A DNA stretch of 64,000 nucleotides from Candidatus Tayloriibacteriota bacterium (GTDB lineage Bacteria > Patescibacteriota > Minisyncoccia > Phycocordibacterales > PALSA-1337). Location of the stretch: NCBI GenBank assembly GCA_052034805.1, contig JBPOID010000003.1, positions 3,502 to 67,501 of the forward strand. The letters are read 5' to 3'. Both the position numbers and the translations under genes were made by a program. Numbering within the stretch: position 1 is the first letter of the stretch; the number at the start of each line of letters is the position of its first letter. Positions 1 to 64,000 of the stretch are shown one piece after another. Under the pieces are notes generated by a model. It was not told where the DNA came from, made no database searches, and was given only the letters and a program-made list of their open reading frames with translations.

Positions 1-2
1 TA

Positions 3-230
3 TTCTTAACACCAGTTATATATCCATCTAGTATTGCTGGTAAATATTCATGGATAATGGCTATAAATCCAATGACAGGTGTAATACAGAATGCACGTGC
101 CGCACTTATAGGAACAACACCTATTAATTGGATATTAATACTCATATCATTCATAGCATGTCTAATATTGATGCTGATAGGTATATATGTATTTAAAAAG
201 ATTGAAAGGTTCTTTGCAGATATAATATAA
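3..230 (+). CDS. wzm: ABC-2 type polysaccharide exporter permease (Wzm-like), C-terminal fragment; 5' end lies outside the window
   Basis: Frame-3 translation ...FLTPVIYPSSIAGKYSWIMAINPMTGVIQNARAALIGTTPINWILILISFIACLILMLIGIYVFKKIERFFADII* is the typical hydrophobic C-terminus of ABC-2 permeases. It lies immediately upstream of the Wzt-like ATPase, in classic wzm-wzt order. Confidence 0.7.
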   Translation, partial: FLTPVIYPSSIAGKYSWIMAINPMTGVIQNARAALIGTTPINWILILISFIACLILMLIGIYVFKKIERFFADII

Positions 231-234
231 AAAA

Positions 235-1497
235 ATGGAAAAAGAAACAGTTATAGAAATAAAGAATATAGGTAAAAAATATAGGATTAATCATGAATCT
301 GGTAGATATATTACTTTAAGAGATATTATTACAAACATAATAATTAGTCCTTTACAATTCCTAAAAAAGAAAACAAAACAAATAGTTGGGTTTGAAAAGA
401 AAGAAGAATTCTGGGCACTTAAAGATGTAAGTTTTAATGTAAAAAGAGGAGAAGTTATTGGGATCATAGGTAGAAATGGCGCTGGTAAATCTACCCTTCT
501 TAAAATACTTTCACAAATTACCCCACCAACTATAGGTGAAATAAAAATAGATGGAAAAGTTAGTAGTTTACTAGAAGTCGGAACAGGTTTTCATCCAGAA
601 CTTACTGGACGTGAAAATGTCTTTCTAAATGGCGCAATATTAGGAATGACAAAAAAAGAAATGGTAAGAAAATTCAATAAAATAGTAGAATTTGCTGGCG
701 TAGAGAAATTCATAGATACTCCAGTAAAATACTATTCTAGCGGTATGTATGTAAGACTAGCTTTCTCTGTAGCAGCACATATGGATCCAGATATACTTAT
801 AATAGATGAGGTCTTGGCTGTTGGAGATGCTGAATTCCAAAAAAGATGTTTAGAGAAAATGGAAGATATAACAAAAAGAGAGAAAAGGACTATATTATTT
901 GTAAGTCATAATCTAGCTACGGTACAAAAACTATGTAGTAGAGTTGTTCTACTTGAAAATGGTAAAGTAAAAAATATAGGTAATACCAGTAGCATGATAG
1001 ATTATTATTTAAATAATAGAAATGATGAAAAGATAACAAAAACCAATAGTAGTTCATCAAATAGTATTAAACTTACAGGTATTAAAATCTTTAATTCTGA
1101 AGATTCAACAAGAATTAAAAGTGGTGATAAATTAAAAATAATACTTTCTTACAGTAGTAATATTAAAACAGACATAGAGAATGTAAGAGTATACATAACT
1201 GTAATAAGTGCCCTATCAGGTAAAAATGTATTAAGACTAGATAGTTATGTAACATCAAAATCACTTGGTAATAAAATAACTCCTAATGGTGAAATAATCT
1301 GCGAGACAGATAATGCAAATCTTATAGATGGAGAATACTTAATCAATACAGATTTATGTGTTAATAATATAAATGTAGATCATATAGAAAAAGCTACAGG
1401 ATTTAATATTGAACCTAATAAAGAGAGGTTTGATTATAAAGAAGATCCAGACAAGAATGCATGCGATAATATGATAAAATTTAGCTTCAGACAATAG
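235..1497 (+). CDS. wzt: Polysaccharide/O-antigen ABC exporter ATP-binding protein (Wzt-like) with C-terminal carbohydrate-binding extension
   Basis: Walker A GRNGAGKSTLLKIL, signature YSSGMYVRLAF, Walker B ILIIDEVLAVGD, H-loop SHN. About 170 aa of non-ABC C-terminal domain, as in Wzt proteins that recognise a modified glycan terminus. Confidence 0.9.
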   Translation: MEKETVIEIKNIGKKYRINHESGRYITLRDIITNIIISPLQFLKKKTKQIVGFEKKEEFWALKDVSFNVKRGEVIGIIGRNGAGKSTLLKILSQITPPTIGEIKIDGKVSSLLEVGTGFHPELTGRENVFLNGAILGMTKKEMVRKFNKIVEFAGVEKFIDTPVKYYSSGMYVRLAFSVAAHMDPDILIIDEVLAVGDAEFQKRCLEKMEDITKREKRTILFVSHNLATVQKLCSRVVLLENGKVKNIGNTSSMIDYYLNNRNDEKITKTNSSSSNSIKLTGIKIFNSEDSTRIKSGDKLKIILSYSSNIKTDIENVRVYITVISALSGKNVLRLDSYVTSKSLGNKITPNGEIICETDNANLIDGEYLINTDLCVNNINVDHIEKATGFNIEPNKERFDYKEDPDKNACDNMIKFSFRQ

Positions 1498-1501
1498 AAA
1501 A

Positions 1502-4500
1502 ATGCATAAAAATGAAAATAAATTAATAAGCGTATGCATACCAACATATGAAATGTATGGTCATGGTCATATTTTCCTAGAACATAGTTTACAAATCTTA
1601 TCTAAACAAACATTCAAAAAATTTAATGTAATTATATCCGATTATTCAAAAGATAATCTTATAGAAAATGTCTGTAAAAAATATACTAATATATTAGATA
1701 TAAAATATATTAAGAATAATAATCCCGTAATCGGCATGTCATTGAATATAAATAATTCAATCTTTAATGCTGATGGTGATTTAATAAAAATATTATTTCT
1801 AGACGATTTTCTATATGATGATAAATCCCTAGAGAAAATAGCTAATAATTTCAATTTAAAAAAAGATAAGTGGATGGTAACAGCTTGTATACATTCAAAT
1901 GATGGTAAGACTTTTGAAAATATTCATTACCCACAAAATAATAAAAATATTCACCTAGGTAAAAATACCATAGGCTCACCTTCTGTATTGACCATCAGAA
2001 AAGACTGTTTGATAGATTTTGATACTAATTTAAAATGGTTTGTAGATTGTGACTATTATAAAAGATGTTATGAGAAATATGGTAATCCGAAAATATTAAA
2101 TGATATTACAGTAGTTATAAGAACTGGTGAACATCAAATAACAAACACTGAAGTAAATAATGAATTAAAAATAAAAGAATCAAATTATTTGAGAGAAAAA
2201 TATAATATTAAAAATAAAAGACTAAATTTAAACAATGTTACATTGGTTGCAGTATCAGGGATAAATCCAAAAAATGCAGTAAAAGCATTAGAAATATCAA
2301 TGGAAAATATCGATTATCATGAGATTTTACTTATTTCACACTATTCACCAGAAAATCTAGACAAAAGAATAACTTTCAAAAAATGTAAGGATACAGAATT
2401 AATGAATCGAGATCCAAAAAACACTAATGATTATAGTAAATTCATAGCTTATGATTTATATAAATATATAAATAGTGATTATGTACTTATAGTACATAAC
2501 GATGCTTATGTATTAAGACCACATAAATGGGATAATAGATTTTATGATTATGATTATATAGGTGCACCATGGCCTCCAAATATACATTATACAAATGAAG
2601 GGGAAAATATAAGAGTTGGTAATGGTGGATTTTCATTTCGAAGTAAAAAGATGTTAAATGCTCTTAATGAATTGAAATTACCTTTTACAGACAACGGTAC
2701 CGGATATTATAATGAAGATGGAATCATATGTGTATATTATAGAAAAAAGTTAGAAGAATACGGGATTAAATATGCTCCAGTATCAATAGCATCAATTTTT
2801 AGCCATGAATTAGATTGTAATGATTCAGAATCTAAACCATTTGGATTTCATAATAACAAAAAAGTTATACCATTTTTATTCTTACTTGTATTTAATATAA
2901 ATAAATTCAGAAAAAACAAAAAAATGATGATCAAAAATTATATAAAGAAAATCAAGATAATAGTTTGGCCCATAGTAAAAACTCTTAGAGCAATAAAAAA
3001 GAAAAAAAGGGAAACTTTTAATAAAAAAAGTATATCTAGATTATTTCCAAACGGAATAAAGACGATGATTGAAATAGGTACAGCAAACGGTGATGATACT
3101 TTAGATTTTCTAAAATTATTTAATTCTAAAGACTTTAAAATATTCGGCTTTGAACCAGAACCTAAAAATATTGAAATAATAAAAAATAATATAGAAGATC
3201 CTCGTTTCAAATTATTTGAAGGAGTGGTTTCCGATATTGATGGTAAATTAACATTTAATAGATCTAGAAATGATGATCCAAACGGCTTGTCTCTCTCTGG
3301 TTCGATAATGAAGCCTAAAAATCATTTAAAACTATGGAGTTCTATATATTTTGACCAAACAATTGATGTAAAATCAATAACACTTGATACTTTTGTTAAA
3401 GAAAATAATATAGATGAAATAGACTTTATCTGGTGTGATGTACAAGGTGCAGAAGAAAAAGTGATTCTAGGCGGAAAAGAGACTTTTAAAAATAAAGTTA
3501 AATATCTTTATACTGAATATTCTAATGACGAACAATATGAAAATCAGCCAAATAAAAATAAAATACTTAAATTACTTCCTGATTTCGAAATCGTGAAAGA
3601 TTTCGGTACTGATATTCTATTAAGAAATAAAAATATGATTTCTAATCGTTTTGAGAAATATCCAAAACTAACCCTAATAACATCCATATTAATAGTATTC
3701 ATTATATTAGATCTTATAATTGGAAGTATGTTCTTACCTAAAGGAATAAGATCTGATAATCGAGTAGAAAGTCCTTATTTTAATCATACACTTAATGCTA
3801 ATTATAATGGTAAAGATTCATGGACAGCCGGTGAATACCCTTTAATAACAAACAGTTTAGGTTTCAAAGATAGAATTGTAAGAAATATAAATTCAACAAC
3901 AACGAAAGAACGTATAATTTTTATTGGTGATTCTTTTACCGAAGGTATAGGAATACCTTATGAGGAAACATTTGTAGGCTTAATCGATAAAGAATTAGAT
4001 TCAAAAAAATATGAGGTGCTTAATGCTGGAGTAGTATCTTATTCACCCTATATATATTATTTAAAAACAAAATATCTTATAGAACATGGACTAAAATTTA
4101 ATGAATTGGTGGTATTTAATGATATATCTGATGTGCAAGATGAAATAACATATCAAGATTGGAAACCTTCTAATCCAAATCAAATCCAATTAATATGGAA
4201 TAGTATTATAAAGAATACAGATTTCTTCTTAGAACATCATTCATTAATATATTTACACGGCATTAGACCTATTATATTTGGCGTGCAGACAAAAAGAATT
4301 AAAAAAATTTTCCTAGGAGCAAAATCTGATACAGATAAGATAACAGAGAAAGATAAAGAATATCTTAACAATAGAGGACGATGGACATTTGATGATAAGG
4401 TTTATGAAGAATGGGGTAAAAAAGGATTAGATCTTGAGATCAAACACATGAATGAATTATATGAATTATGTAAAAAAAATAATATAAAATTATCAATAGC

Positions 4501-4756
4501 GGTTTATCCTTGGCCAGATCAAATCATAAATAATGATTTATATTCAAGACAGGTTACAGTTTGGGAGAAATTCGCCAAGAATCATAAAATTGATTTCTAT
4601 AACTTATTCCCTATCTTTATTGATAATGGTTTAGAGAAAAGCAAAACTGTAGAAAATTATTTCTTACCACACAATGATGTCCATTGGAATAGTTTCGGAC
4701 ATAGAATAGTTGCAAATGAATGGTTAAGACAATATATTATAAATAATAATAAATAA
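1502..4756 (+). CDS. 1084-aa multidomain glycan-modifying protein: N-terminal GT2-like domain, central GT/DUF domain (GNGGFSFRS motif), FkbM-family SAM methyltransferase domain, one TM helix, C-terminal SGNH/GDSL hydrolase-like domain
   Basis: N-terminus VCIPTYEM...DDF resembles GT2. Residues about 520-690 (MIEIGTANGDDTLDF...FGFEPEPKNIEII...ITLDTF...IDFIWCDVQGAE) match the FkbM methyltransferase family. Hydrophobic helix LTLITSILIVFIILDLIIGSMF. C-terminal IIFIGDSFTEGIG (GDS block) and DVHWNSFGH (DxxH block) match SGNH hydrolases. Confidence 0.65.
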   Translation: MHKNENKLISVCIPTYEMYGHGHIFLEHSLQILSKQTFKKFNVIISDYSKDNLIENVCKKYTNILDIKYIKNNNPVIGMSLNINNSIFNADGDLIKILFLDDFLYDDKSLEKIANNFNLKKDKWMVTACIHSNDGKTFENIHYPQNNKNIHLGKNTIGSPSVLTIRKDCLIDFDTNLKWFVDCDYYKRCYEKYGNPKILNDITVVIRTGEHQITNTEVNNELKIKESNYLREKYNIKNKRLNLNNVTLVAVSGINPKNAVKALEISMENIDYHEILLISHYSPENLDKRITFKKCKDTELMNRDPKNTNDYSKFIAYDLYKYINSDYVLIVHNDAYVLRPHKWDNRFYDYDYIGAPWPPNIHYTNEGENIRVGNGGFSFRSKKMLNALNELKLPFTDNGTGYYNEDGIICVYYRKKLEEYGIKYAPVSIASIFSHELDCNDSESKPFGFHNNKKVIPFLFLLVFNINKFRKNKKMMIKNYIKKIKIIVWPIVKTLRAIKKKKRETFNKKSISRLFPNGIKTMIEIGTANGDDTLDFLKLFNSKDFKIFGFEPEPKNIEIIKNNIEDPRFKLFEGVVSDIDGKLTFNRSRNDDPNGLSLSGSIMKPKNHLKLWSSIYFDQTIDVKSITLDTFVKENNIDEIDFIWCDVQGAEEKVILGGKETFKNKVKYLYTEYSNDEQYENQPNKNKILKLLPDFEIVKDFGTDILLRNKNMISNRFEKYPKLTLITSILIVFIILDLIIGSMFLPKGIRSDNRVESPYFNHTLNANYNGKDSWTAGEYPLITNSLGFKDRIVRNINSTTTKERIIFIGDSFTEGIGIPYEETFVGLIDKELDSKKYEVLNAGVVSYSPYIYYLKTKYLIEHGLKFNELVVFNDISDVQDEITYQDWKPSNPNQIQLIWNSIIKNTDFFLEHHSLIYLHGIRPIIFGVQTKRIKKIFLGAKSDTDKITEKDKEYLNNRGRWTFDDKVYEEWGKKGLDLEIKHMNELYELCKKNNIKLSIAVYPWPDQIINNDLYSRQVTVWEKFAKNHKIDFYNLFPIFIDNGLEKSKTVENYFLPHNDVHWNSFGHRIVANEWLRQYIINNNK

Positions 4757-4757
4757 A

Positions 4758-6581
4758 ATGAATATTCTCGGAATATCAGCTTATTATCACGATAGTGCAG
4801 CCTGTTTAATACAGAATGGTAAAATAGTAGCAGCTGCTCAAGAAGAACGTTTTACTAGAAAAAAACATGATGATAAATTTCCTAAAAATGCTGTTAATTA
4901 TTGTCTTGAGCAAGGTAAAATACATATATCTGATATAGATTATGTTGTCTTTTACGAAAAGCCCTTCTTAAAATTTGAAAGAATATTAGAAACATATTTA
5001 TCTGTGGCACCATTTGGTATTTCTTCTTTCATAAAAGCTATACCAACATGGTTGAAAAATAAATTATGGCTTAGATTAAATATAGCAAACGAATTAAATT
5101 ATAAAGGAAAAATACTCTTTACAGAACATCACGAATCACATGCCGGATCTGCATTTTTCCCTTCACCATTTGAAAGAGCGGCTTTCTTAACTCTTGATGG
5201 TGTAGGAGAACATACAACAACAAGTTATGGAGTAGGAGAAAAAAATAAAATAAAAATATTATCTGAATTAAGTTTTCCACATTCATTAGGAATGCTTTAT
5301 TCAGCTTTTACTTATTATACTGGTTTTAAAGTTAATTCTGGTGAATATAAAATTATGGGATTGGCACCATATGGTGAATCAAAATATGTAGATATTATCT
5401 TAGAAAATCTGATTGATTTAAAAGAAGATGGTTCTTTCCATTTAAATATGGATTATTTCAATTTTACCAAAGGTTTAACAATGACAAATAATAAATTTTC
5501 AAAATTATTTGGTGGAGATCCTAGAAAACCAGAATCCCCTCTTACTCAAAAAGAAATGGATATAGCCAAATCAATTCAAGATGTCACAGATATTATTTTA
5601 ATAAAAATAGCAAAACATATAAAAAAAGTTACCGGAGAAACAAATCTAGTACTTGCCGGTGGTGTAGCTTTGAATTGTGTTAGTAATGGTAAACTCTTAC
5701 GTTCTAATATATTCAAAAATATATGGGTGCAACCAGCATCAGGTGACGCTGGTGGAGCTTTAGGATCAGCTCTATTTGTATGGTATCAATATTTAAATAA
5801 TAAAAGAGATGTAGATGAAATAAATGATTCAATGAATGGTTCTTATTTAGGACCAGAATATTCTAATTCAGAAATTAAAAAATATTTAGAGACCAATTCT
5901 ATTCCTCACAGAGAACTTTCAGATGAAGATATTCCAGAAATAATATCTGATTTGATAAATAAACAAGGAGTAATCGGCTGGTTTCAAGGACGTATGGAAT
6001 TCGGACCAAGAGCTTTAGGTGCTCGTTCAATAATAGGTGATGCTAGATCTCCGAAGATGCAAGACACTATGAATCTAAAAATAAAATTTCGAGAAAGCTT
6101 TAGACCTTTTGCACCCTCAGTATTGAGAGAGAAAGTATCTGATTATTTCGAAATAGAAAAAAACTATAATAGTCCTTATATGCTTATTGTGGCTAATATT
6201 AGAAAAGAGCACCGTAAAAAAACAGTAGAAAATAAAAATAGACTTTTTGGTATTGATCTTCTGAATGTTGTACGTTCTGATATACCAGCAATAACACATG
6301 TAGATTATTCAGCTAGACTACAAACAGTGGACGATTCAACAAATCCTCTTTATTATAGAATGATATCAGCTTTCAATAGAAAATATAATTGTCCAGTTAT
6401 AATAAATACATCTTTTAACGTACGAGGTGAACCCATAGTGTGTACACCGAAAGATGCTTATATGTGTTTTATGAGAACAAATATAGATTATCTTATAATG
6501 GGCAATTATCTTGTAGATAAAAGTAAACAAGAAAAGATTGATAATGATTCCGATTGGAAAAGAGAATTTGTATTAGATTAA
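4758..6581 (+). CDS. Carbamoyltransferase, NodU/CmcH/SxtI family
   Basis: N-terminus MNILGISAYYHDSAACLIQNGKIVAAAQEERFTRKKHDDKFP and the overall 607-aa length are typical of YrdC/Kae1-like O-carbamoyltransferases. Confidence 0.88.
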   Translation: MNILGISAYYHDSAACLIQNGKIVAAAQEERFTRKKHDDKFPKNAVNYCLEQGKIHISDIDYVVFYEKPFLKFERILETYLSVAPFGISSFIKAIPTWLKNKLWLRLNIANELNYKGKILFTEHHESHAGSAFFPSPFERAAFLTLDGVGEHTTTSYGVGEKNKIKILSELSFPHSLGMLYSAFTYYTGFKVNSGEYKIMGLAPYGESKYVDIILENLIDLKEDGSFHLNMDYFNFTKGLTMTNNKFSKLFGGDPRKPESPLTQKEMDIAKSIQDVTDIILIKIAKHIKKVTGETNLVLAGGVALNCVSNGKLLRSNIFKNIWVQPASGDAGGALGSALFVWYQYLNNKRDVDEINDSMNGSYLGPEYSNSEIKKYLETNSIPHRELSDEDIPEIISDLINKQGVIGWFQGRMEFGPRALGARSIIGDARSPKMQDTMNLKIKFRESFRPFAPSVLREKVSDYFEIEKNYNSPYMLIVANIRKEHRKKTVENKNRLFGIDLLNVVRSDIPAITHVDYSARLQTVDDSTNPLYYRMISAFNRKYNCPVIINTSFNVRGEPIVCTPKDAYMCFMRTNIDYLIMGNYLVDKSKQEKIDNDSDWKREFVLD

Positions 6582-6591
6582 TAAAATAATT

Positions 6592-7014
6592 ATGATCGAA
6601 GAATTCAAAAAAATACAAAGCAATAAAAAAGATTTGAGAAACTTTGGCTTGTTAATTGGATCTATTCTATTTTTATTTGGTGTATATATCTATTACAAGC
6701 ATAATGTAAATTATATTTATATAATATCTCTCGGTTTACTGCTTATAATATTTGGATTAATAGTACCTAAAATTCTTAAACCATTTCAGAAAATATGGAT
6801 GGGTACTGCAATAATATTAGGTTTTATTATTACACATGTGATTCTTATTTTATTCTTTTATCTATGTGTTACACCACTTTCGCTTATTGCAAAAATATTT
6901 AATAAAAAATTCTCTGATTTATCATTCAAAAATAAGAAAAATAAATCTAATACATATTGGGAATGTAGAAAAGACAATGAAGACAGTGAAAATCGACTAG
7001 AAAAACAGTTTTAG
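6592..7014 (+). CDS. SxtJ-like small membrane protein (partner of carbamoyltransferases)
   Basis: 140 aa with 3 predicted TM helices, directly downstream of the carbamoyltransferase, as in sxtI-sxtJ-sxtK-type arrangements. Confidence 0.5.
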   Translation: MIEEFKKIQSNKKDLRNFGLLIGSILFLFGVYIYYKHNVNYIYIISLGLLLIIFGLIVPKILKPFQKIWMGTAIILGFIITHVILILFFYLCVTPLSLIAKIFNKKFSDLSFKNKKNKSNTYWECRKDNEDSENRLEKQF

Positions 7015-7038
7015 TTAATATATAATAGCTGATAAATT

Positions 7039-7197
7039 ATGAATAAAATCAACATATTAAAAGAATTATATAGTTTCTTAAAAGCAAGAAAAAAGTGGTG
7101 GCTTATACCAATAGCCATATTCTTGATCATTCTTAGTGCTTTTATATTTCTCTCACATGGTTCTGTACTTGCACCTTTCGTCTATACCCTATTCTAA
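7039..7197 (+). CDS. SxtK-like / DUF5989-family small membrane protein; 52 aa, not in the supplied ORF track
   Basis: ATG at 7039, TAA at 7195. Translation MNKINILKELYSFLKARKKWWLIPIAIFLIILSAFIFLSHGSVLAPFVYTLF carries the characteristic RKKWWL(I/L)P ... APF(I/V)YTLF pattern of small proteins found next to SxtJ/carbamoyltransferase genes. Confidence 0.6.
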   Translation: MNKINILKELYSFLKARKKWWLIPIAIFLIILSAFIFLSHGSVLAPFVYTLF

Positions 7198-7208
7198 ATC
7201 TAAATCAT

Positions 7209-8249
7209 ATGATCTGTAATGAATTATATAATGGTCAAGGATTAGGAAATCAATTATGGAATTATGTTTTAACCAGAATTATAGCGGATAAAAAAAATAT
7301 AGAATATTCTATTCTGGGAAAAGAAAAATTTAAAGGAGAAGAATTTATTGATATTGATTTTGGCCAGACCTTATCTTGTGGTTTTTCCCCTGAGGGAGGA
7401 CCACCTCATAGATTGCCGAAAGGAATTAAGAATTATTATAGAGAACGCAGAGAAAATCTATTAGATACTAAGATAGATATATCTAGAACTGATTATAAAT
7501 TATTTGATTTACCATTAAATACAAAATTCGACGGTAATTGTCAATCAACAAAATATCTAGAGGGGTATCGAGATAAAATACTATCATGGATAAAAATAAA
7601 AGATAATTACAAAATACAAAAATTAGTAGAAAATAATTGTGTAATACACATACGTTGTGGTGATTTTAAATCAATTAGAGATGTATTTTTACCAAAAGAA
7701 TACTACAAAATGTCTATGGATTATATTAGAAATATAAATCCTGAGGTTAAATTCTATTGCGTAACAGATGAAAAAGAGGAAGCAGAGAAAATATTATCAG
7801 GAATTGAAGTAATAGGTTCTTCTATAGTTAATACTCATGATAATAAAAGAGCATCTCATCATAAAGGTGGAAATATTGCTATTGATTTTTCTATATTAAT
7901 GAATGCAAAATATCTAATAATACCTAATTCTAGTTTCTCTTGGTGGGCAGCATATTTAAATACAAAGAAAAAATTAGTAATAGCTCCAAAATATTGGGCG
8001 GCATATAATAAATCTGATGGTTATTGGTCTACCGAAGATATCATAACTAATGACTTCTTATATATGGACAGAGAAGGTAAAATATATACAGCAAAACAAT
8101 GTTCTGAAGAAAAAGAAGAATATGAATCAAAACATCAAGAAATATTCGTGGAGGGAGATTTGGATAAAAGGAAAATAGTAAGTAAATCAAAAATAATTAA
8201 AAAAAAGATTAAAGATTTTTACTATAATAAAATCAGAAAATATATATGA
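7209..8249 (+). CDS. GT11-family (alpha-1,2-fucosyltransferase-like) glycosyltransferase
   Basis: N-terminal GQGLGNQLWNY, central HIRCGDF (HxRRGD-type motif) and C-terminal SSFSWWAAYLN match the three GT11 motifs. Confidence 0.65.
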   Translation: MICNELYNGQGLGNQLWNYVLTRIIADKKNIEYSILGKEKFKGEEFIDIDFGQTLSCGFSPEGGPPHRLPKGIKNYYRERRENLLDTKIDISRTDYKLFDLPLNTKFDGNCQSTKYLEGYRDKILSWIKIKDNYKIQKLVENNCVIHIRCGDFKSIRDVFLPKEYYKMSMDYIRNINPEVKFYCVTDEKEEAEKILSGIEVIGSSIVNTHDNKRASHHKGGNIAIDFSILMNAKYLIIPNSSFSWWAAYLNTKKKLVIAPKYWAAYNKSDGYWSTEDIITNDFLYMDREGKIYTAKQCSEEKEEYESKHQEIFVEGDLDKRKIVSKSKIIKKKIKDFYYNKIRKYI

Positions 8250-9358
8250 AAGTAAAGATATTTACGATCGCAAATATAAGACCAGATTTTATAGAAATTC
8301 AATATGAATCGATTAAAAAGTTTCTAAAAGATAAAGACTTTGAATTTATTGTCTACAATAATTCATTTAACAATAAAAAAAGATATGAGTTAATTGAAAA
8401 TATATGTAGAAAATTGAAAATAGAAAATATAAAAGTAAATCATTATAGAGATAATAAAAATGATGCTAGTTTAATAGTAGCTGATAGTTTAAATTATATT
8501 TGGAATAAATATCTAAAATATGAAAAAGATATTTTATTGTATATCGATTCAGATATGTTCTTGATAAAAGATACATCAGTGGAAGAATTAATGAGAAATT
8601 ATGATTTCGCTTTTATATCGAACTATCGTGGCAAAGACTTTGAAATAAAGTATCCATGGACTGGTTTTATGATATTTAATATGAATACATTACCCAATCC
8701 AATAGAATTAAAATGGGATACAGGAATAATATTTGGGAATAGAGTTGATGTGGGTGGACTCAATCATTATTATCTATCAAAATATGAAAATAGGATAAGA
8801 ATATTAAATCTGGAGATGTGGACATTAAATGATATAGATTATCGTGATAATAATATTAAAAATATAAAAGGTAGTATAAATGGTAATGCTCAATTATCTT
8901 TATCTATTGATAAAGATAATAAATTGATTGAATTTAATATAAATGATATACATTTATCAAGAAATAGATTATTCCCTTATCAGAAAGAAAATGAAAAATA
9001 TGGAGAAATAGTGAAAAATAATTATATAGAATTCGAAAAATATATTAAAGATAATAATCTAAATTTCCCTAAGCCTATATATATAGATTTGATAAAGACT
9101 TATGAATCAAAATTTAATGATTGTTTTATATTACATTATAAATCAGGCAGTAATTGGTTAAACTTTTCAACAAAAGAATATAATCATAAAAAAACTGAGG
9201 CATTAGTTTATCTTATGAAAAAATTAGGTGTAAATATTACAAAAAACAATATTTATGATGATAATGATCTTTATACTGATGATAAAAAATATATTTATTC
9301 AAGTAAAATGAAATTATATAATTTATATAGAAGAATAATAAATAAAATAATAAAATGA
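8246..9358 (+). CDS. Hypothetical protein, possible GT-A-fold glycosyltransferase (DSD motif)
   Basis: Long ORF co-directional with and overlapping neighbours by 4 nt. Contains YIDSDMF, resembling a DxD motif. No confident family assignment. Confidence 0.4.
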   Translation: MKVKIFTIANIRPDFIEIQYESIKKFLKDKDFEFIVYNNSFNNKKRYELIENICRKLKIENIKVNHYRDNKNDASLIVADSLNYIWNKYLKYEKDILLYIDSDMFLIKDTSVEELMRNYDFAFISNYRGKDFEIKYPWTGFMIFNMNTLPNPIELKWDTGIIFGNRVDVGGLNHYYLSKYENRIRILNLEMWTLNDIDYRDNNIKNIKGSINGNAQLSLSIDKDNKLIEFNINDIHLSRNRLFPYQKENEKYGEIVKNNYIEFEKYIKDNNLNFPKPIYIDLIKTYESKFNDCFILHYKSGSNWLNFSTKEYNHKKTEALVYLMKKLGVNITKNNIYDDNDLYTDDKKYIYSSKMKLYNLYRRIINKIIK

Positions 9359-10152
9359 ATAAAACATACGATATATTTTCATTTTTCAATGAATTAGATA
9401 TGTTAGAAATAAGATTGAATATCTTAGATAAATTTGTAGATTATTTCGTAATAGTAGAAGCAACAGAAACATTTACAGGTCAATCAAAGCCTCTTTATTA
9501 TAAAGAAAACAAAGAGAGATTTTCTAAATGGAATCATAAAATAATACATTATATAGTAGATGATTATCCAAATGATAAAAATATATGCGAATTAGCAAAT
9601 AAAAGTCCTAATGTACCTAAAGATGGACCAATACATTGGCATAGAGAATTTTATCAAAAAGAAAGTATAAAAAAAGCACTTATAGGATTAAATGATGAGG
9701 ATGTATGTTTTGTAGGAGATGTAGATGAGATATGGAATTATAATAAAGATTATCACCTATTAGATAATGATATATTTAAATTGAGATTAGAAGTATATTC
9801 ATACTATTTCAACAATCATTCAAATGAAGAATTTGCTGGAACAATAGTTACAAAATATAAAAATATAAAAAATAATTGCTTAAATCATCTCAGAACTCAT
9901 AATTTAAAATATTTAGACAATGGTGGTTGGCATTTCACTAATATTGGTGGATTAGAACAAATAAAGAAAAAATTAAATGCTTCTTATACGGAAGATAGTT
10001 ATAATACAGAAGATGTAAGAAAAAATCTAGAAAAAAGATTGAATGAAAATAAGGATTATATGGGAAGAAAATTCAAATTCACAATAAGCGAAAAAAACCT
10101 ACCTGTGTATTTATTAGAAAATAAAGAAAAGTATAGTAAACTCTTTAAATAG
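9355..10152 (+). CDS. GT17-like (GnT-III-like) glycosyltransferase
   Basis: N-terminus DIFSFFNELDMLEIRLNIL...VIVEATETFTGQSKPLYY matches the conserved start of Glyco_transf_17 family proteins. Confidence 0.6.
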   Translation: MNKTYDIFSFFNELDMLEIRLNILDKFVDYFVIVEATETFTGQSKPLYYKENKERFSKWNHKIIHYIVDDYPNDKNICELANKSPNVPKDGPIHWHREFYQKESIKKALIGLNDEDVCFVGDVDEIWNYNKDYHLLDNDIFKLRLEVYSYYFNNHSNEEFAGTIVTKYKNIKNNCLNHLRTHNLKYLDNGGWHFTNIGGLEQIKKKLNASYTEDSYNTEDVRKNLEKRLNENKDYMGRKFKFTISEKNLPVYLLENKEKYSKLFK

Positions 10153-10154
10153 AT

Positions 10155-10679
10155 ATGCCATTTTCCTTCAAAAAATTAAATATTCCAGATATTATCCTTA
10201 TAGAGCCTACAGTGATGAAAGATGAGCGTGGTTTCTTTATGGAAACATATAAATCGAGTATTTTTAAAGAGAATAATATACCTGAATTTGTACAAGAAAA
10301 TCACTCTTATTCAATTAAAGGTGTTATTAGAGGTATGCATTATCAGATAGCTCCAAAAGCACAAGGAAAATTAGTAAGATGCGTAAAAGGAGAGATACTT
10401 GACATAGCTCTTGATATAAGAGAAAATTCACCGACAAGATATTCATTTGTTAAGGTAATACTTTCAAGTGAAAATAGATTAGAATTATACATACCAGAAG
10501 GATTTGCACATGGATTCTGTGTATTGAGTGATGAAGCAGAAATAGTATATAAATGCACTTCAGAATATTCAAAAGAACATGAAAGAGGAATATTGTGGAA
10601 TGATAAGAAATTAAACATAGATTGGCCTATAAAAGATCCCGTAATATCAGAAAAAGATAAAATATATAAACCATTATGA
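10155..10679 (+). CDS. dTDP-4-dehydrorhamnose 3,5-epimerase-like cupin (RmlC family) sugar epimerase/isomerase
   Basis: RGMHYQ...QGKLVRCVKGEILDIALDIR...LYIPEGFAHGF is the RmlC cupin core. Confidence 0.8.
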   Translation: MPFSFKKLNIPDIILIEPTVMKDERGFFMETYKSSIFKENNIPEFVQENHSYSIKGVIRGMHYQIAPKAQGKLVRCVKGEILDIALDIRENSPTRYSFVKVILSSENRLELYIPEGFAHGFCVLSDEAEIVYKCTSEYSKEHERGILWNDKKLNIDWPIKDPVISEKDKIYKPL

Positions 10680-11695
10680 AAAAAGTAATAAAGGCAAATT
10701 CAGATCTAAATAATTATAAAGGTAAAAAAGTATTAATAACTGGTGGATTAGGTTTTATAGGTAGCAATTTGGCACATAAACTTGTAGAACTGGGCGCTGA
10801 AGTTACTGTAATAGATAATCTAGCACCTCTTTATGGTGGAAATGATTTCAATATTAAAGATATAAAAGATAAAATAAAAGTTATTATAGGAGATATAAGA
10901 GACTGGCAATTAATAGATAAAATAGTAATAGACAAAGATATTATATTTAATCTTGCAGCTCAAGTAAGTTATATAGATAGTATAAATATCCCCTTTGAAG
11001 ATCTAGATATAAACTGCAAGGGACATTTAACAATACTTGAAAGTTGTAGAAAGCTAAATAAGAATGTAAAAATAGTATTTTCTAGTTCTAGACTTGCATT
11101 AGGTAAAATAATAGAGAATCCTATAACAGAAGAACATCCAACAAATCCATTAAGTCTTTATGGTATACACAAATTAACAGCTGAAAAGTATTGTTATTTC
11201 TATTATAAAAATCATAATCTAAAAACAACAGTATTAAGAATTACTAATCCATACGGAAAAAGACAGCAAATAAAGCATAGTAAATATTCTATACCTGGAT
11301 GGTTTATGAGATTAGCTATGGAAGGTAAAACTATAAGTATTTTTGGTAAAGGTACTCAGAAAAGAGATTATATATACATAGATGATTTAGTAGATGCATT
11401 TCTTTATGCTGGAATATCAGAGAAAACAAATGGTCAAATATATAATTGCGGATCTGGTAAATCTATAGAATTTAGAAAAATGGTAGAAAATATTGTCAAA
11501 TTAGTAGGAAATGGCAAAGTTGAATATATACCATGGCCAGATAATTATGAAAAAGACGAAACAGCAGATAAAATAGAGACTAGTATTAAAAAAATCTATA
11601 AAGACACAGGTTGGAAACCTAAAACGGAATTAAAAAATGGTTTAAAAGAAATGTTCAATTATTATAAAAATAATAAGGATAAATATATCGACTAA
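10676..11695 (+). CDS. NAD-dependent nucleotide-sugar epimerase/dehydratase (extended SDR)
   Basis: Rossmann motif VLITGGLGFIGSNL at the N-terminus and YxxxK-type SDR architecture; 339 aa. Confidence 0.8.
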   Translation: MKKVIKANSDLNNYKGKKVLITGGLGFIGSNLAHKLVELGAEVTVIDNLAPLYGGNDFNIKDIKDKIKVIIGDIRDWQLIDKIVIDKDIIFNLAAQVSYIDSINIPFEDLDINCKGHLTILESCRKLNKNVKIVFSSSRLALGKIIENPITEEHPTNPLSLYGIHKLTAEKYCYFYYKNHNLKTTVLRITNPYGKRQQIKHSKYSIPGWFMRLAMEGKTISIFGKGTQKRDYIYIDDLVDAFLYAGISEKTNGQIYNCGSGKSIEFRKMVENIVKLVGNGKVEYIPWPDNYEKDETADKIETSIKKIYKDTGWKPKTELKNGLKEMFNYYKNNKDKYID

Positions 11696-11700
11696 ATAAT

Positions 11701-12453
11701 ATGTTAATAGTGAAATTAACTGGTGGATTAGGTAATCAGCTTTTCCAATATGCAAACGGTAGAGCTATTTCCATAAAAAATAAAACCCCCCTATTAATAG
11801 ATGCTAGTTGGTATAAAGGAAGAATAGATCGTCAATATCTTTTGGATAAATATAATATAAAAAGTAGAATAGCAACAAAATTAGAAATCTTCTTAACAAA
11901 AATATTTAATAAGAAAAATTATATTCAGGGAGATTTTCAAAGTGAAAAATATTTTGAAAATATAAAGAATATAATATCAGAAGATTATTCAATAAAAGAA
12001 CCAATAAAAGATAAGGAGGATTTGATAAATAAAATAAAATCTACAAATTCAGTAAGTATTCATATGAGAGGTGGTGATTATGTAAGAGGCAAAAGAAGTT
12101 CTTTCCATGGTACATGCTCACCTGAATATTACTATAAAGCAATAGAAGAAATTAAATTAAATATAGATTCTCCATTTTTCTTTATCTTTACAGATGATAT
12201 ACCATGGGCAAAAAATCATATAAAATTTCCTGAACCTAATATATTTATAAGTAATGAAGAAAATAAACCTTATGAAGAGATTATTCTTATGTCATATTGT
12301 AAGAATAATATTATAGCCAATAGTACTTTTAGTTGGTGGGGAGCATGGTTAAATAATAATAAAAATAAAATAGTAATTGCCCCTAAAAAATGGTTTAATA
12401 ATGATTCAATAGACACAAAAGATATATTACCTAAACAATGGATAAAAATATAA
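11701..12453 (+). CDS. GT11 alpha-1,2-fucosyltransferase-like glycosyltransferase
   Basis: MLIVKLTGGLGNQLFQYANG (GT11 motif I), HMRGGDY (HxRRGD), NSTFSWWGAWLN (motif III). Confidence 0.85.
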   Translation: MLIVKLTGGLGNQLFQYANGRAISIKNKTPLLIDASWYKGRIDRQYLLDKYNIKSRIATKLEIFLTKIFNKKNYIQGDFQSEKYFENIKNIISEDYSIKEPIKDKEDLINKIKSTNSVSIHMRGGDYVRGKRSSFHGTCSPEYYYKAIEEIKLNIDSPFFFIFTDDIPWAKNHIKFPEPNIFISNEENKPYEEIILMSYCKNNIIANSTFSWWGAWLNNNKNKIVIAPKKWFNNDSIDTKDILPKQWIKI

Positions 12454-13418
12454 GGATAATCGATATAGAACCAGAAATAAGTGTATTAATGCCTGTATAC
12501 AATGGTGATAAATATTTGAAAGAATCTATAGATAGTATACTTTCTCAAACTTTTACTAATTTTGAACTGATAATAGTAAACGATGGTTCTAAAGATAATA
12601 GTCTAGAAATATTGAAATCTTATTCTGATCCGAGAATCATCATTATAGATAATAAAGTAAATAAAGGACTCATAGAAAGTCTCAATATAGGCTTATCAAA
12701 ATGTCGTGGAAAATATACAGCCCGAATGGATCAAGATGATATTTCCCTACCAGACAGACTACAGATACAGTTTGATTTTATGGAAAAAAATAAAGAAATA
12801 GATCTAGTTGGCGGTTGGACAGAATGCATAAATAAAAATGGTGATTATATAAAGACGTCTAGAAGTCCAGAAAATCCATGGATTATACGTTATGAATTAA
12901 TATTTAATAATGTGATGTTCCATAGTTCAATATTTTTCAAAACAGATATTGTAATAAAAAATGGAGGCTATGATAAGAAAGCCACTCATTCAGAAGATTA
13001 TGATATGTATTCTAGACCAAATAAAGAATTGATGTGTAGTAATATACAAAGAGTATTATTCAAATATAGAATACATAACGAATCTATTACTGGCAGTACG
13101 AATACACAACAAATAGTGCATGAAAATGCTTTAAATGTAGCTTTTAGAAATATTAACAAGTATATAATAATGGATAGAAATACCTTTGATTATCTCAAAG
13201 ATGTCTTAATAATAAAAACACCTAGTGATAAAATAACCATTGATATATTAATAAAATCTATTAAAATTCTAAAAAAGATAACGGAGAACTTCATAAAGAT
13301 TAATAATCTAGATAAAAATAATAGGAAAAATATAATTGATAAATATAAAGGAAAAAGAAATTCATTTATTAAAAATTATTTTATTGGTAAATATCATAAA
13401 ATAATTAAATGGGTATAA
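12438..13418 (+). CDS. GT2-family glycosyltransferase
   Basis: ISVLMPVYNGDKYLKESIDSILSQTFTNFELIIVNDGSKDNS, DQDD motif. Confidence 0.88.
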   Translation: MDKNIRIIDIEPEISVLMPVYNGDKYLKESIDSILSQTFTNFELIIVNDGSKDNSLEILKSYSDPRIIIIDNKVNKGLIESLNIGLSKCRGKYTARMDQDDISLPDRLQIQFDFMEKNKEIDLVGGWTECINKNGDYIKTSRSPENPWIIRYELIFNNVMFHSSIFFKTDIVIKNGGYDKKATHSEDYDMYSRPNKELMCSNIQRVLFKYRIHNESITGSTNTQQIVHENALNVAFRNINKYIIMDRNTFDYLKDVLIIKTPSDKITIDILIKSIKILKKITENFIKINNLDKNNRKNIIDKYKGKRNSFIKNYFIGKYHKIIKWV

Positions 13419-13454
13419 TAAAAACAAATAGATACTATTTAGAAATATAAATAT

Positions 13455-14408
13455 ATGAATAAATTTAATACCCCTATTATATTTTTAATATTCAAAAGAA
13501 AAAAAGAAACTTCTTTGGTATTTGAGGAAATAAGAAAGATAAAACCCAGTAAACTCTTTATAGTAGCTGATGGACCTAGAAACGAGGAAGAGAAAATACT
13601 GTCATCTGAGACAAGAAAAATCGTAGATAAAATAGACTGGGAATGTGAAATTTATAGAAATTATTCAGATATAAATCTAGGATGTAGAGAAAGAGTAATA
13701 TCAGGTATTAATTGGGCTTTTGAGAAAATAGACCGAGCTATTATATTAGAAGATGACTGTTTGCCTAATCAAGATTTCTTTAGATTTTCTGAAGAAATGT
13801 TAGAGAAATATAAAGACAATGAGAATATAATGCATATAGGTGGTAGTAATTTCCAAGATAATAATAAAGAATTTATAAACTCAATCAAAGGAGATAGCTA
13901 TTATTTTTCAAATATAGCTCAGATATGGGGCTGGGCTACATGGAAAAAAGCTTGGAATAAATATGATTCTAATATGATCACTTGGGAAAAAATAAAAGAT
14001 AAAAAGGATTTTATAAAACATTTCCCTAATAAATATATATATCAATATTGGAAATATTTTTTCGAAAAGATGCATAGAAACGAATTTGATACTTGGGATA
14101 TAGCTTGGACATATACATGTTTCAAAGAAAATGGATTATGCATAATGCCAAAAGTGAATCTAATAGAAAATACAGGTAGTGATGCATCAACAGCAACACA
14201 TAAATCCAATAATCTAACTCATATAAAGACATCAGCATTAATATTCCCTCTCACACATCCCAATATAATTAAAGAGAATAGAATCGCAGATAAATATACA
14301 TATAAAAGAGTATATGGGGTTAATACCAATATTAGAAATGTATTAAAATCTTATATGAAACATTATTTACCTTCTCTTTTTGAGAAAATAAAATCTTTCA
14401 TGAAATAG
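13455..14408 (+). CDS. Putative GT-A-fold glycosyltransferase with GnT-I (GT13)-like EDD...DFF motif
   Basis: IILEDDCLPNQDFFRF resembles the EDDLEVAPDFF catalytic DxD block of GlcNAc-transferase I. Family assignment is tentative. Confidence 0.45.
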   Translation: MNKFNTPIIFLIFKRKKETSLVFEEIRKIKPSKLFIVADGPRNEEEKILSSETRKIVDKIDWECEIYRNYSDINLGCRERVISGINWAFEKIDRAIILEDDCLPNQDFFRFSEEMLEKYKDNENIMHIGGSNFQDNNKEFINSIKGDSYYFSNIAQIWGWATWKKAWNKYDSNMITWEKIKDKKDFIKHFPNKYIYQYWKYFFEKMHRNEFDTWDIAWTYTCFKENGLCIMPKVNLIENTGSDASTATHKSNNLTHIKTSALIFPLTHPNIIKENRIADKYTYKRVYGVNTNIRNVLKSYMKHYLPSLFEKIKSFMK

Positions 14409-15110
14409 ATTGGGAAATATTCCGAAAATTATTTCAAATATGGGTTGCAATAACATAGCTATTCTAGGTAATGACCATAATTTCGGTACAAATAAACCAT
14501 AACTGATTGAATCTAGTATTTCAAAATCATTCTTTAAAAGATTTTCATAGCTCTTATAATCCCAATAATCTTTCAGGATTTCCATATTCTTTAATTTTAA
14601 TTTGGCAAATAGAGAATTATTAGATACTAGAGATAATATAATCAAACTATTATTATCAGTATGTGACTTTATAAAATCAAATTCTTCTTCGAATATTCCA
14701 GGACTAACAAAACCTATAGCTAAAAGTATATTAGCTTTTATATCTTTATTTAATTCATCTTTAACAGAAAAAGATAATAGATTTTCTAATTCTGATTTCT
14801 TGGCTTTATCTATCATTAATGGAGATATATCAACACCAATAGCTTTAGATATATTCTTCTTAAATTTAGATACTAAGGTTCTAATAACGAATCCATCCGC
14901 ACATCCATCTTCGATAATAACAAGATCACTCTTGTTATTTATATATTTATCTATTTTATTTATTAATAATTTTAATCTTCTCTGAAAAAAGAATTTATTA
15001 TAAGTATTAGGTACGGTCAAATACCTTTTCTCTGAATAATTTCCACTTTCTTTATCATAAAACGATGTATCGAAAAAATTTATATTCATATATTCTATAA
15101 ATGATACCAA
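14367..15110 (-). CDS. Class I SAM-dependent methyltransferase
   Basis: LVIIEDGCADGFVIRTL (motif I) with downstream acidic motif II; 247 aa. Confidence 0.65.
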   Translation of the reverse strand: MVSFIEYMNINFFDTSFYDKESGNYSEKRYLTVPNTYNKFFFQRRLKLLINKIDKYINNKSDLVIIEDGCADGFVIRTLVSKFKKNISKAIGVDISPLMIDKAKKSELENLLSFSVKDELNKDIKANILLAIGFVSPGIFEEEFDFIKSHTDNNSLIILSLVSNNSLFAKLKLKNMEILKDYWDYKSYENLLKNDFEILDSISYGLFVPKLWSLPRIAMLLQPIFEIIFGIFPNLFHERFYFLKKRR

Positions 15111-16336
15111 CTATCTAATTTCTGTATATATTTATCTATAGTAAAATTATTAATTATTCTATCATAAGAATGATTACCAAAATCTCTAAGAGTTGAATCA
15201 TTTTCAATTAAAAATCTTATTTTATTTTCAAGATCTGATTTATTATTAGGATTCAATATAAAACCATTTTTATTATCTTCTATTATTTCCTTTGCACCGC
15301 CAAAGCAATTCCCTATTACAGGTCTCCTACATATCATTGATTCTAATATATTAGTAGGAAACCAATCAAAGCATAAAGAAGGCACTAGAGTTATAAAACA
15401 AGCATTATAAGCATATTTAATATATTTATTGTCTAACCAACCAGTAAATACTATATTCTTGTCTATACGCATTTTAACAGCTTTAAAAAGCATTTTATTA
15501 GCATATTCATCTTTATTACCTACAATAAGCAAGATTATATCCGGATAATCTTTTATTAAATTAACAATTATGTCTAGTATGATTTCACCGCCTTTTGCAC
15601 TACTTAATCTGCCACCGAAAAATATTACTCTTTTACCATTAAGATTAAATTTATTTATAAAATTATCAGCCTCTTTGATATCTATTTCCCATTTATTTAT
15701 ATCTATACCATTATTTATGACTTCTATATTATCTATACCATTATCATTCAGGGCATTCTTCAAGGCATTACTTACAGAAAAAATCTTATTAGCTTTCTTA
15801 AGATAAGATTTTATTATTATATTTCTAAAAGGATTATATCTTGATTTAAAATCTTTTAATTGTTTAATTGGCGATATTTTGTAATTTATAACATTACAAT
15901 CAGAAGAATTTACGTCATCAGGAAATAATTTACTATAATGAAAAGACATTGAATCATGAATTGTTACAAAAACAGATTTAGAATATTTCTTAGCTAAAGA
16001 AATAGAGTAATAAGATATATGATAATGAATATTATGGAAATGTACTATATCAAAAGTCTCATTTTTTAAAATAGCTTTTATTTTATATATAATAAAAGGA
16101 TTATATAAAGATAGATATGATCTGTATCTAGGATTATAATTTGAATATAATCTTATTATACGAATACCGTTTTCTATAGATTCACCTACTAATTCTCTTT
16201 TATCAACAGTAGTTACTACAGTTACCTTATAACCTATTTTAGACAAACCTATTGCATGAATATTGGTAATAACAGCGGCGCCACCACCTCTCTGAGATAT
16301 ATCATCTGTGATTATTAATATATTTTTTCTATTCAT
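15095..16336 (-). CDS. GT4-family (GT-B) glycosyltransferase
   Basis: C-terminal GGRLSSAKGGEIILD...ESMICRRPVIGNCFGGAKEII EX7E-type motif. Confidence 0.8.
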   Translation of the reverse strand: MNRKNILIITDDISQRGGGAAVITNIHAIGLSKIGYKVTVVTTVDKRELVGESIENGIRIIRLYSNYNPRYRSYLSLYNPFIIYKIKAILKNETFDIVHFHNIHYHISYYSISLAKKYSKSVFVTIHDSMSFHYSKLFPDDVNSSDCNVINYKISPIKQLKDFKSRYNPFRNIIIKSYLKKANKIFSVSNALKNALNDNGIDNIEVINNGIDINKWEIDIKEADNFINKFNLNGKRVIFFGGRLSSAKGGEIILDIIVNLIKDYPDIILLIVGNKDEYANKMLFKAVKMRIDKNIVFTGWLDNKYIKYAYNACFITLVPSLCFDWFPTNILESMICRRPVIGNCFGGAKEIIEDNKNGFILNPNNKSDLENKIRFLIENDSTLRDFGNHSYDRIINNFTIDKYIQKLDSWYHL

Positions 16337-16343
16337 TTAATTC

Positions 16344-17486
16344 TTATATTTTATCTTTAGACTTCTTATTCAATACATTCTCATATTGTTTTATAAATTT
16401 ATTGCCAATATTATCCCAAGTATGTTCTTTAGCATAAAGAAAACCTGATTGACCTAGAGATTCTCTTAGATTTTTATTATCTAATAATCTCTTAATAGCA
16501 TTATATGTTTCATCTATATCACCTTCTTTTACAACTAAACCTGTTTTATCTGGTATAACAGCATCTAAAGTACCACCAGAATTAGAAGCTATAACTGGTT
16601 TACGCGAAGCTCCAGCTTCTAGATATACTATGCCGAAACCTTCGAAATTCCAATTAATCATTACAGGAGTATGAATATAAATATCTATAGCAGAGAAATA
16701 CCTAGGCATATCATCATCAGATATTGAACCCGTAAATGTAACATTATCAGTTAGTCCATTATCACTTATAATACTGTCTAATCTATTCACATAATCATTC
16801 CTCTTCTCATTATTACCGACTATAAGATAATGGAAATCATTTCTCTCTTTTATTAATTTAGATAAGGCATTCAAAACAATATCATGCCCCTTTCTAGGCT
16901 TAATAGCACCTACAGTCATTAATAATTTCTTATTTTTATATTTTTCTTTTATATCAGCTGTTTGATATGTATCAGAAAATCTATCAAAATTAGTAGCGCA
17001 ATGTATTATATTTATAGGAGTCTTTGTACCTGAATATTTAATAACAGAATCAGCGGTAAATTTACTTATAGATATCATCGATGTTGCATGATTGTAAGCT
17101 CTTTTAAGAAAAAAAGAACTAGGAAATTCAAATAATGGTTTTACAGCATAGGTACCAGCAAGTCCTATTATAAGAGGTATATTATTATATCTAGAAATAT
17201 TATCAGCTATCAAAGCATAAGGAAATTCGAAAATAGAATGTACTATATCTGCATCAGTCTTATATTTAAAAAATAGATAATTAAATGCTTCTATATTTCT
17301 TAAATCAAAAATATATTTAGGTAGAATATATTCTACCTTATATGAAGTATATTCATAATGTTTCTCATCAATAGGAAGTAATAATGTTATATCTGCCTTA
17401 TCTTTAAGAAAACTACATAATTCATGGGTAAGATTACCCGTACCACTTTGAATATTATTGGTAGATGCGATGAGAAGTATTTTCAT
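16344..17486 (-). CDS. GT4-family glycosyltransferase
   Basis: KPRKGHDIVLNAL...FGIVYLEAGASRKPVIASNSGGTLDAV (EX7E). Confidence 0.85.
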   Translation of the reverse strand: MKILLIASTNNIQSGTGNLTHELCSFLKDKADITLLLPIDEKHYEYTSYKVEYILPKYIFDLRNIEAFNYLFFKYKTDADIVHSIFEFPYALIADNISRYNNIPLIIGLAGTYAVKPLFEFPSSFFLKRAYNHATSMISISKFTADSVIKYSGTKTPINIIHCATNFDRFSDTYQTADIKEKYKNKKLLMTVGAIKPRKGHDIVLNALSKLIKERNDFHYLIVGNNEKRNDYVNRLDSIISDNGLTDNVTFTGSISDDDMPRYFSAIDIYIHTPVMINWNFEGFGIVYLEAGASRKPVIASNSGGTLDAVIPDKTGLVVKEGDIDETYNAIKRLLDNKNLRESLGQSGFLYAKEHTWDNIGNKFIKQYENVLNKKSKDKI

Positions 17487-18118
17487 TTCTTTTTTAAAAC
17501 CATATAATATCCACTCACAAGTATTCCTGATTCTTTATTTTTCCTTGCTATATCACCATATTCTTCTTTTATAAACCAATTGAAATGACTCAATATATTA
17601 GCAAATAAGAAAAGTACAAATTTTGAGATCTTATTTATTTTTAATCTAGTTTGATAACCTATTCTCTGTAGAAGTACAGATATTGTAGAGAAATCCGTGG
17701 TTTCGGTTTCTAATTCCAATATTTCAAAATCTTTAAAAAGCTCCATTAATCCATATTTTGTAAATCTCCAAAAATCATTAGGCGAATCATGAATTGGAAA
17801 AATAAATCTAGTACAAAAGATCACCTTACCACCCTTTTTCAATACTCTTTTCATTTCAGAAGTTGCTTTTACTGGATCTTTGAGATGTTCAAATACATCA
17901 GTAGATAAAATAGAATCTACTTCACCATCTTTAAATGGAAGATTATGAGCATCAGCTATAATATCCGGCTTTCTATTCGGATCCATATCCACAGAAATAC
18001 GGTTTGGGAAGAATCTATGATATGAAGAATTTCCAGACCCTATATCGACTATTTTATCGTCTGTGGCATGCTTTCTCAAGAATTCATCTAGTCTTTTCCT
18101 AGTTATTTTGCTTATCAT
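17483..18118 (-). CDS. Class I SAM-dependent methyltransferase (Methyltransf_11-like)
   Basis: VDIGSGNSSY motif I, ILSTDVFEHL post-I region, LKKGGKVIF. Confidence 0.75.
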   Translation of the reverse strand: MISKITRKRLDEFLRKHATDDKIVDIGSGNSSYHRFFPNRISVDMDPNRKPDIIADAHNLPFKDGEVDSILSTDVFEHLKDPVKATSEMKRVLKKGGKVIFCTRFIFPIHDSPNDFWRFTKYGLMELFKDFEILELETETTDFSTISVLLQRIGYQTRLKINKISKFVLFLFANILSHFNWFIKEEYGDIARKNKESGILVSGYYMVLKKK

Positions 18119-18172
18119 ACAAGCATTATAACAGGTATAAATACTATTTCAAAAACATGATAGAATCACTAT

Positions 18173-19789
18173 ATGGCTATAAGAAACATAGAGGAATTAG
18201 CTTCTCTAAACAATAAAGACTTAATATATGATATTTGTATTGTCGGTACAGGACCGGCTGGTATGACATTATGTAGTGAATTATCAAATACAAATAAAAA
18301 GATTTGCGTATTAGAATCTGGAACTCTAGAAAAGAATGATTATGCTGATTCACTAAGAGAGACAGAAAGTGATGGTTTAATAAAAATCAGAAATTCCTCT
18401 AGAGAAAGAGTTTTCGGTGGTACATCTACAACTTGGTCAGGTCTATCATCTCCTATGGATAAAGTGGATTTTGAAAAATGGCCAATAAAAATAGAGGACT
18501 TGGAAAAGTATTATATAAAAACCAATAAATACGGTTTTCCTAAATTCGAAGATTTTAATAAATCAAATACAGATGAAATAAAAAATAAATCTGAATTAAA
18601 ATTAGAATCAGATAAATTAGAAGAGAAAATATTTATTGCTCTAGATCCTCCATGGAATTTCGCTAATAGATTAAAAGGAATTTTTAATAAAGATAATATA
18701 GATCTATATCTAGATGCTACAGTTATAAAAATAAACAAGAAAGATAATCAGAGTATAGATAATCTGGAAATTACTGATTCAAAAAATAATAAATACAAAG
18801 TAAATGCAAAAATCTTTGTATTAGCTGTAGGGGGTATAGAAAGTAGTAGATTATTATTATCAAGTAATATAGGAAATGAACATGATCAAGTAGGTAAATA
18901 CATAATGAATCATCCTAAAGACAATCATGGAATATTAATACTAAATAAACCAATAGAAAATGCTGATTATCTATTCGGCTATCTGAATAAAGGATTTGCA
19001 AAATATTCAGGATTTAGAATAAATGAAAATCTACAGAAAAAATTGAATATAATGAATAGTTATATGAGATTTGAACCAATATTCCCTTGGACAGATAGTA
19101 GGGGTGTGGCTGATCTCATCACAATAACAAAAAAAATGAAAATATTTCTTGATTGGTGGAAGAAAAAACAGAAAAATATAATACGCTTGAGAGATTGGAA
19201 TGAAACGGGTGATGATAGAAAACCTCAAAACAAAAAAATAAATAATTTTAAATGGAATATCGCTATATACAATATGATAAAAGATATAAGAAAAGTATTA
19301 TCATATACATTACATAGATTATTACATAATAAAAAATTGTTAATAAAAACAATAAGAATAAGAAATTTCATGGATATGGAACCTAGAGCAGAAAACAGAA
19401 TAATACTCAGTGATAAATTGGATATAAATGGTAATAGATTGCCTAAAATAATACTTAATATTTCAGATATAGATAAATATTCACTTATGAAACTTCATGA
19501 AATATTCAAAGAAGAAATAGAAAAAAATAATATAGGAATATTCCAAAGTAATTTAGATAAAAATAAATGGCCTATAATATCAGAAGCTAGTCATCATCTG
19601 GGTGGTACTATAATGGGAAATGATAATAAAAAATCTGTAGTAGACAGAGACTTGAAAGTCCATTCTATAGAAAATCTATATATATGTAGTAGTTCAGTAT
19701 TCCCTACTGCAGGATGTGCAAATCCAACATATACAATATGTGCTTTAGCGATAAGACTAGCGGATAAATTATCTAGTATAAAAATCTAA
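18173..19789 (+). CDS. GMC-family FAD-dependent oxidoreductase
   Basis: N-terminal DICIVGTGPAGMTLCSEL FAD fold, C-terminal HHLGGTIMG...NLYICSSSVFPT GMC signature region. Confidence 0.8.
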   Translation: MAIRNIEELASLNNKDLIYDICIVGTGPAGMTLCSELSNTNKKICVLESGTLEKNDYADSLRETESDGLIKIRNSSRERVFGGTSTTWSGLSSPMDKVDFEKWPIKIEDLEKYYIKTNKYGFPKFEDFNKSNTDEIKNKSELKLESDKLEEKIFIALDPPWNFANRLKGIFNKDNIDLYLDATVIKINKKDNQSIDNLEITDSKNNKYKVNAKIFVLAVGGIESSRLLLSSNIGNEHDQVGKYIMNHPKDNHGILILNKPIENADYLFGYLNKGFAKYSGFRINENLQKKLNIMNSYMRFEPIFPWTDSRGVADLITITKKMKIFLDWWKKKQKNIIRLRDWNETGDDRKPQNKKINNFKWNIAIYNMIKDIRKVLSYTLHRLLHNKKLLIKTIRIRNFMDMEPRAENRIILSDKLDINGNRLPKIILNISDIDKYSLMKLHEIFKEEIEKNNIGIFQSNLDKNKWPIISEASHHLGGTIMGNDNKKSVVDRDLKVHSIENLYICSSSVFPTAGCANPTYTICALAIRLADKLSSIKI

Positions 19790-19813
19790 AGAGATAATCT
19801 AAACATTATCTCT
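19790..19813. terminator. Bidirectional hairpin at a convergent gene junction
   Basis: AGAGATAAT-ctaaac-ATTATCTCT perfect 9-bp inverted repeat lies between the stop of the + strand GMC gene (19787-89) and overlaps the stop of the - strand MTase gene (19806-08). Flanked by A/T runs. Confidence 0.5.
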
Positions 19814-20714
19814 TTAAATAAAAGACAATCATAGAGAAATCTTTTTCATTGAAAAGTCTGTTTAATGGTTTGATTAATTTATCAAAACCATATAATAAAG
19901 TATAAATTGAAAAAGAAAATATCATAAAAAGCAAATCCTTAATATTTTTATTTTTCTTATATCTTTTCAATAAATGTAAAGAACCTAATTCATAAGCGAG
20001 TCTAGGTGGCTTCAAGAAAATCTCTTTTATATTGTCGAAGCCTTTATGCTCCATAAAAAGATCGAGATTGGCTATGGAAAATTGGAAAAGATGATAAGGA
20101 GGAGTTACAGATGACCAAGGTATATTGAATAATCTATATAAAATAAATGTCGATTTTGACCATATACAATCAAGATTAGGTGTTGATATAACAATAAGAC
20201 CATTTTTCTTTAGAATTCTTTTACATTCATTTATAAAATCATGAGGAGAATTAACATGTTCTATTATATCTCCAAGAAATATAATATCGAAAAATTCATT
20301 ATCGAATTTAATATCATGCAAGAAACCATTATAAACATTTGGATTATTAGATTTGGCTATTTCTGCTGTCCTACGATTAAGTTCAATACCATAAGTATCA
20401 AAACCTCTTTTTCTAGCAAAATACATAAACTCACCACTAGAACATCCAACATCCAATAATTTACCTGAATCAAATTTATTTTTTATTATTTCTATAATTC
20501 TTTCTGTTTTTCTATCTGGATATTCTCCATAATTACCCTTTTTATTACTTTGATAACCTGATTCATAAGAATACACTTCATCTTTCAAGAATTCAGGCTT
20601 TGGTTGTGGATATACGAATACCAATGAACATGAATTACATTTATACAAATCAAAACCATCTTTCTTCATTAGAAATTCTGACTTTATATTACATATAATA
20701 CATTCTGGTTTCAT
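19806..20714 (-). CDS. SAM-dependent methyltransferase with N-terminal CxxC...CxxC zinc ribbon
   Basis: MKPECIICNIKSEF...YKCNSCSLVF zinc ribbon; LLDVGCSSGEFMYFA motif I; LKKNGLIVISTPN. Paralogous to the C-terminal half of the 25011..26588 product. Confidence 0.75.
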   Translation of the reverse strand: MKPECIICNIKSEFLMKKDGFDLYKCNSCSLVFVYPQPKPEFLKDEVYSYESGYQSNKKGNYGEYPDRKTERIIEIIKNKFDSGKLLDVGCSSGEFMYFARKRGFDTYGIELNRRTAEIAKSNNPNVYNGFLHDIKFDNEFFDIIFLGDIIEHVNSPHDFINECKRILKKNGLIVISTPNLDCIWSKSTFILYRLFNIPWSSVTPPYHLFQFSIANLDLFMEHKGFDNIKEIFLKPPRLAYELGSLHLLKRYKKNKNIKDLLFMIFSFSIYTLLYGFDKLIKPLNRLFNEKDFSMIVFYLKR

Positions 20715-20718
20715 AAAT

Positions 20719-21702
20719 CTATTCTATTATACTCATAACTCTAGATCTAGTATTATGATCCATTAAAATCTTTTCATATTCTATAATCATAGAATCTTGA
20801 TTATATGATTTTCTTATATAATCTCCTAATTCTATTAATCTTTTTTCAAATCCTTCTAAATCATTAAATTCATATATTCTACTATAATCAAAATTCTTAC
20901 CTTCTGGAGCTTTTATATCTATCTTTTCCGTAAGTAAAATACAATTATTACCCAATACTTCCCAGAATCTAGCCGTATCGAATCCACCACCACCTATAGA
21001 TATACCTATTTTTGTTCTTGCTAGAATATTATAGAATTCATCTCTACCCGCAATCTTTGTCGAATCATCAAAATTAAAACCATTGGTTCTTTTTGCCATA
21101 CAAGTAAAACCATTTTTCTTACAAAATTTTTCTAGCATAATCCTAGCCTCCTTTCTCATTTTAGGATAATCTTCTTGACCGAAGATACAAGTAAAATCAA
21201 TATCTTTTTTTATATTCTTATTAAAAAATTTTGTATATCGAGACTCAATACCGAATGGTAATGGTTTTATTCCATTTATATATGGTTTCTCTCTTCTAAA
21301 ATATGATTTGCATTTATCCAACATATCTTTATTTATTGCGCCTATACCATCATATTTACCCTCTATTATTTTATTCTGTATAACTTGATCAAATCTATTA
21401 TTCTTTCCTGTTTCAGAACCATCTATGAAAATAGTCTTATCCCATCTATTTATCTTTTCTGCCAAATCAAAATTAGTACTATTTTTACCCCAAGCTAGAA
21501 TAATAATATCTGAATCTTTTGCATATTCTATAAATTCATTATTCCCTAATATATATTTTCCAATATTAAAAGGTGTTGGATAATTATCTGTAACTCTAAA
21601 ATCAAGATAAGATTCATTTTCTAATATTATCAAACCATCTAATATGGTATTTGCTAAATAATCACTTTTAGCTATTGGTGTTATAACTGCTATTTTTTTC
21701 AT
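20719..21702 (-). CDS. Hypothetical protein within glycan cluster
   Basis: 327-aa ORF, co-directional and overlapping neighbouring GT genes by 4 nt. No recognisable motif. Confidence 0.4.
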   Translation of the reverse strand: MKKIAVITPIAKSDYLANTILDGLIILENESYLDFRVTDNYPTPFNIGKYILGNNEFIEYAKDSDIIILAWGKNSTNFDLAEKINRWDKTIFIDGSETGKNNRFDQVIQNKIIEGKYDGIGAINKDMLDKCKSYFRREKPYINGIKPLPFGIESRYTKFFNKNIKKDIDFTCIFGQEDYPKMRKEARIMLEKFCKKNGFTCMAKRTNGFNFDDSTKIAGRDEFYNILARTKIGISIGGGGFDTARFWEVLGNNCILLTEKIDIKAPEGKNFDYSRIYEFNDLEGFEKRLIELGDYIRKSYNQDSMIIEYEKILMDHNTRSRVMSIIE

Positions 21703-22826
21703 TTTTTTAATATAGATAATATAGTCTTTCTAACAGTATTTTCATGTCCAAATCTATTTTGTAGAAAAACTTTTGTATTAGATTTCATTTTATTATAAAG
21801 AGAATTATCATTCTTTAATTTTAGTATGGAATCTGATATTGCATTAGCATTTCTCTCGTCGACAACGAAACCAGTTTTACCATCTTCTATCGCTTCAGGT
21901 ATACCACCACTTCTTGTACCTATAACTGGCAGACCATACAATTGAGCTTCCAATAAAACCAAACCCAAACCTTCGAAATCACCTTCATTCTCTATAGTAT
22001 ATGATACCAAAGAACCGACTTTTGCTATGGAATAATATATAGACAGATCAGGAACTTTTCCTACAAAGATAACTCTGTCTTTTAAATCATATTTATCTTT
22101 TATTAATTCTAGATTTTTTCTCTCTGGACCATCACCAACTACAATCAATTTAATATTCTTATCCTTTATTAAAGAAATGGCTTCTATAAGATATTCCACT
22201 CCTTTTCTTTTAACCAATCTACATACCGTAACTATTACAAAATCATCATTATCTATATTCAATCTTCTCTTTTCTTCTTCTACTTTTTTATAGTCTATAT
22301 TATGAACCATATCCAATCTAGGAAGTATAGGATATATTACTTTTATATTATTTTTATTAGATAAATTATATCTCTGTATTACTTTGTTTTTTGTAAATTC
22401 ACTTATAGTTATAGCTATTGTGGCTCTTTTTATACTGAAAGATTGAAGTAATACCACTTTTCTAGTAGTACGAGTATCACAAGCATCTGCACCATAAAAT
22501 GTTATAACTGATTTTTTAAAGAAAATCTTTGACCAGAATACTGTCCAAAATCCAATAGGAAATAGATTCATAGCATAGAAATAATCAGCATTCAAATTCT
22601 TCACAAAATCCATAAAGATAATGAATCCAACATAGAAAAAGTTAACAGACCTTAAAGTCTCTAAAGATAAATTATTTATTTTTTCTTTTCTTGGATTCTT
22701 GTTGCCAAAAATCTTTACTTTACCGTTTATATCTTCTAGAGAAAAAGCATTGAGCCATTCTCTTGTATATGTGGCTATACCTCCATTTGTTGGTATATAA
22801 TCTGAACCGAAAAATATTATTTTCAT
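21699..22826 (-). CDS. GT4-family glycosyltransferase
   Basis: KRKGVEYLIEA...GLGLVLLEAQLYGLPVIGTRSGGIPEAIEDGKTGFVV. Confidence 0.85.
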   Translation of the reverse strand: MKIIFFGSDYIPTNGGIATYTREWLNAFSLEDINGKVKIFGNKNPRKEKINNLSLETLRSVNFFYVGFIIFMDFVKNLNADYFYAMNLFPIGFWTVFWSKIFFKKSVITFYGADACDTRTTRKVVLLQSFSIKRATIAITISEFTKNKVIQRYNLSNKNNIKVIYPILPRLDMVHNIDYKKVEEEKRRLNIDNDDFVIVTVCRLVKRKGVEYLIEAISLIKDKNIKLIVVGDGPERKNLELIKDKYDLKDRVIFVGKVPDLSIYYSIAKVGSLVSYTIENEGDFEGLGLVLLEAQLYGLPVIGTRSGGIPEAIEDGKTGFVVDERNANAISDSILKLKNDNSLYNKMKSNTKVFLQNRFGHENTVRKTILSILKK

Positions 22827-23962
22827 GATAATGGTTTTATAAAATCAGCTATGCCTTTCGCTCTATTTTCCCAAGTCAGACTCGATACTTTTTTTAATGC
22901 TTCACCACTAATTCTATGAGACAATTCTTCATTATTAAATAATATATGAATAGATTTAGAAAGACTTTCTATATCATTAGATTTGAAAAATACAGAATTA
23001 TTTTCATTCAATATTTCTCTTAATGAAGGTAAATCTGAAGCTACTATAGGTCTGTCACTTGCCATGTATTCGAATAATTTCAATGGTGAAGTATAAAGTC
23101 TAGAAATAATTTCTTTATCACTATTAGGCAATACTAGTACATCAGCAGATTTAAGGAATAGTGGTATTTCACTATGTTTTCTATTACCTATTATTATAAT
23201 AGTATTATTCTGAATACCTTCTCTATACTTATCTTTAAATAAAGACACATCTTGTTCTGTACCGCCCACAAATACAGCACATTCATCTTTATCAAAATAT
23301 TTCATAGCTGTATTGGCGAGAGTATCCGCACCTTTCCAATCATATAAATGACCAGAATATAAAGCTATTTTTTTATCTTTTGGTAAATTCAATATATCTC
23401 TACATATTGATTTACTTTTATTAATAGAAAACTCTTTTATATCTACAGCATCTGGAGAAATAAGGGATTTATCTTTATCTTTTAAATACTTTGAATACAG
23501 ATCAGAAAGACCTTTGCTTATTGATACCAATTTCGCCTTCTTTAATAAATTTCTAATTATAAAATTATTATTACCTTGATGAGCTTCATAAACTAGATTT
23601 GGATGAATTAAAATCATATTAAAGAGAATTATTTCATCTCTAGAATAAACAATATCTGGCTTTATTTTCCTCATTTCTATTGATACCTTCTCAGCAAAAA
23701 TCCAAGATTGCATAAGAAACCCTATTCTACCCAAAGCCAATAAATTATGAAAAATATTTATAGTCGGTATTTCTATTATCTTAAAATTATTCTTTATAGA
23801 ATAAAATTCATATGGATTATCTTTTATTTTACTCTTTCTTTTTGAAACTATCAGAGTGACCTCATGTCCCAAAGATGCAAAAGCCTCACACATTTTCATT
23901 ATCTGTATTCCATGAGCTTTCTCTGTGGGTATTCTTATATTAGCTATATAGCAGATTTTCAT
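22823..23962 (-). CDS. GT4-family glycosyltransferase
   Basis: GT-B architecture; C-terminal LKLFEYMASDRPIVASDLPSLREIL. Confidence 0.75.
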   Translation of the reverse strand: MKICYIANIRIPTEKAHGIQIMKMCEAFASLGHEVTLIVSKRKSKIKDNPYEFYSIKNNFKIIEIPTINIFHNLLALGRIGFLMQSWIFAEKVSIEMRKIKPDIVYSRDEIILFNMILIHPNLVYEAHQGNNNFIIRNLLKKAKLVSISKGLSDLYSKYLKDKDKSLISPDAVDIKEFSINKSKSICRDILNLPKDKKIALYSGHLYDWKGADTLANTAMKYFDKDECAVFVGGTEQDVSLFKDKYREGIQNNTIIIIGNRKHSEIPLFLKSADVLVLPNSDKEIISRLYTSPLKLFEYMASDRPIVASDLPSLREILNENNSVFFKSNDIESLSKSIHILFNNEELSHRISGEALKKVSSLTWENRAKGIADFIKPLS

Positions 23963-24990
23963 TATTTTGAAGTATATTTTATTATATTATCTTTCGTAAA
24001 GATAAATCTGAAAAATGAATCAATTCTTAGGTATTTTTCAAAAGCTTCCCTAGCACGTCTTTGCATATTAATCCATTCCTCATTTGAAATCTTATCATAA
24101 AAATCAGAAATTATTTTGTCTATATTTTTTATATCTTTATATGAAACTTTTATAATAAACTTTGAATAATCAATATCTTTATCCAAAGGTAATGGACAAT
24201 CTGTATCTATAAGTATTGGTATTCTACCTAGACTTAATATTTCATAAAATCTAACAGAGAAATTACCATCTCCCTTAGGGGCTAATACAAAATCACTATC
24301 TTTTATATTCTCTATATATTCATGTCTAGCCTTAATAGGATCTATGCTTATAGTATTTTTATTAGCGCTATATGATGATCTAATAATAAAGTTATTTTTT
24401 ACTAATTTGGATTTATTTAAAAGTTTAATCATTTTAATTCTAAAATAAAGACCCAATCGATGAGTACCTTTTAATATAAAAGTATTTTTAAACCAAAAAA
24501 TAATTTTATTAAAAAGACCATTAACACTAGCCCAACCACAAAAGCCGATAATGGGTATTTTTCTCTTTTCTCTATACATAATCTCATTACCATAAGACAG
24601 ATCAGTAGAATAAGCAGGCATTATTATTTCATTATCTTTTTTACGAGATAAATATTGAGACATTCTGAATATAATACTATTCGGAATATTTATATAAGAA
24701 GTAGAATCATTAGTTGAAAATATAATAATTTTTTTATTAAACTTATTAGATAAATCTACAAATTCTTTTATATAATCATCTACTTTATCTATATAATAAT
24801 AATTATGAGGAATAATAATAAAGTCACATAATTCTGGATTATCGACTATTTCTAATACAGATTTATTAAAATCATCAAAGATATCCTTATCACCAAATAC
24901 ATTATTTCTTTCTCTAAAGCCAAGATTTGGATTTAATATCTCTAAATATCTTTTATCTTTGTATAATTTACCGTAATAAACTTTTAACAT
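23962..24990 (-). CDS. Exostosin (GT47)-like glycosyltransferase domain protein
   Basis: APKGDGNFSVRFYEILSLGRIPILIDTDCPLP resembles the exostosin C-terminal block (R.YEAL..GCIPVI). Confidence 0.45.
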   Translation of the reverse strand: MLKVYYGKLYKDKRYLEILNPNLGFRERNNVFGDKDIFDDFNKSVLEIVDNPELCDFIIIPHNYYYIDKVDDYIKEFVDLSNKFNKKIIIFSTNDSTSYINIPNSIIFRMSQYLSRKKDNEIIMPAYSTDLSYGNEIMYREKRKIPIIGFCGWASVNGLFNKIIFWFKNTFILKGTHRLGLYFRIKMIKLLNKSKLVKNNFIIRSSYSANKNTISIDPIKARHEYIENIKDSDFVLAPKGDGNFSVRFYEILSLGRIPILIDTDCPLPLDKDIDYSKFIIKVSYKDIKNIDKIISDFYDKISNEEWINMQRRAREAFEKYLRIDSFFRFIFTKDNIIKYTSK

Positions 24991-25010
24991 AATTTGATTA
25001 TATTATAGAT

Positions 25011-26588
25011 TTATTTCAATTTGGCTATAATAAACATATTATCTCTTAGATTTATAGGTATGGATAAATGACCTAGTTTAGGATTCTTATTCATAAATGA
25101 AGCAATATTAAAGAAAAATCTAAATTTCAACCATTTACCAAGAGTGAGAAATACATATTCTAATGTGAATTTCTTTCCTATTGTAGTTGAAACAATAACC
25201 TCAAGACCTTCTTTATCTAGGAGTTTAGATATTGTATCTCTATTAAAATAATGAATATGTTCTGGTGGAACAATAAGATGCCATTTTTTACCTAGAATAC
25301 GAGCATAAAGACTTCCGGAATCGGGTGTATTTATTACAACAAGACCATTCTTTGTTAACATTTTCTTTGATTTATTTATAAGTATTCTAGGATCATCTAC
25401 ATGCTCTATCACATCAAGCATAGTGATAATATCAAATTTTTTATTTTTATTATCAAAATCTTCTATAGTTCCATTAAATATATTTAAACCTTTTTCAATA
25501 CCCTTTCTTGAAGCATCAGATGAAACTTCTATTCCATAGACTTCATAATCAAAATCTTTTGCAATCTTCATAAAATATCCAGTAGCGGCACCTATATCCA
25601 ATAGACTTTTATTATTTTTCTTATTCAAAATACCCTCTATTCTATTCATATAACCGACAAAGACATTCTTCATAGCTTCTTTATCCTTATCATAATCAAC
25701 ATAACCGAAACCATGCGAAGCTCCGGAAAAATAATCCTTATTGTAAATATCTTTATTATCTTTAGGTAATGGATGTATTTTCAATATTCCACATTCTTTG
25801 CATTTATATATATCATGACCATTCTTATTAGAATATTTTTTATGAATAGTTTTCTTATCACATATGAGACAATATATATCTTTTATAGGTTTACGAAAGA
25901 TAAGTCTCCAAGGAGCTTTTATACCTTCACCTATTATATGATTTGATATCTTTGATTCGCCTCCAATTCTATTTTTAAAAATAATTGGAATTTCAGTCAT
26001 TTTCGCTCCAGATTTATATAAACAATATTTCAATTCTATAAGAAAAGCATAACCAGAACTTCCAATACTATCGAGATCAATACGTCTCAATTTATCAGTA
26101 GAAATAGTACCAAAACCTGCCGTTATATCATTTAAAGGTATGCGAGTTATAGTACGAGTATACATATTACCGAAGAAACTCAATAGTCTCCTCCATAATT
26201 CCCAACCCTCTGTTCCACCACCTCTTATATATCTAGAACCAACTATAAAATCATATTTATCTCTTTTTTGAAGCATAATAGGTATATATTTCGGATCATG
26301 AGAAAAATCCGCATCCATTGTAATAACAGTAGAAACTTCAGGATTCTTTAATACTTCTATAAATGCAGATGTATAGGCCTTACCTAGTCCTTCTTTTCCC
26401 TTTCTTCTCATAATTGAGAGATTAGGGAATTCATTCATTAGTCTCTCTACTATTTTCTGTGTTCCATCTGGAGAATTATCATCAACAATCAAAATATTTA
26501 TATCTGGATTATGTTCAAAAACTTTTCTGACTATAATCTCGACGGTATCTTTTTCATTATATGTCGGTATAATAACAATATTTTTCAT
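25011..26588 (-). CDS. Fusion protein: GT2 polyprenyl-phosphate sugar synthase (DPM1/GtrB-like) + zinc ribbon + class I SAM methyltransferase
   Basis: N-terminus IVIIPTYNEKDTVEIIVRKVFEHNPDINILIVDDNSPDGTQ (DPM1-like). Middle CLICDKK...YKCKECG zinc ribbon. C-terminus LLDIGAATGYFMKIA...LTKNGLVVINTPD methyltransferase. Confidence 0.8.
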   Translation of the reverse strand: MKNIVIIPTYNEKDTVEIIVRKVFEHNPDINILIVDDNSPDGTQKIVERLMNEFPNLSIMRRKGKEGLGKAYTSAFIEVLKNPEVSTVITMDADFSHDPKYIPIMLQKRDKYDFIVGSRYIRGGGTEGWELWRRLLSFFGNMYTRTITRIPLNDITAGFGTISTDKLRRIDLDSIGSSGYAFLIELKYCLYKSGAKMTEIPIIFKNRIGGESKISNHIIGEGIKAPWRLIFRKPIKDIYCLICDKKTIHKKYSNKNGHDIYKCKECGILKIHPLPKDNKDIYNKDYFSGASHGFGYVDYDKDKEAMKNVFVGYMNRIEGILNKKNNKSLLDIGAATGYFMKIAKDFDYEVYGIEVSSDASRKGIEKGLNIFNGTIEDFDNKNKKFDIITMLDVIEHVDDPRILINKSKKMLTKNGLVVINTPDSGSLYARILGKKWHLIVPPEHIHYFNRDTISKLLDKEGLEVIVSTTIGKKFTLEYVFLTLGKWLKFRFFFNIASFMNKNPKLGHLSIPINLRDNMFIIAKLK

Positions 26589-26624
26589 AGATATTTAGAG
26601 TATAACTTATTTATCGAAAGCAAG

Positions 26625-28544
26625 CTATTTCTTCTTTAAGAATTGATATTTACCAATAGAATTATACAAAACATAGCCATTATGGCTCAATTCATTTATT
26701 GATTTTATATAATCAGGATTAGAATTTATAGCAATAATATCTGATAGTTTATTAGTTATTCTATTCAACGACTTTTCTCCAACTTTTATGGTCTCTGTAA
26801 TATCCATAAATTGTGAATAATTTTCACTCTTTATAAATGTTACAAGTTCTGGAGCTTGGTAAACAAATATTTCTTTATTTGAAGGTATTTCTCTTATAAA
26901 ATTCTCAAGTGATTTACTTTGATCACTATTTTTATAATGAGATATCCAGCTACCAAAAACTAATTGATAGAATTGCATAATTATTAAAATAATAACTATT
27001 ACTAAAGACAATATTTTGGCTTTATTATTATTTAATATATTTGTAGATAAATAATACAAATTATATGGAAGCATAATAATTGTAATAAATTCTCCCAAAA
27101 AGAAATACCTATAATAACCAACTGTGCGAAGATAAGCTAAAATTATTAGTATATTAAAAATAAATAGAATAATTTCAGATAATTTTATATTATCTTTCCT
27201 CTTTATTCTTATATATAAGACCAAGGTCCAGACAAGAGTAAGTATAAGAGTATAAATAGGTTGAACTTCTGTTATAAATCTTTTCATATTAAGGATAATA
27301 GATTTTGTCAGATCTGTACTATGAGGATTAGCATAGATAGATAATATATATCCCAATGATTCACCATGGAATTGGAATATAATCCATAAAAATATAGGGA
27401 TAATAAAAGCAATTAAACCAAAAAGAAAATTAATAATAAAGATTTTTTTATTATTTAAAATAAATATTTTATTTTTATAAAGATAATATATTAAGACAAT
27501 AAAGAAAGCCGGCAGAATCAATATAAAAATAGGTTTTGTAACTACAACAATCCCTATCAATAAAGAAGTTATAATTGTATTGAATATCTTTCTTTTATTT
27601 GTAGATACGGGATCAATATATATTCTATAAGTAAATTCTAAACTCAACATAGATAAAAATAAGAAAAATAATCCTGGAATTTCACCTAATACATTCTTTC
27701 CATGACCATAGAGTGGTGGAAAAGTTATTATTAAAAACAAAGTGATAATAGAAATCCAAATATTATTTGAAATACTTTTCCTAAACCATAATAAAGAAAA
27801 AATGATTAATAAAATTATAAAAATGACCATAACAATACGGGCGTGAAATAAATCATTAGCAAATAAATCAAAAGATATAGCTATGGGTAAGGTTACTGGA
27901 TAACTAGTGGTTACATAGCCAGAAGATACAATAGTCTGTGGATCTATACGAATACCAGAATATCCTGAAACAGAAAGATTCCTAGCTGTTTGAATGATAA
28001 TACCCTCATCCATCCATGTCGGTGGTGATTCTGTAAGATTAGAAAGAGAAAAATATAATAAGAAAATAATACCTATAGTAAATAATATTATTATAAATAT
28101 TTTTCTTAAATTATATTTAAAATCTATTGTGTTTACAGATGAATCATTTCTCTTAAATATAAATAATCTATATATGAAAAAAGATTCAATAGCGACTATT
28201 ATTCCAGAGATAATTTGAGCTATTACTACTGGTTTTAGAAACAAAAATCCATTAACTATATTAGAAGATAATAATAAATGAATTATAGTTGTATTTATAA
28301 AAACATTTATAATCGAAACAATTAAATACATTAGAGCTTGATGATGTGTTTTCCCGTGATCAGCATCTTTGAATGTCCAATATTTTTGCAGAGAAAAACT
28401 AACACCGAATGCAATAATAAAAGCAATATTAACACTTAAAATATAATGTATTCCTAAATTATCTAAAAAATGAAGAGAAATAAGATCAACGAGTGCTGCC
28501 GTTCCACCTGAAATAATATATTTAATTATAGTGAATATATCCAT
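26625..28544 (-). CDS. Fusion membrane protein: GtrA-like flippase domain + GT-C-fold (PMT/ArnT-like) polyprenyl-phosphate-sugar-dependent glycosyltransferase
   Basis: N-terminal ~130 aa IIKYIISGGTAALVDLISLHFL... with 4 TM helices matches the GtrA family. It is followed by ~500 aa with more than 10 TM helices typical of GT-C enzymes (GT39/GT83-like). Confidence 0.6.
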   Translation of the reverse strand: MDIFTIIKYIISGGTAALVDLISLHFLDNLGIHYILSVNIAFIIAFGVSFSLQKYWTFKDADHGKTHHQALMYLIVSIINVFINTTIIHLLLSSNIVNGFLFLKPVVIAQIISGIIVAIESFFIYRLFIFKRNDSSVNTIDFKYNLRKIFIIILFTIGIIFLLYFSLSNLTESPPTWMDEGIIIQTARNLSVSGYSGIRIDPQTIVSSGYVTTSYPVTLPIAISFDLFANDLFHARIVMVIFIILLIIFSLLWFRKSISNNIWISIITLFLIITFPPLYGHGKNVLGEIPGLFFLFLSMLSLEFTYRIYIDPVSTNKRKIFNTIITSLLIGIVVVTKPIFILILPAFFIVLIYYLYKNKIFILNNKKIFIINFLFGLIAFIIPIFLWIIFQFHGESLGYILSIYANPHSTDLTKSIILNMKRFITEVQPIYTLILTLVWTLVLYIRIKRKDNIKLSEIILFIFNILIILAYLRTVGYYRYFFLGEFITIIMLPYNLYYLSTNILNNNKAKILSLVIVIILIIMQFYQLVFGSWISHYKNSDQSKSLENFIREIPSNKEIFVYQAPELVTFIKSENYSQFMDITETIKVGEKSLNRITNKLSDIIAINSNPDYIKSINELSHNGYVLYNSIGKYQFLKKK

Positions 28545-28554
28545 AAATCTTATA

Positions 28555-29607
28555 TTATTCTCTAATCTTATCTGAAATATTTTTTATAAGACTTTTTGAA
28601 TTAAAATCTTTATTCACTTTATCAAATAAATATTTATTTATAGTATTATCCTTAATATCTATATAATTTGATTTCAATTCTAGTATCTTTTCTGCCAAAT
28701 CTTCTGAATTCCTATATTCAAAAATCAATTTATCATTATAATTACCAAAAATTTCCCTAAAAGTTGTATTTGATACTAATGGTAAACAAGAAGAGGCTAT
28801 ACCTTCTAAAATAACTTTATCTACCCCACCTGTTGGAGAAAGATTTATATTTATATCACTATTCCAATAATATTCTCTTATATTTTCATTTGATACCGCA
28901 TCTTTAAAGAAAATATTTTCCATTAATCTGTTTTCTTTTATTAATTTAGTCAATTCATCATAATAAATATTATCATCTGGAGTAACTCTTGGACCTATTA
29001 TATTACATATGAAATCATGATTTTGTCTCTTTAGAATTAAACATGTCTTTATCAAAGTCTCTAAATTCTTTATACGAGTTATTCTTCCAACACTCAATAT
29101 TGTAAATCTTTTATGTGGAAAATCGTCTTTCTTTTCAAATTTAGAAATATCTATACCGTGACCCATAATAGCAACTTTATTACTTTTAATATTGAAACTA
29201 TCTTTCGATGCAGTAAAGATTTTATTTGAAAAAATAGTAGCAATACGTAAACCCATACTTACAGCTCTATGTGTATACCATAAAGTTATTTTCTTTTTCC
29301 ATATTTTCCATAGAAATCCAGCTAATACAACATATATTTGATTCATATGAACGAATACCGCATCATAATTCTTTCTTTCATACCAAATATACCAATAAAA
29401 ATGTATTAAATATTGAAGTCTTGATTGTCTTTCTTCTTTTCCCAGAGATAAAACTTTTACATTAAAAGGTAAATCGGAATTACCCTTAAAAAGACATACT
29501 ACAATTACTGATTCAAAATTCTTTGAAAATTCTATAATCCAATTATGGAAAAATCCTAAAATTGGATCATCTTTATCTACTTTTTGTGTACAAATTAAAA
29601 GTTTCAT
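28555..29607 (-). CDS. GT-B-fold (GT1/GT4-like) glycosyltransferase
   Basis: Two-Rossmann-domain organisation; C-terminal ...GGVDKVILEGIASSCLPLVS. Confidence 0.6.
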   Translation of the reverse strand: MKLLICTQKVDKDDPILGFFHNWIIEFSKNFESVIVVCLFKGNSDLPFNVKVLSLGKEERQSRLQYLIHFYWYIWYERKNYDAVFVHMNQIYVVLAGFLWKIWKKKITLWYTHRAVSMGLRIATIFSNKIFTASKDSFNIKSNKVAIMGHGIDISKFEKKDDFPHKRFTILSVGRITRIKNLETLIKTCLILKRQNHDFICNIIGPRVTPDDNIYYDELTKLIKENRLMENIFFKDAVSNENIREYYWNSDININLSPTGGVDKVILEGIASSCLPLVSNTTFREIFGNYNDKLIFEYRNSEDLAEKILELKSNYIDIKDNTINKYLFDKVNKDFNSKSLIKNISDKIRE

Positions 29608-30287
29608 TATTTATTTTCAGTAATATCAAATAAATATTTATACATCTCTTCGCCACGCCATTCTTTCTGTTTCTTATCTGGATATTTGAAATCTGTATTA
29701 TTAATGGCTACCACATAAAGATGTGGAGCAATAAAACTGGCAATAGCATCTAAAAATCTATTTGAAAATATGAAAGGTCTTATAGATACAATATTCCATC
29801 CAGCAAACAATACTGTATACTTTAAAGATTCTTTAGTGAAAAAACTAATATGATTCGAAGCCAGAGTTCCTCTGAATTTCGATAATCTAATCAAAGAAGA
29901 TATTTTCGGTATAACTGGCACTCCTAATATTATAATGGTTTTGGAATCTGATATTTTCTTTAATTTTATTAAAAATGAATGCGGAGATAATAGATGTTCG
30001 AGAAGATTATTGGCCCAAATAGCTTCAAAATTATTTAATTTCAATAAAGTATTATAGTCTTCAATATTACCTTTTATTATATTTAGATTATTCTTCTTAC
30101 CATAATCAACTTCATCATCTGTAGTTGTAATACCTACACTATTTTTACCAAAACATGATAAATATTCACCGTATCCACAACCTATATCTAATACTTTCTT
30201 ATTTTTTAGATTTAATATAGATAATATTCTATTAAATACTCTTGAATTAGATACTCTTATAAATCTTTCTTTTATTTTATCATTCAT
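29607..30287 (-). CDS. Class I SAM-dependent methyltransferase
   Basis: VLDIGCGYGEYLSCF motif I, ...NNLLEHL. Confidence 0.75.
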   Translation of the reverse strand: MNDKIKERFIRVSNSRVFNRILSILNLKNKKVLDIGCGYGEYLSCFGKNSVGITTTDDEVDYGKKNNLNIIKGNIEDYNTLLKLNNFEAIWANNLLEHLLSPHSFLIKLKKISDSKTIIILGVPVIPKISSLIRLSKFRGTLASNHISFFTKESLKYTVLFAGWNIVSIRPFIFSNRFLDAIASFIAPHLYVVAINNTDFKYPDKKQKEWRGEEMYKYLFDITENK

Positions 30288-30294
30288 ATATATA

Positions 30295-31449
30295 CTATAA
30301 TAGATTAATAATCTCTCTGGCTATATTATTCGTATCAAAATCAACTATTTTTGCACCGACTTCTCTCGCAATACCGACATCAGTGGATATTATATTACAT
30401 TTTGAAGCTTCGGCTTCTTTTAGAGTCATTCCGTAGCCTTCATACCATGAAGTATTCAAGAAAATATCACATGTTTTATAATATGAAGCCAAAACGATAG
30501 GATCTTTTTGCCAATCTTCAAAGATAATAGAATCTTTTAGACCTAATTTGATTGATAATTTAATCAAATTGTCTTTTTCTTGACCATTTCCAACTATAAT
30601 AAGACCTATATTAATATTTTTATTATTAAATAGTTTTTCTTTTGCAATTTTGAAAGATTCTATAGCTCCATCTATATTTTTCTCTTTACCGAGACGAGAA
30701 ATCATAAGAATAATCTTTGAAAATTGAGGGTATTTATTATGTAAATTATTTTCAGATTTTATTTGTTCAAAAGATAAACTTTTTATACTATTTTCTCCGA
30801 TATCTATAGGTCTTACTGTTATTTTTGATTCATCAATATAATTTTTTATATATTCTTTTATCTTTTCTGATACAACTCTTACACTATCAGCTCTAGTCAA
30901 AGTATATTTTGAAATAATAGTTCTGATTTTATTCAATAGATTAAAGTTTTGGAAATATTTGCTACCTATATCAGTATGTATTTGTAATTCTAATTCAGGA
31001 GATAAACCTGTGGACTTTATCTTGTATCTATTCTTAACCAAAGTACCTACGAGACCAGTTTCAAAAGGATCTTGGCATGTTATATGGGTTATATTTCTCC
31101 TTTCTGATATAAATCTACCTAGTCTTAAAGCATTAAAAATATAACCTAATCTTGAATTAGAATTAGTAGGATATACAAAAACATTGTTAGATAATGACAT
31201 TTCTTTCCACTTATTTTCCCCAGAGTATTCCACATTATTATGGCTTTTATCCACATCATTTATAGACTTATCCACAGTTTTTCCACATTCTTTATTACAA
31301 TCAACATCATTTCCACAACTTTTCCCCTTTTTAGTAAAAACTATTATATTCACCTCTTCATAATTTTTTGCATAATCTATTTGCCTTCGTGCTACTGCAC
31401 TATTTTTATCAAAAATATTTCTATCTGTAGATATCATTAAAAGTCTCAT
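30295..31449 (-). CDS. GT4-family glycosyltransferase with Cys/Asp-rich N-domain insertion
   Basis: C-terminal YEGYGMTLKEAEASKCNIISTDVGIAREV (EX7E). Insert KSCGNDVDCNKECGKTVDKSINDVDKSHNNVEY within the N-terminal Rossmann domain. Confidence 0.7.
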   Translation of the reverse strand: MRLLMISTDRNIFDKNSAVARRQIDYAKNYEEVNIIVFTKKGKSCGNDVDCNKECGKTVDKSINDVDKSHNNVEYSGENKWKEMSLSNNVFVYPTNSNSRLGYIFNALRLGRFISERRNITHITCQDPFETGLVGTLVKNRYKIKSTGLSPELELQIHTDIGSKYFQNFNLLNKIRTIISKYTLTRADSVRVVSEKIKEYIKNYIDESKITVRPIDIGENSIKSLSFEQIKSENNLHNKYPQFSKIILMISRLGKEKNIDGAIESFKIAKEKLFNNKNINIGLIIVGNGQEKDNLIKLSIKLGLKDSIIFEDWQKDPIVLASYYKTCDIFLNTSWYEGYGMTLKEAEASKCNIISTDVGIAREVGAKIVDFDTNNIAREIINLL

Positions 31450-31452
31450 ATT

Positions 31453-32490
31453 TTATTGTTTTCTATTTATTTTATTGAAAATATCTAAAATTTCTTTGGA
31501 GATTTCGGTATATGTATGAGTAAAATTGAAATTCTTTATTTTTTCTACTTGCATATCATAATTATTTTTATCAGAAAGCCATAATACTTTTTCTCTTATA
31601 TCATTTATATCTTTTGGATTAATTGTGATAGCAATATCCTTTATTCTATTCATCAATCCATTTTCTTCTGTAATTATAAAAGGTTTATTATATTTTATTG
31701 AATCAAGAATCATATTTGGACTTATATCTCCGAGAGAAACTAGTATAACAGCATAAGAATTAGAGATTATATTCATAAAATCATCATAATCCAGACTATC
31801 TGTATTTAATATTAAACCTTTTCTTTTTATTTCTTCAGAATCAAAACTTTTTTTCAAAAGATCAATATTTTTCCATTTCAAAACTCTAGTACTTGCTATA
31901 AAATCCTTTTGATTTGGATTAAAGGACTTTTCTTTTTCTCCATATTTATTTTCTATAATAGAAATAGGTACATTTTCCAGAGAATATGGTTTCATCCATA
32001 TATTTTTCTGCCATTCTGTACTGAATATTAGATTATCTACGCGATGAAATGTCCATTTCATCAAATTAAATATTGTTTTATCTTTATTTGACCATTTTTT
32101 ACCATAATTATTATTGGAAATTTCATTTTCTTTGTAGAAATCACGCAAAAGTACTAATTCCCCTGTTCTTTCTACATAATTTTCCCATAGGAAATCACCA
32201 CCGGTTCTCATTATTATTTTTTTACCAAGAATTTTAGCTAATATAGTCGCTGGGATACCTGTACTGAATGTGTCTAAAGCAAATATGAAATCAGATTTTA
32301 TTGCTTTAGGTATTATTTTAAATAAATAGAATAAATGCCTAATAACAGTAGGTAAATTGTTTTCAATATTAAAAGTCTTTATATATACGGTATGTCCTAA
32401 TTTCTCCCATTCTGACTTTATTTGTTCGGCGTATTTAGCGGGACCACCTATAGCTGGAGGATAAATACCTGTAGCAATAAGGATTTTCAT
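31453..32490 (-). CDS. GT-B-fold glycosyltransferase (GT4-like)
   Basis: MKILIATGIYPPAIGGPAKYAEQI N-terminus typical of GT4/GT-B enzymes. Confidence 0.65.
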   Translation of the reverse strand: MKILIATGIYPPAIGGPAKYAEQIKSEWEKLGHTVYIKTFNIENNLPTVIRHLFYLFKIIPKAIKSDFIFALDTFSTGIPATILAKILGKKIIMRTGGDFLWENYVERTGELVLLRDFYKENEISNNNYGKKWSNKDKTIFNLMKWTFHRVDNLIFSTEWQKNIWMKPYSLENVPISIIENKYGEKEKSFNPNQKDFIASTRVLKWKNIDLLKKSFDSEEIKRKGLILNTDSLDYDDFMNIISNSYAVILVSLGDISPNMILDSIKYNKPFIITEENGLMNRIKDIAITINPKDINDIREKVLWLSDKNNYDMQVEKIKNFNFTHTYTEISKEILDIFNKINRKQ

Positions 32491-32514
32491 GGGAATATTC
32501 TAACATAAATTAAG

Positions 32515-32542
32515 AAAAATAGCCTGTATTCAGGCTATTTTA
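32515..32542 (-). terminator. Rho-independent terminator downstream of groEL
   Basis: AAATAGCCTG-tatt-CAGGCTATTT 10-bp perfect stem. On the minus strand it is followed by TTTTTCTTAATTT, 26 nt after the groEL stop. Confidence 0.7.
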
Positions 32543-32567
32543 TAATATTATATTATTATGATTAATC

Positions 32568-34211
32568 TTAGTATTCCATTCCCCCCATACCTGTATTATT
32601 TGAAACTGGTTTTTCTTCTTTTGGCTCCTCTGCTATTGCAACTTCTGTTGTAAGCAATATAGCCGCCGCGGAACATGCATTCTGCACACCTAATCTAGTA
32701 ACCTTTACAGGATCTACGATGCCGGCGATTATCATATCGGCTATCATTTCATCTTTTAATGCATCATAACCCATATTTCCCTTTCCATTTTTTATTTTTT
32801 CTATTATTACAGATCCATCATCCTTGCCAGCATTTATTGCTATTTGACGAAGTGGTGACTCTAGAGCCTTTAGTACTATTTTATACCCTAATTCAAATTC
32901 TTTCGTGAAATTCTTCTTAAGAGATAGTGTTTTTTCTACTTCTAATATTGTTTTTATAAGTGCTACGCCACCACCCGCGACAATTCCTTCTTCTATTGCG
33001 GCTTTTGTAGCATTTACAGCATCTTCTATCTTTAATTTCAAATATTTCATTTCAGTTTCTGTAGCTGCTCCTACCTTTATCACAGCTACGCCACCAGAAA
33101 GCTTTGCAATTCTTTCGTCTAATTTCTCTTTATCAAATTTTGAATCATTATTGTCTTTTTGTTTCTTTATTTGAGCAATTCTTGATTCTATATCTGATTT
33201 TTTACCCTTTCCTCCAACAATTATTGTATTATCTTTCTTTGAAATAACCTTTCTTGCGCGACCTAGCATTGTAATATCTGTATTCTCTAACTTTATTCCT
33301 ATATCTTCAGATATAACCTTTGCACCTATTGTTATAGCTATATCTTCTAATATTTCCTTTTTCCTATCGCCATATCCAGGTGCCTTTATGGCAAGAACGT
33401 TAAAGCCACCACGTAGTTTATTTACTATGAAAGTAGCCAAAGCTTCTCCATCAACATCTTCTGCAATTATAACTAATTCCTTTTTGCCTTGATGTGCAAG
33501 CTTTTCTAATAAAGGTAAAACTTCTTTTATTGATGAAATCTTCTTATCTGTAATGAGAATTGGAGTATCTTCGTATTCTGCTTCCATTCGATCTGCATTT
33601 GTAATCATATATGGAGATATATAACCCTTATCGAATTCCATACCCTCTACAACTTCGGAATCCAATCCGATTGTTTGTGATTCCTCTACAGTAACAACAC
33701 CATCTTTTCCAACTTTTCTTATAGTATCAGCTATAATAGTTCCTAATTCTACTGATTCTGCAGAAATAGTAGCCACCTGTCTTATTTCTTCATCTGTTTT
33801 TATAGGTTTTGCGAGTTTCTTCAATGCTTCTACAACATCTTTTGAGGCTGTATCTATACCGAACTTAACACCCATAGGATTTACACCCATAGTAGTTTGT
33901 TTTAATCCTTCTGTAACTATCGCTTGAGTGAGTATTACAGATGTAGTAGTTCCATCTCCAGCTAAATCATTTGTTTTTGTGGCAACTTCCTTTATGATCT
34001 CTGCACCCATATTTTCTATCTTATCTGCAAGAGTTATCTCTTTTGCTATAGAAACACCATCGTTGGTAATGGTTGGATTTCCATATCCTTTGTCTAAAAC
34101 AACATTTCTACCGCGAGGTCCTACTGTTATCTTTACAGCATTTGCCACAGCATCTATACCTTTCTTTAGAGACTTTCTAGCCTCTTCATTATATAAGATT
34201 CTCTTTGCCAT
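32568..34211 (-). CDS. groEL: Chaperonin GroEL (Cpn60)
   Basis: MAKRILYNEEARKSLKKGIDAVANAVKITVGPRGRNVVL..., AGDGTTT, C-terminal GMGGMEY. Confidence 0.97.
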   Translation of the reverse strand: MAKRILYNEEARKSLKKGIDAVANAVKITVGPRGRNVVLDKGYGNPTITNDGVSIAKEITLADKIENMGAEIIKEVATKTNDLAGDGTTTSVILTQAIVTEGLKQTTMGVNPMGVKFGIDTASKDVVEALKKLAKPIKTDEEIRQVATISAESVELGTIIADTIRKVGKDGVVTVEESQTIGLDSEVVEGMEFDKGYISPYMITNADRMEAEYEDTPILITDKKISSIKEVLPLLEKLAHQGKKELVIIAEDVDGEALATFIVNKLRGGFNVLAIKAPGYGDRKKEILEDIAITIGAKVISEDIGIKLENTDITMLGRARKVISKKDNTIIVGGKGKKSDIESRIAQIKKQKDNNDSKFDKEKLDERIAKLSGGVAVIKVGAATETEMKYLKLKIEDAVNATKAAIEEGIVAGGGVALIKTILEVEKTLSLKKNFTKEFELGYKIVLKALESPLRQIAINAGKDDGSVIIEKIKNGKGNMGYDALKDEMIADMIIAGIVDPVKVTRLGVQNACSAAAILLTTEVAIAEEPKEEKPVSNNTGMGGMEY

Positions 34212-34216
34212 ATATT

Positions 34217-34531
34217 TTATTTTATTATAGCTAATAATTCACTCTCTTTTACTAGATAAAATTCTTCATTGTCTATCTTTATTTTATCTCCCCATTGGAA
34301 TAACACGGTATCACCTATTTTTACAGAAATAGGGATTAATTTGCCATCTTCATAATGTCCATTACCTATGGCAACTATTTCACCCTTTTTACTACCCTTA
34401 TCTTCATCTACAGTTATGGGGATAATAATTCCTGATGCGGTTTTACGTTCTTTATTTTCTATTTCTTCTTTTATGAGCACTCTGTCCTGCAATGGTCTAA
34501 TTCTTTTTGAAATATCAATATTTTTTGACAT
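34217..34531 (-). CDS. groES: Co-chaperonin GroES (Cpn10)
   Basis: 104 aa, IRPLQDRVLIK...GEIVAIGNG...; 5 nt upstream of groEL. Confidence 0.95.
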   Translation of the reverse strand: MSKNIDISKRIRPLQDRVLIKEEIENKERKTASGIIIPITVDEDKGSKKGEIVAIGNGHYEDGKLIPISVKIGDTVLFQWGDKIKIDNEEFYLVKESELLAIIK

Positions 34532-34698
34532 ATTTTTGTATTATATATTAGTGCTAATAATAATTTCACTTAATTTGATAATAACCCCATCTAATTTGGT
34601 ATTAATTTGTATTATATACTAAAAAGATAAAATTTTTACAACTTCTCTTTATATTCAATATATTATCTATTATTTATTTTATATTTTCTGCTATATTC

Positions 34699-34971
34699 TT
34701 GCATTTCCTAATAGATATGATATATTGGCTTCTAATGAAAGCTATTCAATCTATACTTCCGTATATACAGCTTTTCCTAGCGGTAATCCTAGTGGGAGCA
34801 ATACTATTACAGAGAACTGGAGCGCAGATTGGTGGCGCCTTTGGAGGAAGTGACAATTTCAGCTCGGCATATCATACTCGTCGTGGTTTCGAAAGAACAC
34901 TTTTCATTGTAACTATTGTTATATCTATTATATTTGCCCTTTCTGCATTGCTAAATCTGGTAGTTGTATAA
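34699..34971 (+). CDS. secG: Preprotein translocase subunit SecG (true start may be an internal Met)
   Basis: LFLAVILVGAILLQRTGAQIGGAFGG...FERTLFIVTIVISIIFALSAL is the two-TM SecG pattern with a Gly-rich loop. Confidence 0.7.
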   Translation: MHFLIDMIYWLLMKAIQSILPYIQLFLAVILVGAILLQRTGAQIGGAFGGSDNFSSAYHTRRGFERTLFIVTIVISIIFALSALLNLVVV

Positions 34972-35058
34972 TTAAATCTTGATTAAATAAAATAGAATTT
35001 ATTAAATAATTATTATAGTAATCTAGCTTATATTGCTTAAATTTCTGTATATACTATC

Positions 35059-36789
35059 GTGAATGATTCAAAAAAAGAATTCCATATAAAAGGAGGAGAG
35101 AAAATTCAAAATATAATAAAGAATTTTTCATCTACTGAGAAATTCGTATTTGCCATATTTACCATAATTGCATTGATAAGCTCTATGGTTATGGCCTTAT
35201 CTATAAACAATATGTTCCTAGTGCCAATACCGAATCATGGAGGAAAAATGGCAGAAGGCGTAGTAGGTTTGCCTAGATATATAAATCCTGTACTAGCCAT
35301 AACAGATGTAGATAAAGATCTGTCCAATCTTATATATTCTGGTTTAATGAAATATGATAAAGATGGAAGATTAGTAACTGATATGGCAGAAAAGTACAAT
35401 GTATCAGATGATGGTTTGATATATTCATTTACTCTAAAGAGTGATTTACGTTTTCATGATGGAATACCCGTAACTACAGATGATGTAGAATTTACTATAC
35501 AAAAAATAGAAGATGCAATAATAAAAAGTCCAAAAAGAGCTGATTGGGCAAATATAGGTATAAAGAAAATAAATTCAAGAGAAATTCAATTTATATTAAA
35601 GCAACCATATACACCTTTCCTTTCAAATACTACAGTTGGAATATTACCTAAACATATATGGAGCAAGGTTTCTCCAGAACAATTCATATTCAGTCAATAC
35701 AATCTAGAACCAATAGGTACAGGACCATATAGACTTGGAAATATAAAAAGAGATAAAGGAGGAATACCAGAATATTATGGGCTTTATTCATTCAGTCGTT
35801 ATGATGGTGGAGAAGCTTATATAAATGAATTTGATATGTATTTCTATCCAAATGAAAAATTAGCTACAGATGCATATAAATCAGATACCATACAAGCAAT
35901 AGCGAGAATATCACCCACAGAAGCAAGCAGTATAGCAACTACTTCTTCTAATATACATATATTACATTATCCTTTGCCTAGAATATTTGGAATATTTTTT
36001 AATCAAAATCAAGCACCCATTTTTACAAATGATTCAGTAAGAAAAGCTTTGAATATTTCTGCACCTAAAGACAAAATAATAGATGATGTATTACATGGAT
36101 ACGCTATACGTAGTGATAGTCCTTTACCCATAGACAATATTCCAAAATTAGAGAAAGAAAATCAGGAACAGAATATATCAACTGCAAAAGATATTTTAAC
36201 CAAAGATGGCTTTTCTCTTGGAAGTGATGGGGTTATGGAGAAAAAAGATAAAAAAGGCACTATCAGATTAGAATTCTCTATAGCTACAGTTGATTCTCCA
36301 GATCTAAAACAAGTAGCAGAAATAATAAGAAATGAATGGATAAAAATAGGTGTAAAAGTAAATATAAAAGTATTTGAATATGGTGATCTATACCAGAATA
36401 TTATAAGTATGAGAAAATATGATGCTTTGCTATTCGGAGAAACTATAGGAAAAGATGTTGATCTATATGCATTCTGGCATTCATCACAGAGAAATGCCCC
36501 AGGATTGAATATTGCTATGTACGTTAATAGTAAAGTAGATAAATTATTAGAAGATGCTAGAGAAAGTCTAGATGAGAAAATAAAAGCAGATAAATATTCA
36601 CAATTCGAAACGATTATAAAGAATGAAACACCAGCAATATTCCTATATTCCCCAGAGTTTATATATATAGTTTCTGATAAAGTAAAAGGATTAAATATAA
36701 ATGAATTAAATAGCCCTTCAGATAGATTTTATGGAATAAACAAATGGTATACAGAAACAGAAGATGTATGGAAAATATTTGTAAAATAA
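35059..36789 (+). CDS. ABC transporter peptide/oligopeptide substrate-binding protein (SBP family 5), membrane-anchored
   Basis: N-terminal TM helix, then YINPVLAITDVDKDLSNLIYSGLMKYDKDG...DDVEFTIQ typical of OppA/DppA-type binding proteins. Confidence 0.75.
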   Translation: MNDSKKEFHIKGGEKIQNIIKNFSSTEKFVFAIFTIIALISSMVMALSINNMFLVPIPNHGGKMAEGVVGLPRYINPVLAITDVDKDLSNLIYSGLMKYDKDGRLVTDMAEKYNVSDDGLIYSFTLKSDLRFHDGIPVTTDDVEFTIQKIEDAIIKSPKRADWANIGIKKINSREIQFILKQPYTPFLSNTTVGILPKHIWSKVSPEQFIFSQYNLEPIGTGPYRLGNIKRDKGGIPEYYGLYSFSRYDGGEAYINEFDMYFYPNEKLATDAYKSDTIQAIARISPTEASSIATTSSNIHILHYPLPRIFGIFFNQNQAPIFTNDSVRKALNISAPKDKIIDDVLHGYAIRSDSPLPIDNIPKLEKENQEQNISTAKDILTKDGFSLGSDGVMEKKDKKGTIRLEFSIATVDSPDLKQVAEIIRNEWIKIGVKVNIKVFEYGDLYQNIISMRKYDALLFGETIGKDVDLYAFWHSSQRNAPGLNIAMYVNSKVDKLLEDARESLDEKIKADKYSQFETIIKNETPAIFLYSPEFIYIVSDKVKGLNINELNSPSDRFYGINKWYTETEDVWKIFVK

Positions 36790-36820
36790 AAATATAAAAA
36801 TAAAATAATAAATTAAAAAA

Positions 36821-38665
36821 ATGACAATAATCAAACCAATTCACAAAAAAGAACCAGCAACGCATAGTTCTCATAGCTCTCATGATAAACCTTATAGACC
36901 ATCTAAAAGATTTTCTACAAGACAAACTTCTGCAAAACCAATGACTCAGATTCACAAGAAAGTTGAGGATAGTATACCTCCTTTCGAAAGTGATTCTGTA
37001 CGTATAATACCTCTAGGAGGAGTAGAAGAAATAGGAAAAAACATGACAGCCATAGAATATGGTGATGATATTATTGTTATAGATATAGGTTTCCAATTCA
37101 AAGATGAAAATACTCCAGGTATAGATTATATATTACCGAATACAAAATACCTCGAAGAAAGAAAAGATAAAGTAAAAGCTGTTATAATCACCCACGGTCA
37201 CTTGGACCATATAGGTGGAATACCTTATGTTATGCCAAGAATAGGAAATCCTCCAATTTATACAAGAATGCTTACATCAGTGATGGTGAAGAAGCGTCAA
37301 GAAGAATTCCCACATCTAGAAGCTCTAGATATAAAGGTAGTCGAAAAAAATGAAACCATAACGATAGGAAAATTAAAGATAAATTTCTTTGCGGTAACAC
37401 ATACAATACCAGATGCTATGGGAGTTATAATCGATACTCCTTATGGTTCTATAGTTCATACAGGAGATCTTAAACTTGATCATATAGATGGAATACCGAC
37501 AGAAGATGAAGAAGCAGAATACGATAGAGTATTTAAAAATAGAAAAGTACTTTTGCTTATGGCTGATTCTACAAATGTAGAAAATCCAGGATTCTCTATT
37601 CCAGAAAAAACAGTTCATAAAAACATAGAAGATATAATAAAAAATACAAAAGGCAGATTAATAATAGCTACTTTCGCATCTTTACTTGAAAGAATGTTGA
37701 AAATAATAGAATTCGCAGAAAAATATGGCAAAAAAGTAGTTGTGGAAGGACGTAGTATGAAAACAAATATAGAAATTTGTAGAAATCTTGGCATACTTAA
37801 ACCTAAAAAAGATACATTGATAACAGTAGAAGCTATGGGTCAATTCCCTCCAGAAAGAATTATAATACTTGCTACAGGAGCTCAAGGAGATGAATTCGCA
37901 GCGATGATGCGTATGTCGAATAAAACTCATAAATACGTAAAGATTACCAAACGCGATACTGTATTGTTATCATCATCTATAGTTCCAGGAAATGAAAGAG
38001 CTGTACAGAAATTAAAAGATAATCTTTCTAGACAAGGTGCTCATATAATACATTATAGAATTGCAGATGTTCACTCTTCAGGACATGCCAATCGTGATGA
38101 AACTGCATGGATACATAAAAAGATACATCCAAAATTCTTTATACCTGTTCATGGATATCATTATATGCTTCGTGTTCATGGAGATATAGCGAGAGAAGCC
38201 AATAATTTGCCTGAAGATAATATAGTAATACCAGATAATGGTTCTATTATAGAAATAAAGAGTAGTGGAGAAAAAATAGTTAAATTAAAAGAAAAAGCAC
38301 CTTCAGGAATAGTGATGGTTGATGGATTCTCTATAGGAGATATACAAGACGTTGTTATTCGTGATAGACAAATGCTTGCTCAAGATGGAATATTTATTGT
38401 TTTCGCTATTATAAATGCTCAAACAGGAAAATTAAAAAAGAGTCCAGATATAATATCTCGTGGTTTCGTATATCTAAGAGAATCTCAGGATCTATTGCAT
38501 CATGCTCGTATGATAATAAAGAATACAGTAGAAGAATCTACAAAAGGCATGAATCCTATAAATGTAGAATTTGTAAAAGCGAATATCTCCGACAATGTAA
38601 GTAAATTCTTATTACAAAAAACAGCAAAAAGACCTATTGTTATACCAGTACTATTGACGATATAA
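36821..38665 (+). CDS. rnj: Ribonuclease J (metallo-beta-lactamase/beta-CASP) with ~55-aa basic N-terminal extension
   Basis: VRIIPLGGVEEIGKNMTAIEY, HGHLDHIGG metal-binding motif, beta-CASP motifs, C-terminal domain. Confidence 0.88.
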   Translation: MTIIKPIHKKEPATHSSHSSHDKPYRPSKRFSTRQTSAKPMTQIHKKVEDSIPPFESDSVRIIPLGGVEEIGKNMTAIEYGDDIIVIDIGFQFKDENTPGIDYILPNTKYLEERKDKVKAVIITHGHLDHIGGIPYVMPRIGNPPIYTRMLTSVMVKKRQEEFPHLEALDIKVVEKNETITIGKLKINFFAVTHTIPDAMGVIIDTPYGSIVHTGDLKLDHIDGIPTEDEEAEYDRVFKNRKVLLLMADSTNVENPGFSIPEKTVHKNIEDIIKNTKGRLIIATFASLLERMLKIIEFAEKYGKKVVVEGRSMKTNIEICRNLGILKPKKDTLITVEAMGQFPPERIIILATGAQGDEFAAMMRMSNKTHKYVKITKRDTVLLSSSIVPGNERAVQKLKDNLSRQGAHIIHYRIADVHSSGHANRDETAWIHKKIHPKFFIPVHGYHYMLRVHGDIAREANNLPEDNIVIPDNGSIIEIKSSGEKIVKLKEKAPSGIVMVDGFSIGDIQDVVIRDRQMLAQDGIFIVFAIINAQTGKLKKSPDIISRGFVYLRESQDLLHHARMIIKNTVEESTKGMNPINVEFVKANISDNVSKFLLQKTAKRPIVIPVLLTI

Positions 38666-38672
38666 TATATAG

Positions 38673-39851
38673 ATGCGACATCGCATAACTTCTCTCAAAA
38701 GTAATACTATTTATACTATTGCTATAGTTGGATTTATATCTACTATACATTTAGTTTTACCTACATATTCTAATTCTAGTTTCCTATCGACTTTTATACC
38801 AGAAGATATGGTTGGTATTATCTATATGATAAGTTCAGCCATAACTATACTTAGTTTTCTAATAATACCTAGTATATTAAAGAAAGTTGGGAATTATATA
38901 ACAGCATTATGGTTAATAGTATTACAAATAATATTATTTTACGGTTTAGTAACAACAAAAGATCCTATATTATTGACCTTATTCTTTTCATTACAGACTG
39001 CAATAATCGCACTCATAGGATATTGTATAGATATATTTTTGGAAGTTTATTCTGATGCTGAACACGCTGGAGTAACTAGAGGTATGTATCTTACAACTAT
39101 AAACAGTGCATGGCTCATAGCACCACTTATAGGTAGTATGATAATAGGTGGTAATAATAATTATCATAATGTATATATAGCATCATTGTTAATGCTATTT
39201 CCTTTATTCTATTTGGTATACAAAAATTTCAAAAACTTCAAAGATCCTCATTATGGACATCTATCATTATGGAAGAATATCGTGCATATGAAGAAGAATA
39301 GTGATTATGTAAAATTATTTACAGCAAATACAATACTTCAGATCTTTTATTCATGGATGGTTGTATATAGTATAGTTTATTTAAATAAAGTTATAGGTTT
39401 TGATTGGGCAAGTATAGGTATTATACTCACCGTTATGCTCATACCATTCCCTATTATAGAATGGCCATTAGGTAAATTAGCCGATATGAAGTATGGAGAG
39501 AAAGAAATGATGACGATGAGTTTCGCGCTTCTAGGACTATCTACAATGGCTTTAGCCACAATAACGTCTAATAATCTATTCTTATGGTCATTAGCATTGT
39601 TTATAACTCGTATAGGAGCTGCTGGAGCAGAGATTATGATAGAGACTTATTTCTTCAAAACTGTTAAACCCGAAGATTCTGGATTGCTTGGATTCTTCCG
39701 TATTACTCGTTCTCTTTCATATTTTATAGCTCCATTAGTGACTGGAATAAGTTTAATCTTTTCTAAAGATCAATCATTTATTTTTATAATACTTGGTATT
39801 ATATGTCTTCTAGCTATGATACCTAGTTGGACAATAAGAGATACGAAATAA
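38673..39851 (+). CDS. MFS-type transporter
   Basis: 392 aa, ~12 predicted TM helices, two 6-TM halves. Confidence 0.6.
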   Translation: MRHRITSLKSNTIYTIAIVGFISTIHLVLPTYSNSSFLSTFIPEDMVGIIYMISSAITILSFLIIPSILKKVGNYITALWLIVLQIILFYGLVTTKDPILLTLFFSLQTAIIALIGYCIDIFLEVYSDAEHAGVTRGMYLTTINSAWLIAPLIGSMIIGGNNNYHNVYIASLLMLFPLFYLVYKNFKNFKDPHYGHLSLWKNIVHMKKNSDYVKLFTANTILQIFYSWMVVYSIVYLNKVIGFDWASIGIILTVMLIPFPIIEWPLGKLADMKYGEKEMMTMSFALLGLSTMALATITSNNLFLWSLALFITRIGAAGAEIMIETYFFKTVKPEDSGLLGFFRITRSLSYFIAPLVTGISLIFSKDQSFIFIILGIICLLAMIPSWTIRDTK

Positions 39852-39878
39852 TCATAATAATATTGAGATAATAGAAAA

Positions 39879-39900
39879 GGGGGTGACATAAATCACCCCC
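39879..39900. terminator. Bidirectional GC-rich hairpin terminator
   Basis: GGGGGTGA-cataaa-TCACCCCC 8-bp perfect stem in an AT-rich context. On the minus strand it is followed by TTTTCTATT. Lies between the convergent MFS gene (+) and the 39907..40254 ORF (-). Confidence 0.7.
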
Positions 39901-39906
39901 CTTAAA

Positions 39907-40254
39907 TCAATCCCACCCTTTGTTTTTTGCCTTCTCTTTTTTCTCCTTGTATTCGATGAACCTACACCGAATATTGTCAACAAGAAGTATTGCCCATATT
40001 CCAGGACCTACCGCAATGTACAGAATGATTGGAAAATCTAAAGTCTTTTCTCCAAACACCTTCCACCCACAATCCGTACCGCTTAAAAAGACAAAAGCGA
40101 TTCCGAAGATTGTCCAAACGATCAACACCATACAGATGTTGGTAACGTTAATATCAATGCCGATACCCATATTGGTCTCCTTCTCTTTTTGTTGTTGTTT
40201 TGTTGCTACTACTATATCCTTATATAGCTTACTATATATATGAAATAATGTCAA
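39907..40254 (-). CDS. Small hypothetical membrane protein
   Basis: 115-aa ORF with 2 hydrophobic helices. Its stop is 7 nt from the hairpin terminator. An overlapping + strand ORF (39920..40243) is considered less likely. Confidence 0.4.
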   Translation of the reverse strand: MTLFHIYSKLYKDIVVATKQQQKEKETNMGIGIDINVTNICMVLIVWTIFGIAFVFLSGTDCGWKVFGEKTLDFPIILYIAVGPGIWAILLVDNIRCRFIEYKEKKEKAKNKGWD

Positions 40255-40270
40255 TAGGTGTTGTATTTGC

Positions 40271-41560
40271 CTATTTTAAAGCATTATTTTCTATAATCTC
40301 TTTCTTTAAGAAGATCGAACCTATATACCTTATAAGCAATATTCCACTTGTAGATAGAAATATCCCTATAGCCCATCCAGCTATAACATCTGATGCCCAA
40401 TGAACATTGAGTATTATTCTACTTAACCCTATTAGGAATGAACATAAAAAACATAAAACTATTAATGATTCTCTTGTAATCCAATTCTTTATTTTGGGAG
40501 CTAATATATAGGCTAAAGATAAAAAGAAAGCGGCAGAGATTGCGGCGTGACCGCTAGGGAAACTTGGATCTGTTAATATTTGAAAAGCATTATTTGGTCT
40601 AGAACGTAAAAATAAGTCTTTAAGCAAAACAACAGATCCAGCTGTGGATATTACAGAAAAAAGCATTATAGCTCCCCTTCTCCATTTATGTTTATACATA
40701 AAATAAAGACCTATAACAGTGCCTATAGATATAATCGGTATTGTACCCCCGATTGTACTAATAAAATGAAATATTTTTATTGATAATTGATTCGCATACT
40801 CTACAGATAATAGATTTGCCCATATATCAAAATTCTTCATAAAAGAACTTATAGATAAACCGTCTTGTATAGTCTTTGCCAATACCCATACAGAAAGTAG
40901 ATTAAGTATTAATACAAAAATTTCATATTTTTTGAATATATGGAAACGTAAATTTACAAAACGATAACCCCATAATATAAGTATTGAAGCTATAAAAGCC
41001 ACCAAGAAAAATTCTCCGAGATATTTCGCACCTATATTATAACTAGCACCAAAGACATATCCAACCATAACAGAAAGATATACCCATAGTGAACCACCTA
41101 AAATATTATAAAACCAGAATGTTTTTGGATGTATGCCATTTGCACCTACCATATAAGGTATAAGTGGACGAGTAACCGGACTAAATTTACCTATTATAAT
41201 AGCCTTGCCTGTATGATTATCTATAATATTTTTTGCTTTATCTATATGATGTTCTTTCAGGAAAACATATTTAGTCAATCTTTGCAAAAATGGATAACCT
41301 TTTTTCTTACCAAAAAGATATCCTATTATATCTGCAATAGCCGAAGCGGTAATACATATAATTAAAACTATAAAAAGATTAAGTATTCCAAATTTTGCTA
41401 AAAATCCACTACAAATTATAGCGATATGACCAGGTATAAATGATCCTAATATAGGTAAACCTTCAAAAAAGACAATAATGAATAAAAGCCAATATCCTCC
41501 AGTAGCTATCAGTTCAGGAAAATTCTGTATAATATGCGAAAAATATGTAGTTAAATGCAT
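40271..41560 (-). CDS. DedA-family membrane domain fused to PAP2-family phosphatase (undecaprenyl-diphosphate phosphatase-like)
   Basis: N-terminal half GYWLLFIIVFFEGLPILGSFIPG (DedA/SNARE-associated). C-terminal half PSGHAAISAAFF and SRIILNVHWASDV (PAP2 motifs PSGH and SRxxxxxHxxxD). Confidence 0.8.
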   Translation of the reverse strand: MHLTTYFSHIIQNFPELIATGGYWLLFIIVFFEGLPILGSFIPGHIAIICSGFLAKFGILNLFIVLIICITASAIADIIGYLFGKKKGYPFLQRLTKYVFLKEHHIDKAKNIIDNHTGKAIIIGKFSPVTRPLIPYMVGANGIHPKTFWFYNILGGSLWVYLSVMVGYVFGASYNIGAKYLGEFFLVAFIASILILWGYRFVNLRFHIFKKYEIFVLILNLLSVWVLAKTIQDGLSISSFMKNFDIWANLLSVEYANQLSIKIFHFISTIGGTIPIISIGTVIGLYFMYKHKWRRGAIMLFSVISTAGSVVLLKDLFLRSRPNNAFQILTDPSFPSGHAAISAAFFLSLAYILAPKIKNWITRESLIVLCFLCSFLIGLSRIILNVHWASDVIAGWAIGIFLSTSGILLIRYIGSIFLKKEIIENNALK

Positions 41561-41634
41561 ATAGATTATAATTATAACACATAGATAGGATCTCTTATAT
41601 TGAATTAATTACATTATTACTATACAATTCGGCC

Positions 41635-42303
41635 ATGAAAATCTTAATTATTGAGGATGATCCTGATATATCACTATTCATAAAAGTAGGTTTTGAAACC
41701 GAAGGATATGTAGTGGATAGATCATTTGATGGAAAAGAAGGTTCATACATGGCAAGAACAAATAAATACGATGTAATCATTCTAGATAATTCTCTACCAT
41801 TAAAGAACGGTCTAGAAGTATGCGATGAAATAAGGGGTTCTGGCTCAACTGTACCCATTATTTTCTTATCTGTTATAGGAGATACAAATAGGAAAATATT
41901 AGCTTTAGAAAAAGGAGCTGATGATTATATGACAAAACCATTTTCATTCGAAGAATTAAAAGCAAGAATAAAAGCACTTACAAGACGACCTAGGAAAATA
42001 GAAAGTCCAATTATAAAGGTTGGAGAATTGTCTTTGGATATAGAAAAACAAATAGCCTATAGAAATGATAAAGCTATATATTTAACAAGAAAAGAATATA
42101 ATTTATTAGAATATCTGATCAGAAATCATGGAATGGTTGTATCTAGAGGTATGATAATGGAACATGTATGGGATGCAAATAGTGATCCATTTTCAAATAC
42201 TATAGAGGCACATATAGTAAATCTCAGAAAGAAAGTAAATATCGATAATAAGAAAGACATTATAAGAAATGTACCTGGACGAGGTTATATTATTGATGCA
42301 TAA
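41635..42303 (+). CDS. OmpR-family response regulator
   Basis: MKILIIEDDPDI...DVIILDNSLP (receiver Asp) and C-terminal winged-helix ...VWDANSD...RKKV...PGRGY. Confidence 0.9.
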   Translation: MKILIIEDDPDISLFIKVGFETEGYVVDRSFDGKEGSYMARTNKYDVIILDNSLPLKNGLEVCDEIRGSGSTVPIIFLSVIGDTNRKILALEKGADDYMTKPFSFEELKARIKALTRRPRKIESPIIKVGELSLDIEKQIAYRNDKAIYLTRKEYNLLEYLIRNHGMVVSRGMIMEHVWDANSDPFSNTIEAHIVNLRKKVNIDNKKDIIRNVPGRGYIIDA

Positions 42304-42484
42304 CTATAAATTTTATCATTTCTTTATTATTTTTTTATAATTTCTTTATCTGTTATATGTACAATAATCCCAATTATGAAGGTCGACATAATTATCCATT
42401 AAATATTTATAAGACTGTTAGATTATTATTGTTATGGGTATTGGGAATAAACAATAATTACAGTCTTATTTATATTTAATTATA

Positions 42485-43387
42485 TTGATAAATAATATGA
42501 AGGATTTATTAACTTATATACCAATATTAATATTTATAATAATATTATTTAAACTATCTGATAGAGAAATAAAGAAAAGCCTAAATAAAGCAAAAGCATC
42601 AGAAAAACTATTATTATTACAAAAGAAGCAATTAGAAATAGAAATAGGAGAAGAAGCAAATAAACTCAGAGAAAATAGATTTCAGAGAATGAATGAGTTA
42701 TCGAAAGCTGCAGAATTTGGAAAATTGGCTCAAGGCATATTCCACGATCTTATGACTCCCCTAACATCTATAATACTTCATACAGAAAGGTTAGATAAAA
42801 CATCAATAAAAGACATAGAAACAATAAACAATACATTAAAGAAAACAGCTGAGGCCTCACATAAAATGGCTCAGTATATAGAAAATATAAAATCATCCAT
42901 AAGAAATGAGCAAATGAAAAAAGAATGCTTCATTGAACAAGAAATAAATGATGTATTAGATATATTAGGATACAAAATAAGACAAGCAAATATATCTATA
43001 AATAAGAATGTATCAGATAAATATTCTCTGTATGCAGATCAAATAAAGATAAGACAAATTCTATTAAATATAATCTCAAATGCCATAGATTCATATAATG
43101 ATACAGATAAAGAAGATAGAACCATCAATATAAATGTAAGCAAAATAGATAATAATCTAATTATAAAAATAAAAGATAATGGATGTGGTATAAAAAAAGA
43201 AAATATTGATAAAATATTTCAACCATTCTTTTCAACAAAAGATAAAGAGAAAGGTATCGGCATCGGATTAACTACAGTAAAGAAAATAGTGGAGGAGGAT
43301 TTATATGGAAAAATATATGTATATAGTGAAGAAAATAATGGTACCTCTTTAAATATAGAAATACCTCATACAATATATAAATCTTGA
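42485..43387 (+). CDS. Sensor histidine kinase (single TM, HisKA + HATPase_c)
   Basis: H-box GIFHDLMTPL; N/G boxes NIISNAIDS, DNGCGI, GIGIGL. Confidence 0.85.
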   Translation: MINNMKDLLTYIPILIFIIILFKLSDREIKKSLNKAKASEKLLLLQKKQLEIEIGEEANKLRENRFQRMNELSKAAEFGKLAQGIFHDLMTPLTSIILHTERLDKTSIKDIETINNTLKKTAEASHKMAQYIENIKSSIRNEQMKKECFIEQEINDVLDILGYKIRQANISINKNVSDKYSLYADQIKIRQILLNIISNAIDSYNDTDKEDRTININVSKIDNNLIIKIKDNGCGIKKENIDKIFQPFFSTKDKEKGIGIGLTTVKKIVEEDLYGKIYVYSEENNGTSLNIEIPHTIYKS

Positions 43388-43400
43388 TTGATTATATAGA

Positions 43401-44270
43401 TTACACAATATATAAATCTTGATTCATTTCTCCAGAACCTATATACAAAGCCTCCCCTCTTAATATCTTTTCGAATGGTTTACAATAAAAACAACCTTTA
43501 TCACCATTTGGACATAGGAAAACTTCATCTGGAGAAGTATTAGAAGCTTCTTCTCTAGCTTGTTTTACTTTCATCGCTACCTTCATTACTCTATTATAAG
43601 ATTCATCTTTATCTGGTAATAAAACTTCTATAGGTTTATTATCTCTATCTATATACCAATAACTCGCACCATTGACCTTTCTCTTTTGTAAATTTTCAAG
43701 AAGTAATCTATATATAGGTAATTGAAGAGATTCTCCATCTTCTTCATTTTTACCAGTTTTGAAATCTAGAATATGAACACTATCGTCTTCTGGTCTATAT
43801 ATTAGCCAATCTATTTTTCCACAAAGTATTATATTTTCTTCTTCAGATAAAAGAAAATTTGGCGGTAAACCATTTTCCCCATCATTTAATTTCACTGTTT
43901 TATGCAATAAAGGTTCTGGATTATTCTCAACTCTAGACAACATATTCTCTGCCCTTTTCTTTACTTCTATTTCTTCATCTTTATTCAAGAATCCACCATT
44001 TTTACCTGATACTTTTTGCCATACTTTATCTAATATTTCTTTTAATGGCTTTTTGAATCTATCTTCTGCTTTTATTCTATTCTTTGCTAACCCTTCCAAT
44101 ACTTCATGTACAGCAATACCTAGAGAAAGTGCAGGATTAACAATACTTATCTTTCTTCTTGAGTTTTTGTCTTTATATATATTATGTAGATAATACAAGC
44201 GTGGGCATTTCAAAAAATCACCCATTGAAGAATGTGATACCCATACTGCATTATATTTATCCTTATGCAT
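43401..44270 (-). CDS. PD-(D/E)XK nuclease with Cas4/AddB-type Fe-S cysteine cluster (stand-alone Cas4-like)
   Basis: One N-terminal Cys (KCPRLYY). Nuclease motifs GKIDWLIY...HILDFKTGK. C-terminal CPNGDKGCFYCKPF gives the 1+3 Cys arrangement. Confidence 0.65.
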   Translation of the reverse strand: MHKDKYNAVWVSHSSMGDFLKCPRLYYLHNIYKDKNSRRKISIVNPALSLGIAVHEVLEGLAKNRIKAEDRFKKPLKEILDKVWQKVSGKNGGFLNKDEEIEVKKRAENMLSRVENNPEPLLHKTVKLNDGENGLPPNFLLSEEENIILCGKIDWLIYRPEDDSVHILDFKTGKNEEDGESLQLPIYRLLLENLQKRKVNGASYWYIDRDNKPIEVLLPDKDESYNRVMKVAMKVKQAREEASNTSPDEVFLCPNGDKGCFYCKPFEKILRGEALYIGSGEMNQDLYIV

Positions 44271-44278
44271 TTATTCTA

Positions 44279-44956
44279 CTATTCTACTGTGACTTTGTTT
44301 ATTATAATTTTTTCTACTGGTCTATCGTTTTCACCTGTCTTTGTATTTGCTATTGCATCTACAGTCTCTATACCCTCGAGAACATGACCGAAAATAGTGT
44401 AATTATGAGGCAAAGGATAATCTGCATGCATTATAAAGAATTGACTACCATTGGTATTGGGACCAGCATTTGCCATAGCTACAACTCCCCTCTTATAACC
44501 TATTTTATATGATTCTGTATTTGGATTAAGTTCGTCTTCAAATGTGTATCCTGGACCACCCATACCTGTACCAGTAGGATCACCGCCCTGTATCATAAAT
44601 CCTTTTATAACTCTATGGAATATAACTCCATTATAAAAACCCTTATTTGCTAAATCTATAAAATTTTTTGCGGTCTTTGGAGCATCAGAATTATATGTTT
44701 CAAAAACGATTTTACCTTTATTTGTATCTAATGTTATTTTATTCATATTCTTATTTATTATATTATCTGATTTTGTGCTTGTACTTATATTTATATTATT
44801 ATTTTCTATTGTTGTAGTGAATTCATTTTCTTTTATTATATTGATTTCATTATTTTTCTTAATATTCGTTGAGAAATAATAAATACCTAGAATTACAAGA
44901 ATAATAATTATAATAATACCTATATAAAATGGTGCTTGTGATTTTTGTTCATTCAT
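44279..44956 (-). CDS. Cyclophilin-type peptidyl-prolyl cis-trans isomerase, N-terminally membrane-anchored
   Basis: FHRVIKGFMIQGGDP...GYKRGVVAMANAGPNTNGSQFFI. N-terminal TM helix. Confidence 0.9.
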   Translation of the reverse strand: MNEQKSQAPFYIGIIIIIILVILGIYYFSTNIKKNNEINIIKENEFTTTIENNNINISTSTKSDNIINKNMNKITLDTNKGKIVFETYNSDAPKTAKNFIDLANKGFYNGVIFHRVIKGFMIQGGDPTGTGMGGPGYTFEDELNPNTESYKIGYKRGVVAMANAGPNTNGSQFFIMHADYPLPHNYTIFGHVLEGIETVDAIANTKTGENDRPVEKIIINKVTVE

Positions 44957-44958
44957 AA

Positions 44959-45966
44959 TTAGAGATTATATAACAACTTTGCAGTTTCAACTACTTTACT
45001 TAAAGCTTGTTCTAATGGCATAGACAATACAGCACCAGCAGCTGCTGTATGTCCACCTCCACCCAAAGCTTTTGCTAATAAAGATACATTATATTTATCT
45101 GAATCCCTTGTTCTTAGACTTATTTTAACAATATTAGGTTTAACTTCTACCATAGAGATTCCTATATTCCAACCTATAACTGATTTCAATATATTAGATA
45201 CATCATGAACACTTATTAGATTTATATCTATATTCTTACTTTTCAAATCATCATTTGATACCATAGATACAGCGATATTATCATTAAAATAAGTCTTTAT
45301 AGAGTTTAAAGCTAATGCTTTGAAATATATAGATTCTTTATTTTCACTATTTTCCATAATAAAAATAGTTTTATGATAATCTGGAGCTATTTTTGCAAGC
45401 TCACTAACTATTTCTAATGTGCGATAATCTGTTAATTGATATTTGAATCCTCCAGTATCTGTATATATACCCATAAATAAGTTCAGAGCAATAGAATAAT
45501 CTATTTTTATATTCCATTCCTTGAATAAATCAAATAACATTTGAGATGTAGCTGGATAATCGGAATCTACAAAATTTATATCTCCATATTTAGTATTGGT
45601 TAAATGATGATCTATTACAATACTTTTTATTGATAATGGAAATATTGGAGTCTTTATACCAGATATCATTTCTCTTGTAGATGAATCTAATATTATAAAT
45701 AAATCAAAGTCTTCTATATTTATTTCACTAAAATTCTTTTGAAGAATATCTTTGGCGCCAGGAAAATGCATAAAAGCTTGTGGTATTTCTGAATCACCTT
45801 TTATGACAGTAACTTTTTTATTTAGCCCTTCTAATGCAAACTTCATAGCCAAAGCAGATCCCATACTATCTGGATCTGGAGAAGGATGACAATGTAGAAG
45901 TATTGATTTTGACTTATTTATTTCATCTAAAATCTGTTTTGAAATCTCTTTTATATTATTTTCCAT
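44959..45966 (-). CDS. nrnA: DHH/DHHA1 phosphoesterase (NrnA-like oligoribonuclease/pAp phosphatase)
   Basis: LLHCHPSPDPDSMGSALAM (DHH motifs) and C-terminal GGGHTAAAG (DHHA1). Confidence 0.8.
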   Translation of the reverse strand: MENNIKEISKQILDEINKSKSILLHCHPSPDPDSMGSALAMKFALEGLNKKVTVIKGDSEIPQAFMHFPGAKDILQKNFSEINIEDFDLFIILDSSTREMISGIKTPIFPLSIKSIVIDHHLTNTKYGDINFVDSDYPATSQMLFDLFKEWNIKIDYSIALNLFMGIYTDTGGFKYQLTDYRTLEIVSELAKIAPDYHKTIFIMENSENKESIYFKALALNSIKTYFNDNIAVSMVSNDDLKSKNIDINLISVHDVSNILKSVIGWNIGISMVEVKPNIVKISLRTRDSDKYNVSLLAKALGGGGHTAAAGAVLSMPLEQALSKVVETAKLLYNL

Positions 45967-46023
45967 ATCTTTATATTCTATCTTTAACTAAATTAATTCT
46001 ATAATCTAATCAATAAATCAAAT

Positions 46024-46099
46024 TGGAGCCGATGATCGGGATCGAACCGATGGCCTCCCCATTACCAATGGGGTGCTCTACCAACCGAGCTACATCGGC
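46024..46099 (-). tRNA. tRNA-Thr (anticodon GGT), CCA encoded
   Basis: Reverse complement GCCGATGTAGCTCGGTTGGTAGAGCACCCCATTGGTAATGGGGAGGCCATCGGTTCGATCCCGATCATCGGCTCCA: 7-bp acceptor, D arm GCTC/GAGC, anticodon loop TTGGTAA, T arm ATCGG-TTCGATC-CCGAT. Confidence 0.85.
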
Positions 46100-46152
46100 G
46101 ATATAAACCTTATATTACAATAAAATATAAAAATTAACTATCTTTTAATATC

Positions 46153-47472
46153 CTATTTAGGCAATTCAACTGTAACTGTTGTACCAACATTTAATTCTGA
46201 AGAAAGAAAGATTGTACCTCCATGAAGTTCTATTATTTTCTTTGATATATATAGACCTATACCACTTTCATTTGGTTCTATAGATATAGCATTCTTCGAT
46301 CTATGAAGTCTATAGAAAACATAAGGCAAATCACCTGAAGCAATACCTATTCCGGTATCTCTAACAGTAATTCTTACAAAAGAAGGTATTTCTTCTACTG
46401 TAATAGTTACATGACCTTTCGGAGAATACTTTATTGCATTATCTATTATATTTGCAAGAGCAGGTCTCATTTTCTCTCTATCTGCATTTATAAGGAAAGA
46501 GCTAGGAGCAATGAAAGAAACTTTAACTGATTTCTTTATTATAAGGAAATTTAATTCAGCAATGATAGATTGTATTATTCCGACAATATCTACTTTTTCT
46601 ATATATATTTTTACCGAATTCTCTGTATCTTCTGCGGTTTTTAGCATTTGATTCACAACTTCTATAGCACCTTTTATTCTATCCATACCAGCATCTATAA
46701 GAGATATAGTCTCTTGTGGTAGGGATTGTGAGGACTTTATCATTTCTAATGTCCATTTTACAGCTGATAAAGGTGTACGTAATTGATGTTGTGCAACGCT
46801 CAAGAAATCCCCTTTCAGGCTATCTATTTGTACAGTTTCTGCTAATTTCTTTGCAGTCTCTTCATTTCTATATTTATGATACATTATTTCTATAATCAAA
46901 CTATATACAAAATAAGATATAACACCTATAAGAAATGTTTCTATTATATGTTTAGCAATAAGTGCAGAATCAATACTCGCAGATGGAGTGAAAACTATCA
47001 TAAAAGCAAAAGCTATAGTTATGACCATGCCCATTATTCTGGTATATATTCTATCCAAGAATACAGAAGTAGATATTATAGGAAAAAATAAAGTAAATAT
47101 AAAAGAACTATTAGTACCGCCTGTTATATATATTACATATAAGAAAAATAATACATAAGCATATATAGCAAGTACAAATAATGCATTCTTTTTCAAGAAT
47201 TCATTTAATGTAACTAATATAAAATACACTATACCTATCGCAAATAAAGCCATAACAGCATTATCTATATTCTCATTAAGCCATGTAAAGTATTGAGGGA
47301 GAAAATAAACAAAAAAACCAACAACAACTGGTATAAGTGCCCCCATCAAGCCTAGAGCATAATAATATTTCTTGAGTTGTAGGGCCGATAATTCTTGTGA
47401 GCTTTTATTAACTTTATTATCTGTATTTTTTACTATCTCATTATTTATATTATTTTTATTTAAAGGTTCCAT
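46153..47472 (-). CDS. Sensor histidine kinase with ~6 N-terminal TM helices
   Basis: H-box SVAQHQLRTPLSAV; ATP-binding NIIDNAIKYS, DTGIGI, GIGLYISKKIIELHGG. Confidence 0.85.
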   Translation of the reverse strand: MEPLNKNNINNEIVKNTDNKVNKSSQELSALQLKKYYYALGLMGALIPVVVGFFVYFLPQYFTWLNENIDNAVMALFAIGIVYFILVTLNEFLKKNALFVLAIYAYVLFFLYVIYITGGTNSSFIFTLFFPIISTSVFLDRIYTRIMGMVITIAFAFMIVFTPSASIDSALIAKHIIETFLIGVISYFVYSLIIEIMYHKYRNEETAKKLAETVQIDSLKGDFLSVAQHQLRTPLSAVKWTLEMIKSSQSLPQETISLIDAGMDRIKGAIEVVNQMLKTAEDTENSVKIYIEKVDIVGIIQSIIAELNFLIIKKSVKVSFIAPSSFLINADREKMRPALANIIDNAIKYSPKGHVTITVEEIPSFVRITVRDTGIGIASGDLPYVFYRLHRSKNAISIEPNESGIGLYISKKIIELHGGTIFLSSELNVGTTVTVELPK

Positions 47473-47500
47473 TTATATTTTTACTAAAATTTGTACTATG

Positions 47501-47575
47501 CGCGGTCGACGGGACTCGAACCCGCAACCTCTCCCGTGACAGGGGAGTGCTCTAACCAAATTGAGCTACGACCGC
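47501..47575 (-). tRNA. tRNA-Asp (anticodon GTC)
   Basis: Reverse complement GCGGTCGTAGCTCAATTTGGTTAGAGCACTCCCCTGTCACGGGAGAGGTTGCGGGTTCGAGTCCCGTCGACCGCG; anticodon loop CTGTCAC. Confidence 0.85.
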
Positions 47576-47659
47576 ATAATAAAACTAATAAAATAAGCTC
47601 ATGAACAGAGCAATATCTTATTTTTGTTATTATACACGATTCTATGAATTTTTAAAGGG

Positions 47660-47733
47660 TGTCGGCGGAAGGGATCGAACCTTCGACCTTGGGCTTATGA
47701 GTCCCACGCTCTAGCCAACTGAGCTACGCCGAC
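47660..47733 (-). tRNA. tRNA with CAT anticodon (Met/fMet, or Ile2 if lysidinylated)
   Basis: Reverse complement GTCGGCGTAGCTCAGTTGGCTAGAGCGTGGGACTCATAAGCCCAAGGTCGAAGGTTCGATCCCTTCCGCCGACA; anticodon loop CTCATAA. Three consecutive G-C pairs in the anticodon stem hint at an initiator type. Confidence 0.75.
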
Positions 47734-47755
47734 ATATGAATTGTTGAAATAATTG

Positions 47756-47827
<72 letters not shown>

Positions 47828-47923
47828 ATAAGGCATAGTGTAACATAAAAAATATATAACGCAAGGGGTTCGCAATATCAGAATAGCTTGGAATAAGCTA
47901 ATAATTTACTGATTTACTAGGTA

Positions 47924-48529
47924 TTAAATAGATATATGATAAAATTCTTCGAATACTTTTTTATAAAGATCTATAACCTTTTTTGCTTCTAATTGATTCA
48001 AAGAGAAATCAGAGCCACCATGGGCTATAGCATTTCTTATTTTATGAGCTTCCCAAGCTTCATCTAATGATTTAAAATCACCCTTATTTACCCTTTTTAA
48101 TTTTTCACCCAAACTCTCTCCCCTATAACCAAGTTTAGTAATTAAATTATCCAATATTGTATCAGCATCTATAATAGCCTGTTTCCAATCATTCTGATTC
48201 GGAGAGTCTATATGACTTAATACTTTATTCCAACGCTTACCCAACTCTTCATCTATTTCTTTATCTTCTGTATAAGCTATTTCAATAGGTTTATTATATA
48301 TTTCATCCTCTTTCTTTCTAACATTCTTTATACCTTCAACTGATATTATTATTCCAATTAAAAATACAACAGATAATATTATACATATAGCCAAAACCCA
48401 ACCCTTTATAGAGTTTATGAAATAAAAAGCGCTGGGATAAGAACCTGTTAAGAAATTTAAAAGATTTTTAAAATAATAAGGTACATCTATACTAGGTACA
48501 CTTATTATTTCATTTACTTCTGCTAACAT
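47924..48529 (-). CDS. Membrane-anchored hypothetical protein with C-terminal R-x4-H (HEPN-like RNxxAH) motif
   Basis: TM helix GWVLAICIILSVVFLIGIIISV. C-terminal domain contains EAWEAHKIRNAIAHGG. Confidence 0.45.
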   Translation of the reverse strand: MLAEVNEIISVPSIDVPYYFKNLLNFLTGSYPSAFYFINSIKGWVLAICIILSVVFLIGIIISVEGIKNVRKKEDEIYNKPIEIAYTEDKEIDEELGKRWNKVLSHIDSPNQNDWKQAIIDADTILDNLITKLGYRGESLGEKLKRVNKGDFKSLDEAWEAHKIRNAIAHGGSDFSLNQLEAKKVIDLYKKVFEEFYHISI

Positions 48530-48547
48530 GTATATATTATAGCAAGT

Positions 48548-49984
48548 TTATTGCTCGTCTAGGAAGTCTTTACCTATTTCAAAAAGAGTATTTTCATCAC
48601 CATGACGAGCAGTCATCTGTATTCCTAGGGGTAATTTCTTCCCTTCTATCTCTGAATATCCTGATGGTATAGATATAGCAGGCATACCTGTAAGATTCGC
48701 TGTAACAGTGAATATATCTTCCAAATACATAGCAACTGGATCAGATGTCTTTTCTCCAATTTTGAAAGCTGGAGCTGGAGTAGTAGGTGTAAGAACTATA
48801 TCAACTTCTTTGAATGCTTTTATAAAATCTTCTGTAATAACTCTTCTTAATGCATTTGCGCGATTATAATATGCATCATAATATCCCGAAGAAAGAACGT
48901 ATGTTCCTAAAAGAATTCTTCTTCTCGCTTCTTTACCGAATCCAACACCTCTAGTTTCAAAATAATCTCTAACTATATCTTTTCCATCTTTATGTAAACC
49001 ATATTTTACTCCATCAAAGCGAGCTAGATTGGAAGAAACTTCAGCTGGCATTATCACATAATACACAGGTAATGAATAAGCGATATTTGGTAGATTTATA
49101 TCTTTTATTTCATAACCTTTTTTCTTGAATGTATTTTCAATTCCTTTAAAATTATTTAGAACATCTTTATTTATTCCTTCACCACCAAGAAAATGTCTGG
49201 GTATACCTATAATCGGTTTCTTTTTGCCTAATCTATCTATACTGTATGTATTAGGAGATATAGTAGTACCATCATGAATATCTTTACCCTTTATAGTATT
49301 AAAAACTATTTCTGTATCTGAAACTGTTTTTGCTATTGGACTTATTTGATCCAATGATGAACCCATAGCCATAACACCATAACGCGAAACTTGTCCATAT
49401 GTAGGTTTCAATCCTACTAGACCACAGAGACTTGCTGGCTGTCTGATAGAACCTCCGGTGTCTGATCCGAGTGAAACAAGCGCTCCATCCATAGCCACGG
49501 CTGCGGCAGAACCACCTGAAGAACCCCCCGCCACGCGCGTGGTATCGTGAGGATTTTTCGTAACACCGAAAGCAGAATTTTCTGTTGAACCACCCATGGC
49601 GAATTCATCCATATTTGTTCTACCGATAAATATTGCACCCTGTTCTTTTAACCTAATAATAACAGTAGCGTCATAAGTAGCATGATAATCATCTAGAATC
49701 TTGGAAGCAGAAGTTACTTTTTTACCTTTTATAAGAATATTGTCTTTTATGGCAAAAGGTATACCAGTAAGAAGATTGGCTTTACCAGATTTTATTTTCT
49801 TATCTGCTTCTTTTGCTTGTTCTAGAACATCATCGTAAACTTCTAAATAAGCATTTATATCTTTATTTTTCTTAGAAATGATATCTAGATAAGCTTTGAC
49901 CAAATCAACCGAAGTGAAATCCCCTTTTACAAGAGATGAATGGGCTTTCTTTATGGTTAAATTCTTCAAGTCTATATTTACCAT
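48548..49984 (-). CDS. gatA: Glutamyl-tRNA(Gln)/aspartyl-tRNA(Asn) amidotransferase subunit A
   Basis: Amidase signature GGSSGGSAAAVA, LTGIPFAIKDNI, 478 aa. Confidence 0.88.
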   Translation of the reverse strand: MVNIDLKNLTIKKAHSSLVKGDFTSVDLVKAYLDIISKKNKDINAYLEVYDDVLEQAKEADKKIKSGKANLLTGIPFAIKDNILIKGKKVTSASKILDDYHATYDATVIIRLKEQGAIFIGRTNMDEFAMGGSTENSAFGVTKNPHDTTRVAGGSSGGSAAAVAMDGALVSLGSDTGGSIRQPASLCGLVGLKPTYGQVSRYGVMAMGSSLDQISPIAKTVSDTEIVFNTIKGKDIHDGTTISPNTYSIDRLGKKKPIIGIPRHFLGGEGINKDVLNNFKGIENTFKKKGYEIKDINLPNIAYSLPVYYVIMPAEVSSNLARFDGVKYGLHKDGKDIVRDYFETRGVGFGKEARRRILLGTYVLSSGYYDAYYNRANALRRVITEDFIKAFKEVDIVLTPTTPAPAFKIGEKTSDPVAMYLEDIFTVTANLTGMPAISIPSGYSEIEGKKLPLGIQMTARHGDENTLFEIGKDFLDEQ

Positions 49985-50085
49985 ATATTTTATATTAACA
50001 ATATATCATAAAAAGAAAAAACCGCCATTTCTAGCGATTTATTCTATTAAATATTTTCAATCAATTAAATAACCAGAGAGTAATA

Positions 50086-51120
50086 TTATACAGTTGATGA
50101 ATATACATCTTTTTCAACACGTAAAGCTATTCTAGTCATCATTTCTACTGATTCTACAGGATAATCACCCAAAGTTGTCTCTTCAGAAAGCATTACGGCA
50201 TCTGTACCGTCTATAATAGCATTAGCAACATCAGAAACTTCTGCACGTGTTGGCACTGGACTCTTTATCATTGATTCTAACATTTGTGTAGCTGTGATAA
50301 CCGGCTTATTCATTGCATTACATTTCTGTATTAACATTTTCTGAACCATAGGCACTTCTTCTGCTGGTATTTCTATACCTAGATCTCCACGAGCGATCAT
50401 CACACCATCAGTAAGTCTTATAATCTCATCTATATTATCTAGAGCTTCTGGAGTTTCTATTTTCGCTATTATGCGAGCATTTGATCCTTCTCTTTTTAAT
50501 ATATCTCTTAATTCTAGAATATCTGATGGTCGTCTTATGAATGAAAGTGCAAAATAATCTACTTTATTCTTTATACCGAATATCAAATCACTTTTATCTT
50601 TTTCTGTAATAGAACTTATAGATAAATAAGCTCCAGGAATATTAACTCCTCTTTTACTCTTTATATCTCCACCAATAATAACCTTTGTTATTATTTTATT
50701 TCCATCAATACCGGTAATCTGTAATTTCTTTTTTCCATCATGAAGAAGTATATAACCACCAACTCTTACTTCTTCAGGTAATAGAGGATAATTCACATTA
50801 ACTATATTTTCATTTCCTATAATATTATCAGTAGTCAATACGAATTCATGACCAGGTTTTAGATTTATAGAACCATTTTCGAATTCTCCTATTCTTATTT
50901 TAGGACCACTTAAATCTTGTATTATTTCTATATTCTTATTTGTATTCTTCATTACTGTTCTCATATTATCAACACGATGTTGATGCTCTGAGAAATCACC
51001 ATGAGAGAAATTCAAACGCATAATATTCATACCTGCATTTACAAGTGCTGTGAGCTTCTCTATTGAACTAGTAGCTGGTCCTATCGTACAGACTATCTTT
51101 GTTTTCTTTTTAGAAATCAT
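50086..51120 (-). CDS. pyk: Pyruvate kinase, short form lacking the C-terminal regulatory domain
   Basis: [12 protein letters not shown]...[12 protein letters not shown]...GPKIRIG...[12 protein letters not shown]. The 344-aa protein ends after the A-domain. Confidence 0.85.
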
Positions 51121-51222
51121 ATATAAATTAAGCTTTATTAATAATCCAATATCATGAATAATCTGAATTTATAGGGTCCATTCATTTCAAAATATGGATT
51201 TATAAATATATCATAAAAAAGA

Positions 51223-51246
51223 AAAATCGCCAATAGTGGCGATTTT
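51223..51246 (-). terminator. Rho-independent terminator immediately downstream of the 16S rRNA transcription unit
   Basis: AAAATCGCCA-atag-TGGCGATTTT perfect 10-bp stem. On the minus strand it is followed by TTTTCTTTTTTATGAT. Located 12 nt past the 3' half of the rRNA processing stem. Confidence 0.7.
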
Positions 51247-51258
51247 CTTTTACTGTAC

Positions 51259-51276
51259 TTTATTTTGTTCCGTTCA
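51259..51276 (-). other. 3' half of the pre-16S rRNA processing stem (pairs with 53065..53082)
   Basis: TTTATTTTGTTCCGTTCA is the exact reverse complement of TGAACGGAACAAAATAAA at 53065..53082. The two flank the 16S gene in a single transcript orientation, typical of an RNase III processing helix. Confidence 0.7.
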
Positions 51277-51439
51277 CTCGGAGAGTATCTCTATAGAGGA
51301 TACCCTCCTGTGCCCTTTATCTTGCGGGCTAAGTGTTCACTTTAAAGATGTAGAACAATAATCTTTGCTTGTGATAAATAAATATCAACAAAAATCGACT
51401 CGGTCAGATAATCTGAGTAAACTCAGACATATCGTATGA

Positions 51440-53060
51440 TCAAATTGAAATAATCCACGAGCAGCTTCCGCTACCCGTGCCTTGTTACGACTTACTCCCT
51501 GTCATTGAGCTTACCTTAGGCCGCGACAAGCGCGGACTTCGGGTACTCCCAACTCCCTTGAGTTGACGGGCGGTGAGTACAAGACTTGAGAACGTATTCA
51601 CCTCGGTATAGCTGACCCGAGATTACTAGCAATTCCGGTTTCATGAGGTCGAGTTGCAGACCTCAATCCAAACTGACGCACCCTTTATAAGGATTTGCTC
51701 CGCCTTTTATCGGCATTGCTTCCCGTTGTAGGTGCGATTGTATCGCGTGTGTAGCCCAGGGTATCAGAGGGACATGCTGACCTGGCGTCATCCTCACCTT
51801 CCTCCCACGACGCAGAGCACAATTATATATTGAAAAATGAATCTCTAAGAAAATTGGTTCGCTTCTCTTGCGGTCGGGAGACCTTTTCGGTCCGCTTTCG
51901 CTCTCGAAAAGGCTCCCTCCCCGGAAGCTCACACAATTTTCTAAATATAATTCCGCGCTATGTCGTGGGCAGTCTCGCCTGACAAATATAACAGGCAACG
52001 AGGGTTGCGTTCGTTACCCCACTGAAGGGAACAACTCAAGCCACGAACTGACGACGGCCATGCATCACCTGCCTAACTGTCTTGCGACGACCAAAGTTTC
52101 TTCTGGTCTTCAGCTAGGTTTCAAACCCTGGTAAGGTTCTTCGTTTGTCATCGAATTAAACCACATGATCCACTGCTTGTGCAAGTCCCCGTCTATTCCT
52201 TTGAGTTTTAACCTTGCGGTCGTACTACCCAGGCGCTTCTCTTAACGCGTTAGCTAAGCCTCTCAGAGGGTCGATACTCCGAAAAGCGAGAGAAGATCGT
52301 TTAGGGCGTGGACTACTGGGGTATCTAATCCCATTCGCGACCCACGCTTTCATGTTTCAGTGTCAGGAGTGCTCCAGTTTCTTGCCTTCGCTTTTGGTGT
52401 TCCCCATAATATCAACGCATTTCACCGCTACACTATGAGTTCCAGAAACCCCTCGCATCCTCTAGTTGTACCGTTTCCTTTGCATGTCCCCGGTTAAGCC
52501 GAAGAATTTAACAAAAGACTAATACAACCACCTACACATCCTTTACGCCCAATGATTCCGGATAACGCTTGAGGCACTCGTATTACCGCTGCTGCTGGCA
52601 CGAGTTTAGCAACCTCTTATTCGCCAAGTACTATCAATAAACTTTCTCCCTGGCAAAAGGTTTTTACGTCCCTAGGGACTTCATCAACCACGCGGCGTCG
52701 CTCCGTCAGGCTTTCGCCCATTGCGGAAGATTCTCGACTGCGGCCACCCGTAGGTGTATGGACCGTCTCTCAGTTCCATCGGTGGGGGTCACCCTCTCAG
52801 GTCCCCTAAGCGTCTTAGCCTTGGTAGGCCATTACCCTACCAACTAGCTGATACTGAACAGGCCCATCCAAAAGCGATAAATCTTTACTCTTTCGAGACC
52901 ATCAAGTATTAACTCATCTTTCGATGAGGTATCCCTGACTCTTGGGTTGGTACCTGCTTATTACTACCTCGTCTGCCACTGTGTATTGCTACACCGTTTG
53001 ACTTGCATGCCTTATCCACGCCGCCAGCGTTCATCCTGAGCTAGGATCAAACTCTTAACT
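51440..53060 (-). rRNA. rrs: 16S ribosomal RNA (about 1.62 kb, with internal expansion and atypical 3' tail; boundaries approximate)
   Basis: Reverse complement contains the 5' end AGAGTTTGATCCTAGCTCAGGATGAACGCTGGCGG (53035..53055), the 806R site GGACTACTGGGGTATCTAATCC, decoding-centre GTACTCACCGCCCGTCA, the 1492 region AAGTCGTAACAAGG, and helix 45 with GGAA loop. No 23S/5S follows. Confidence 0.92.
51806..51968 (-). other. ~160-nt AT-rich expansion/insertion in 16S helix 40 region
   Basis: Conserved flanks ...GACGCCAGGTCAGCATG/GGAGGAAGGTGAGGATGAC and ...GAGACTGCCCACGAC are separated by ~165 nt, against ~12 nt (CCGGTGACAAACC) in typical 16S. The flanks CCACGAC...GTCGTGG can pair to extend the helix. 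Confidence 0.6.
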
Positions 53061-53064
53061 AAAA

Positions 53065-53082
53065 TGAACGGAACAAAATAAA
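53065..53082 (-). other. 5' half of the pre-16S processing stem
   Basis: Exact 18-nt complement of 51259..51276; lies ~5 nt upstream of the mature 16S 5' end. Confidence 0.7.
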
Positions 53083-53347
53083 AAACAGTAATACTTTTAG
53101 GAATTATTATCTTATATTTTGAATTCTTTTAGATGCTATAGAGTTTGAAACAGCTCATGTTAATGTGAATATATTAACTTGGAATCATTGTTTCAAAATA
53201 AACATTAAACTTGCACATATTCAATCAAAAGTTGAATTCGAATACGTTCTTTCTAATGCATAACTTAAACTTAATAAATTTTCAAAAAACATGCTCTTCT
53301 TGGAGCGTAGATACCATTCTACTTATAGATAGAATAAAGTCAAGTAC

Positions 53348-54610
53348 TTAACGACTTTCTAGAGAATTTACCTCATTTTCCTTGATTTTCTTTATAATTC
53401 TCCATCTATGTCTGAAATGGCTTATTGTTACATAACTTATAAATGCCAATGCCAATACTATATAAACGATATAATCTATTACAAATCTAATAAGTGAAAA
53501 AGATGATCTTATTTCTATTGATTCATCTCTTATATTGCCCGCCTTATCTATAGCACGCACTATAACCTGTAAATTACTAGTATCAGTTACTGGTACTTGG
53601 AATGGACTTTCTGTTTGTATAAATACTGGGGAAACAGTTAGAGGTTGAGACTTATCTATAATACCAACTTCATAATGATCAATGCCAGAAAGATTATCTG
53701 TGGTAAAGAAAGAAACTAGGGTTCTTTGTGAAAGTATTGTCGCCGCTAATAAATAATTAGCTTCGGGTTTAAAATCTGCAGGAGGAGCAGTATCTATCCT
53801 TATTAGGAAATGTCCTGTACTTCCCCATTCACCCTTCGCTCCACCCTTGTGAGCCTTCACGTGGAAATACCATAGACCATCCGCCAAATCAGTAAATCCT
53901 TTACTCGTATCATTAGAATTTATTACACTATCTGGAATAGTAGAAAATTTATTATCTAAAACATAACTAAAACCATCTACATCTGTATCACGATCCCATG
54001 ATACAACCGGACTATTATTATTATACCAATCATCTTGTACTGGATGTGTTTCTGAGAAAATTCTCACACCATCTGGAGCCTTGGTAATTATTTCATAATT
54101 AGCTCTGCCTAGATCTGCAACAGCTTCAGTACCCATACCATCATTCAAAAGTATTTTTGAATCCGAACGAATACTTACTGTAGCATTACCTGTTTTCAAT
54201 GCCTTAAATGTTATAGTACCAATAAGACCTGATTTTGTAGTTATACCATCAGGTATAACTCCAACATATCTAGCCATACCTCTTTCATTATCATATTTTG
54301 GTGGTTCAACCCATATACCGATAATCGATTTACCTCCAGATGGTTTTATTATTGATAATTTATTTTTATCAAAATTAACTACTATTTCTACACCATTTAT
54401 ACTAGAATTTTTTGTATTTATAATAATAGGAACTTCAAATGTCGAACCTTCAACGAAACTCCCAGAACGAGGAGATAATGATACTTCAACTTTCGGAAGT
54501 AATTTCATAGCATTTACTGTTACTGTTTCTGCATGAAGAGGTAGAGAAAATGACATTGATATAGTCAATGCAATAATTAAAAATAAATATGATTTAATTC
54601 TATTAATCAT
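53348..54610 (-). CDS. Cell-surface protein: signal peptide, cohesin-like beta-sandwich module, second conserved domain, C-terminal TM anchor
   Basis: Signal peptide MINRIKSYLFLIIALTISMSFSLPLHA. Module VEVSLSPRSGSFVEGSTFEVPIIINT...IGTITFKALKTGNATVSIRSDSKILLNDGMGTE has cohesin-like periodicity. C-terminal helix FVIDYIVYIVLALAFISYVTISHF + RHRWR. Paralogous to the next two genes. Confidence 0.55.
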   Translation of the reverse strand: MINRIKSYLFLIIALTISMSFSLPLHAETVTVNAMKLLPKVEVSLSPRSGSFVEGSTFEVPIIINTKNSSINGVEIVVNFDKNKLSIIKPSGGKSIIGIWVEPPKYDNERGMARYVGVIPDGITTKSGLIGTITFKALKTGNATVSIRSDSKILLNDGMGTEAVADLGRANYEIITKAPDGVRIFSETHPVQDDWYNNNSPVVSWDRDTDVDGFSYVLDNKFSTIPDSVINSNDTSKGFTDLADGLWYFHVKAHKGGAKGEWGSTGHFLIRIDTAPPADFKPEANYLLAATILSQRTLVSFFTTDNLSGIDHYEVGIIDKSQPLTVSPVFIQTESPFQVPVTDTSNLQVIVRAIDKAGNIRDESIEIRSSFSLIRFVIDYIVYIVLALAFISYVTISHFRHRWRIIKKIKENEVNSLESR

Positions 54611-55764
54611 TATAATTCAATGTCTCTAATCTCTCTACCTATAGTTCTTTCAGCAGAATTTATATCTTTCTTTAATAAGGATTTATCTTCTATATCTTCT
54701 CGGAGAATATCAAAGGATTTATGTACTATATCTTCTACTTTATGCATCTCTCTTTTATATTTTCCATTACTATTTGTCTTTCTTTTTTCATCTTTATCTT
54801 CTGTATATATATGTATTATTAAATAAACAATAATAAGTATTAGTATTAACAATATAATCCATATTTGCCATGGAATATCAGAGAAAAAATTACCTATATT
54901 TATAATTATTTTATTTGATTCATTACTATGAGTACCATCACTCTTTATCATAATAGCTGTTACTGTATATTCACCAGACTTTAGAGAATTAGGTACTGGT
55001 AAATTGAAATTTCCATTATCTTCAGCTATATCAGTTATAAATATCTTAGTACCTTTTTCAGAGATAAAAGTTATTAATACTTGTGCTTTAGAATAATCAG
55101 ATATTCCTATAATAGATGGCTGATTATACTTTATTCCATATACTATCTCTGGCGACTTTAGAGTTAAAGGTTTCTCTATCACAGGTGCTGGTACTACTTC
55201 TGGAGTATTTTCTTTTATCTCTTTAATTGGTTCCGGCTTTACACTGGCTTCTTTTATAGAAAACATTGCCCCTGATAGATTGCCAGTTATGTCTGTGCCT
55301 TCTCCATCATTTGCAAGTATTTGACCAGATTGAAAAGAAATATTAGCTGAACCGATCTTTAATGGTCTTATAACTATAGTAAGAATATTACCGATTGAAC
55401 CACCTTTATATCCACCGAGTGCAACTCCTTCGAAACGGACTGTACCGTTTGATCTAGAAAGAGTTGGTTCTGTTACCCAAAAATTCAAAGCGGAACCAGA
55501 TTTTGAAACAGATTCAATAGAAAATAATGATGTTGGAATATTTATAACAGAAGATACAGCATTAAAAGCTATATCACTAGTAACATTTACCTTTAATATT
55601 ATAGAACTACCAACTTCATAACTACCAGAAGATGGACTGATGGATAGTGTCGCAGCAAAAACTGTATTAGAAAATAATGGTACAAAAAAGAATATTAAAG
55701 ATAACAATACTAGCGGATAAATATTGATTTTATTTTCTTTTTTGAAAAAATCACAAATGTACAT
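54610..55764 (-). CDS. Cell-surface cohesin-like module protein (paralog 2) with C-terminal TM anchor and ~70-aa charged cytoplasmic tail
   Basis: Signal peptide, LSISPSSGSYEVGSSIILKVNVTSD...ILTIVIRPLKIGSANISFQSGQILANDGEGTD, TM helix IWIILLILILIIVYLIIHIY. Confidence 0.55.
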   Translation of the reverse strand: MYICDFFKKENKINIYPLVLLSLIFFFVPLFSNTVFAATLSISPSSGSYEVGSSIILKVNVTSDIAFNAVSSVINIPTSLFSIESVSKSGSALNFWVTEPTLSRSNGTVRFEGVALGGYKGGSIGNILTIVIRPLKIGSANISFQSGQILANDGEGTDITGNLSGAMFSIKEASVKPEPIKEIKENTPEVVPAPVIEKPLTLKSPEIVYGIKYNQPSIIGISDYSKAQVLITFISEKGTKIFITDIAEDNGNFNLPVPNSLKSGEYTVTAIMIKSDGTHSNESNKIIINIGNFFSDIPWQIWIILLILILIIVYLIIHIYTEDKDEKRKTNSNGKYKREMHKVEDIVHKSFDILREDIEDKSLLKKDINSAERTIGREIRDIEL

Positions 55765-56600
55765 ATTACTAAAATTATAGCAAGAATTATGTAATGTTCA
55801 TACCATGGAATATTCTTCGGATTAACCATAACTACTCTTATATTGTTTGATTTATCAACAGCTTTTACATAAATCTTGGTTCTTAATTCTTGATCCTTCA
55901 AAAGATATGGGCTTGTAGCCTCTATACAATCAGATTCAATACCCTCACAAATCTCATAATGATCAATACCAGAAATCTTATCTTGAGTATTAAATACTAT
56001 AAAATATTTATCATCAAAAATATTAGGGTCTTTATTTATTTCTGGAACAAATGTTTCCGGCAAATCTTTATCTAAAATATTATATTCACTAGGTATATAA
56101 TCCTTATTAGTTTTATTAAAAATATTTAATTGTAAATTCTTTATTTTGGCTTTTATTTCTGTACCCTTTCCATCATTACGGAATAATTGTGATTTGATTA
56201 CCTTTAGAGATGTATTACCAGACTTCTTTATCTCAAAAATAATCCTTATAATATTTCCCTTATCTCCATTATATCCACCAGGAGTTATACCAGAAAGATA
56301 TATTTCACCATCTTTTAATATATTTGGTTTATCTATCCAAATATTAACTATAGAATCGCCTGTGTATATATTTTTAAAATCAAGTATATCGCTAGGATAA
56401 GAAATGGTACTTGCTATAGTGTTTATAGATTCATTTTGTGTATTCAAATATAAATCTACAGATATAATATCTCCAACTCTTAAAATATCATTAGAAGGAT
56501 TAACAATACTTAATTCAGCAGCATAAACAGTATTACTAAATAGTAATACTGTAATTAAAAATAAAATTGTAATAATTATTTTCTTCATTATCCTGTCCAA
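55710..56600 (-). CDS. Cell-surface cohesin-like module protein (paralog 3) with C-terminal TM anchor
   Basis: Signal peptide MKKIIITILFLITVLLFSNTVYA. LSIVNPSNDILRVGDIISVDLYLNT...IIRIIFEIKKSGNTSLKVIKSQLFRNDGKGTE. Shares SGIDHYE...VKAVDKSNNIR with paralog 1. TM HYIILAIILVICTFVIF. Overlaps the downstream paralog by 55 nt in a different frame. Confidence 0.55.
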   Translation of the reverse strand: MDRIMKKIIITILFLITVLLFSNTVYAAELSIVNPSNDILRVGDIISVDLYLNTQNESINTIASTISYPSDILDFKNIYTGDSIVNIWIDKPNILKDGEIYLSGITPGGYNGDKGNIIRIIFEIKKSGNTSLKVIKSQLFRNDGKGTEIKAKIKNLQLNIFNKTNKDYIPSEYNILDKDLPETFVPEINKDPNIFDDKYFIVFNTQDKISGIDHYEICEGIESDCIEATSPYLLKDQELRTKIYVKAVDKSNNIRVVMVNPKNIPWYEHYIILAIILVICTFVIFSKKKIKSIFIR

Positions 56601-57955
56601 TTAAATGCCATAATACTGAAATCTATAAGATCTATTTTTGCATCACCATTCAATCTTTCTTTTTCTATAAGCTTAAATGATTCACTGAGTATATGTTTAT
56701 ACCAAAAAGCAGCAATAGAGAAGTCTACAAGATTAACTCTGCCATCTTTATTCAAATCTCCTCTCAAAATTTTATTTGCCAAAGAGACTGCGGCAACATT
56801 TTTATTACCGACAATAAAACCTAAAGAATTACTGAAAGGACTTATTTCACCATTGATTGCTGCTTTTAATTTTGTAGAATGTTGACCCATTTCGAGAGGA
56901 GTAGTATCAAAATTATATAAATATATACCATTCTTATCAGAATTAGTTTTAGAGAAAATAGTTTCATTAGAATTAACTTGAATAGTTAAATCTCCATTGC
57001 CAACAGATTGTCCAAATATGGCTATATTATCACCTCTCTTAACTTCACTTTTATCTAAAGAAATCGTAGGAGTTATGAATATACCACCAACACTAGTTAT
57101 AACACCTCTTGTTACAAATATCTGAAATGTAAAAGGACTAGATTTCACATTTCTATTATCTTCACCGTAAACACCAAAAATATAACTACCTGGTGAAAGA
57201 TTGGTTATTCTTGCTGTAAAATTACTATCGGGACCAGCAATTGTATTAAGTATTAATTGTCCATCTTTTAGAAATCCTACCTTACTTAAAGGATAAGCTC
57301 TCCCAGAAAGGACAACTCCTGTATCTCCAGAATCAGTATCACCACCCCCACCTCCTCCTCCGCCCCCGCCACCACCTCCCCCTCCTCCGCCACCACCTCC
57401 ATTATTATTGTTTGAAGATACTGGTGTAGAAGATATTTGACTTGAAGAAGCTATAGCGTTACCAAAAATATCTTTAACAACTATAACGAAATAATAAGTA
57501 GTATTATTAGTCAAACCAGAAATACTAGAAGATGTGACATTACCGAGAGAAGTATAAGTATATGGACCTCCTGACACAGTCGATCTAGCTATATTATAGC
57601 CAGATGGAGTCCAGCCTAAAAATCCAGATGAATTTGTCCATGATAAACTAATAGAAGAATCGCCTGGTGTAGCAGAAACCACAGGTGAAGATACGAATGG
57701 ATAGAATAATGAACCCGCATTCAATTTATAATCTGTTGCACTACTAGTACCAATACTCATTTGCGATAGACTACTCCATAATTGAAAACTCGTAGAAGTA
57801 GCGTAATTAGCGGAAAACATAACTGGATCTACAACTTGATAAGATCCTGATGTGTATTCATCAGCATTAGATACAAAGACAATAGAAAGGAATAGGAATA
57901 ACGCCAGTGTTAAAGCTCTTAGATATCTAATGCCTTTATATACATCTTTTGTCAT
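56588..57955 (-). CDS. Secreted dockerin-containing protein: signal peptide, Fn3-like domain, 22-Gly linker, Ig-like domain, C-terminal type-I dockerin
   Basis: Signal peptide ...LFLFLSIVFVSNA. Fn3-like SATPGDSSISLSWTNSSGFLGWTPSGYNIARS...TTYYFVIVVKD, G22 run. C-terminal GDLNKDGRVNLVDFSIAAFWYKHIL...LNGDAKIDLIDFSIMAFNW has two Ca-binding DxNxDGxVNxxD-type dockerin repeats. Confidence 0.7.
   Translation of the reverse strand: MTKDVYKGIRYLRALTLALFLFLSIVFVSNADEYTSGSYQVVDPVMFSANYATSTSFQLWSSLSQMSIGTSSATDYKLNAGSLFYPFVSSPVVSATPGDSSISLSWTNSSGFLGWTPSGYNIARSTVSGGPYTYTSLGNVTSSSISGLTNNTTYYFVIVVKDIFGNAIASSSQISSTPVSSNNNNGGGGGGGGGGGGGGGGGGGGDTDSGDTGVVLSGRAYPLSKVGFLKDGQLILNTIAGPDSNFTARITNLSPGSYIFGVYGEDNRNVKSSPFTFQIFVTRGVITSVGGIFITPTISLDKSEVKRGDNIAIFGQSVGNGDLTIQVNSNETIFSKTNSDKNGIYLYNFDTTPLEMGQHSTKLKAAINGEISPFSNSLGFIVGNKNVAAVSLANKILRGDLNKDGRVNLVDFSIAAFWYKHILSESFKLIEKERLNGDAKIDLIDFSIMAFNWTG
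57341..57410 (-). repeat. 70-nt near-100% G+C (CCN)n tract encoding a 22-residue poly-glycine linker
   Basis: ACCACCCCCACCTCCTCCTCCGCCCCCGCCACCACCTCCCCCTCCTCCGCCACCACCTCC in a ~28% GC genome; mixed GGN codons. Confidence 0.8.
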
Positions 57956-57979
57956 TTTCTAATAAACCTCTATTGTCAA

Positions 57980-58363
57980 TTATTGGCCGATCTTTAGAGT
58001 TGCAACTTCAACTATTATATTAGACTTATCATCATATATAAGTGCTGTCTTGGATACAGGATAGACTATAAGATAATCACCTACCTTTGCTTTAACGAAA
58101 AATGGATTATTAACAAAAGGTTTAGTATCAGAAATCATAGCCACTACTGGTTTCTCATTTGTTGGTAAAGCTATTAATTTACCAACTTTATCTATAAGCA
58201 TAGTTACTTTTGCTTCATTTTCTTTATCTTGATTCTGTTTTAGAGAAACGGTTTTACTGTAGAAATAAAATAAAGATACTGATGCAATAATTATAAGTAT
58301 GATTATCACTAGAATTGGTTTAGTGAGAAACTTTGTTTTTGTATTGTTTGTATTAGGTTCCAT
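57980..58363 (-). CDS. Small N-terminally membrane-anchored protein, paralog A of a tandem triplet
   Basis: 127 aa. TM ILVIIILIIIASVSLFYF, then conserved LIALPTNEKPVVAMISDTKPFVNNPFFVKAKVGDYLIVYP...EVATL. Confidence 0.55.
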   Translation of the reverse strand: MEPNTNNTKTKFLTKPILVIIILIIIASVSLFYFYSKTVSLKQNQDKENEAKVTMLIDKVGKLIALPTNEKPVVAMISDTKPFVNNPFFVKAKVGDYLIVYPVSKTALIYDDKSNIIVEVATLKIGQ

Positions 58364-58373
58364 ATTTTTTTAA

Positions 58374-58751
58374 TTATTTTGAAGAATTTTTATTTGTTGT
58401 TTCCAAATTTATCTTGGCTACTTCCAGAATCTTATTTGCTACTGGATCATAAAGATATATTTTGCCAGTATTTTTATAAAAGACTACATTATCACCATTT
58501 TTTGCTTTTGCGAAAAATGGGTCCTTATTCAACTTTTCTATATCATTTACAACCATTATAACAGGTGTTTCATCTTCTGGTAGAATTATCAATTTACCTA
58601 ATCTAGAAACCAAATCCTCAGTTTGTTGTTCTACTGAACTCTGTGGATTATCTTTAATGTTTCCTGCTTTCTTGTAAAAGTTAAACGCAAAGCCACTTAT
58701 GATAATAAACACAACTAAAAGTAAAAAGAAAATTTTATTTCTGTAATTCAT
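58374..58751 (-). CDS. Small N-terminally membrane-anchored protein, paralog B
   Basis: 125 aa; LIILPEDETPVIMVVNDIEKLNKDPFFAKAKNGDNVVFY...EVAKI aligns with paralogs A and C. Confidence 0.55.
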   Translation of the reverse strand: MNYRNKIFFLLLVVFIIISGFAFNFYKKAGNIKDNPQSSVEQQTEDLVSRLGKLIILPEDETPVIMVVNDIEKLNKDPFFAKAKNGDNVVFYKNTGKIYLYDPVANKILEVAKINLETTNKNSSK

Positions 58752-58816
58752 AATGACAATTATAAACTATTGATAGTTATTAAAGCAAATCTATTATCCA
58801 CAAAATAGCCAGTAAA

Positions 58817-59221
58817 TTAGCGATTTGTTGTGGAATTTATATCTGTTGTTTTATTTGCAGAAACAGAAGATATTTCTATAATTTTCTTTATGGAAGGCCT
58901 CCATAATATAGCCTTTTGAGATGTTTGATATATAAGAACCTTATCCCCCACTTGTGCATTAGCAAAGAATTTCTGATCTTTTAATTTTGATGGGTCTGAT
59001 ACTGTCGCCAAAGTTGGTGTTTCATCTTTTGGTAATACTATAAATACACCTATATCTTTAACTATTTGATTTGTTTCTCTAGAAATAGCTTCACCAGGAT
59101 TCTCTAGATTACGTATTTTATTTATAAAAATAATATTAGATACTATAAGACCAATAATTATTATAATAAGACTTATAATAAAAACTTTTATTCTTGATGG
59201 TAATAAATTAAATGTTTTCAT
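58817..59221 (-). CDS. Small N-terminally membrane-anchored protein, paralog C
   Basis: 134 aa; VFIVLPKDETPTLATVSDPSKLKDQKFFANAQVGDKVLIYQ...EISSV. Confidence 0.55.
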   Translation of the reverse strand: MKTFNLLPSRIKVFIISLIIIIIGLIVSNIIFINKIRNLENPGEAISRETNQIVKDIGVFIVLPKDETPTLATVSDPSKLKDQKFFANAQVGDKVLIYQTSQKAILWRPSIKKIIEISSVSANKTTDINSTTNR

Positions 59222-59245
59222 ATCTAGAGTATATCATAATTTATT

Positions 59246-62200
59246 CTATTGATTAGAGCTTGTATCAGAAGTTGCTGGTACGGTAACTACCGCTTCTGGT
59301 ACTGGAACAGAAGCAGATGTATCAGGAGTTATAGATACTGGAGCTACTTCTGTATTTGTCTGTACTGAATTATTTGTATTAGATATTGTATTGGTATTTG
59401 TATTAACATTATTATCTGTATTTATTACAGTATTTGTCTCTGTCTGATTTTCAGTATTAGGTACTGATGTATTTACTTCTGTATTATTAGAAGAACCAGA
59501 AGATTGACTTGTATTAGGCGTTATAACTGGAGTTGAAGTTGGAGTAGATGTTGAAATAGTTGTAGTTATAGTATTTAATATTGGAGAAACTATTTCTGTA
59601 TTTCCAATATAAGGAGTTGTTGTTGATATTGTTGGTGTTGTTATTATTGGATTTACTATAACTGTACTTGTTGCTGTTGAAGTAGCATTTAATGTATTTG
59701 CTTCTGTATTTACCATATCAGAATCTTTTGAAGTAAATAACTTTGCATTCTTCACAGCGAATGCTGTCCAACTAAATTCTATATCAACAGGTGCTGGTCT
59801 ATTTAGAATAATTGTGAATCCTTTTACACTTCTCTTTGTTATTAGAGATCTTATATCCTTATCAAATATTATATCTTCAATAGATTCTGTAGAAGTAGCT
59901 TCGTCTACACTAATCGAAGCATTAACGATAGGAGTATCTATATATTCTCTATCAAAGACAATATCGACTTTCTTTGCACCCTTCTTTATAAGAGCATTGC
60001 CTGCAGTATCGACGGTAAAGTATGGTCTTCCAAAGAAGATAGTATCAGAAAGTATAGATACCATAGTTGAAGTGGCACCTATAGAATCAACTAACAATCC
60101 TCCAGAGAATAGAGCTTGTTTGCTTATATTTATAGAATCAAATGCTGCAATATTTGCTGTTATAGAACCCTTGAATAAAGCATTTCCAATATTATCAAAT
60201 GACAACAATACAGTCTTTGTAGATGTAGCTATTGTAGGCAATGTAGATGTAGCTTCTGTAGAAGTTGATGAGTCTGTATTTATATCTACAACTGAAGCTA
60301 ATATATTCTTGCTCAAAGAGAATATACCATCATTTCCTAATTCCATAACTATAGAACCATTCTTTATAATAGATGTTTCAAGTGTATTTGTCTTTATGTT
60401 CTTAGCAGATATAGTTATACCTTCTACTGATTCTGATTTTAATATTCTAGTTATAACATTTGAACTTAGAACATCTGATACTGCTGTAATTTTATCTGCA
60501 AATACTTCAGATCTAGCAGAAGCCATGGTATCTCTCTGTTTCTTTACATTTGAAAGATAAGATAAGAGATCTGCTTGATGTGAATCATATATTCCAGAAG
60601 CAAATCCTGCTAATTCATTTGTAGAAGTAGCTATGTCTTGAGGATTAATATCTGAATTAATATTTGAATTAGTATTTGAATCTAGAAGAGATTTCAATTG
60701 ATCACCATTCAAAGCTAGAGAATCATCAGCGGAATCTCCTAGATAATCAACTAGATTTACGAACATTGTTATAGTTGTACATTTTCTATTTGGTATTGCA
60801 ATTCCACCCGCTGGACAATCGACTAGATTTGCAGTGTCAATACCAGATAATGCTTTTCCTATAACATGACCAGCTAAAGTTGCCTTCATAGCATAACCAG
60901 GAATACTTGATGGAGTAAGTTTATCACCTTGTCTTATCATTCCATTTTCTGTTGTAACCTTTACAGGTACACGACCTATAAGAGCTATTGGATAAGAATT
61001 CTCTGTATATGCACCAGCTACGAATCCAGGATCAGTTGAAACAACTCCCATTACATCTCCTTGATATTGATATGTCGTTTTCTTTACACCATGATTATTC
61101 TGTGGATCTATAGCTACAACATCTCCGAAATCTAATTCTTCTTGTGATGTATATCTTTCTGCAAGATCGGCACCAGAAGTATTGAATGTTCCTCCAGTCT
61201 GAGCAAATATATCTCCAGCAGAACTTACGCGGAACATAGATAATCCATCTGATTGCAAATCAATAAGATCTTTATCTTTTGTAACCTTGTATTCATACAA
61301 TACTGGAGTTATAACAGGTCTCTGAGGATAAGCCATAGCAGAACCACCATTGTTATTCCATGTATCAGTATATATACCTCCATAAGATGGGAATGATCTT
61401 CGGAAATTAAAGTTTATAGAAAGCCAAGTATCATTTGGTCCTGGATTTATAAGTCCACCCGATTTTGCAATTTCTCTTGTTGTAGATGTTGACAATGCAG
61501 CTTGAGTAGGAGCGGTTCTAACCTCTGCAGATATACCTCCTAGAGCAGTCATACCGACATTTGACTTCCATACCAAGGTAGAATTTGAATCAAGTTTTGT
61601 ACCCACAGGAGAAAGGTCAAATTGTTCAGATTTATATATACCACTAGGTACCCAACCAGCATCATATGTTTGAACAAGACTAGTTGCAGAAGTTGTAGCA
61701 CCTCCCAATATAATTACGAATTTTCCATCAGATCTTTGGAATGCAACTCCTCCAGAGTTAGCAGTAGCAGAGTTTGCAAGAGTAGGTCCAGCTACAAACG
61801 ATCCTATAGTTGATTGTGGTCCCAAAGCAGTAAGAGCACCAGCCTGTTCTATATAAATATTTGTAGTGTTCTGACCAGCTAGAGCGGCAGTACCAGCACC
61901 TTCTACTATGAGCCATGAACCATCTGGACGAGGTAATGCATAACCACCCAATCCTACTCCATTACTTGATGTAAATGCAGGACCAGTTGTTGTTATTTGG
62001 TTTTGAATAGGATTGTAAACACCAGTACCAGTTGAACCTGCACAAGAAGCAGCTGTAGCACCTCCACGAACTATAATCCATTGTCCATCAGATCTTTGGA
62101 ATGCAAATGCTCCTGGTCCAGTACCTCCAGTGTTTGTAGGAGCTCCAGTAAATGTGAAATCCATAGTATAAGGATCGAAGTTATTCGTAATAGTGTTAGG

Positions 62201-64000
62201 AGTAGGACAAGTTTTACCTCGAGGATATGTAGGCATACCAGGAATAAATAGATATGTACCATTTGGACGAGGCACCCATAGAGATCCAGGACCAACAGCA
62301 GCAAATGTTGCAGCAGTTGTCAGAGGACGAGGTCCAACTGTCATAGTATTATTCACAGGATCATATATAGAAGAATTACTTGTAAGACCTCCATGCATTA
62401 TAAGTACACGTCCATTAGGAAGTGGTATAGCAGAAGCACCGATACCAGCACCAGTTGTACCAGATACACTGGCTAAGTTCGGACCATCTATAAATGTATT
62501 TGCTACTGGATCATATATATTTGTTGTAGAAGTCGCAGCGAAACTACCTTCACCAAGAATAATTAAGAATTTGCCATCTGGCCTCTTGAATGCAAATCCT
62601 CCTGTACCTATAGGTGCTGTAGGAGAAACTGTATTTAGAGTTGTTGTACCAGTTGCTTCATCATATATTTGAGAGTTTGGAATAGATGAACTTGCAGATA
62701 TAATTACGAATTTTCCATCAGGCCTCTTCATAACTATAGTAGTTGAAGCTGTAGGAACATAAAGTCTTGGGGCATTCTGGAATGAGCCATTGTAGAAATT
62801 AGGATTTGTAGCATTTATAGTAGAGCCATATCCAACACCAGCAGCCAAAGCCAATGCATTTGCACGATTCTTATCATTTGTAATATTTATAGCAGCAGGA
62901 CCAGAATCTGGAGCAGTTGAAGAAGATACGGCATTTCCAAAATCAAATTGAGTTCTATGAAGTGATGTACTATTATCTACAACAATTGATGATATAGTTG
63001 GATCAGCATTCACACGACGATATCTGGTTATACCTCCCTTTCTTAATCCCCATTCTTGATCAAGGAATCTCGGTAATTCACGTTGGAATGTAAATTTGAA
63101 TTGAATAAGATTGTCAGCTGTTGTAGTTGCACGTATAAGATCTCCACTATTTCCTATTGGTCTATATTCTGCAGAAGAACAGGAAGATGGACTTGTAGCT
63201 GTTCTTACATAAACTTTAATAGTTCCTTCACTATTTGTAGTCCAATTCAAAGTAGAATCAGGAGAAAGATTTGTACTACTTATACATTCACTTTCATAAT
63301 ATGCATCTTGTTGATTGGCACGATTAGTACCTGTAATAAAGTTCATATCATATATATCCATGGTGTTCTTGAATCCACCATTTATAACAGCATATCTACC
63401 ATCAGGTAACATAAATGCAGTTAGACCATAACCACCAGTATTAGATAGAGTCAAACTAGTATTAGAGAATTGTGGTGCAAGATAATTACTTGTACCAGGT
63501 ATACCAGATCCAGCATCTATAACATTTATCATATTTCCTACTGTGGTACTTGCTGAAAGTAATAGATAATTACCATCTTGTCTCCATATAGATTGAGCCC
63601 CATCAGAAAGTATAGATGTAGGTCCAACACCTAGATCACCAGAGAATCCTCCTGTTGAACCAGTTGTTGTTCCGACAGGTTTGTAAATAAATGATTGAGA
63701 AGCAGGACCTGGTAATGTAAGGAATGTACCATCTTGTCTTCTTATAGAGAATGCTCCATTAGCTATTCTTACTGGCGTAGTAGGTCCTGTAAGCATAGTA
63801 CCTGTAATAATGTTTGAGGCAACTGTGTTTCCAGAATAAGGATTATATACATATGTTGTATTAGTACCTCCTTGATAAATAAGGAAAGTACCATCATCTC
63901 TTTGTAATGCATGTGTACCAGCACCCCAAGTACCAGTTATACCTATACTTACATTTGTATATCCTGCATTTGTTGCAGCAGAAGGGTTATATATACCCCA
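59246..64000 (-). CDS. Giant (>1580 aa) Kelch-type beta-propeller repeat surface protein with Thr/Ser/Asn-rich C-terminal tail; 5' end beyond window edge
   Basis: At least 12 repeats of ~45-50 aa with YDP/YNP...N and R.DG..L(I/V)..GG hallmarks (e.g. FAFQRSDGQWIIVRGG, NIYDPVANTF, SSIYDPVNNTM). The frame stays open upstream of the first Met (63796) to position 64000 and continues in Kelch-like sequence (LQRDDGTFLIYQGG). Last ~170 aa are TSTPTSTPVITPNTSQSS...NTNTNTISNTNN low complexity. Confidence 0.75.
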   Translation of the reverse strand, partial: WGIYNPSAATNAGYTNVSIGITGTWGAGTHALQRDDGTFLIYQGGTNTTYVYNPYSGNTVASNIITGTMLTGPTTPVRIANGAFSIRRQDGTFLTLPGPASQSFIYKPVGTTTGSTGGFSGDLGVGPTSILSDGAQSIWRQDGNYLLLSASTTVGNMINVIDAGSGIPGTSNYLAPQFSNTSLTLSNTGGYGLTAFMLPDGRYAVINGGFKNTMDIYDMNFITGTNRANQQDAYYESECISSTNLSPDSTLNWTTNSEGTIKVYVRTATSPSSCSSAEYRPIGNSGDLIRATTTADNLIQFKFTFQRELPRFLDQEWGLRKGGITRYRRVNADPTISSIVVDNSTSLHRTQFDFGNAVSSSTAPDSGPAAINITNDKNRANALALAAGVGYGSTINATNPNFYNGSFQNAPRLYVPTASTTIVMKRPDGKFVIISASSSIPNSQIYDEATGTTTLNTVSPTAPIGTGGFAFKRPDGKFLIILGEGSFAATSTTNIYDPVANTFIDGPNLASVSGTTGAGIGASAIPLPNGRVLIMHGGLTSNSSIYDPVNNTMTVGPRPLTTAATFAAVGPGSLWVPRPNGTYLFIPGMPTYPRGKTCPTPNTITNNFDPYTMDFTFTGAPTNTGGTGPGAFAFQRSDGQWIIVRGGATAASCAGSTGTGVYNPIQNQITTTGPAFTSSNGVGLGGYALPRPDGSWLIVEGAGTAALAGQNTTNIYIEQAGALTALGPQSTIGSFVAGPTLANSATANSGGVAFQRSDGKFVIILGGATTSATSLVQTYDAGWVPSGIYKSEQFDLSPVGTKLDSNSTLVWKSNVGMTALGGISAEVRTAPTQAALSTSTTREIAKSGGLINPGPNDTWLSINFNFRRSFPSYGGIYTDTWNNNGGSAMAYPQRPVITPVLYEYKVTKDKDLIDLQSDGLSMFRVSSAGDIFAQTGGTFNTSGADLAERYTSQEELDFGDVVAIDPQNNHGVKKTTYQYQGDVMGVVSTDPGFVAGAYTENSYPIALIGRVPVKVTTENGMIRQGDKLTPSSIPGYAMKATLAGHVIGKALSGIDTANLVDCPAGGIAIPNRKCTTITMFVNLVDYLGDSADDSLALNGDQLKSLLDSNTNSNINSDINPQDIATSTNELAGFASGIYDSHQADLLSYLSNVKKQRDTMASARSEVFADKITAVSDVLSSNVITRILKSESVEGITISAKNIKTNTLETSIIKNGSIVMELGNDGIFSLSKNILASVVDINTDSSTSTEATSTLPTIATSTKTVLLSFDNIGNALFKGSITANIAAFDSINISKQALFSGGLLVDSIGATSTMVSILSDTIFFGRPYFTVDTAGNALIKKGAKKVDIVFDREYIDTPIVNASISVDEATSTESIEDIIFDKDIRSLITKRSVKGFTIILNRPAPVDIEFSWTAFAVKNAKLFTSKDSDMVNTEANTLNATSTATSTVIVNPIITTPTISTTTPYIGNTEIVSPILNTITTTISTSTPTSTPVITPNTSQSSGSSNNTEVNTSVPNTENQTETNTVINTDNNVNTNTNTISNTNNSVQTNTEVAPVSITPDTSASVPVPEAVVTVPATSDTSSNQ

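Follow-up and report, generated by a model that had tools for sequence, protein, structure and literature searches.

Two questions are raised by this locus: whether its 16S rRNA gene has truly lost the anti-Shine-Dalgarno (anti-SD) sequence CCUCC, and how translation would then start on mRNAs that have nothing to pair with. We addressed both in the window, which is the whole 64,000-nt stretch of DNA analysed here (29% GC; 64 kb of the genome covered), and in related loci from genomes and metagenomes.

The 16S rRNA gene and its 3´ tail

The window contains a full-length 16S rRNA gene on the minus strand (51443–53062; Rfam RF00177, 1327 bits, model positions 1–1533; boundaries as predicted by Rfam). 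Helix 45 is intact. It forms a 10-bp stem with a GGAA loop, CACGGGUAGC-GGAA-GCUGCUCGUG, at 51479–51456 of the minus strand in the Rfam alignment, and it is also recovered by a stem scan and by the invariant alignment columns. Directly after helix 45 stands GGAUUAUUUCAAUU, which is aligned to GGAUcACCUCCUUu of the Rfam model and occupies the place where bacteria usually have GGAUCACCUCCUUU. The 3´ tail (51438–51455, minus strand) reads GAUUAUUUCAAUUUGAUC in place of GAUCACCUCCUUUCU, and the positions equivalent to CCUCC (51450–51446, minus strand) read UUUCA in the same alignment. The stretch from helix 45 up to the next gene (51480–51121), terminator included, contains no CCTCC in the rRNA sense. 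CCUCC(U) is accordingly absent after helix 45, which is the defining feature of the anti-SD-less Parcubacteria 16S rRNAs. An earlier sequence-only reading had described an intact helix 45 with a GGAA loop, followed by a tail without CCUCC; the Rfam alignment and the CCTCC-free trailer bear out both statements, and the string that it quoted, GGAUUAUUUCAAUUUGAUC, is indeed the minus strand at 51456–51438.

The gene is framed by the elements of a transcription unit. A promoter-like site for the rRNA transcript (TTGACT-16 nt-TAGAAT, 10 of 12 matches) lies at 53316–53343 on the minus strand. The 24-nt 5´ strand of a pre-rRNA processing stem (53065–53088, minus strand) ends 2 nt before the 5´ end of the 16S rRNA, and its 3´ strand, GUGAACGGAACAAAAUAAAGUACAG (51253–51277, minus strand), is located ~180 nt downstream of helix 45. 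Leader 53088–53065 and trailer 51277–51253 pair with a duplex ΔG of −28.8 kcal/mol, and the same stem, GTTCCGTTC/GAACGGAAC, recurs in relatives of the clade. An intrinsic-terminator-like hairpin with a T-run (51215–51247, minus strand) marks the end of the 16S transcription unit. Neither a 23S nor a 5S rRNA gene is present within the 64 kb, and pyk is the next gene. Given its promoter-like site, its terminator and its leader-trailer stem, the locus looks like a normal rrs, unlinked and apparently expressed, whose transcript would form a processing stem of the RNase III type.

The trailer is ~230 nt long and structured, and nearly all of it is conserved with compensatory changes in the related locus L188, as exemplified by the hairpin GGAGGGUAUC/GAUACUCUCC versus GGUUGGUACC/GGUACUAACC. 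Searched as a known RNA family, the trailer yields only sub-threshold, terminator-driven Rfam matches (rimP leader and sraL), which were rejected. At 51384–51401 (minus strand), the trailer carries the short sequence (U/A)GUCGAU, which recurs 42–72 nt past helix 45 in nearly all clade members, with the variants GGCGAU, GUCGAC and UUGAC; a complementary partner in the leader was not seen in the window. Helix 45 together with the U-rich tail (51446–51479, minus strand) is itself terminator-like in a consensus scan, and even more so in relatives with GAUCAUUUUUUU. The conserved processing stem further downstream argues for transcription that reads through this element. The body of the 16S rRNA gene carries a 153-nt insertion in the loop of helix 40 (51809–51961, minus strand), between CUGCCCACGAC and GUGGGAGGAAGG. 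The G+C content of this insertion is above the genome level, and it contains hairpins and no ORF.

Shine-Dalgarno sites and start-proximal -10 boxes

The mRNA side was assessed on a set of ~51 long ORFs (code 11), whose starts are those of the longest ORF and were assigned without a gene finder. Pfam confirms groES, groEL, pyruvate kinase, a gatA-like amidase, RNase J, an OppA-like SBP and a histidine kinase, in agreement with the names given in the sequence-only reading; the Pfam scan covered ~20 of the 51 ORFs. The starts of groES, groEL and pyk agree with the Pfam profiles, and groES has a single possible start codon. ATG is the start codon in 46 of the 51 window genes. Within positions −20 to −1, the motifs GGAGG, AGGAG, GGAG, AGGA and AAGG occur in none of the 51 genes, and GAGG occurs in one. 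By duplex energy, the upstream regions of the window genes pair with the canonical anti-SD just as shuffled sequences do. The same is true of the native tail at −20 to −1, for which the pairing is also weaker than in coding-sequence controls, so that no replacement SD is found. The upstream regions are G-poor and A/U-rich, and their composition reads T-A-T-A-A-T at −12 to −7, followed by A at −6.

Related loci give the same picture. In 489–491 genes of anti-SD-less loci, SD-like 4-mers are present in 11% at −18 to −4 and in 11% in a control window, and the corresponding values for the genes of canonical-tail loci are 19% and 9%. The CPR loci that retain the anti-SD contribute 33 genes and 3 genes to two comparisons, too few for a contrast in SD use. 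The absence of SD motifs, which had been noticed for a number of genes, thus extends to all 51 genes for GGAG and AGGA and to the pairing energies, and neither the window nor its relatives make typical use of SD sites. No significant avoidance of SD-like motifs inside coding sequences was detected in this small sample (z from −0.7 to −1.8), which is compatible with an absent anti-SD. GGAGGT occurs in 18 copies on the minus strand, 16 of them in the coding sense of genes; several correspond to GGAGGTGGTGGCGG-type repeats in a glycine-rich stretch (57340–57400, minus strand) of ORF 56588–57955.

A −10 box phased to the start codon is found in many window genes. Exact TATAAT with a 4–9-nt spacer to the ATG is observed 10 times versus 0.7 expected, and 5-of-6 matches at the same spacing are observed 29 times versus 6–8 expected from neighbouring bins, counts that are to be read against the frequency of TATAAT-like strings at 29% GC. 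The spacer distribution has a sharp peak at 6 nt (12 genes versus ~1 expected; Poisson P ~1e-8), which substantiates the earlier remark on TATAAT-like boxes close to the ATG. Roughly one gene in four has the hexamer at −12 to −7, counted from the A of the ATG, and over half have it within 4–10 nt of the ATG. In σ70 promoters, a −10 hexamer at −12 to −7 stands at the usual distance from the transcription start; therefore, transcripts from these boxes would begin at the start codon. The TG of an extended −10 element accompanies 22% of the start-proximal boxes versus 4% of the boxes elsewhere (five-fold, P = 0.001), and −35 hexamers show a weak enrichment at the start-proximal boxes (P = 0.08). 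The peak at the 6-nt spacer is also seen in relatives (36 versus ~5). It persists in relatives with a GC content of at least 0.48 (9 versus ~0.3), which have clear TGnTATAAT forms, so that AT richness does not account for it.

Individual boxes illustrate this geometry. A TGnTATAAT-type box (18125–18130, minus strand) lies 6 nt before the ATG of gene 17483–18118 and is an example of the leaderless arrangement, as are, by their spacing, a TGcTATAAT box (48536–48541, minus strand) 6 nt before the ATG of gene 47924–48529 and a TGaTAGAAT box (18161–18166, plus strand) 6 nt before that of gene 18173–19789. A TATAAT at 38661–38666 (plus strand), again 6 nt before the ATG of gene 38673–39851, falls within the last part of the preceding RNase J gene. 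The groES ATG, an unambiguous start, is preceded at 8 nt by TATAAT (34540–34545, minus strand). Just upstream of the groES box, TTAGCACT (34550–34557, minus strand) corresponds to half of a CIRCE-like heat-shock operator, and a matching inverted half at the usual 9-nt distance was not seen near groES.

These observations lead us to propose, as the probable explanation, that the window belongs to a subgroup of the Parcubacteria (GTDB Paceibacteria) that has lost the anti-SD from its 16S rRNA, that its mRNAs accordingly carry no SD sites and that many of them are leaderless. Judged from the promoter geometry, RNA polymerase would start at the start codon or within 1–3 nt of it, and many mRNAs would be leaderless and bound via their 5´ AUG. 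For genes that closely follow another gene, three routes are conceivable: promoters lying within the preceding coding sequence, re-initiation following termination (at eight gene junctions the overlap is 1 or 4 nt, ATGA being an example), and ribosomes that load on A/U-rich RNA free of structure. The anti-SD segment, no longer pairing with mRNA, may have drifted through C-to-U changes and now appears to be locked in a UYC-loop-GRA hairpin in most relatives, with 3´-end protection, processing and platform docking as candidate roles. Sequence features of leaderless-type genes are present, namely a −10 hexamer at a fixed distance (in the window, in its relatives and in the GC-rich relatives), the lack of SD sites and AUG starts. 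The earlier suggestion of possible leaderless initiation is thus strengthened by the promoter placement in the window and in the clade, but it is drawn from geometry, and the 34 operon-internal genes are hard to explain by it.

Operon-internal genes, defined as those located at most 40 nt downstream of another same-strand gene (n = 34), have −10-like boxes in 19 cases, compared with 11 of 17 first genes. Boxes that are equally common before operon-internal genes imply either promoters within coding sequence for most genes or an element that acts, in addition or instead, at the RNA level. The first alternative, taken to its limit, would make nearly every gene, operon-internal ones included, leaderless from its own −10 promoter, with the anti-SD segment turned into a conserved cis hairpin that would occupy the platform site of the SD helix near h26, or would define or protect the 3´ end. 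We regard this far-reaching version as rather unlikely; if it were true, it would describe a bacterial ribosome hard-wired for SD-free initiation.

The second alternative is that the UAUAAU-like element 6–9 nt before the AUG is no promoter but serves mainly as a loading site on polycistronic mRNAs, A/U-rich and of an S1-type or Kozak-like nature, which would allow SD-independent initiation on mRNAs that are not leaderless. The equal frequency of the element before operon-internal genes, at gaps of −4 to +10 nt, and the weak −35 signal speak for it. There is also a precedent: Bacteroidota reportedly initiate independently of SD with A-rich upstream signals, as Baez and colleagues are said to have described in 2019, and they reportedly retain an anti-SD that is sequestered by bS21, bS18 and bS6, a finding attributed to Jha and colleagues in 2021. 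The present lineage resembles the Bacteroidota in its genome-wide lack of SD sites and its A-rich start contexts. However, the Bacteroidota keep CCUCC in the rRNA, whereas here CCUCC is lost and the segment is self-paired in relatives. A loading site is distinctly unlikely, since the peak falls at exactly 6 nt, the σ70 distance between the −10 box and the start, the extended −10 TG is enriched five-fold and the same hexamer stands out as TGnTATAAT in GC-rich relatives.

A further alternative holds that the new tail, UUUCAAUUUGA, has co-evolved with a new A/U-rich ribosome-binding motif upstream of the genes. The upstream regions are A/U-rich, and gene 23962–24990 is preceded by CAAATTGAAATAA, which is complementary to the tail. 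Such pairing is nevertheless very improbable: the energies with the native tail given above do not exceed those of shuffles and fall short of the coding-sequence controls, the tail varies among relatives (UUCA.., UCC.. and U-run types) and is mostly self-paired, and TTGAAA-like strings double as −35-like promoter hexamers.

Clade distribution of the altered tail and its predicted hairpin

A helix 45 pattern that is agnostic of the tail was run against GTDB species genomes and gave at least 120 loci. The pattern is permissive, and many matches are from Actinomycetota and Chloroflexota, which served as canonical-tail controls. Among the matches listed, CCTCC is absent in 22 of 22 GTDB-species loci that share the window's helix 45 stem (CACGG...TCGTG), and the named ones of these are Paceibacteria/Paceibacterota, Zambryskibacteria, Nomurabacteria and Parcubacteria group. 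The other ~98 listed loci (Actinomycetota, Chloroflexota, Magasanikbacteria, Saccharimonadales and others) keep GGATCACCTCCTT, with a sole exception, the archaeal locus L121, which has an insertion between helix 45 and ATCACCTCC. Searching metagenomes with the helix 45 of the clade added 120 further loci. Helix 45 is identical across the resulting 140 related loci, most of which are metagenomic, and the canonical tail is absent in 138 of them. The two exceptions are L158 and L168. L168 stands farthest from the rest (at most 74% over the last 330 nt), a distance consistent with anti-SD loss inside the Parcubacteria. The best 16S matches to the window, with 84–87% identity among the matches listed, are MAGs named Paceibacteria, Paceibacterota, Zambryskibacteria, Nomurabacteria and Parcubacteria group. 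By its helix 45, its 16S matches, its 29% GC, its 16S insertion and its unlinked rrs, the organism can be placed in the Parcubacteria/Paceibacteria.

The former anti-SD position is occupied in most relatives by a small predicted UYC-loop-GRA hairpin, which in the window corresponds to a weak 3-bp mini-hairpin, UCA-AUU-UGA (51440–51448, minus strand), proposed from the covariation in the clade. Tails of type 1 read GA(A/U/G)(U/C)A(A/U)UUCA-loop-UGAA, those of type 2 read ..UCC-loop-GGA.. and those of type 3 read GAUCAUUUUUUUAAAA; intermediate tails, for example GAUCACUUCCAUGUGGAAA, look like C-to-U decay of CACCUCC. In a register-free contingency test, a TTC arm is followed by GAA in 69 of 81 tails and by GGA in 0 of 81, and a TCC arm, which occurs in at least five tail families, is followed by GGA or GGG in 14 of 14. 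The covariation of the arms has a Fisher P of 4e-16, a statistic that ignores phylogeny. Hairpins of at least 4 bp are formed by 104 of 127 unique tails versus 67.5 ± 5 in shuffles. Column pair counts, run on two alignments (ungapped MAFFT and covariance-model), give 62–65% of cells paired, with double changes at a similar level in slid controls and with variable loop length. The compensatory changes between the arms support the predicted replacement hairpin, which provides a specific feature for structural biologists to seek in CPR ribosomes. Era, whose KH domain binds GAUCA and CCUCC, is absent from most CPR (PMC10582724; PMC12641178).

The anti-SD could in principle be displaced and not lost, either to a 3´ exon with CCUCC behind an intron or intervening sequence, a case that the sequence-only reading had itself raised, or to a second, canonical rrs copy. 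Insertions are frequent in the rRNA genes of CPR, and the 153 nt in helix 40 are an instance in the window. In addition, L188 has foreign, non-16S sequence directly 5´ of AACAAGGCACGGG (AACAAGG), upstream of the h44/h45 junction, which suggests an intron or insertion at that junction and is combined with the same tail as in the window, and L121 carries the insertion mentioned above. Displacement is nonetheless extremely improbable. CCTCC is absent from helix 45 to the terminator, and none is consistently placed within 800 nt downstream in the 22 relatives. A downstream segment with GAUCACCUCC, as expected for a split 16S rRNA, is likewise found neither in the trailer nor in these 800 nt. The trailer is enclosed by the conserved leader-trailer stem and closed by the terminator. 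With 138 of 140 loci lacking the canonical tail, a hidden canonical rrs copy is unlikely beyond the 64 kb of the genome covered, and the genes have no SD sites, so that an anti-SD would have no pairing partner.

A mis-assembled or decaying 16S pseudogene is virtually inconceivable, since, although short-read contigs often break within 16S rRNA genes and the contigs of L001 and L002 start within helix 45, the gene is a full-length, high-scoring Rfam match, its tail and trailer are identical in L001 and L002, which are independent assemblies from different SRA sequencing runs, and the clade keeps helix 45 and the types of tail along with the promoter, processing stem and terminator of the transcription unit. 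Two metagenome loci, L188 and L237, have tails near-identical to that of the window. On this comparative sequence evidence, the loss of the anti-SD is a trait of the clade and not an artefact.

Precedents and neighbouring genes

Bacteria rich in leaderless mRNAs include Mycobacterium, Deinococcus and Streptomyces, as well as the "group C" genomes of GeneMarkS-2; Cortes and colleagues (2013, cited in PMC12641261) are said to have described such bacteria. The lineage studied here resembles them in its −10 hexamer at about −12 to −7, its lack of SD sites at these starts and its preference for ATG. However, leaderless-rich bacteria retain an anti-SD and rely on SD sites at leadered and operon-internal genes, whereas here the anti-SD is gone and the internal genes are SD-less. 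Mammalian mitochondria, in which the SSU rRNA is without an anti-SD and the mRNAs are leaderless (PMC10582724), share both the missing anti-SD and initiation on leader-free mRNAs, the latter being suggested here by geometry. In contrast to these organelles with factors of their own, the present organism is a bacterium, free or epibiotic, whose promoters are of the standard bacterial kind.

The closest match is the Parcubacteria subgroup reported by Tsurumaki, Saito, Tomita and Kanai (2022, RNA 28:1041; PMC9297842), which is likewise a CPR lineage with a 16S 3´ end without CCTCCT and with rRNA insertions. In that study, the CCTCCT motif was detected in 48% of Parcubacteria, the loss of the anti-SD overlaps the group that lacks uL1, the authors conclude that no SD helices form, and h26 is unusually conserved (PMC9297842). 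The initial view of anti-SD loss as rare in bacteria agrees with the same study for bacteria overall, where Lim 2012 and Amin 2018 are cited (PMC9297842), but it fails for this lineage. The 2022 study covers the absence of the motif and its overlap with uL1; it does not cover the replacement of the segment, the absence of SD sites in mRNAs or the promoter placement. In the literature covered by our search, no paper connects Parcubacteria or CPR with leaderless initiation, and none treats a leaderless promoter signature or a replacement hairpin in them. Anti-SD loss is already published for the lineage; what the present analysis adds are −10 boxes in phase with the start codon, a lack of SD sites throughout the clade and the predicted replacement hairpin.

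The window provides a well-assembled, concrete locus within the single large bacterial group for which such a loss of the anti-SD is known, and it adds the mRNA side to the 2022 report: SD sites are absent, and throughout the clade a −10 box stands in phase with the start codon. Should transcript mapping prove the proposal true, leaderless initiation would be the prevailing way to start translation in a major uncultured radiation. Gene-start prediction in CPR would then be affected, because models based on ribosome-binding sites would misplace starts, and there would be consequences for the heterologous expression of CPR genes and for views on the dispensability of SD.

In the minus-strand stretches 53348–54610, 54610–58751 and 59246–63796, a 1516-aa ORF and several of its neighbours have no Pfam match, and a cohesin domain is identified by Pfam in the ORF that adjoins the 16S rRNA gene. 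These stretches may form a cell-surface gene cluster. At 46024–47827 on the minus strand, genes for tRNA-Thr(GGU), tRNA-Asp(GUC) and two tRNA-Met(CAU) are located on either side of a histidine kinase gene.

Follow-up and report, generated by a model that had tools for sequence, protein, structure and literature searches.

What becomes of 153 extra nucleotides in a 16S rRNA gene: are they an intron, a piece to be cut away as the rRNA matures, or an outgrowth of the ribosome itself? Here we take up this question for the single 16S rRNA gene of a 64-kb window, by which we mean the whole stretch of DNA that was analysed. The gene lies on the minus strand at 51443-53062, and all parts of the rRNA and of its flanks for which coordinates are given below are on that strand unless they are described simply as a region. 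It is 1620 nt long (1454 nt without helix 40) and, in an Rfam search of the window, matches RF00177 with 1327 bits, covering model positions 1-1533 end to end rather than as a truncated copy.

Position, size and composition of the insert

The covariance-model alignment (cmscan) sets 153 nt (51809-51961) opposite two loop positions of RF00177, in a hairpin at model positions 1152-1167. Following standard 16S numbering, we take this hairpin to be helix 40, which lies in variable region V7 and corresponds to E. coli ~1161-1175. It is flanked by GACUGCC on one side and GGAGGAAGGUG on the other, and in its entirety it measures 166 nt (51804-51969), compared with 14 nt in most relatives and 15 nt in E. 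coli. A preliminary description of this DNA had located the insert at 51806-51968, within 2-3 nt of the covariance-model placement; it had assigned the insert to helix 40 and proposed a covariance-model alignment as the check, and the RF00177 alignment agrees. Its estimate that ~165 nt replace a short helix-40 hairpin likewise stands, with 166 nt measured here and 14 nt found in 69 of 114 relatives. The insert had also been said to hold no ORF such as a homing endonuclease gene, and indeed four mechanical ORFs overlapping it gave no Pfam match at E<=1; at 153 nt, the insert is in any case too small for a homing endonuclease. An exact look-up of three mechanical ORFs spanning the insert returned no other contigs on record. 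As read from the gene, the helix-40 insert is part of the 16S transcript.

The label "AT-rich" in the preliminary description applies to part of the insert only. Its two middle arms have 17-37% GC, but the insert as a whole has 44.4% and its distal core (helix-40 nucleotides 51-115) 58.5%; the corresponding values are 49.9% for the remaining 1454 nt of the 16S, 29.1% for the window and 24.5% for the leader.

The host lineage

Relatives were gathered with the 3' flank of helix 40 as the probe, each species being represented in the scan by a single genome; this yielded 120 loci (designated by L numbers), almost all from Paceibacteria/Parcubacteria MAGs carrying labels such as Nomura-, Taylor-, Kaiser- and Zambryskibacteria. 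The nearest of them, L064, comes from a "Candidatus Nomurabacteria" MAG and is 96.2% identical to the window's gene over 495 core columns outside helix 40. Given such relatives, the closest at 96.2%, the host is a CPR bacterium, and more narrowly a member of the Paceibacteria (Parcubacteria, CPR), as judged from its 16S. A short 16S core and a 3' end, GGAUUAUUUCAAUU, that lacks the CCUCC anti-Shine-Dalgarno sequence fit this assignment; loss of the anti-Shine-Dalgarno is described for about half of Parcubacteria in the text of a published survey (PMC9297842). Among our Paceibacteria-type relatives with a readable 16S 3' end, CCUCC is missing from 98 of 98, at any helix-40 length, and we accordingly rejected the idea that the length of helix 40 is tied to this loss. 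The host species is present in three public runs only. A pyruvate kinase gene that neighbours the 16S is carried by SRR34217542, SRR34217545 and SRR12487013.

Insertions in 16S had been called a hallmark of some reduced-genome lineages in the preliminary description, which suits a host in Paceibacteria/CPR, where insertions are documented (PMC9297842, PMC11270868). The published surveys put them, in their text, in 42-48% of CPR 16S genes (PMC9297842, PMC11270868), the upper figure, 48%, being that of Tsurumaki et al. 2024 (PMC11270868).

Fold of the helix-40 hairpin

Together with its short flanks, the insert folds as one long hairpin of -77.1 kcal/mol, as against -49.8 +/- 4.2 for shuffled sequences (z = -6.5), and none of 200 shuffles is as stable. 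From the base upward, an 8-bp stem is followed by stems of 3, 3 and 8 bp, with 1x1 mismatches between them. The basal stem pairs its 5' strand, CCCACGAC (51962-51969), with its 3' strand, GUCGUGGG (51804-51811), and all eight pairs are invariant among 19 members of the clade described below. Next comes a proximal AU-rich helix, with GGAAUUAUAU (51945-51954) as its 5' strand and AUAUAUAAUUGU (51819-51830) as its 3' strand; the region of this helix, basal layers 9-21, is collinear with the short forms of relatives. The claim that the flanks of the insert pair and that the insert protrudes as a hairpin is thus borne out, by the folding and by the covariation given below, with CCCACGAC/GUCGUGGG as the stem.

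Above the basal stems, an asymmetric internal loop leads to a 9-bp helix on AAAAUUG/CCAAUUUU and then to a variable helix. The strands of the middle helix are AGAAAAUUG (51934-51942) on the 5' side, whose AAAAU core does not vary among the six long forms, and CCAAUUUUCU (51848-51857) on the 3' side. In the minimum free energy structure, GAGAUUCAUUUUUC (51832-51845) forms a small side hairpin or an internal-loop segment; this segment is unique to the window's copy, being a gap in the other five long forms. At the top of the rod stand a conserved internal loop and a distal helix that is rich in GC and ends in an AU-rich tip. The loop consists of a 5' half, CGG(G/U)GAGG (51916-51923), with invariant C55, G56, G57, G59 and A60, and of a 3' half, CCGA(C/A/G)CGCAAG (51867-51877), which supplies the tandem G.A partner and an invariant CAAG bulge. 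The distal helix and its terminal loop (GGGAG...CUCCC) occupy 51876-51917, and 8 of the 16 pairs there show compensatory changes. The whole makes up one irregular rod, almost without branches, whose roughly 60 pairs stack coaxially on the original stem of helix 40 without altering the conserved 16S core.

Covariation and a conserved internal loop

An alignment of the six long forms (A2; 73% mean column identity) gives 61 consensus pairs in RNAalifold, 24 of which carry at least one compensatory double change. Paired cells amount to 93.0%, compared with 82.5 +/- 1.2 in shuffled alignments, and the 24 double-change pairs compare with 11.3 +/- 2.3 after shuffling, a count that 0 of 500 shuffles reach; sliding the 3' partners by 1-3 columns brings the double-change pairs down to 1-6. 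Six sequences, a small number, underlie this covariation, and a structure drawn from their own alignment is favoured by it to some degree. Even so, the counts stand far above those of the slid controls, and this pattern of substitutions points to selection on the structure of the rod.

The conserved loop owes its definition to a correction of the automatic pairing. RNAalifold paired column 58 locally with 118, which we replaced by 58-116, as columns 58 and 116 covary (G-C twice, U-A three times and U.G once among the six long forms). Pairing 58 with 116 leaves an invariant tandem G59.A115/A60.G114 and the invariant CAAG bulge. On inspection we rejected for this element a canonical kink-turn, in which a 3-nt bulge after the C-stem precedes tandem sheared G.A pairs and the other strand has no unpaired nucleotides: Watson-Crick pairs flank the tandem G.A on both sides, and the CAAG bulge lies three pairs off, on the 3' strand.

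Helix 40 among relatives

Among the 114 relatives in which helix 40 could be measured, 69 have a 14-nt hairpin (CUCCC-UCAC-GGGAG or similar), another 31 have one of 34-73 nt, and the remaining 14 have one of 95-226 nt. The extended forms, 45 distinct ones, without exception fold as hairpins with a closed base, and 41 have just one hairpin loop. By our reading of the listed sequences, these extended forms have about a dozen different stem-base sequences, and helix 40 has therefore been lengthened independently many times in the group; in the relatives within Paceibacteria it would seem, from these sequences, to be a general growth point.

The window's gene belongs to one 16S clade in which helix 40 is extended in every member (45-174 nt), with sister groups at 14 nt, on a rough neighbour-joining tree built from the 3' half of the 16S with helix 40 removed. 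In 19 sequences of this clade the hairpins are collinear over their basal 21 layers. Layers 1-8 are invariant Watson-Crick pairs in all 19, and layers 9, 10 and 13 frequently hold A.C, A.G and C.U; these recurrent non-Watson-Crick layers resemble those of ordinary rRNA helices. The basal ~20 layers are common to the window's rod and to the 45-67-nt helix 40 of all its close relatives.

The long form itself recurs in L173 (identical to L178), L122, L072, L056 and L241, at 149-174 nt. A further scan of metagenomes with the pattern of the 5' stem base returned mostly chance matches, 16S genes making up 4 of 120 among the matches listed. On the tree the long form is scattered, and the nearest relative of every bearer has a short form: helix 40 is 166 nt in the window and 62 nt in L064, at 96.2% core identity, and 165 nt in L173 vs 53 nt in L082, at 96.7%, whereas the window and L173 share long forms of 166 and 165 nt at a core identity of 89.9%. 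With short forms as nearest relatives, the distal ~110 nt must have been repeatedly lost or gained. This distal module is common to the window and at least five more distant relatives, and it was lost on several occasions, gain being the less likely direction. In their distal parts the inserts are 61-72% similar, below the 16S cores, and so show nothing that would point to a recent transfer. Most simply, the long form is old and its distal ~110 nt were deleted several times; on a weak tree, gains of the module by recombination may also have taken place.

These comparisons refine the preliminary description. Its observation is confirmed and the main points of its reading are supported; the insert stands at the far end of a graded lengthening of helix 40 throughout the lineage and is not a one-off insertion.

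Retained in the ribosome or removed during maturation

The reading that we tentatively place first is that the rod is a lineage-specific, structurally constrained elongation of helix 40 which is retained in the mature 16S rRNA as an expansion segment. Helix 40 probably faces the solvent on the 30S head, next to uS2, a surface site that would let the rod point into solvent without disturbing the ribosome. The S. aureus 100S dimer offers a precedent for contacts made from this position, its surface-exposed helix 40, next to uS2, touching the HPF of the neighbouring ribosome (PMC5620080). The rod would then be tolerated in the mature 16S, its folding would be kept by selection, and the conserved loop might be bound by a protein. 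In its form the rod has what expansion segments have: it stands at the tip of a surface-exposed helix, the core is unchanged, and its lengths are graded and nested across lineages. Eukaryotic expansion segments, Asgard ES9 and ES39, the mycobacterial 23S H54a 'handle' and 5S expansions (PMC7812874) likewise grow out from the tip of a surface helix, and a rod-like shape, a length that varies with lineage and older parts nested at the base are common to expansion segments and to the window's rod. Unlike in expansion segments, the distal module is frequently lost here, and retention in the mature 16S is putative. To our knowledge, helix 40 is not a site of expansion in eukaryotes.

An alternative that ranks next, and that we regard as quite possible, is an RNase III-type intervening sequence: RNase III, or a similar nuclease acting on double strands, would cut within the stem as the 16S matures, and the excised rod would be discarded without religation, so that the mature 16S would consist of ~1.1 kb and ~0.36 kb parts joined by the helix-40 stump and the tertiary structure of the head. 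As in known intervening sequences, the apical loop of a conserved helix is replaced by a sequence with a long stem made of its own paired ends, and the occurrence is sporadic among close relatives (53-62-nt forms at 96-97% core identity). Replacement of the loop of a conserved helix by about 100-200 nt, a self-pairing extended stem and sporadic occurrence among close relatives likewise mark the intervening sequences in 23S helices 25 and 45 of Salmonella, Coxiella and Campylobacter and in the 16S of Campylobacter helveticus and Helicobacter canis; reduced genomes and a single rRNA operon are further points of likeness. The 16S intervening sequences of Campylobacter and Helicobacter are excised. 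Such elements in the 16S of these two genera are described in references given in PMC5041132. Several features of the window's rod differ from those of RNase III intervening sequences: it has no S23p-type ORF, its lengths are continuous and nested, and its distal internal loop is conserved. We know of no report of 16S helix 40 as an intervening-sequence site.

At its base the rod has 8+3+3+8 pairs, interrupted by three 1x1 mismatches; this quasi-continuous stack of about 25 layers has the length that RNase III needs. The 16S is further bracketed by a 27-nt duplex, a 93% complementary inverted repeat between a leader arm (53065-53091) and a trailer arm (51250-51276), the latter 167 nt beyond the 16S 3' end; with this probable pre-16S processing stem around its 16S, the host evidently relies on duplex-directed rRNA processing. 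After the trailer arm, the region 51222-51247 holds a terminator-like hairpin. No RNase III gene was found among ten mid-sized ORFs scanned within the 64-kb window, a result that carries no information for a stretch of this size. In the literature, CPR rRNA insertions were reported by Brown et al. 2015 to be removed from transcripts, as summarised in PMC11270868 and PMC9297842, and the text of the former raises the possibility that those which are short and lack an ORF may be intervening sequences of the RNase III kind (PMC11270868).

Four properties of the rod speak for retention and against clipping. Helix-40 lengths between 34 and 226 nt form a continuum, short forms nested in long ones, and do not come as present or absent; the helix is irregular in the manner of rRNA, with mismatches recurring every 3-9 pairs; compensatory changes and invariant unpaired nucleotides reach up to the distal tip and exceed the needs of one cleavage site; and the GC content of the insert is near that of mature rRNA (50%) and far from that of the genome (29%) and the leader (24.5%), with a GC-rich core set in a 29% GC genome. 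None of the four is decisive against clipping. With short forms as nearest relatives, the long form has the scattered occurrence usual for intervening sequences, which speaks against an important function. In a comparison with excised spacers, the conservation of the rod (0.61-0.72) is similar to that of the leader and trailer (0.58-0.79), with a shuffled baseline of 0.55-0.62, and so favours neither retention nor clipping.

Introns, mobile elements and artefacts

That the insert is a spliced intron, removed by an unrecognised ribozyme or by an endonuclease and a ligase with religation of the helix-40 halves, we consider very unlikely. The idea draws on the abundance of true introns in CPR 16S genes, on the group I and group II introns found in the same gene of the host's relatives, and on the report, in the text of PMC11270868, that CPR insertions are missing from transcripts. 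The relatives also served as the control for our search: Rfam detected group I introns in the 16S of L072, L241, L056 and L007 (RF00028, 54-61 bits) and a group II fragment in L072 (RF01998), all of them near the 16S 3' end. In the window, a search of the region 51780-51995 at E<=10 matched no Rfam family within the insert, and only a chance SNORD48 fragment in the flank. We therefore rejected a group I intron, RF00028 having no match in the insert at that threshold, and a group II intron, since no Rfam model matches and the insert has only 153 nt; a simple rod of this size cannot hold the catalytic core of either kind. An archaeal-type bulge-helix-bulge intron, with two 3-nt bulges and a 4-bp helix, was rejected as well, since at the base of the rod an invariant helix of 8 bp gives way to 1x1 mismatches. 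Moreover, the 45-67-nt forms that have the same base resemble ordinary hairpins. [quoted passage not shown] We have high confidence in the anatomy of the hairpin and in its not being an intron.

A mobile repeat was rejected too: no second copy of the insert occurs within the window or the 243 loci, and it is therefore not a dispersed repeat. An assembly artefact or a decaying 16S pseudogene, thinkable for an uncultivated source organism and for rRNA genes, which are hard to assemble, is extremely improbable, as homologous long forms with compensatory changes, which occupy precisely this site in five assemblies of independent origin (L173/L178, L122, L072, L056 and L241), rule out the artefact, and the remainder of the 16S fits its model end to end, with 1327 bits, against a pseudogene.

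Discussion

The helix-40 rod is a real instance of an already known kind of CPR rRNA insertion. It adds at least 100 nt relative to E. coli and the bacterial SSU model in a CPR host, as CPR rRNA insertion sequences do, and, at 153 nt and with no group I or II match and no ORF, it falls within their "uncharacterised short" subclass (< ~200 nt). Like the short ORF-less insertion sequences treated in the text of Tsurumaki et al. 2022 and 2024 (PMC9297842, PMC11270868), it sits in a single-copy 16S gene of a Paceibacteria host. The running text of those surveys, where insertions figure as discrete events, sets out no structure, helix-40 site or graded family, the positions of the hot spots 16IS1-10 being given in figures; the window's rod, in contrast, belongs to a graded series. 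What is added here is a clade-wide, graded outgrowth of helix 40, a fold backed by covariation, a conserved loop motif, and a distal module that is often lost.

The literature on CPR rRNA insertions centres on introns and homing endonucleases and leaves the short ORF-less ones as a residual, uncharacterised class. At least one short ORF-less class is now seen as a folded, selected, length-variable outgrowth of a surface hairpin in a whole clade, and not as an insertion event. Since helix 40 lies in V7, such insertions also distort amplicon lengths and alignments for the lineage.

A bolder version, which joins retention of the rod on the mature ribosome with a docking function for its loop and with helix 40 as a general growth point, strikes us as rather improbable. 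If the rod were retained, its ~60 pairs would reach ~150-200 Å (a rough estimate) out from the 30S head beside uS2 and would rank among the largest known expansion segments of the bacterial small subunit, in a lineage with shrunken rRNA and no anti-Shine-Dalgarno. Were the rest of this version also true, the tandem-G.A/CAAG loop would dock a lineage-specific protein or another ribosome, much as helix 40 of S. aureus takes part in hibernation pairing, and about a dozen independent expansions of helix 40, up to 226 nt long, would stand on Paceibacteria ribosomes. The two leading fates of the rod carry different consequences for the organism. If the rod is clipped out, the host and its kin would run on a split 16S rRNA; if it stays in the ribosome, reduced-genome bacteria would grow expansion segments as eukaryotes and Asgard archaea do.

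16S rRNA core and 3' end

Several peripheral hairpins of the window's 16S rRNA are shorter than in the bacterial model (Rfam RF00177), as seen from gaps in the model alignments at model positions 70-95, 178-200, 452-480, 1118-1140 and 1432-1455, and the distal part of the helix preceding helix 40 is replaced by CCUGUUAUAUUUGUCAGG (51978-51995). The 16S core therefore comes to 1454 nt, consistent with the small CPR rRNAs described previously (PMC9297842). The 3' terminus (51443-51456) reads GGAUUAUUUCAAUU and lacks the CCUCC anti-Shine-Dalgarno, a loss already known for about half of Parcubacteria (PMC9297842). Among the related 16S loci examined (L004-L123), CCUCC is missing from every one of 98 Paceibacteria-type 3' ends and is present in L021 alone, a locus labelled Peribacteria; across the same 98 ends, its absence shows no correlation with helix-40 length.

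Transcription unit and gene neighborhood

The 16S gene looks like a stand-alone transcription unit. A 27-nt leader-trailer duplex (53065-53091 with 51250-51276, 93% complementary) encloses the gene and a 167-nt trailer, followed by a terminator-like hairpin at 51222-51247, and two sigma-70-like promoter matches lie ahead of the unit within 53168-53343. The rRNA genes are unlinked, since neither a 23S nor a 5S gene occurs anywhere in the 64-kb window. Between the window and L173, a relative sharing its helix-40 rod, identity reaches 79% in the trailer (51277-51442), although it is only ~90% in the 16S cores. Conserved blocks shared by the two trailers, for example CUGACCGAGUCGAUUUUU and AAAGAUUAUUG.UCUACAUCUUUAAAG, are perhaps processing signals; the window's trailer has no match among Rfam families.

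Directly upstream of the 16S gene, on the minus strand, is a cohesin-domain protein (53348-54610), with a 1516-aa ORF without a Pfam match farther on (59246-63796, minus strand). A minus-strand tRNA group (two Met-CAT, Asp-GTC and Thr-GGT; 46024-47827) lies 3.6 kb downstream on the same strand as the 16S; the interval between the two holds genes for pyruvate kinase and an amidase plus an ORF of 201 aa. In the first quarter of the window (7209-14408, plus strand), methyltransferase genes and genes for glycosyltransferases of families 17 and 11 possibly form a cell-surface gene cluster.

Helix 40 and introns in related lineages

Some Paceibacteria-type 16S contigs belong to MAGs whose titles name Fodinibius sp., Acidimicrobiales and Azotimanducaceae (L069, L074, L061); they have the same flank, the same 14-nt helix 40 and no anti-Shine-Dalgarno, and are probably mis-binned. 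Many loci titled 'uncultured Candidatus Saccharibacteria' also cluster with Paceibacteria on the tree.

Group I introns occur near the 16S 3' end in the relatives L072, L241, L056 and L007, which share the helix-40 family, L072 additionally bearing a group II D1-D4 fragment there. These elements lie at L072, 1765-2051 and 1293-1378; L241, 1508-1841; L056, 590-874; and L007, 3272-3604. The window's 16S has neither group I nor group II introns. Unrelated long helix-40 rods of 95-226 nt are found in other Paceibacteria lineages (L113, L083, L035, L041, L009/L098/L087, L025/L030, L051 and L103), and in some of these (L051, L083) the rod has 20-25 pairs without interruption. In Paceibacteria, helix 40 is thus a recurrent growth point.

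Follow-up and report, generated by a model that had tools for sequence, protein, structure and literature searches.

The window (the whole 64 kb stretch of DNA analysed) hosts at positions 53348-64000 eight successive ORFs, all on the minus strand, called here g1 to g8 (Table 1). The first-pass annotation had reported eight consecutive minus-strand genes in this region, and all have been recovered. Neighbouring genes overlap or abut, and are therefore consistent with a single transcript. Of the two g3 starts listed, the ATG is the one that gene callers chose in a contig of identical sequence. The g8 reading frame extends past the window edge, and encodes at least 2043 aa on contig L001, which is 100% identical to the window.

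Table 1. Genes and protein modules of the locus (window coordinates)
Feature	Position	Strand	Description	Basis
g1	53348-54610	-	420 aa; signal peptide, cohesin, two Ig/FN3-like domains, C-terminal TM helix, short conserved cytoplasmic tail	
g1 cohesin module	about 54083-54493	-	predicted cohesin	Pfam Cohesin, AF2 model
g2	54610-55764	-	384 aa; signal peptide, cohesin-like module, Ig-like domain, TM helix, helical cytoplasmic tail	
g2 cohesin-like module	about 55249-55656	-	predicted cohesin	BLASTP, HMM cross-hits, orthologs
g3	55710-56600	-	296 aa from TTG, 292 aa from ATG; signal peptide, cohesin-like module, Ig-like 'SGIDHYE' domain, C-terminal TM helix	
g3 cohesin-like module	about 56115-56522	-	predicted cohesin	BLASTP, HMM cross-hits, orthologs
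g4	56588-57955	-	455 aa; signal peptide, conserved N-terminal domain, FN3, poly-Gly linker, two Big_6-type Ig domains, dockerin	
g4 dockerin	56591-56782	-	C-terminal, predicted type-I-like	Dockerin_1 (19.5 bits), orthologs, PDB profile matches
g4 poly-Gly linker	57341-57400	-	20 residues	sequence
g4 FN3	about 57416-57685	-	FN3 domain	Pfam fn3 match
g5-g7	57980-59221	-	in each, a TM helix at the N-terminus plus an extracellular domain (conserved, about 70 aa)	alignments A1, A7
g5	57980-58363	-	127 aa	
g6	58374-58751	-	125 aa	
g7	58817-59221	-	134 aa	
g8	59246 to beyond 64000	-	frame of 1584 codons, still open at the window edge; C-terminal part (1584 aa) of a giant secreted protein	
g8 C-terminal domain	59726-60130	-	conserved; followed by a Thr/Ser/Asn-rich tail	
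g8 G2-like domain	60716-61285	-	phage-fibre-like	similarity to gp359; Peptidase_G2 match of a homolog
g8 propeller 2 and beta-sandwich 2	61286-62788	-	predicted 7-bladed Kelch-type propeller	AF2, Foldseek, profile
g8 propeller 1, part	63311-64000	-	followed by beta-sandwich 1	

The g1, g2 and g3 products are single-pass membrane proteins, each with one membrane-distal cohesin placed atop an Ig-like stalk. The 'SGIDHYE' domain is common to g3 and g1, and the conserved cytoplasmic tail of g2 is a helical tract of about 65 aa (consensus in alignment A4). In BLASTP comparisons E values are 5e-16 for g1 and g2, 3e-22 for g2 and g3, and 3e-12 for g1 and g3, which feature also a second matching segment (E 2e-8); judged by these scores the three are paralogs, far above chance expectation. 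HMMs of the cohesin modules match across the three families with E values of 1e-14 to 1e-29, and match nothing else in the window. The Pfam Cohesin model (PF00963) recognizes g1 above threshold (33.7 bits, cut-off 24.1). No match to it was found for g2 and g3 at E <= 0.1, and these reach Pfam through their orthologs (7 of 48 and 10 of 46, respectively). Among the three, g1 alone was modelled. The AF2 model (pLDDT 83.5) has the nine-stranded jelly-roll beta-sandwich fold of cohesins, and in Foldseek it superposes on the type I cohesins 6kgc_A, 4dh2, 3ul4 and 2vo8 with target TM-scores of 0.66-0.75 and rmsd of 2.9-3.9 A. Pfam match, predicted fold and cross-family HMMs together identify the modules as predicted cohesins. 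The proposal of three tandem paralogs with signal peptide, cohesin module and C-terminal TM anchor, for which Pfam searches and structure prediction had been suggested as checks, is thus borne out.

The g4 protein has a signal peptide, and no further hydrophobic segment or membrane anchor was found in its sequence; lacking an anchor of its own, it would need a tether. Pfam matches in g4 are to fn3, Big and Dockerin_1. Among its orthologs, Big_6 is matched in 40/45 and fn3 in 25/45, and the family profile also matches solved FN3 domains. Type I dockerins consist of two duplicated Ca-binding loops fitting D-x-N-x-D-G-x-x-N/D-x-x-D, each followed by a helix. Loop 1 of g4 (D-L-N-K-D-G-R-V-N-L-V-D, DLNKDGRVNLVD) is canonical. 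Loop 2 (R-L-N-G-D-A-K-I-D-L-I-D, RLNGDAKIDLID) misses Asp1 and keeps positions 3, 5, 9 and 12, and a DFSI-AF helix motif follows each loop. The window copy scores under the Dockerin_1 (PF00404) cut-off (19.5 bits, E 1.1e-3, cut-off 22.9). Dockerin_1 is matched, at E <= 0.01, in 33 of 45 orthologs (best E 8.9e-10), and the g4 family profile matches in the PDB the type I dockerins 2y3n_B (E 2.8e-4) and 5nrm_B (E 9.4e-4). On the strength of the orthologs and of the matches to solved dockerins, the g4 C-terminus is assigned as a predicted type-I-like dockerin. The first-pass annotation had described here a clear type I dockerin with two Ca-loops: its location, the first loop and the support from orthologs stand, but the window copy remains under the Pfam threshold and the second loop is incomplete.

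The g5, g6 and g7 proteins share 28-32% identity and 20 invariant columns, and their extracellular domain carries the motif LPxxExP...FFxxAxxGD. The alignment confirms that they are three tandem small membrane-anchored paralogs, as earlier supposed. Searches against Pfam, NCBIfam and PDB gave no match; the family counts 6538 cluster representatives at E <= 1e-3.

The giant g8 protein is organized as two units, each made of a propeller and a beta-sandwich, followed by a domain denominated G2-like and by a conserved C-terminal domain. No Pfam family was matched by g8 at E <= 0.1 (the Kelch models considered were PF01344, PF07646, PF13418 and PF24681). Repeats of the type xRxDGKFLIIxGG...IYDP occur seven times in aa 426-780, and four more precede aa 230. 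Both the repeats and the AF2 model of aa 405-905 (pLDDT 88.5, pTM 0.87) fit a propeller of four-stranded blades with GG and Y-D-P repeats. Foldseek aligns the model to galactose oxidase and to the Kelch domains of KLHL12, KLHL20 and Keap1 (target TM-score about 0.6), and the family profile matches in the PDB the 'Kelch domain-containing protein' 6ryw (E 3e-8). Distant homologs (P0182, P0205, P0206, P0222) bear Kelch_1, Kelch_2 or DUF1668 matches. From the fold and the profile match to solved Kelch proteins, g8 is a predicted Kelch-type propeller protein, and its initial description as a Kelch beta-propeller protein of >1580 aa holds, although by these routes rather than by a Pfam Kelch match of its own. 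The 110 homologs found are 1000-2770 aa long, and the complete ones begin with a signal peptide. In the G2-like domain, residues 944-1075 share 38% identity with the C-terminus of gp359 of the jumbo phage PA5oct, a virion protein confirmed by mass spectrometry, whose gene adjoins a long tail fibre gene. The homolog P0223 matches Peptidase_G2 (PF11962; 30.5 bits, cut-off 25) in a stretch corresponding in the alignment to g8 aa 905-1039; g8 aa 901-1112, searched alone, gave no match to this model.

The order of dockerin gene and three cohesin genes (g4-g3-g2-g1) is kept in 46/46 related Patescibacteria contigs with enough flank, which answers the synteny search suggested at first pass. The same order is seen in independently called genes, in Zambryskibacteria and in other contigs. 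One to four small TM genes of the g5-g7 type are found directly upstream of g4 in 28/44 loci. Next upstream, a g8-like gene is found in 18/41, and another giant ORF in most of the others. Across genomes the N-terminal part of the giant gene varies and two C-terminal modules recur; several giant genes have just the G2-like and C-terminal modules in common with g8. Synteny over dozens of Patescibacteria genomes lends weight to the view that the genes form a single functional system.

With moderate confidence, we regard the locus as an operon of the cell envelope, conserved in Patescibacteria (CPR) of the Parcubacteria/Paceibacteria type and predicted to encode a non-cellulosomal cohesin-dockerin surface assembly. 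The domain calls and modular logic first put forward (three anchored cohesins, a secreted dockerin protein, three small paralogs, a giant propeller protein) are retained. The system had also been called a candidate undescribed one: no published account of it was found in literature searches, but single proteins are already named 'cohesin domain-containing protein' in NCBI records. The cohesin-dockerin pair probably serves the building of a surface structure rather than plant digestion, and the locus probably anchors or displays giant fibres.

Across the window and all 87 loci, g4 carries the sole dockerin and adjoins the only cohesins; by adjacency and strict co-occurrence, they may pair. The g4 dockerin would dock, probably in a Ca-dependent manner, on one or more membrane cohesins, and g4 would in this way be tethered to the cell surface. 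The best candidate partner would be the g1 cohesin, because it is as conserved as the dockerin: the two are the most conserved modules (mean pairwise identity 60% and 63%, respectively). Against such docking speak the score of the window dockerin, under the Pfam cut-off, and its incomplete second loop, and also the mirror-tree comparisons of dockerin and cohesins, which gave weak correlations (0.11-0.30), lowest with the g1 cohesin. As the operon has three cohesins and one dockerin, two of the cohesins may bind something else, or have no partner at all. Gene adjacency is the one indication of a physical tie of g8 to g4 or to g5-g7. Either g4 or the small membrane proteins, or both, would hold the giant fibre by its conserved C-terminal part, and the variable distal part, here the Kelch propellers, would contact a ligand present on a substrate or on a host cell. 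As proposed at first pass, the locus could conceivably play a role in adhesion or host attachment.

Less probable, though deserving attention, is that cohesins and dockerin are housekeeping building blocks of a core envelope or S-layer-type complex, making no host contact and having the giant gene as a mere neighbour; an example would be a tether for a wall or S-layer, joined to the cytoplasm by way of the g1 and g2 tails, which are conserved. Identity is about 60% class-wide for both g1 and g4, and for g1 this level holds over 28 diverse orthologs and among Nomura-, Wolfe-, Zambryski-, Taylor- and Paceibacteria. Such a degree of conservation looks more like that of a core envelope machine than of a host-specific adhesin, and would suit a housekeeping function in the envelope no less than attachment to a host; variability is confined to the N-terminal part of the giant protein. 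The invariant g1 motifs (SETHP..WYNNN, DGLWYFH, FFTTDNLSGIDHYE) lie mostly outside the cohesin. In Zambryskibacteria the operon directly adjoins surface-glycan biosynthesis genes, and a cluster of this type is located about 21 kb from the operon in the window. In addition, many loci have the g4-g1 quartet and no recognisable g8. Against the giant gene being a mere neighbour, a giant secreted ORF is found upstream in most loci, even if not g8-like, and the C-terminal modules that several giants share with g8 argue for a functional link. This alternative leaves room for cohesin-dockerin docking; the difference lies chiefly in the purpose assigned to the complex.

It is improbable that the locus displays enzymes in the manner of cellulosomes, amylosomes or toxin complexes, either with cohesins collecting dockerin enzymes encoded elsewhere or with g8 acting as a copper radical oxidase. 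Three cohesins for one local dockerin would fit such a role, as would the closeness of the g1 cohesin to cellulosomal anchoring cohesins and to that of C. perfringens GH84C. The g8 propeller and beta-sandwich are moreover closest in fold to galactose oxidase and other AA5 oxidases. However, the 30 other window ORFs scanned included neither a glycoside hydrolase, as had been noted at first pass, nor any other degradative enzyme, and neither the window nor any of the 87 loci has a second dockerin. A cellulosome proper, in which a scaffoldin with several cohesins is joined by dockerin-bearing carbohydrate-active enzymes, is not what the window encodes: there is one cohesin per protein, and the only dockerin of the 64 kb window sits on a non-enzymatic FN3/Ig protein. 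An AA5 oxidase is disfavoured as well. Identity of g8 to these enzymes is 12-15%, and neither their copper ligands (2 Tyr, 2 His) nor the Cys of their Tyr-Cys cofactor are conserved in the propeller columns of the 45-sequence g8 family alignment, a coarse test by columns: G, P, D, R and K alone are invariant, one His is nearly so, and no Cys and no His pair is invariant. A phage-derived or mobile element, such as a domesticated tail-fibre cassette or a prophage remnant, is most improbable in place of a cellular surface system, since, notwithstanding the likeness of the G2-like domain to gp359, the Peptidase_G2 match of P0223 and one g8 homolog named 'tail fiber domain-containing protein', no phage genes were found in or around the operon (flanked by a 16S rRNA gene, pyruvate kinase and amidase), gene order is constant in dozens of species, G+C does not set the locus apart as foreign, and IMG/VR viral contigs yielded no relative of the g8 C-terminal half.

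Considered as a cohesin-dockerin surface assembly, the locus resembles the Clostridium thermocellum OlpA/OlpC surface proteins (3ul4, 4dh2), in that a protein at the cell surface has one cohesin expected to capture a dockerin. The g1 module superposes on the OlpA/OlpC cohesins (target TM-score about 0.7, rmsd about 3 A), and the predicted g4 dockerin, like those of the OlpA/OlpC partners, is C-terminal, type-I-like, and made of duplicated Ca-loop/helix segments. It differs from canonical type I dockerins in the second Ca loop, where the first Asp is replaced, and the g1-type anchor is a C-terminal TM helix with a conserved cytoplasmic tail instead of SLH repeats. Unlike in cellulosomes, there is no tandem-cohesin scaffoldin, no CBM and no dockerin-bearing enzyme nearby, the dockerin is carried by an FN3/Ig protein, and the locus belongs to a reduced CPR bacterium that is not cellulolytic.

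Non-cellulosomal cohesins and dockerins have reportedly been catalogued in all three domains of life. The toxin complexes of Clostridium perfringens similarly use the pair outside plant cell wall degradation, and the cohesin-FN3 pair of GH84C (2w1n) is the best structural match of g1 in Foldseek. The C. perfringens modules are carried by secreted glycoside hydrolases; here they are found on dedicated membrane anchors and on a non-enzymatic partner, in an operon that is conserved throughout the lineage and includes a giant fibre gene.

The 7-bladed Kelch-type propeller and C-terminal beta-sandwich predicted for g8 aa 405-905 recall galactose oxidase/AA5 and KLHL/Keap1 proteins. In g8, in contrast, the unit is duplicated in a secreted protein of >2000 aa with fibre-like ends. 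The G2-like region resembles, through the P0223 match, the C-terminal domains of phage tail fibres and tailspikes (Peptidase_G2 intramolecular chaperone), and in shorter g8 homologs it is the extreme C-terminus, as in phage fibres. In g8 it is internal, with about 500 residues beyond it, and misses the Pfam model.

Within Patescibacteria, SEML1_0315 of the cultivated Southlakia epibionticum is an essential envelope protein, said to have a dockerin domain and required for growth on the host (Wang et al. 2023, Cell, PMC10633639). It is encoded by a stand-alone gene (927 aa) between a hydrolase gene and a tRNA gene, outside any cohesin operon, and in this differs from g4. By description, not by sequence, the two are alike as dockerin-bearing, Ig-rich proteins of Patescibacteria.

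Eight consecutive ORFs (g1 to g8) were found on the minus strand of the AT-rich window (G+C about 25-38%), where the first-pass annotation had placed them. They overlap or nearly abut, and lie directly upstream of the 16S rRNA gene and on the same strand. A Logan contig (L001), 100% identical to the locus over 10,972 bases, extends g8 to at least 2043 codons, and the frame is still open where the contig ends. In scans of the locus, promoter-like sites were no commoner than expected by chance and no convincing internal terminator was detected, which is consistent with a single operon, and nothing beyond that. The 16S rRNA gene, which may carry a small insertion, directly follows g1, and is in turn followed by a pyruvate kinase gene. 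Since neither 23S nor 5S rRNA genes are found within the 64 kb window, the rRNA genes seem unlinked.

Features of the locus and of its surroundings, in window coordinates
Feature	Position	Strand	Remarks
g1	53348-54610	minus	ORF
g2	54610-55764	minus	ORF
g3	55710-56600	minus	ORF
g4	56588-57955	minus	ORF
g4 poly-glycine stretch	57341-57400	minus	20 consecutive glycines, aa 186-205
g5	57980-58363	minus	ORF
g6	58374-58751	minus	ORF
g7	58817-59221	minus	ORF
g8	from 59246 past window end	minus	1584 open codons within window
16S rRNA gene	51443-53062	minus	bacterial, complete; 1620 nt vs 1533-position model
Large surface-glycan biosynthesis region	1-32500
OmpR-type response regulator and two histidine kinases	41635-43387 and 46153-47472		6-12 kb downstream of the operon

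The g1, g2 and g3 proteins are paralogs (BLASTP E 5e-16, 3e-12, 3e-22), and have in common a module of about 135 residues near the N-terminus, which spans aa 40-176 in g1, aa 37-172 in g2 and aa 27-162 in g3. The HMM of each module, built from its orthologs, recognizes the remaining two (E 1e-14 to 1e-29) and no other sequence in the window. The Pfam Cohesin profile recognizes g1 above threshold (33.7 bits, cut-off 24.1). It does not match g2 and g3 themselves; 7 of 48 g2 orthologs and 10 of 46 g3 orthologs are matched. The g1 family yielded only one marginal cohesin match (5g5d, E 0.088) in a PDB sequence-profile search, and a comparison of folds was therefore needed. The AlphaFold2 model of g1, obtained from an alignment of 28 diverse homologs (mean pLDDT 83.5), shows three beta-sandwich domains between a helix at the N-terminus and a long helix at the C-terminus. 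In Foldseek searches of the PDB the first domain resembles the type I cohesins 6kgc_A, 4dh2 (OlpC), 3ul4 (OlpA) and 2vo8 (target TM-score 0.66-0.75, rmsd ~3 A), and the top overall match of g1 is 2w1n, the cohesin and FN3 pair of Clostridium perfringens GH84C. All three proteins start with a signal-peptide-like hydrophobic stretch closed by an Ala-rich site, and at their end a single hydrophobic helix precedes a charged tail; the cohesin is thus extracellular, on the distal tip of an Ig-like stalk. Orthologs conserve the cytoplasmic tails of both g1, which has a GHHIIR motif, and g2, which is helical over about 65 residues. Pfam (for g1), the predicted g1 fold (structure prediction of the modules had been advised) and the cross-family HMMs hence bear out the earlier description of three cohesin-like paralogs, and the sequences that of signal peptides and membrane anchors. 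The g1-type gene is present in two or three tandem copies in the related loci L036, L038, L067, L086 and L087, and the set of cohesin anchors can therefore be expanded past three.

The g4 protein has a signal peptide, and is otherwise devoid of hydrophobic segments. Its N-terminal domain covers aa 33-90, and its dockerin module aa 388-455. All its Pfam matches (fn3, Ig-type domains, Dockerin_1) are below threshold. The clear type I dockerin previously assigned to its C-terminus stands for the family and less so for the window copy, which scores under the Dockerin_1 cut-off (19.5 bits against 22.9, E 1.1e-3, residues 399-449). The first calcium loop, DLNKDGRVNLVD, is canonical, but the second, RLNGDAKIDLID, lacks the first Asp. 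Each loop is followed by a DFSI-AF helix, an internal duplication typical of type I dockerins. Dockerin_1 is matched by 33 of 45 orthologs (best E 8.9e-10), Big_6 by 40 and fn3 by 25, and the family profile matches the solved type I dockerins 2y3n_B, 5nrm_B, 4fl4_A and 1daq, as well as solved FN3 domains. Judged on the sequences of the family rather than on the window copy, g4 thus appears clearly to be a dockerin protein. HMM searches with its dockerin found no second copy in the window, and only g4 orthologs in 87 related loci. The poly-glycine stretch lies between the FN3 and Ig domains, and is encoded by mixed GGN codons. It is kept across the family, as the G columns are nearly invariant in the alignment, and is an unusual, fully flexible tether.

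The g5, g6 and g7 proteins are 28-32% identical in pairwise comparisons. With 43 relatives from other loci, they share a ~70-residue domain preceded by one transmembrane helix at the N-terminus, as befits the small membrane-anchored tandem paralogs already reported, and the motif LPxxExP...D...L...FF..A..GD.V..Y. No match was found in Pfam, NCBIfam or PDB; PDB profile searches returned designed helical repeats only (E > 0.2). At E <= 1e-3 the g5-g7 profile retrieves 6538 of 1.84 billion cluster representatives; the family is very large, and unnamed.

Of the giant g8 protein, the window encodes in order four Kelch-like blades, a beta-sandwich, seven further blades of the repeat type xRxDGKFLIIxGG...IYDPxxN, and another beta-sandwich. 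Next comes a domain of some 190 residues, here called G2-like (aa 906-1095 of the window part), and it is followed by a linker, a conserved C-terminal domain (~135 residues, aa 1291-1425) and a Thr/Ser/Asn-rich tail. No Pfam match was found at E <= 0.1. Residues 405-905, modelled from an alignment of 45 homologs (pLDDT 88.5, pTM 0.87), resemble galactose oxidase and other AA5 oxidases (E about 1e-11), in which a 7-bladed Kelch propeller is joined to a C-terminal sandwich, and the Kelch domains of KLHL12, KLHL20 and Keap1 (target TM-score about 0.6). The family profile matches solved Kelch domain-containing proteins (E 3e-8). As far as fold and profile go, the Kelch label of the first-pass annotation is therefore correct. 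The oxidase copper ligands are not conserved among the invariant columns of the g8 family alignment, and no catalysis is accordingly proposed. Complete homologs, 1500-2770 aa long, are found across Patescibacteria, and start with signal peptides. A Parcubacteria contig (L088, 1773-15622) encodes a homolog of 1873 aa preceded on the same strand by an overlapping ORF of 2747 aa; the true gene may encode about 4600 aa, with a frameshift or faulty assembly behind the split.

Residues 944-1075 of g8 share 38% identity (E 4e-11) with the C-terminal end of gp359 from jumbo phage PA5oct, a virion protein confirmed by mass spectrometry, whose gene adjoins that of a long tail fibre. The region equivalent to the G2-like domain in one homolog (P0223) is above the threshold of Pfam Peptidase_G2, an intramolecular chaperone, and in shorter homologs the G2-like domain is the extreme C-terminus. 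The g8 segment by itself has no match among solved structures or in Pfam. These similarities point to a fibre-like, possibly trimeric protein, and are a lead rather than a demonstration.

Homologs of the g1 protein could be detected in a number of 797. The top 120 belong to MAGs of Patescibacteria (Nomura-, Wolfe-, Zambryski-, Pace- and others) and, two near-identical copies of the window protein aside, exhibit 56-69% full-length identity. Relatives were sought with two g1 peptide motifs in one genome per GTDB species; 142 were confirmed, and 79 loci, nearly all labelled Patescibacteria, were retrieved. The six-frame ORFs of all loci were searched by phmmer and hmmsearch. In this synteny search, of the kind once recommended, the order g4-g3-g2-g1 is retained without exception in the 46 non-redundant loci that have 3.8 kb or more of sequence upstream of g1; identical order is seen in precomputed gene calls of Zambryskibacteria and other contigs. 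One to four small membrane-protein genes are directly upstream of g4 in 28 of 44 loci, and a g8-like gene comes next in 18 of 41. Most loci lacking the latter host at that position a different giant ORF (1000-2500 aa). Nine of these giants share with g8 the G2-like and/or C-terminal modules, and not the propellers. The giant is thus conserved at its base, as are the anchor genes, and exchangeable in its N-terminal part. Mean pairwise identity over 35 genomes is 0.63 for the g4 dockerin, and 0.60, 0.51 and 0.35 for the g1, g2 and g3 cohesins, respectively. An extra ORF of ~320-340 aa, without counterpart in the window, separates the giant from the small membrane-protein genes in nine loci (L015, L017, L034, L045, L055, L056, L058, L069, L080). 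Small GIY-YIG endonuclease genes are found between g4 and g3 in a Zambryskibacteria contig (L004, 4875-5138), and upstream of g4 in the related locus L007 (5458-5781), which suggests that mobile homing-type elements tolerate the locus.

With domain identities, topologies, paralogy and synteny in place, we infer from gene order and domain content how the locus may work. Because g4 is secreted, unanchored, and carries the sole dockerin, always beside the only cohesins, docking onto one or more membrane cohesins is the simplest reading, and would tether g4 to the cell. The favoured partner would be g1, whose cohesin is as conserved as the dockerin. Mirror-tree correlations between dockerin and cohesins (pairwise distances, 35 genomes) are weak (0.11-0.30, the lowest for g1), and neither identify the partner nor confirm g1. 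The C-terminal modules of the giant, encoded beside the small membrane proteins and g4, are its likely point of attachment, and its variable N-terminal part, Kelch propellers here, would be the distal, ligand-binding end. We lean, with modest confidence, towards this model as a whole, in which g4 is docked on membrane cohesins and a giant fibre is held at the surface.

The main alternative, a housekeeping envelope or S-layer-type structure retaining the docking and serving no attachment, is rather unlikely, and finds favour in the extreme degree to which g1 and g4 are conserved, and in nearby glycan-biosynthesis genes. The glycan region of the window encodes a Wzt-type ABC ATPase, many GT1, GT2, GT4, GT11 and GT17 glycosyltransferases, a carbamoyltransferase, a GDP-sugar dehydratase, GtrA and a GMC oxidoreductase. 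In two Zambryskibacteria contigs (L004, L005) genes for GT1/GT4, asparagine synthase, GMC oxidoreductase and GT9 directly follow the cohesin operon, which hints at a connection between the two clusters. An enzyme-display system is a weak explanation, as no glycoside hydrolase is found among the 30 other window ORFs scanned, in line with what the first-pass annotation had remarked, no second dockerin is present in the window or the 87 related loci, and the oxidase ligands are not conserved in the g8 family. A phage remnant, which the similarity to gp359 might evoke, is poorly compatible with flanking housekeeping genes, synteny across dozens of species, and the lack of relatives of the g8 C-terminal half among IMG/VR viral contigs.

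The surface-assembly model can be tentatively carried further. The operon could possibly specify a cohesin-dockerin-coupled attachment organelle of episymbiotic Parcubacteria, anchoring giant, modular and fast-diversifying fibres. The three membrane-spanning cohesin proteins, whose cytoplasmic tails are conserved, would form its base, and g4, on its poly-glycine tether, would serve as adaptor. The conserved C-terminal modules of the phage-fibre-like giant would be gripped by g4 together with the small membrane proteins, and exchangeable distal domains, Kelch here and other folds elsewhere, would recognize the host. The original proposal is overall partly supported: domains and modular logic hold, and binding and adhesion are putative roles.

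To our knowledge, the building of the unusual envelopes of CPR (Patescibacteria) and their attachment to hosts are largely unknown; we know of almost nothing on either in Parcubacteria, and of no cultured model. The operon provides a concrete parts list, with three membrane cohesins, a dockerin adaptor, a very large, unnamed family of small membrane proteins, and giant fibres conserved at the base and variable at the tip; dozens of species have it in one and the same order. If docking is real, the cohesin-dockerin principle would reach beyond enzyme complexes, to the way giant surface fibres are anchored in reduced symbionts, and the g1 and g4 families would become markers for attachment machinery in metagenomes, proteomes and tomograms. 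For the surface biology of CPR, the locus offers a solid lead that is well delimited and testable.

NCBI labels g1 orthologs as cohesin domain-containing proteins. A full-text literature search retrieved rumen and biogas cellulosomes or Omnitrophota giant proteins, and no description of the operon. The saccharibacterium Southlakia epibionticum has an essential envelope protein said to carry a dockerin domain (Wang et al. 2023, PMC10633639); its gene, SEML1_0315, is stand-alone and in a different context, and was not adopted as a g4 ortholog. At the molecular level the principle is known; in the literature found by that search there is no description of the architecture, of the partners, or of the conservation throughout Parcubacteria. 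The locus is not a cellulosome, since multi-cohesin scaffoldins and dockerin-bearing enzymes are missing from the window, and the anchor is a transmembrane helix rather than SLH repeats. Its way of working would rather resemble that of the single-cohesin anchoring proteins OlpA and OlpC of cellulosomes, and of the non-cellulosomal cohesin-dockerin pairs of C. perfringens.

Follow-up and report, generated by a model that had tools for sequence, protein, structure and literature searches.

The gene cluster analysed here has its nearest described counterparts in the cohesin-dockerin surface assemblies (cellulosome scaffoldins and non-cellulosomal modules), with which it shares the principle of plug-in subunits on a surface scaffold: it too encodes a secreted dockerin protein together with two to three cell-anchored cohesin proteins. 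Cellulosomal scaffoldins are anchored by SLH domains or sortase motifs. In the present cluster, by contrast, anchoring is by C-terminal transmembrane (TM) helices and the partner is a giant fibre-like protein. The cluster also encodes small membrane proteins, the subject of this study, in which neither cohesin (PF00963) nor dockerin (PF00404) was matched. Among the cluster proteins that were scanned, none showed a carbohydrate-active enzyme domain.

Two further systems invite comparison with the small proteins themselves. Solo LytR_C proteins, such as VirR (Rv0431) of M. tuberculosis, and the LCP-LytR_C ligases likewise combine small size with an N-terminal membrane segment and an extracytoplasmic α/β domain; LytR_C acts outside the membrane at the nascent cell wall, and the solo LytR_C envelope proteins act at the wall via protein-protein interaction (PMC11832169). 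Unlike these, the proteins described here have no LytR_C domain, and the short forms of their family are tied to a giant/dockerin/cohesin operon rather than to LCP ligases. The SAF / CpaB (RcpC) proteins of Tad pili resemble the family in having an N-terminal TM segment, a small β-rich domain and a G-D-x-V-like motif, but the small genes have no Tad or pilus genes in their neighbourhood. In the literature on cohesin/dockerin or LytR_C in Patescibacteria (CPR) we found no description of the cluster.

A large family of small membrane proteins

The window (the whole 64,000-nucleotide stretch of DNA that was analysed) contains three adjacent ORFs for which the initial annotation had claimed a common architecture, and this was borne out: the proteins, of 134, 125 and 127 aa, are all encoded on the minus strand (Table 1), and each carries near its N-terminus a 19-aa strongly hydrophobic segment (mean Kyte-Doolittle 2.7-3.1). 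In a full-length alignment of the three, identity to the first sequence is 28-32% and 20 columns are invariant. The motif proposed for their shared domain was also right, with L-P-x2-E-x-P ... F-F-x2-A-x2-G being invariant across 61 homologs. The type B protein is identical to a database protein (P0001).

Table 1. Features of the small-gene cluster and its neighbours (positions in the window)
Feature	Position	Strand	Remarks
Giant surface protein	59246..64000	-	5'-truncated at window edge; ten β-propeller-blade-like repeats
Conserved C-terminal module of giant (residues ~860-1400)	59597..61219	-	Ends with H-lectin-like domain
Small paralog type A, 134 aa	58817..59221	-	First position in multi-copy loci
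Type A TM segment (residues 15-33)	59123-59179	-	
Type A conserved domain (residues ~47-123)	58853-59083	-	Followed by S/T/N-rich tail
Small paralog type B, 125 aa	58374..58751	-	Nearest type to most single-copy genes
Type B TM segment (residues 7-25)	58677-58733	-	
Type B conserved domain (residues ~41-118)	58398-58631	-	
Small paralog type C, 127 aa	57980..58363	-	Nearly always alongside another copy
Type C TM segment (residues 17-35)	58259-58315	-	
Type C conserved domain (residues 50-127)	57983-58216	-	C-terminus directly after domain ('...LKIGQ')
455-aa secreted protein	56588..57955	-	Signal peptide, fn3-like domain, poly-Gly linker, Ig-like region, C-terminal dockerin
Cohesin-like type I membrane protein	55710..56600	-	Signal peptide and C-terminal TM
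Cohesin-like type I membrane protein, 384 aa	54610..55764	-	Faint Ig-like (Big_13) region, C-terminal TM
Cohesin-domain type I membrane protein, 420 aa	53348..54610	-	PF00963, C-terminal TM

The three genes are real, ancient paralogs belonging to a very large unnamed family of the ultra-small Patescibacteria. At E <= 1e-3 the family comprises 6,758 cluster representatives (50% identity clusters), with 5,807 matching at E <= 1e-10, and the species-representative genomes yielded 415 family loci, mostly labelled Patescibacteria. ORFs in related loci match the family HMM with E-values of 1e-34 to 1e-56. A TM segment was present in 108 of the 109 members examined; it is followed by a juxtamembrane motif, Y-F-Y-x-K ... 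[N/D]-P (N-Q instead of N-P in the 127-aa copy), then by the conserved head domain and, typically, by a T/P/S-rich tail. The fetched lineages show strong conservation of the head, with a mean column identity of 67% in the A3 alignment, and within the cluster it belongs to the better-conserved proteins. The family merits a Pfam or InterPro domain entry.

The genes had been introduced as a triplet, which is accurate for this locus but does not describe the family, where one copy per locus is usual. Among 82 fetched loci, which include two records of one locus (L001/L002), 65 have one copy, 10 have two, five have three and two have four. The triplet is an old, lineage-specific and order-conserved expansion (A-B-C) of a usually single-copy gene. 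The A-B-C order is preserved in distant genomes, and identity within types (0.58-0.65) exceeds that between them (0.47-0.53), which together suggest that the paralogs are non-redundant subunits. A recent tandem duplication was rejected, given that domain identity between the copies is 26-37% and that their order is kept across distant genomes.

The statement that the proteins fall into no known family holds, there being no Pfam, NCBIfam, PHROGs, PADLOC or PDB-sequence match and no significant Foldseek match. Pfam and NCBIfam scans of the three proteins, and a Pfam scan of 61 members, returned TM-driven noise (DUF4330, PspB, SoxE_N, DUF4131 etc.), and a sequence-profile search of the PDB retrieved designed helical repeat proteins alone, at E > 1. 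A relationship to SAF/CpaB, raised as a possibility at the outset, found no backing: SAF and RcpC (which we take to be PF08666 and PF16976) are absent from the matches of the three proteins at E <= 10 and from the 25 families most frequently matched by the 61 members at E <= 1, and the FlgA model has no match in the 61 members at E <= 1. Type IV pilins and pseudopilins were rejected on the grounds that neither the N-termini nor the 61-sequence alignment contain a G/F-x-x-x-E motif; the Pfam scan gave no pilin families, TadE appearing as a single weak match in one of the 61 members. Homology of the family domain to LytR_C (PF13399) was likewise rejected: hhalign against the LytR_C of fused members gave a probability of 3%, and the LytR_C profile did not match the window proteins, being present in other members only as an extra C-terminal domain. 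Phage origin was rejected as well, with no relative in IMG/VR contigs and no PHROGs match, and a PADLOC scan of the small proteins for anti-phage defence gave no match.

To examine the fold, AlphaFold models of the type C protein were built as monomers, full-length and domain-only. The domain model (pLDDT 89.9, pTM 0.76) predicts that the ~75-aa domain consists of one helix packed on a four-stranded antiparallel sheet, in the order α1-β1-(short helices)-β2-β3-β4. The head is predicted to lie about 8-10 residues from the membrane surface, and the juxtamembrane helix is broken by the conserved N-P, where model confidence is lower. Foldseek searches (full-length and domain-only models against the PDB, domain-only against BFVD) gave no match at E < 0.03 and none that was globally coherent.

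Several features bear on topology. Net charge favours an N-in orientation in 60 members versus 27, and one member combines a cleavable-looking signal peptide with two copies of the domain. In the fetched loci 10 of 108 family ORFs (about 10%) have LytR_C fused at the C-terminus; in database members Pfam recognises this domain with E-values as low as 8.6e-16. The charge bias, the signal-peptide member and the LytR_C fusions support a predicted location of the head outside the cytoplasm.

A conserved operon around the small genes

The initial annotation placed the small genes between a dockerin protein and a giant Kelch protein; both neighbours stand, the former downstream and the latter upstream, as a giant repeat protein for which Pfam does not call Kelch. 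The downstream 455-aa protein has dockerin motifs, DLNKDGRVNLVD / LNGDAKIDLID, that are canonical Ca-loop motifs, while its fn3 and dockerin profile matches are weak. Beyond it lie three type I membrane proteins. The first is 296 aa long when read from a TTG start and 292 aa in the calls of public assemblies, and the 420-aa protein matches PF00963 with 33.7 bits, above the gathering threshold. From the giant to the 455-aa gene the gaps are 24, 65, 10 and 24 nt, and no terminator-like site was found on the minus strand between these genes; the small genes and their flanking genes thus appear to be co-transcribed.

This layout is the modal one among 81 loci, with the conserved gene order giant fibre-like protein, one to four small proteins, dockerin/fn3 protein, and two to three C-terminally anchored cohesin-like proteins. 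The 455-aa family is the most constant neighbour of short family members, standing at +1 in 48/81 loci; of the 41 loci with this neighbour, 38 have its start -10 to +147 nt from the end of the last small gene. Cohesin-like genes occupy +2..+4 in 47/81 loci, and giant homologs are found at -1/-2 in 41/81; a link of the small genes to the surface genes around them is supported. A gene of at least 600 aa stands at -1/-2 in 64% of loci, as against 1.3% of background genes. The position flanked by giant and dockerin genes recurs across many Patescibacteria lineages, labelled Paceibacteria/Parcubacteria, Magasanik-, Uhr-, Nomura-, Kaiser-, Yanofsky- and Komeilibacteria, and the family is conserved in related genomes, the lack of which had been named at the outset as a ground for refutation.

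The 455-aa neighbour is absent from 19/60 short-form loci, and some members adjoin unrelated metabolic genes, as with G6PD and a carbamoyltransferase in L058. A one-to-one pairing with the cohesin proteins was rejected, the small-protein and cohesin-gene copy numbers being only weakly correlated (rho 0.40, p 0.02, phylogenetically uncorrected). In the fetched set a dockerin neighbour was found for 0/8 LytR_C-fused forms and for 41/60 short forms (Fisher p = 3e-4), consistent with two alternative ways of connecting the head to the envelope. The fused forms adjoin a sugar epimerase and a PMT_2-like glycosyltransferase; Saccharibacteria are among the carriers of this form.

The giant is at least 1,584 aa long as readable here and at least 2,043 aa on another record (L083), and its homologs have 2,143-3,028 aa. 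Its ten blade-like repeats span residues 12-712 of the listed ORF. The N-terminal ectodomain of the giants is variable, being a β-propeller in the window giant, and among about 40 loci the C-terminal ~550 residues alone are in common. No TM segment follows this C-terminal module, and the giant homologs lack a C-terminal TM anchor; a conserved but unanchored module is thus found beside a conserved membrane protein. Complete giants have a hydrophobic N-terminus, which could itself be a membrane anchor, and in that case the C-terminal module would be distal rather than membrane-proximal. The start of the module ('GADLAExY..GDVV....GVVS..PG..LG') weakly resembles the phage φ29 pre-neck appendage protein gp12 (Peptidase_G2 intramolecular chaperone), aligning with residues 1-53 of PDB chain 3gqh_A, a C-terminal gp12 fragment ('DFAEYFE..GYLV....IGVISETAGFVLG'), with weak statistics (E = 0.15 and 0.0098). 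Peptidase_G2 was matched by Pfam in 1/28 giant homologs, and PHROGs gave no match.

Possible roles of the small proteins

On the basis of synteny, topology and the LytR_C fusion, we see roughly an even chance that the small proteins serve this surface system as adaptor subunits, outside the cytoplasm and close to the membrane. The family would then be a core component of a conserved surface-appendage operon, and its members would be bitopic, with a short cytoplasmic N-terminus, one TM helix, the juxtamembrane motif, a compact extracytoplasmic domain and the usual tail. The binding partner of the conserved head would be a conserved component of the system, with the C-terminal module of the giant and the 455-aa protein as the most plausible candidates, and the small proteins would tether or organise this partner at the membrane, during or after Sec export. 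In multi-copy lineages the A, B and C paralogs may form a hetero-oligomer. We propose the physical interaction, the anchoring or assembly role and the hetero-oligomerisation as parts of one model.

Some observations sit less easily with an adaptor. The cohesin-dockerin pair already accounts for how the 455-aa protein is anchored, with no need for the small proteins, the synteny is not universal, and small-protein copy number follows that of the cohesin genes weakly.

Less probable, yet the foremost of the alternatives, is a general cell-wall or envelope-biogenesis factor that works like solo LytR_C proteins and whose head would bind peptidoglycan, a lipid-linked precursor or a wall-synthesis enzyme; its position beside surface-protein genes would then, with the same limited likelihood, point to a general envelope neighbourhood and not to a part in the appendage. 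Besides the LytR_C fusions and the sugar epimerase and glycosyltransferase beside them, this would be in keeping with a Beta-lactamase2-family serine hydrolase, a peptidoglycan-type enzyme (E = 5.8e-34), that recurs in the upstream flank (18 loci, 14 members at -1), and with a family spread far wider than any single operon layout. The strong conservation of the head would also fit a ligand that is an invariant part of the envelope, such as peptidoglycan or a lipid-linked precursor, rather than a cluster protein. However, the small genes occupy a highly specific slot, closely spaced from the giant on one side and the 455-aa gene on the other, the domain has neither detectable similarity to LytR_C nor a Pfam wall-binding domain match, and no murein-synthesis genes were seen in the examined flanks.

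A more speculative reading, which we regard as improbable, treats the head's β2-β4 meander as a homolog of a single blade of the giant's propeller, inserting into or completing the propeller in trans and so tethering the giant, or oligomerising as a propeller-like ring. Locally, Foldseek matched the domain model best to single blades of WD40, Kelch, olfactomedin and PROPPIN propellers, which superpose with an rmsd of ~1.1 Å over 29 residues and a probability of up to 0.8, but with an E-value of about 0.6. Like a Kelch/WD40 blade, the head has a three-strand antiparallel meander with a '...Y-D-P-x-x-N...' turn, and its motif 'GDkVLiY...kA.LYDP..Nk' parallels the blade consensus of the giant, 'DGtYLIiaGG...niYDPvtNt'; in contrast to such a blade it is stand-alone and membrane-anchored, with an extra N-terminal helix and a first strand drawn from a different place in the sequence. 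In hhalign the domain scored 18.4 against the blade profile (P = 0.0012), above all 600 column-shuffled controls, and a 366-sequence profile gave P = 0.001 in an unchanged register. However, the probability is 20-21% over 22-23 columns, unrelated β-rich neighbour families score 12-17.4, little under the blade's 18.4, and the family HMM gives 0.3 bits on the giant; the resemblance falls short of accepted significance. Moreover, the hypothesis was formed after inspecting the sequences, and many members adjoin giants with non-propeller N-terminal parts. Its fullest version, a free-standing anchored blade derived from the giant's own repeat that completes or docks to the propeller in trans, with A, B and C supplying one blade each, is similarly a long shot. 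If true, blade docking would explain how multi-thousand-residue adhesins are fastened to a membrane in these bacteria without the use of sortase, SLH or lipid anchors.

We also consider it improbable that the small proteins are export or folding helpers, that is, membrane-tethered holdases for the giant or the 455-aa protein at its exit from the Sec translocon, standing outside the final structure. No more than about 10 residues separate the predicted head from the membrane, the small genes sit between those of two large secreted proteins with which they are apparently co-transcribed, and the giants' own chaperone-like C-terminal module suggests demanding folding; yet the small proteins resemble none of the known extracytoplasmic chaperones (PrsA, SurA, PpiC, thioredoxin and others), and the ordered, maintained A/B/C paralogs suggest a structural, stoichiometric role over a catalytic one.

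Divisome-type bitopic proteins (FtsB/FtsL/DivIC-like), which are alike in size and N-terminal TM topology and of which FtsL/FtsB are often not recognisable in Patescibacteria, were rejected and are very improbable indeed, since no DivIC/FtsB/FtsL model matches, the conserved N-P interrupts the helix so that there is no long coiled coil, and the neighbours are surface proteins with no division or cell-wall-cluster genes nearby; just as improbable are non-coding chance ORFs, which the thousands of conserved homologs exclude.

Implications for Patescibacteria

Much of bacterial diversity falls within the Patescibacteria, the majority of which are believed to be attached to host cells. To our knowledge, how they build and anchor surface structures is largely obscure apart from type IV pili. 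Most of the 106 CPR-enriched families of Méheust et al. 2019 are poorly annotated, and 76 have at least one TM helix (PMC6744442). The present analysis makes one poorly annotated CPR TM family concrete, with thousands of members, a confident model and a fixed place in a conserved operon in which a phage-fibre-like giant accompanies a cohesin-dockerin pair. As a compact, highly conserved target that is predicted to be extracellular, the head domain could serve as a marker of or handle on the apparatus, and the outcome is a testable hypothesis on how giant surface proteins may be tethered in Patescibacteria.

Three ordered paralogs in one probable transcription unit

The three small genes lie exactly where the initial annotation had placed them and in the same direction (Table), within an AT-rich window (GC 22-41%). 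The common architecture proposed for them was confirmed by end-to-end alignment: 20 columns are invariant, and the first sequence is matched at 28-32% identity. Each protein has a single strongly hydrophobic 19-residue stretch near its N-terminus. Because the gaps among the three genes and their flanking genes are short (24, 65, 10 and 24 nt) and no terminator-like site was found between them on the minus strand, the small genes appear to be co-transcribed with the upstream gene for a giant repeat protein and the downstream gene for a 455-aa protein.

Table. Features of the window and gene families recurring around the small genes; signed positions are gene steps from the small gene(s)
Feature	Position	Strand	Remarks
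Type A small ORF, 134 aa	58817-59221	-	
Type B small ORF, 125 aa	58374-58751	-	
Type C small ORF, 127 aa	57980-58363	-	
Conserved C-terminal module of giant	59597-61219	-	alignment A4 of giant homologs
Giant frame, listed ATG (63796) to window edge	63796-64000	-	open, with more blade repeats
Poly-Gly run of 455-aa protein	~57335-57405	-	~23 consecutive glycines, residues ~185-207
296-aa cohesin-like ORF	55710-56600	-	TTG start; overlaps 455-aa gene end at 56588-56600
Four tRNA genes	46024-47827	-	Thr-GGT, Asp-GTC, two Met-CAT
Glycan-modification island	235-32490		about half of the window
455-aa family	+1	always same	48/81 loci
Cohesin-like family	+2 to +4		47/81 loci
Giant-protein family	-1 or -2		41/81 loci
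Beta-lactamase2-family serine hydrolase, ~328-329 aa (PF13354, E = 5.8e-34)	upstream flank, 14/19 members at -1	either	18/81 loci

The tandem triplet holds for the window but is not the family norm. Among 82 fetched loci, which include two records of one locus (L001/L002), 65 carry one copy, ten carry two, five carry three and two carry four. In three-copy loci of distant genomes the first, second and third copies are usually nearest to types A, B and C, respectively, and two-copy loci mostly carry B then C; single-copy genes are nearest to B in 37 cases, to A in 25 and only rarely to C (three cases). Type C stops right after the domain, ending in '...NIGQ'. Identity is higher within types (0.58-0.65) than between them (0.47-0.53), which, together with the order kept in distant genomes, rules out recent duplication as the origin of the window triplet. 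Since the paralogs are maintained and ordered, these results suggest that A, B and C are non-redundant subunits, possibly forming a hetero-oligomer.

A large Patescibacteria family with a conserved head domain

The initial annotation could not assign the small proteins to a family, and indeed no curated library recognises them. Pfam and NCBIfam returned only sub-threshold matches driven by the TM helix, PHROGs and PADLOC models gave none, a profile search of PDB sequences found nothing relevant, and scanning 61 diverse members one by one against Pfam yielded no consistent weak match. Tests for membership in SAF/CpaB, LytR_C, pilin, FtsB/DivIC, cohesin/dockerin, phage and defence families were all negative. 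As a database entry, the domain family is new.

A word-indexed search returned 297 relatives, all of 116-163 aa, unnamed or 'hypothetical', and from Patescibacteria wherever a label is present. Of 1.84 billion cluster representatives searched exhaustively with the family HMM, 6,758 match at E <= 1e-3 and 5,807 still do so at the stricter E <= 1e-10; a one-genome-per-species scan found 415 family loci. The core motif reads L-P-x2-E-x-P-T-x-A-T-V-x-D ... F-F-A-x-A-x-x-G-D-x-V-L-x-Y ... A-x-L-Y-D-P and is preceded by a conserved juxtamembrane Y-F-Y-x-K, with [N/D]-P about eight residues on. Loci L003, L007, L019, L033, L043, L053, L054, L058 and L061 (GC 0.35 to 0.61) were deposited as 'Nitrospira sp.' or 'uncultured Gammaproteobacteria'; these are likely mis-binned or automatically mislabelled Patescibacteria contigs, and L003, L007, L019 and L061 also carry the 455-aa neighbour.

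AlphaFold2 with a 61-sequence alignment reached a pLDDT of 83.9, and 89.9 (pTM 0.76) for the domain alone. In the predicted order, the TM helix is followed by a hinge at the N-P motif, where confidence is lower, then by helix α1 and finally by an antiparallel sheet of four strands, built from β1, two short helical turns and a β2-β3-β4 meander. Foldseek searches returned nothing significant, either from the PDB (best E = 0.77 with the full model and 0.56 with the domain) or from the viral structures of BFVD, where the best hit has E = 0.035 and an rmsd of 9.6 Å.

Conserved neighbours: dockerin, cohesin-like and giant proteins

Genomic context is the strongest evidence. De novo clustering of the genes around the small genes at 81 independent loci (Table) showed co-occurrence with cohesin and dockerin genes, and the location between the dockerin protein and the giant proved to be part of the modal layout, which is the window's own: giant; 134, 125 and 127 aa; 455 aa; 296, 384 and 420 aa. 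Where the flanking DNA suffices, 41 loci have the 455-aa homolog, and in 38 of these its start falls -10 to +147 nt from the last small gene. A gene of at least 600 aa occupies -1/-2 in 64% of loci; for background genes of those loci the figure is 1.3%. The Beta-lactamase2-family hydrolase, which may be a peptidoglycan-remodelling partner, lies on either strand (for example L001 5561-6553 and L016 8887-9876) and between the giant and small genes in L001/L002; from the window it is absent.

In the 455-aa protein a signal peptide precedes an fn3-like domain, a poly-Gly linker follows, and the C-terminus is a dockerin in which both canonical Ca-binding loops can be recognised, although Pfam scores it slightly under the dockerin threshold. 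The glycine run links the fn3-like and Ig-like parts and produces spurious PDB matches to engineered (G4S)n linkers (scFv, single-chain MHC constructs). The 296-, 384- and 420-aa proteins each have a signal peptide, a cohesin-like N-terminal domain and a C-terminal TM anchor, with PF00963 above threshold in the 420-aa protein. The true start of the 296-aa ORF is uncertain, because public assemblies give 292 aa from an ATG 12 nt downstream of the window's TTG (L083, another assembly with this cluster, 8791-9669).

The giant's reading frame is open to the window edge and the gene encodes at least 2,043 aa in L083 (2-6133), so the listed length of 1516 aa is a truncation artefact; full-length homologs have 2,143-3,028 aa. 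The window giant contains ten blade-like repeats. Only residues ~850-1400 are conserved, across ~40 loci, while N-terminal ectodomains vary. Complete homologs begin with a hydrophobic segment, and none has a C-terminal TM segment. The conserved module opens with 'GADLAExY...GDVV...GVVS..PG..LG', and its start aligns weakly (E = 0.15) with residues 1-53 of the preneck appendage protein chain 3gqh_A, the C-terminal chaperone fragment released by autocleavage from gp12 of phage φ29. Peptidase_G2 matches one of 28 giant homologs, and H_lectin matches weakly near the C-terminus in nine of 28. As a lead, the giants resemble proteins of fibres or appendages and carry a putative chaperone-type module at the C-terminus; the gp12-fragment alignment, the Peptidase_G2 match and the H-lectin-like end suggest a self-cleaving, possibly trimeric, phage-tailspike-type fibre encoded in a bacterial chromosome.

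Elsewhere in the window, the dense glycan-modification island includes, among the ORFs scanned, a GT2, DUF5672 and FkbM-methyltransferase fusion, a second GT2-methyltransferase fusion, a carbamoyltransferase and a GtrA-domain protein, as would fit a heavily glycosylated surface. Downstream, the surface cluster is followed by the tRNA genes in what appears to be ordinary chromosomal context, with genes for a histidine kinase, an amidase-family protein (PF01425) and a pyruvate kinase close by.

LytR_C fusions, topology and proposed role

Family members of 215-265 aa add a C-terminal LytR_C domain (PF13399, E-values from 8.6e-16 to near threshold in database members), found on 10 of the 108 family ORFs of the fetched loci. 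LytR_C is an extracytoplasmic, wall-associated interaction domain that in mycobacteria mediates VirR self-association and LCP ligase binding at nascent wall sites (PMC11832169). The family domain itself is not a LytR_C relative (hhalign probability 3%). Fused and short architectures partition by gene context: the 455-aa neighbour accompanies 41 of 60 members with the short architecture but none of eight fused ones (Fisher p = 3e-4), and fused forms are still flanked by envelope genes (fn3/CarboxypepD_reg, Laminin_G_3/Big_7 and YadA-head/Peptidase_S74 proteins, a sugar epimerase and a PMT_2-like glycosyltransferase). In L058 a carbamoyltransferase lies directly upstream of the fused member. P0191, a 243-aa protein found among the cluster representatives, has a cleavable-looking signal peptide in place of the TM anchor, and two tandem family domains. 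From the LytR_C fusions, the T/P/A/S-rich tails of short forms and a moderate positive-inside bias (60 versus 27 members), we infer that the head domain is extracytoplasmic.

The small proteins would then be type II (N-in, C-out) membrane proteins whose conserved head, within ~10 residues of the membrane, acts as a membrane-proximal adaptor of the surface system, tethering or organising the giant's C-terminal module or the 455-aa protein; where a lineage lacks the operon partner, the same head would be coupled to the wall through LytR_C instead. We give this reading an about even chance. Architecture, conservation, synteny, paralog order and fusions are observed, while the anchoring or assembly role first suggested is inferred, as are topology, binding and hetero-oligomerisation. 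A general envelope or wall factor is rather unlikely, and an export or folding helper, which current data do not separate from an adaptor, is improbable.

Similarly improbable is that the head is a membrane-anchored blade of the kind repeated in the giant's β-propeller. The domain model's best local Foldseek matches are single WD40, Kelch, olfactomedin and PROPPIN propeller blades, and the blade consensus of the giant, 'DGtYLIiaGG...niYDPvtNt', has a parallel in 'GDkVLiY...A.LYDP..Nk' of the family. The hhalign score of 18.4 (P = 0.0012) tops all 600 column-shuffled controls and stays the same with a 366-sequence profile, but the probability is only ~20%, raw scores of 12-17.4 are reached by unrelated β-rich families of these loci, the giant gets 0.3 bits from the family HMM, and the idea arose after inspection of the sequences. 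A divisome protein or a non-gene is highly improbable.

As membrane-proximal adaptors, the small proteins would most resemble small envelope adaptors such as solo LytR_C proteins. Cohesin and dockerin are a known interaction pair, present here in an undescribed setting; we found no paper on the giant/small-protein/dockerin/cohesin cluster in the literature on cohesin/dockerin or LytR_C in CPR. We rate the cluster as a non-cellulosomal cohesin-dockerin surface assembly whose membrane subunit defines a family not described before. Large, lineage-defining and without a structural assignment, this family is relevant to the way in which CPR bacteria construct their surfaces.
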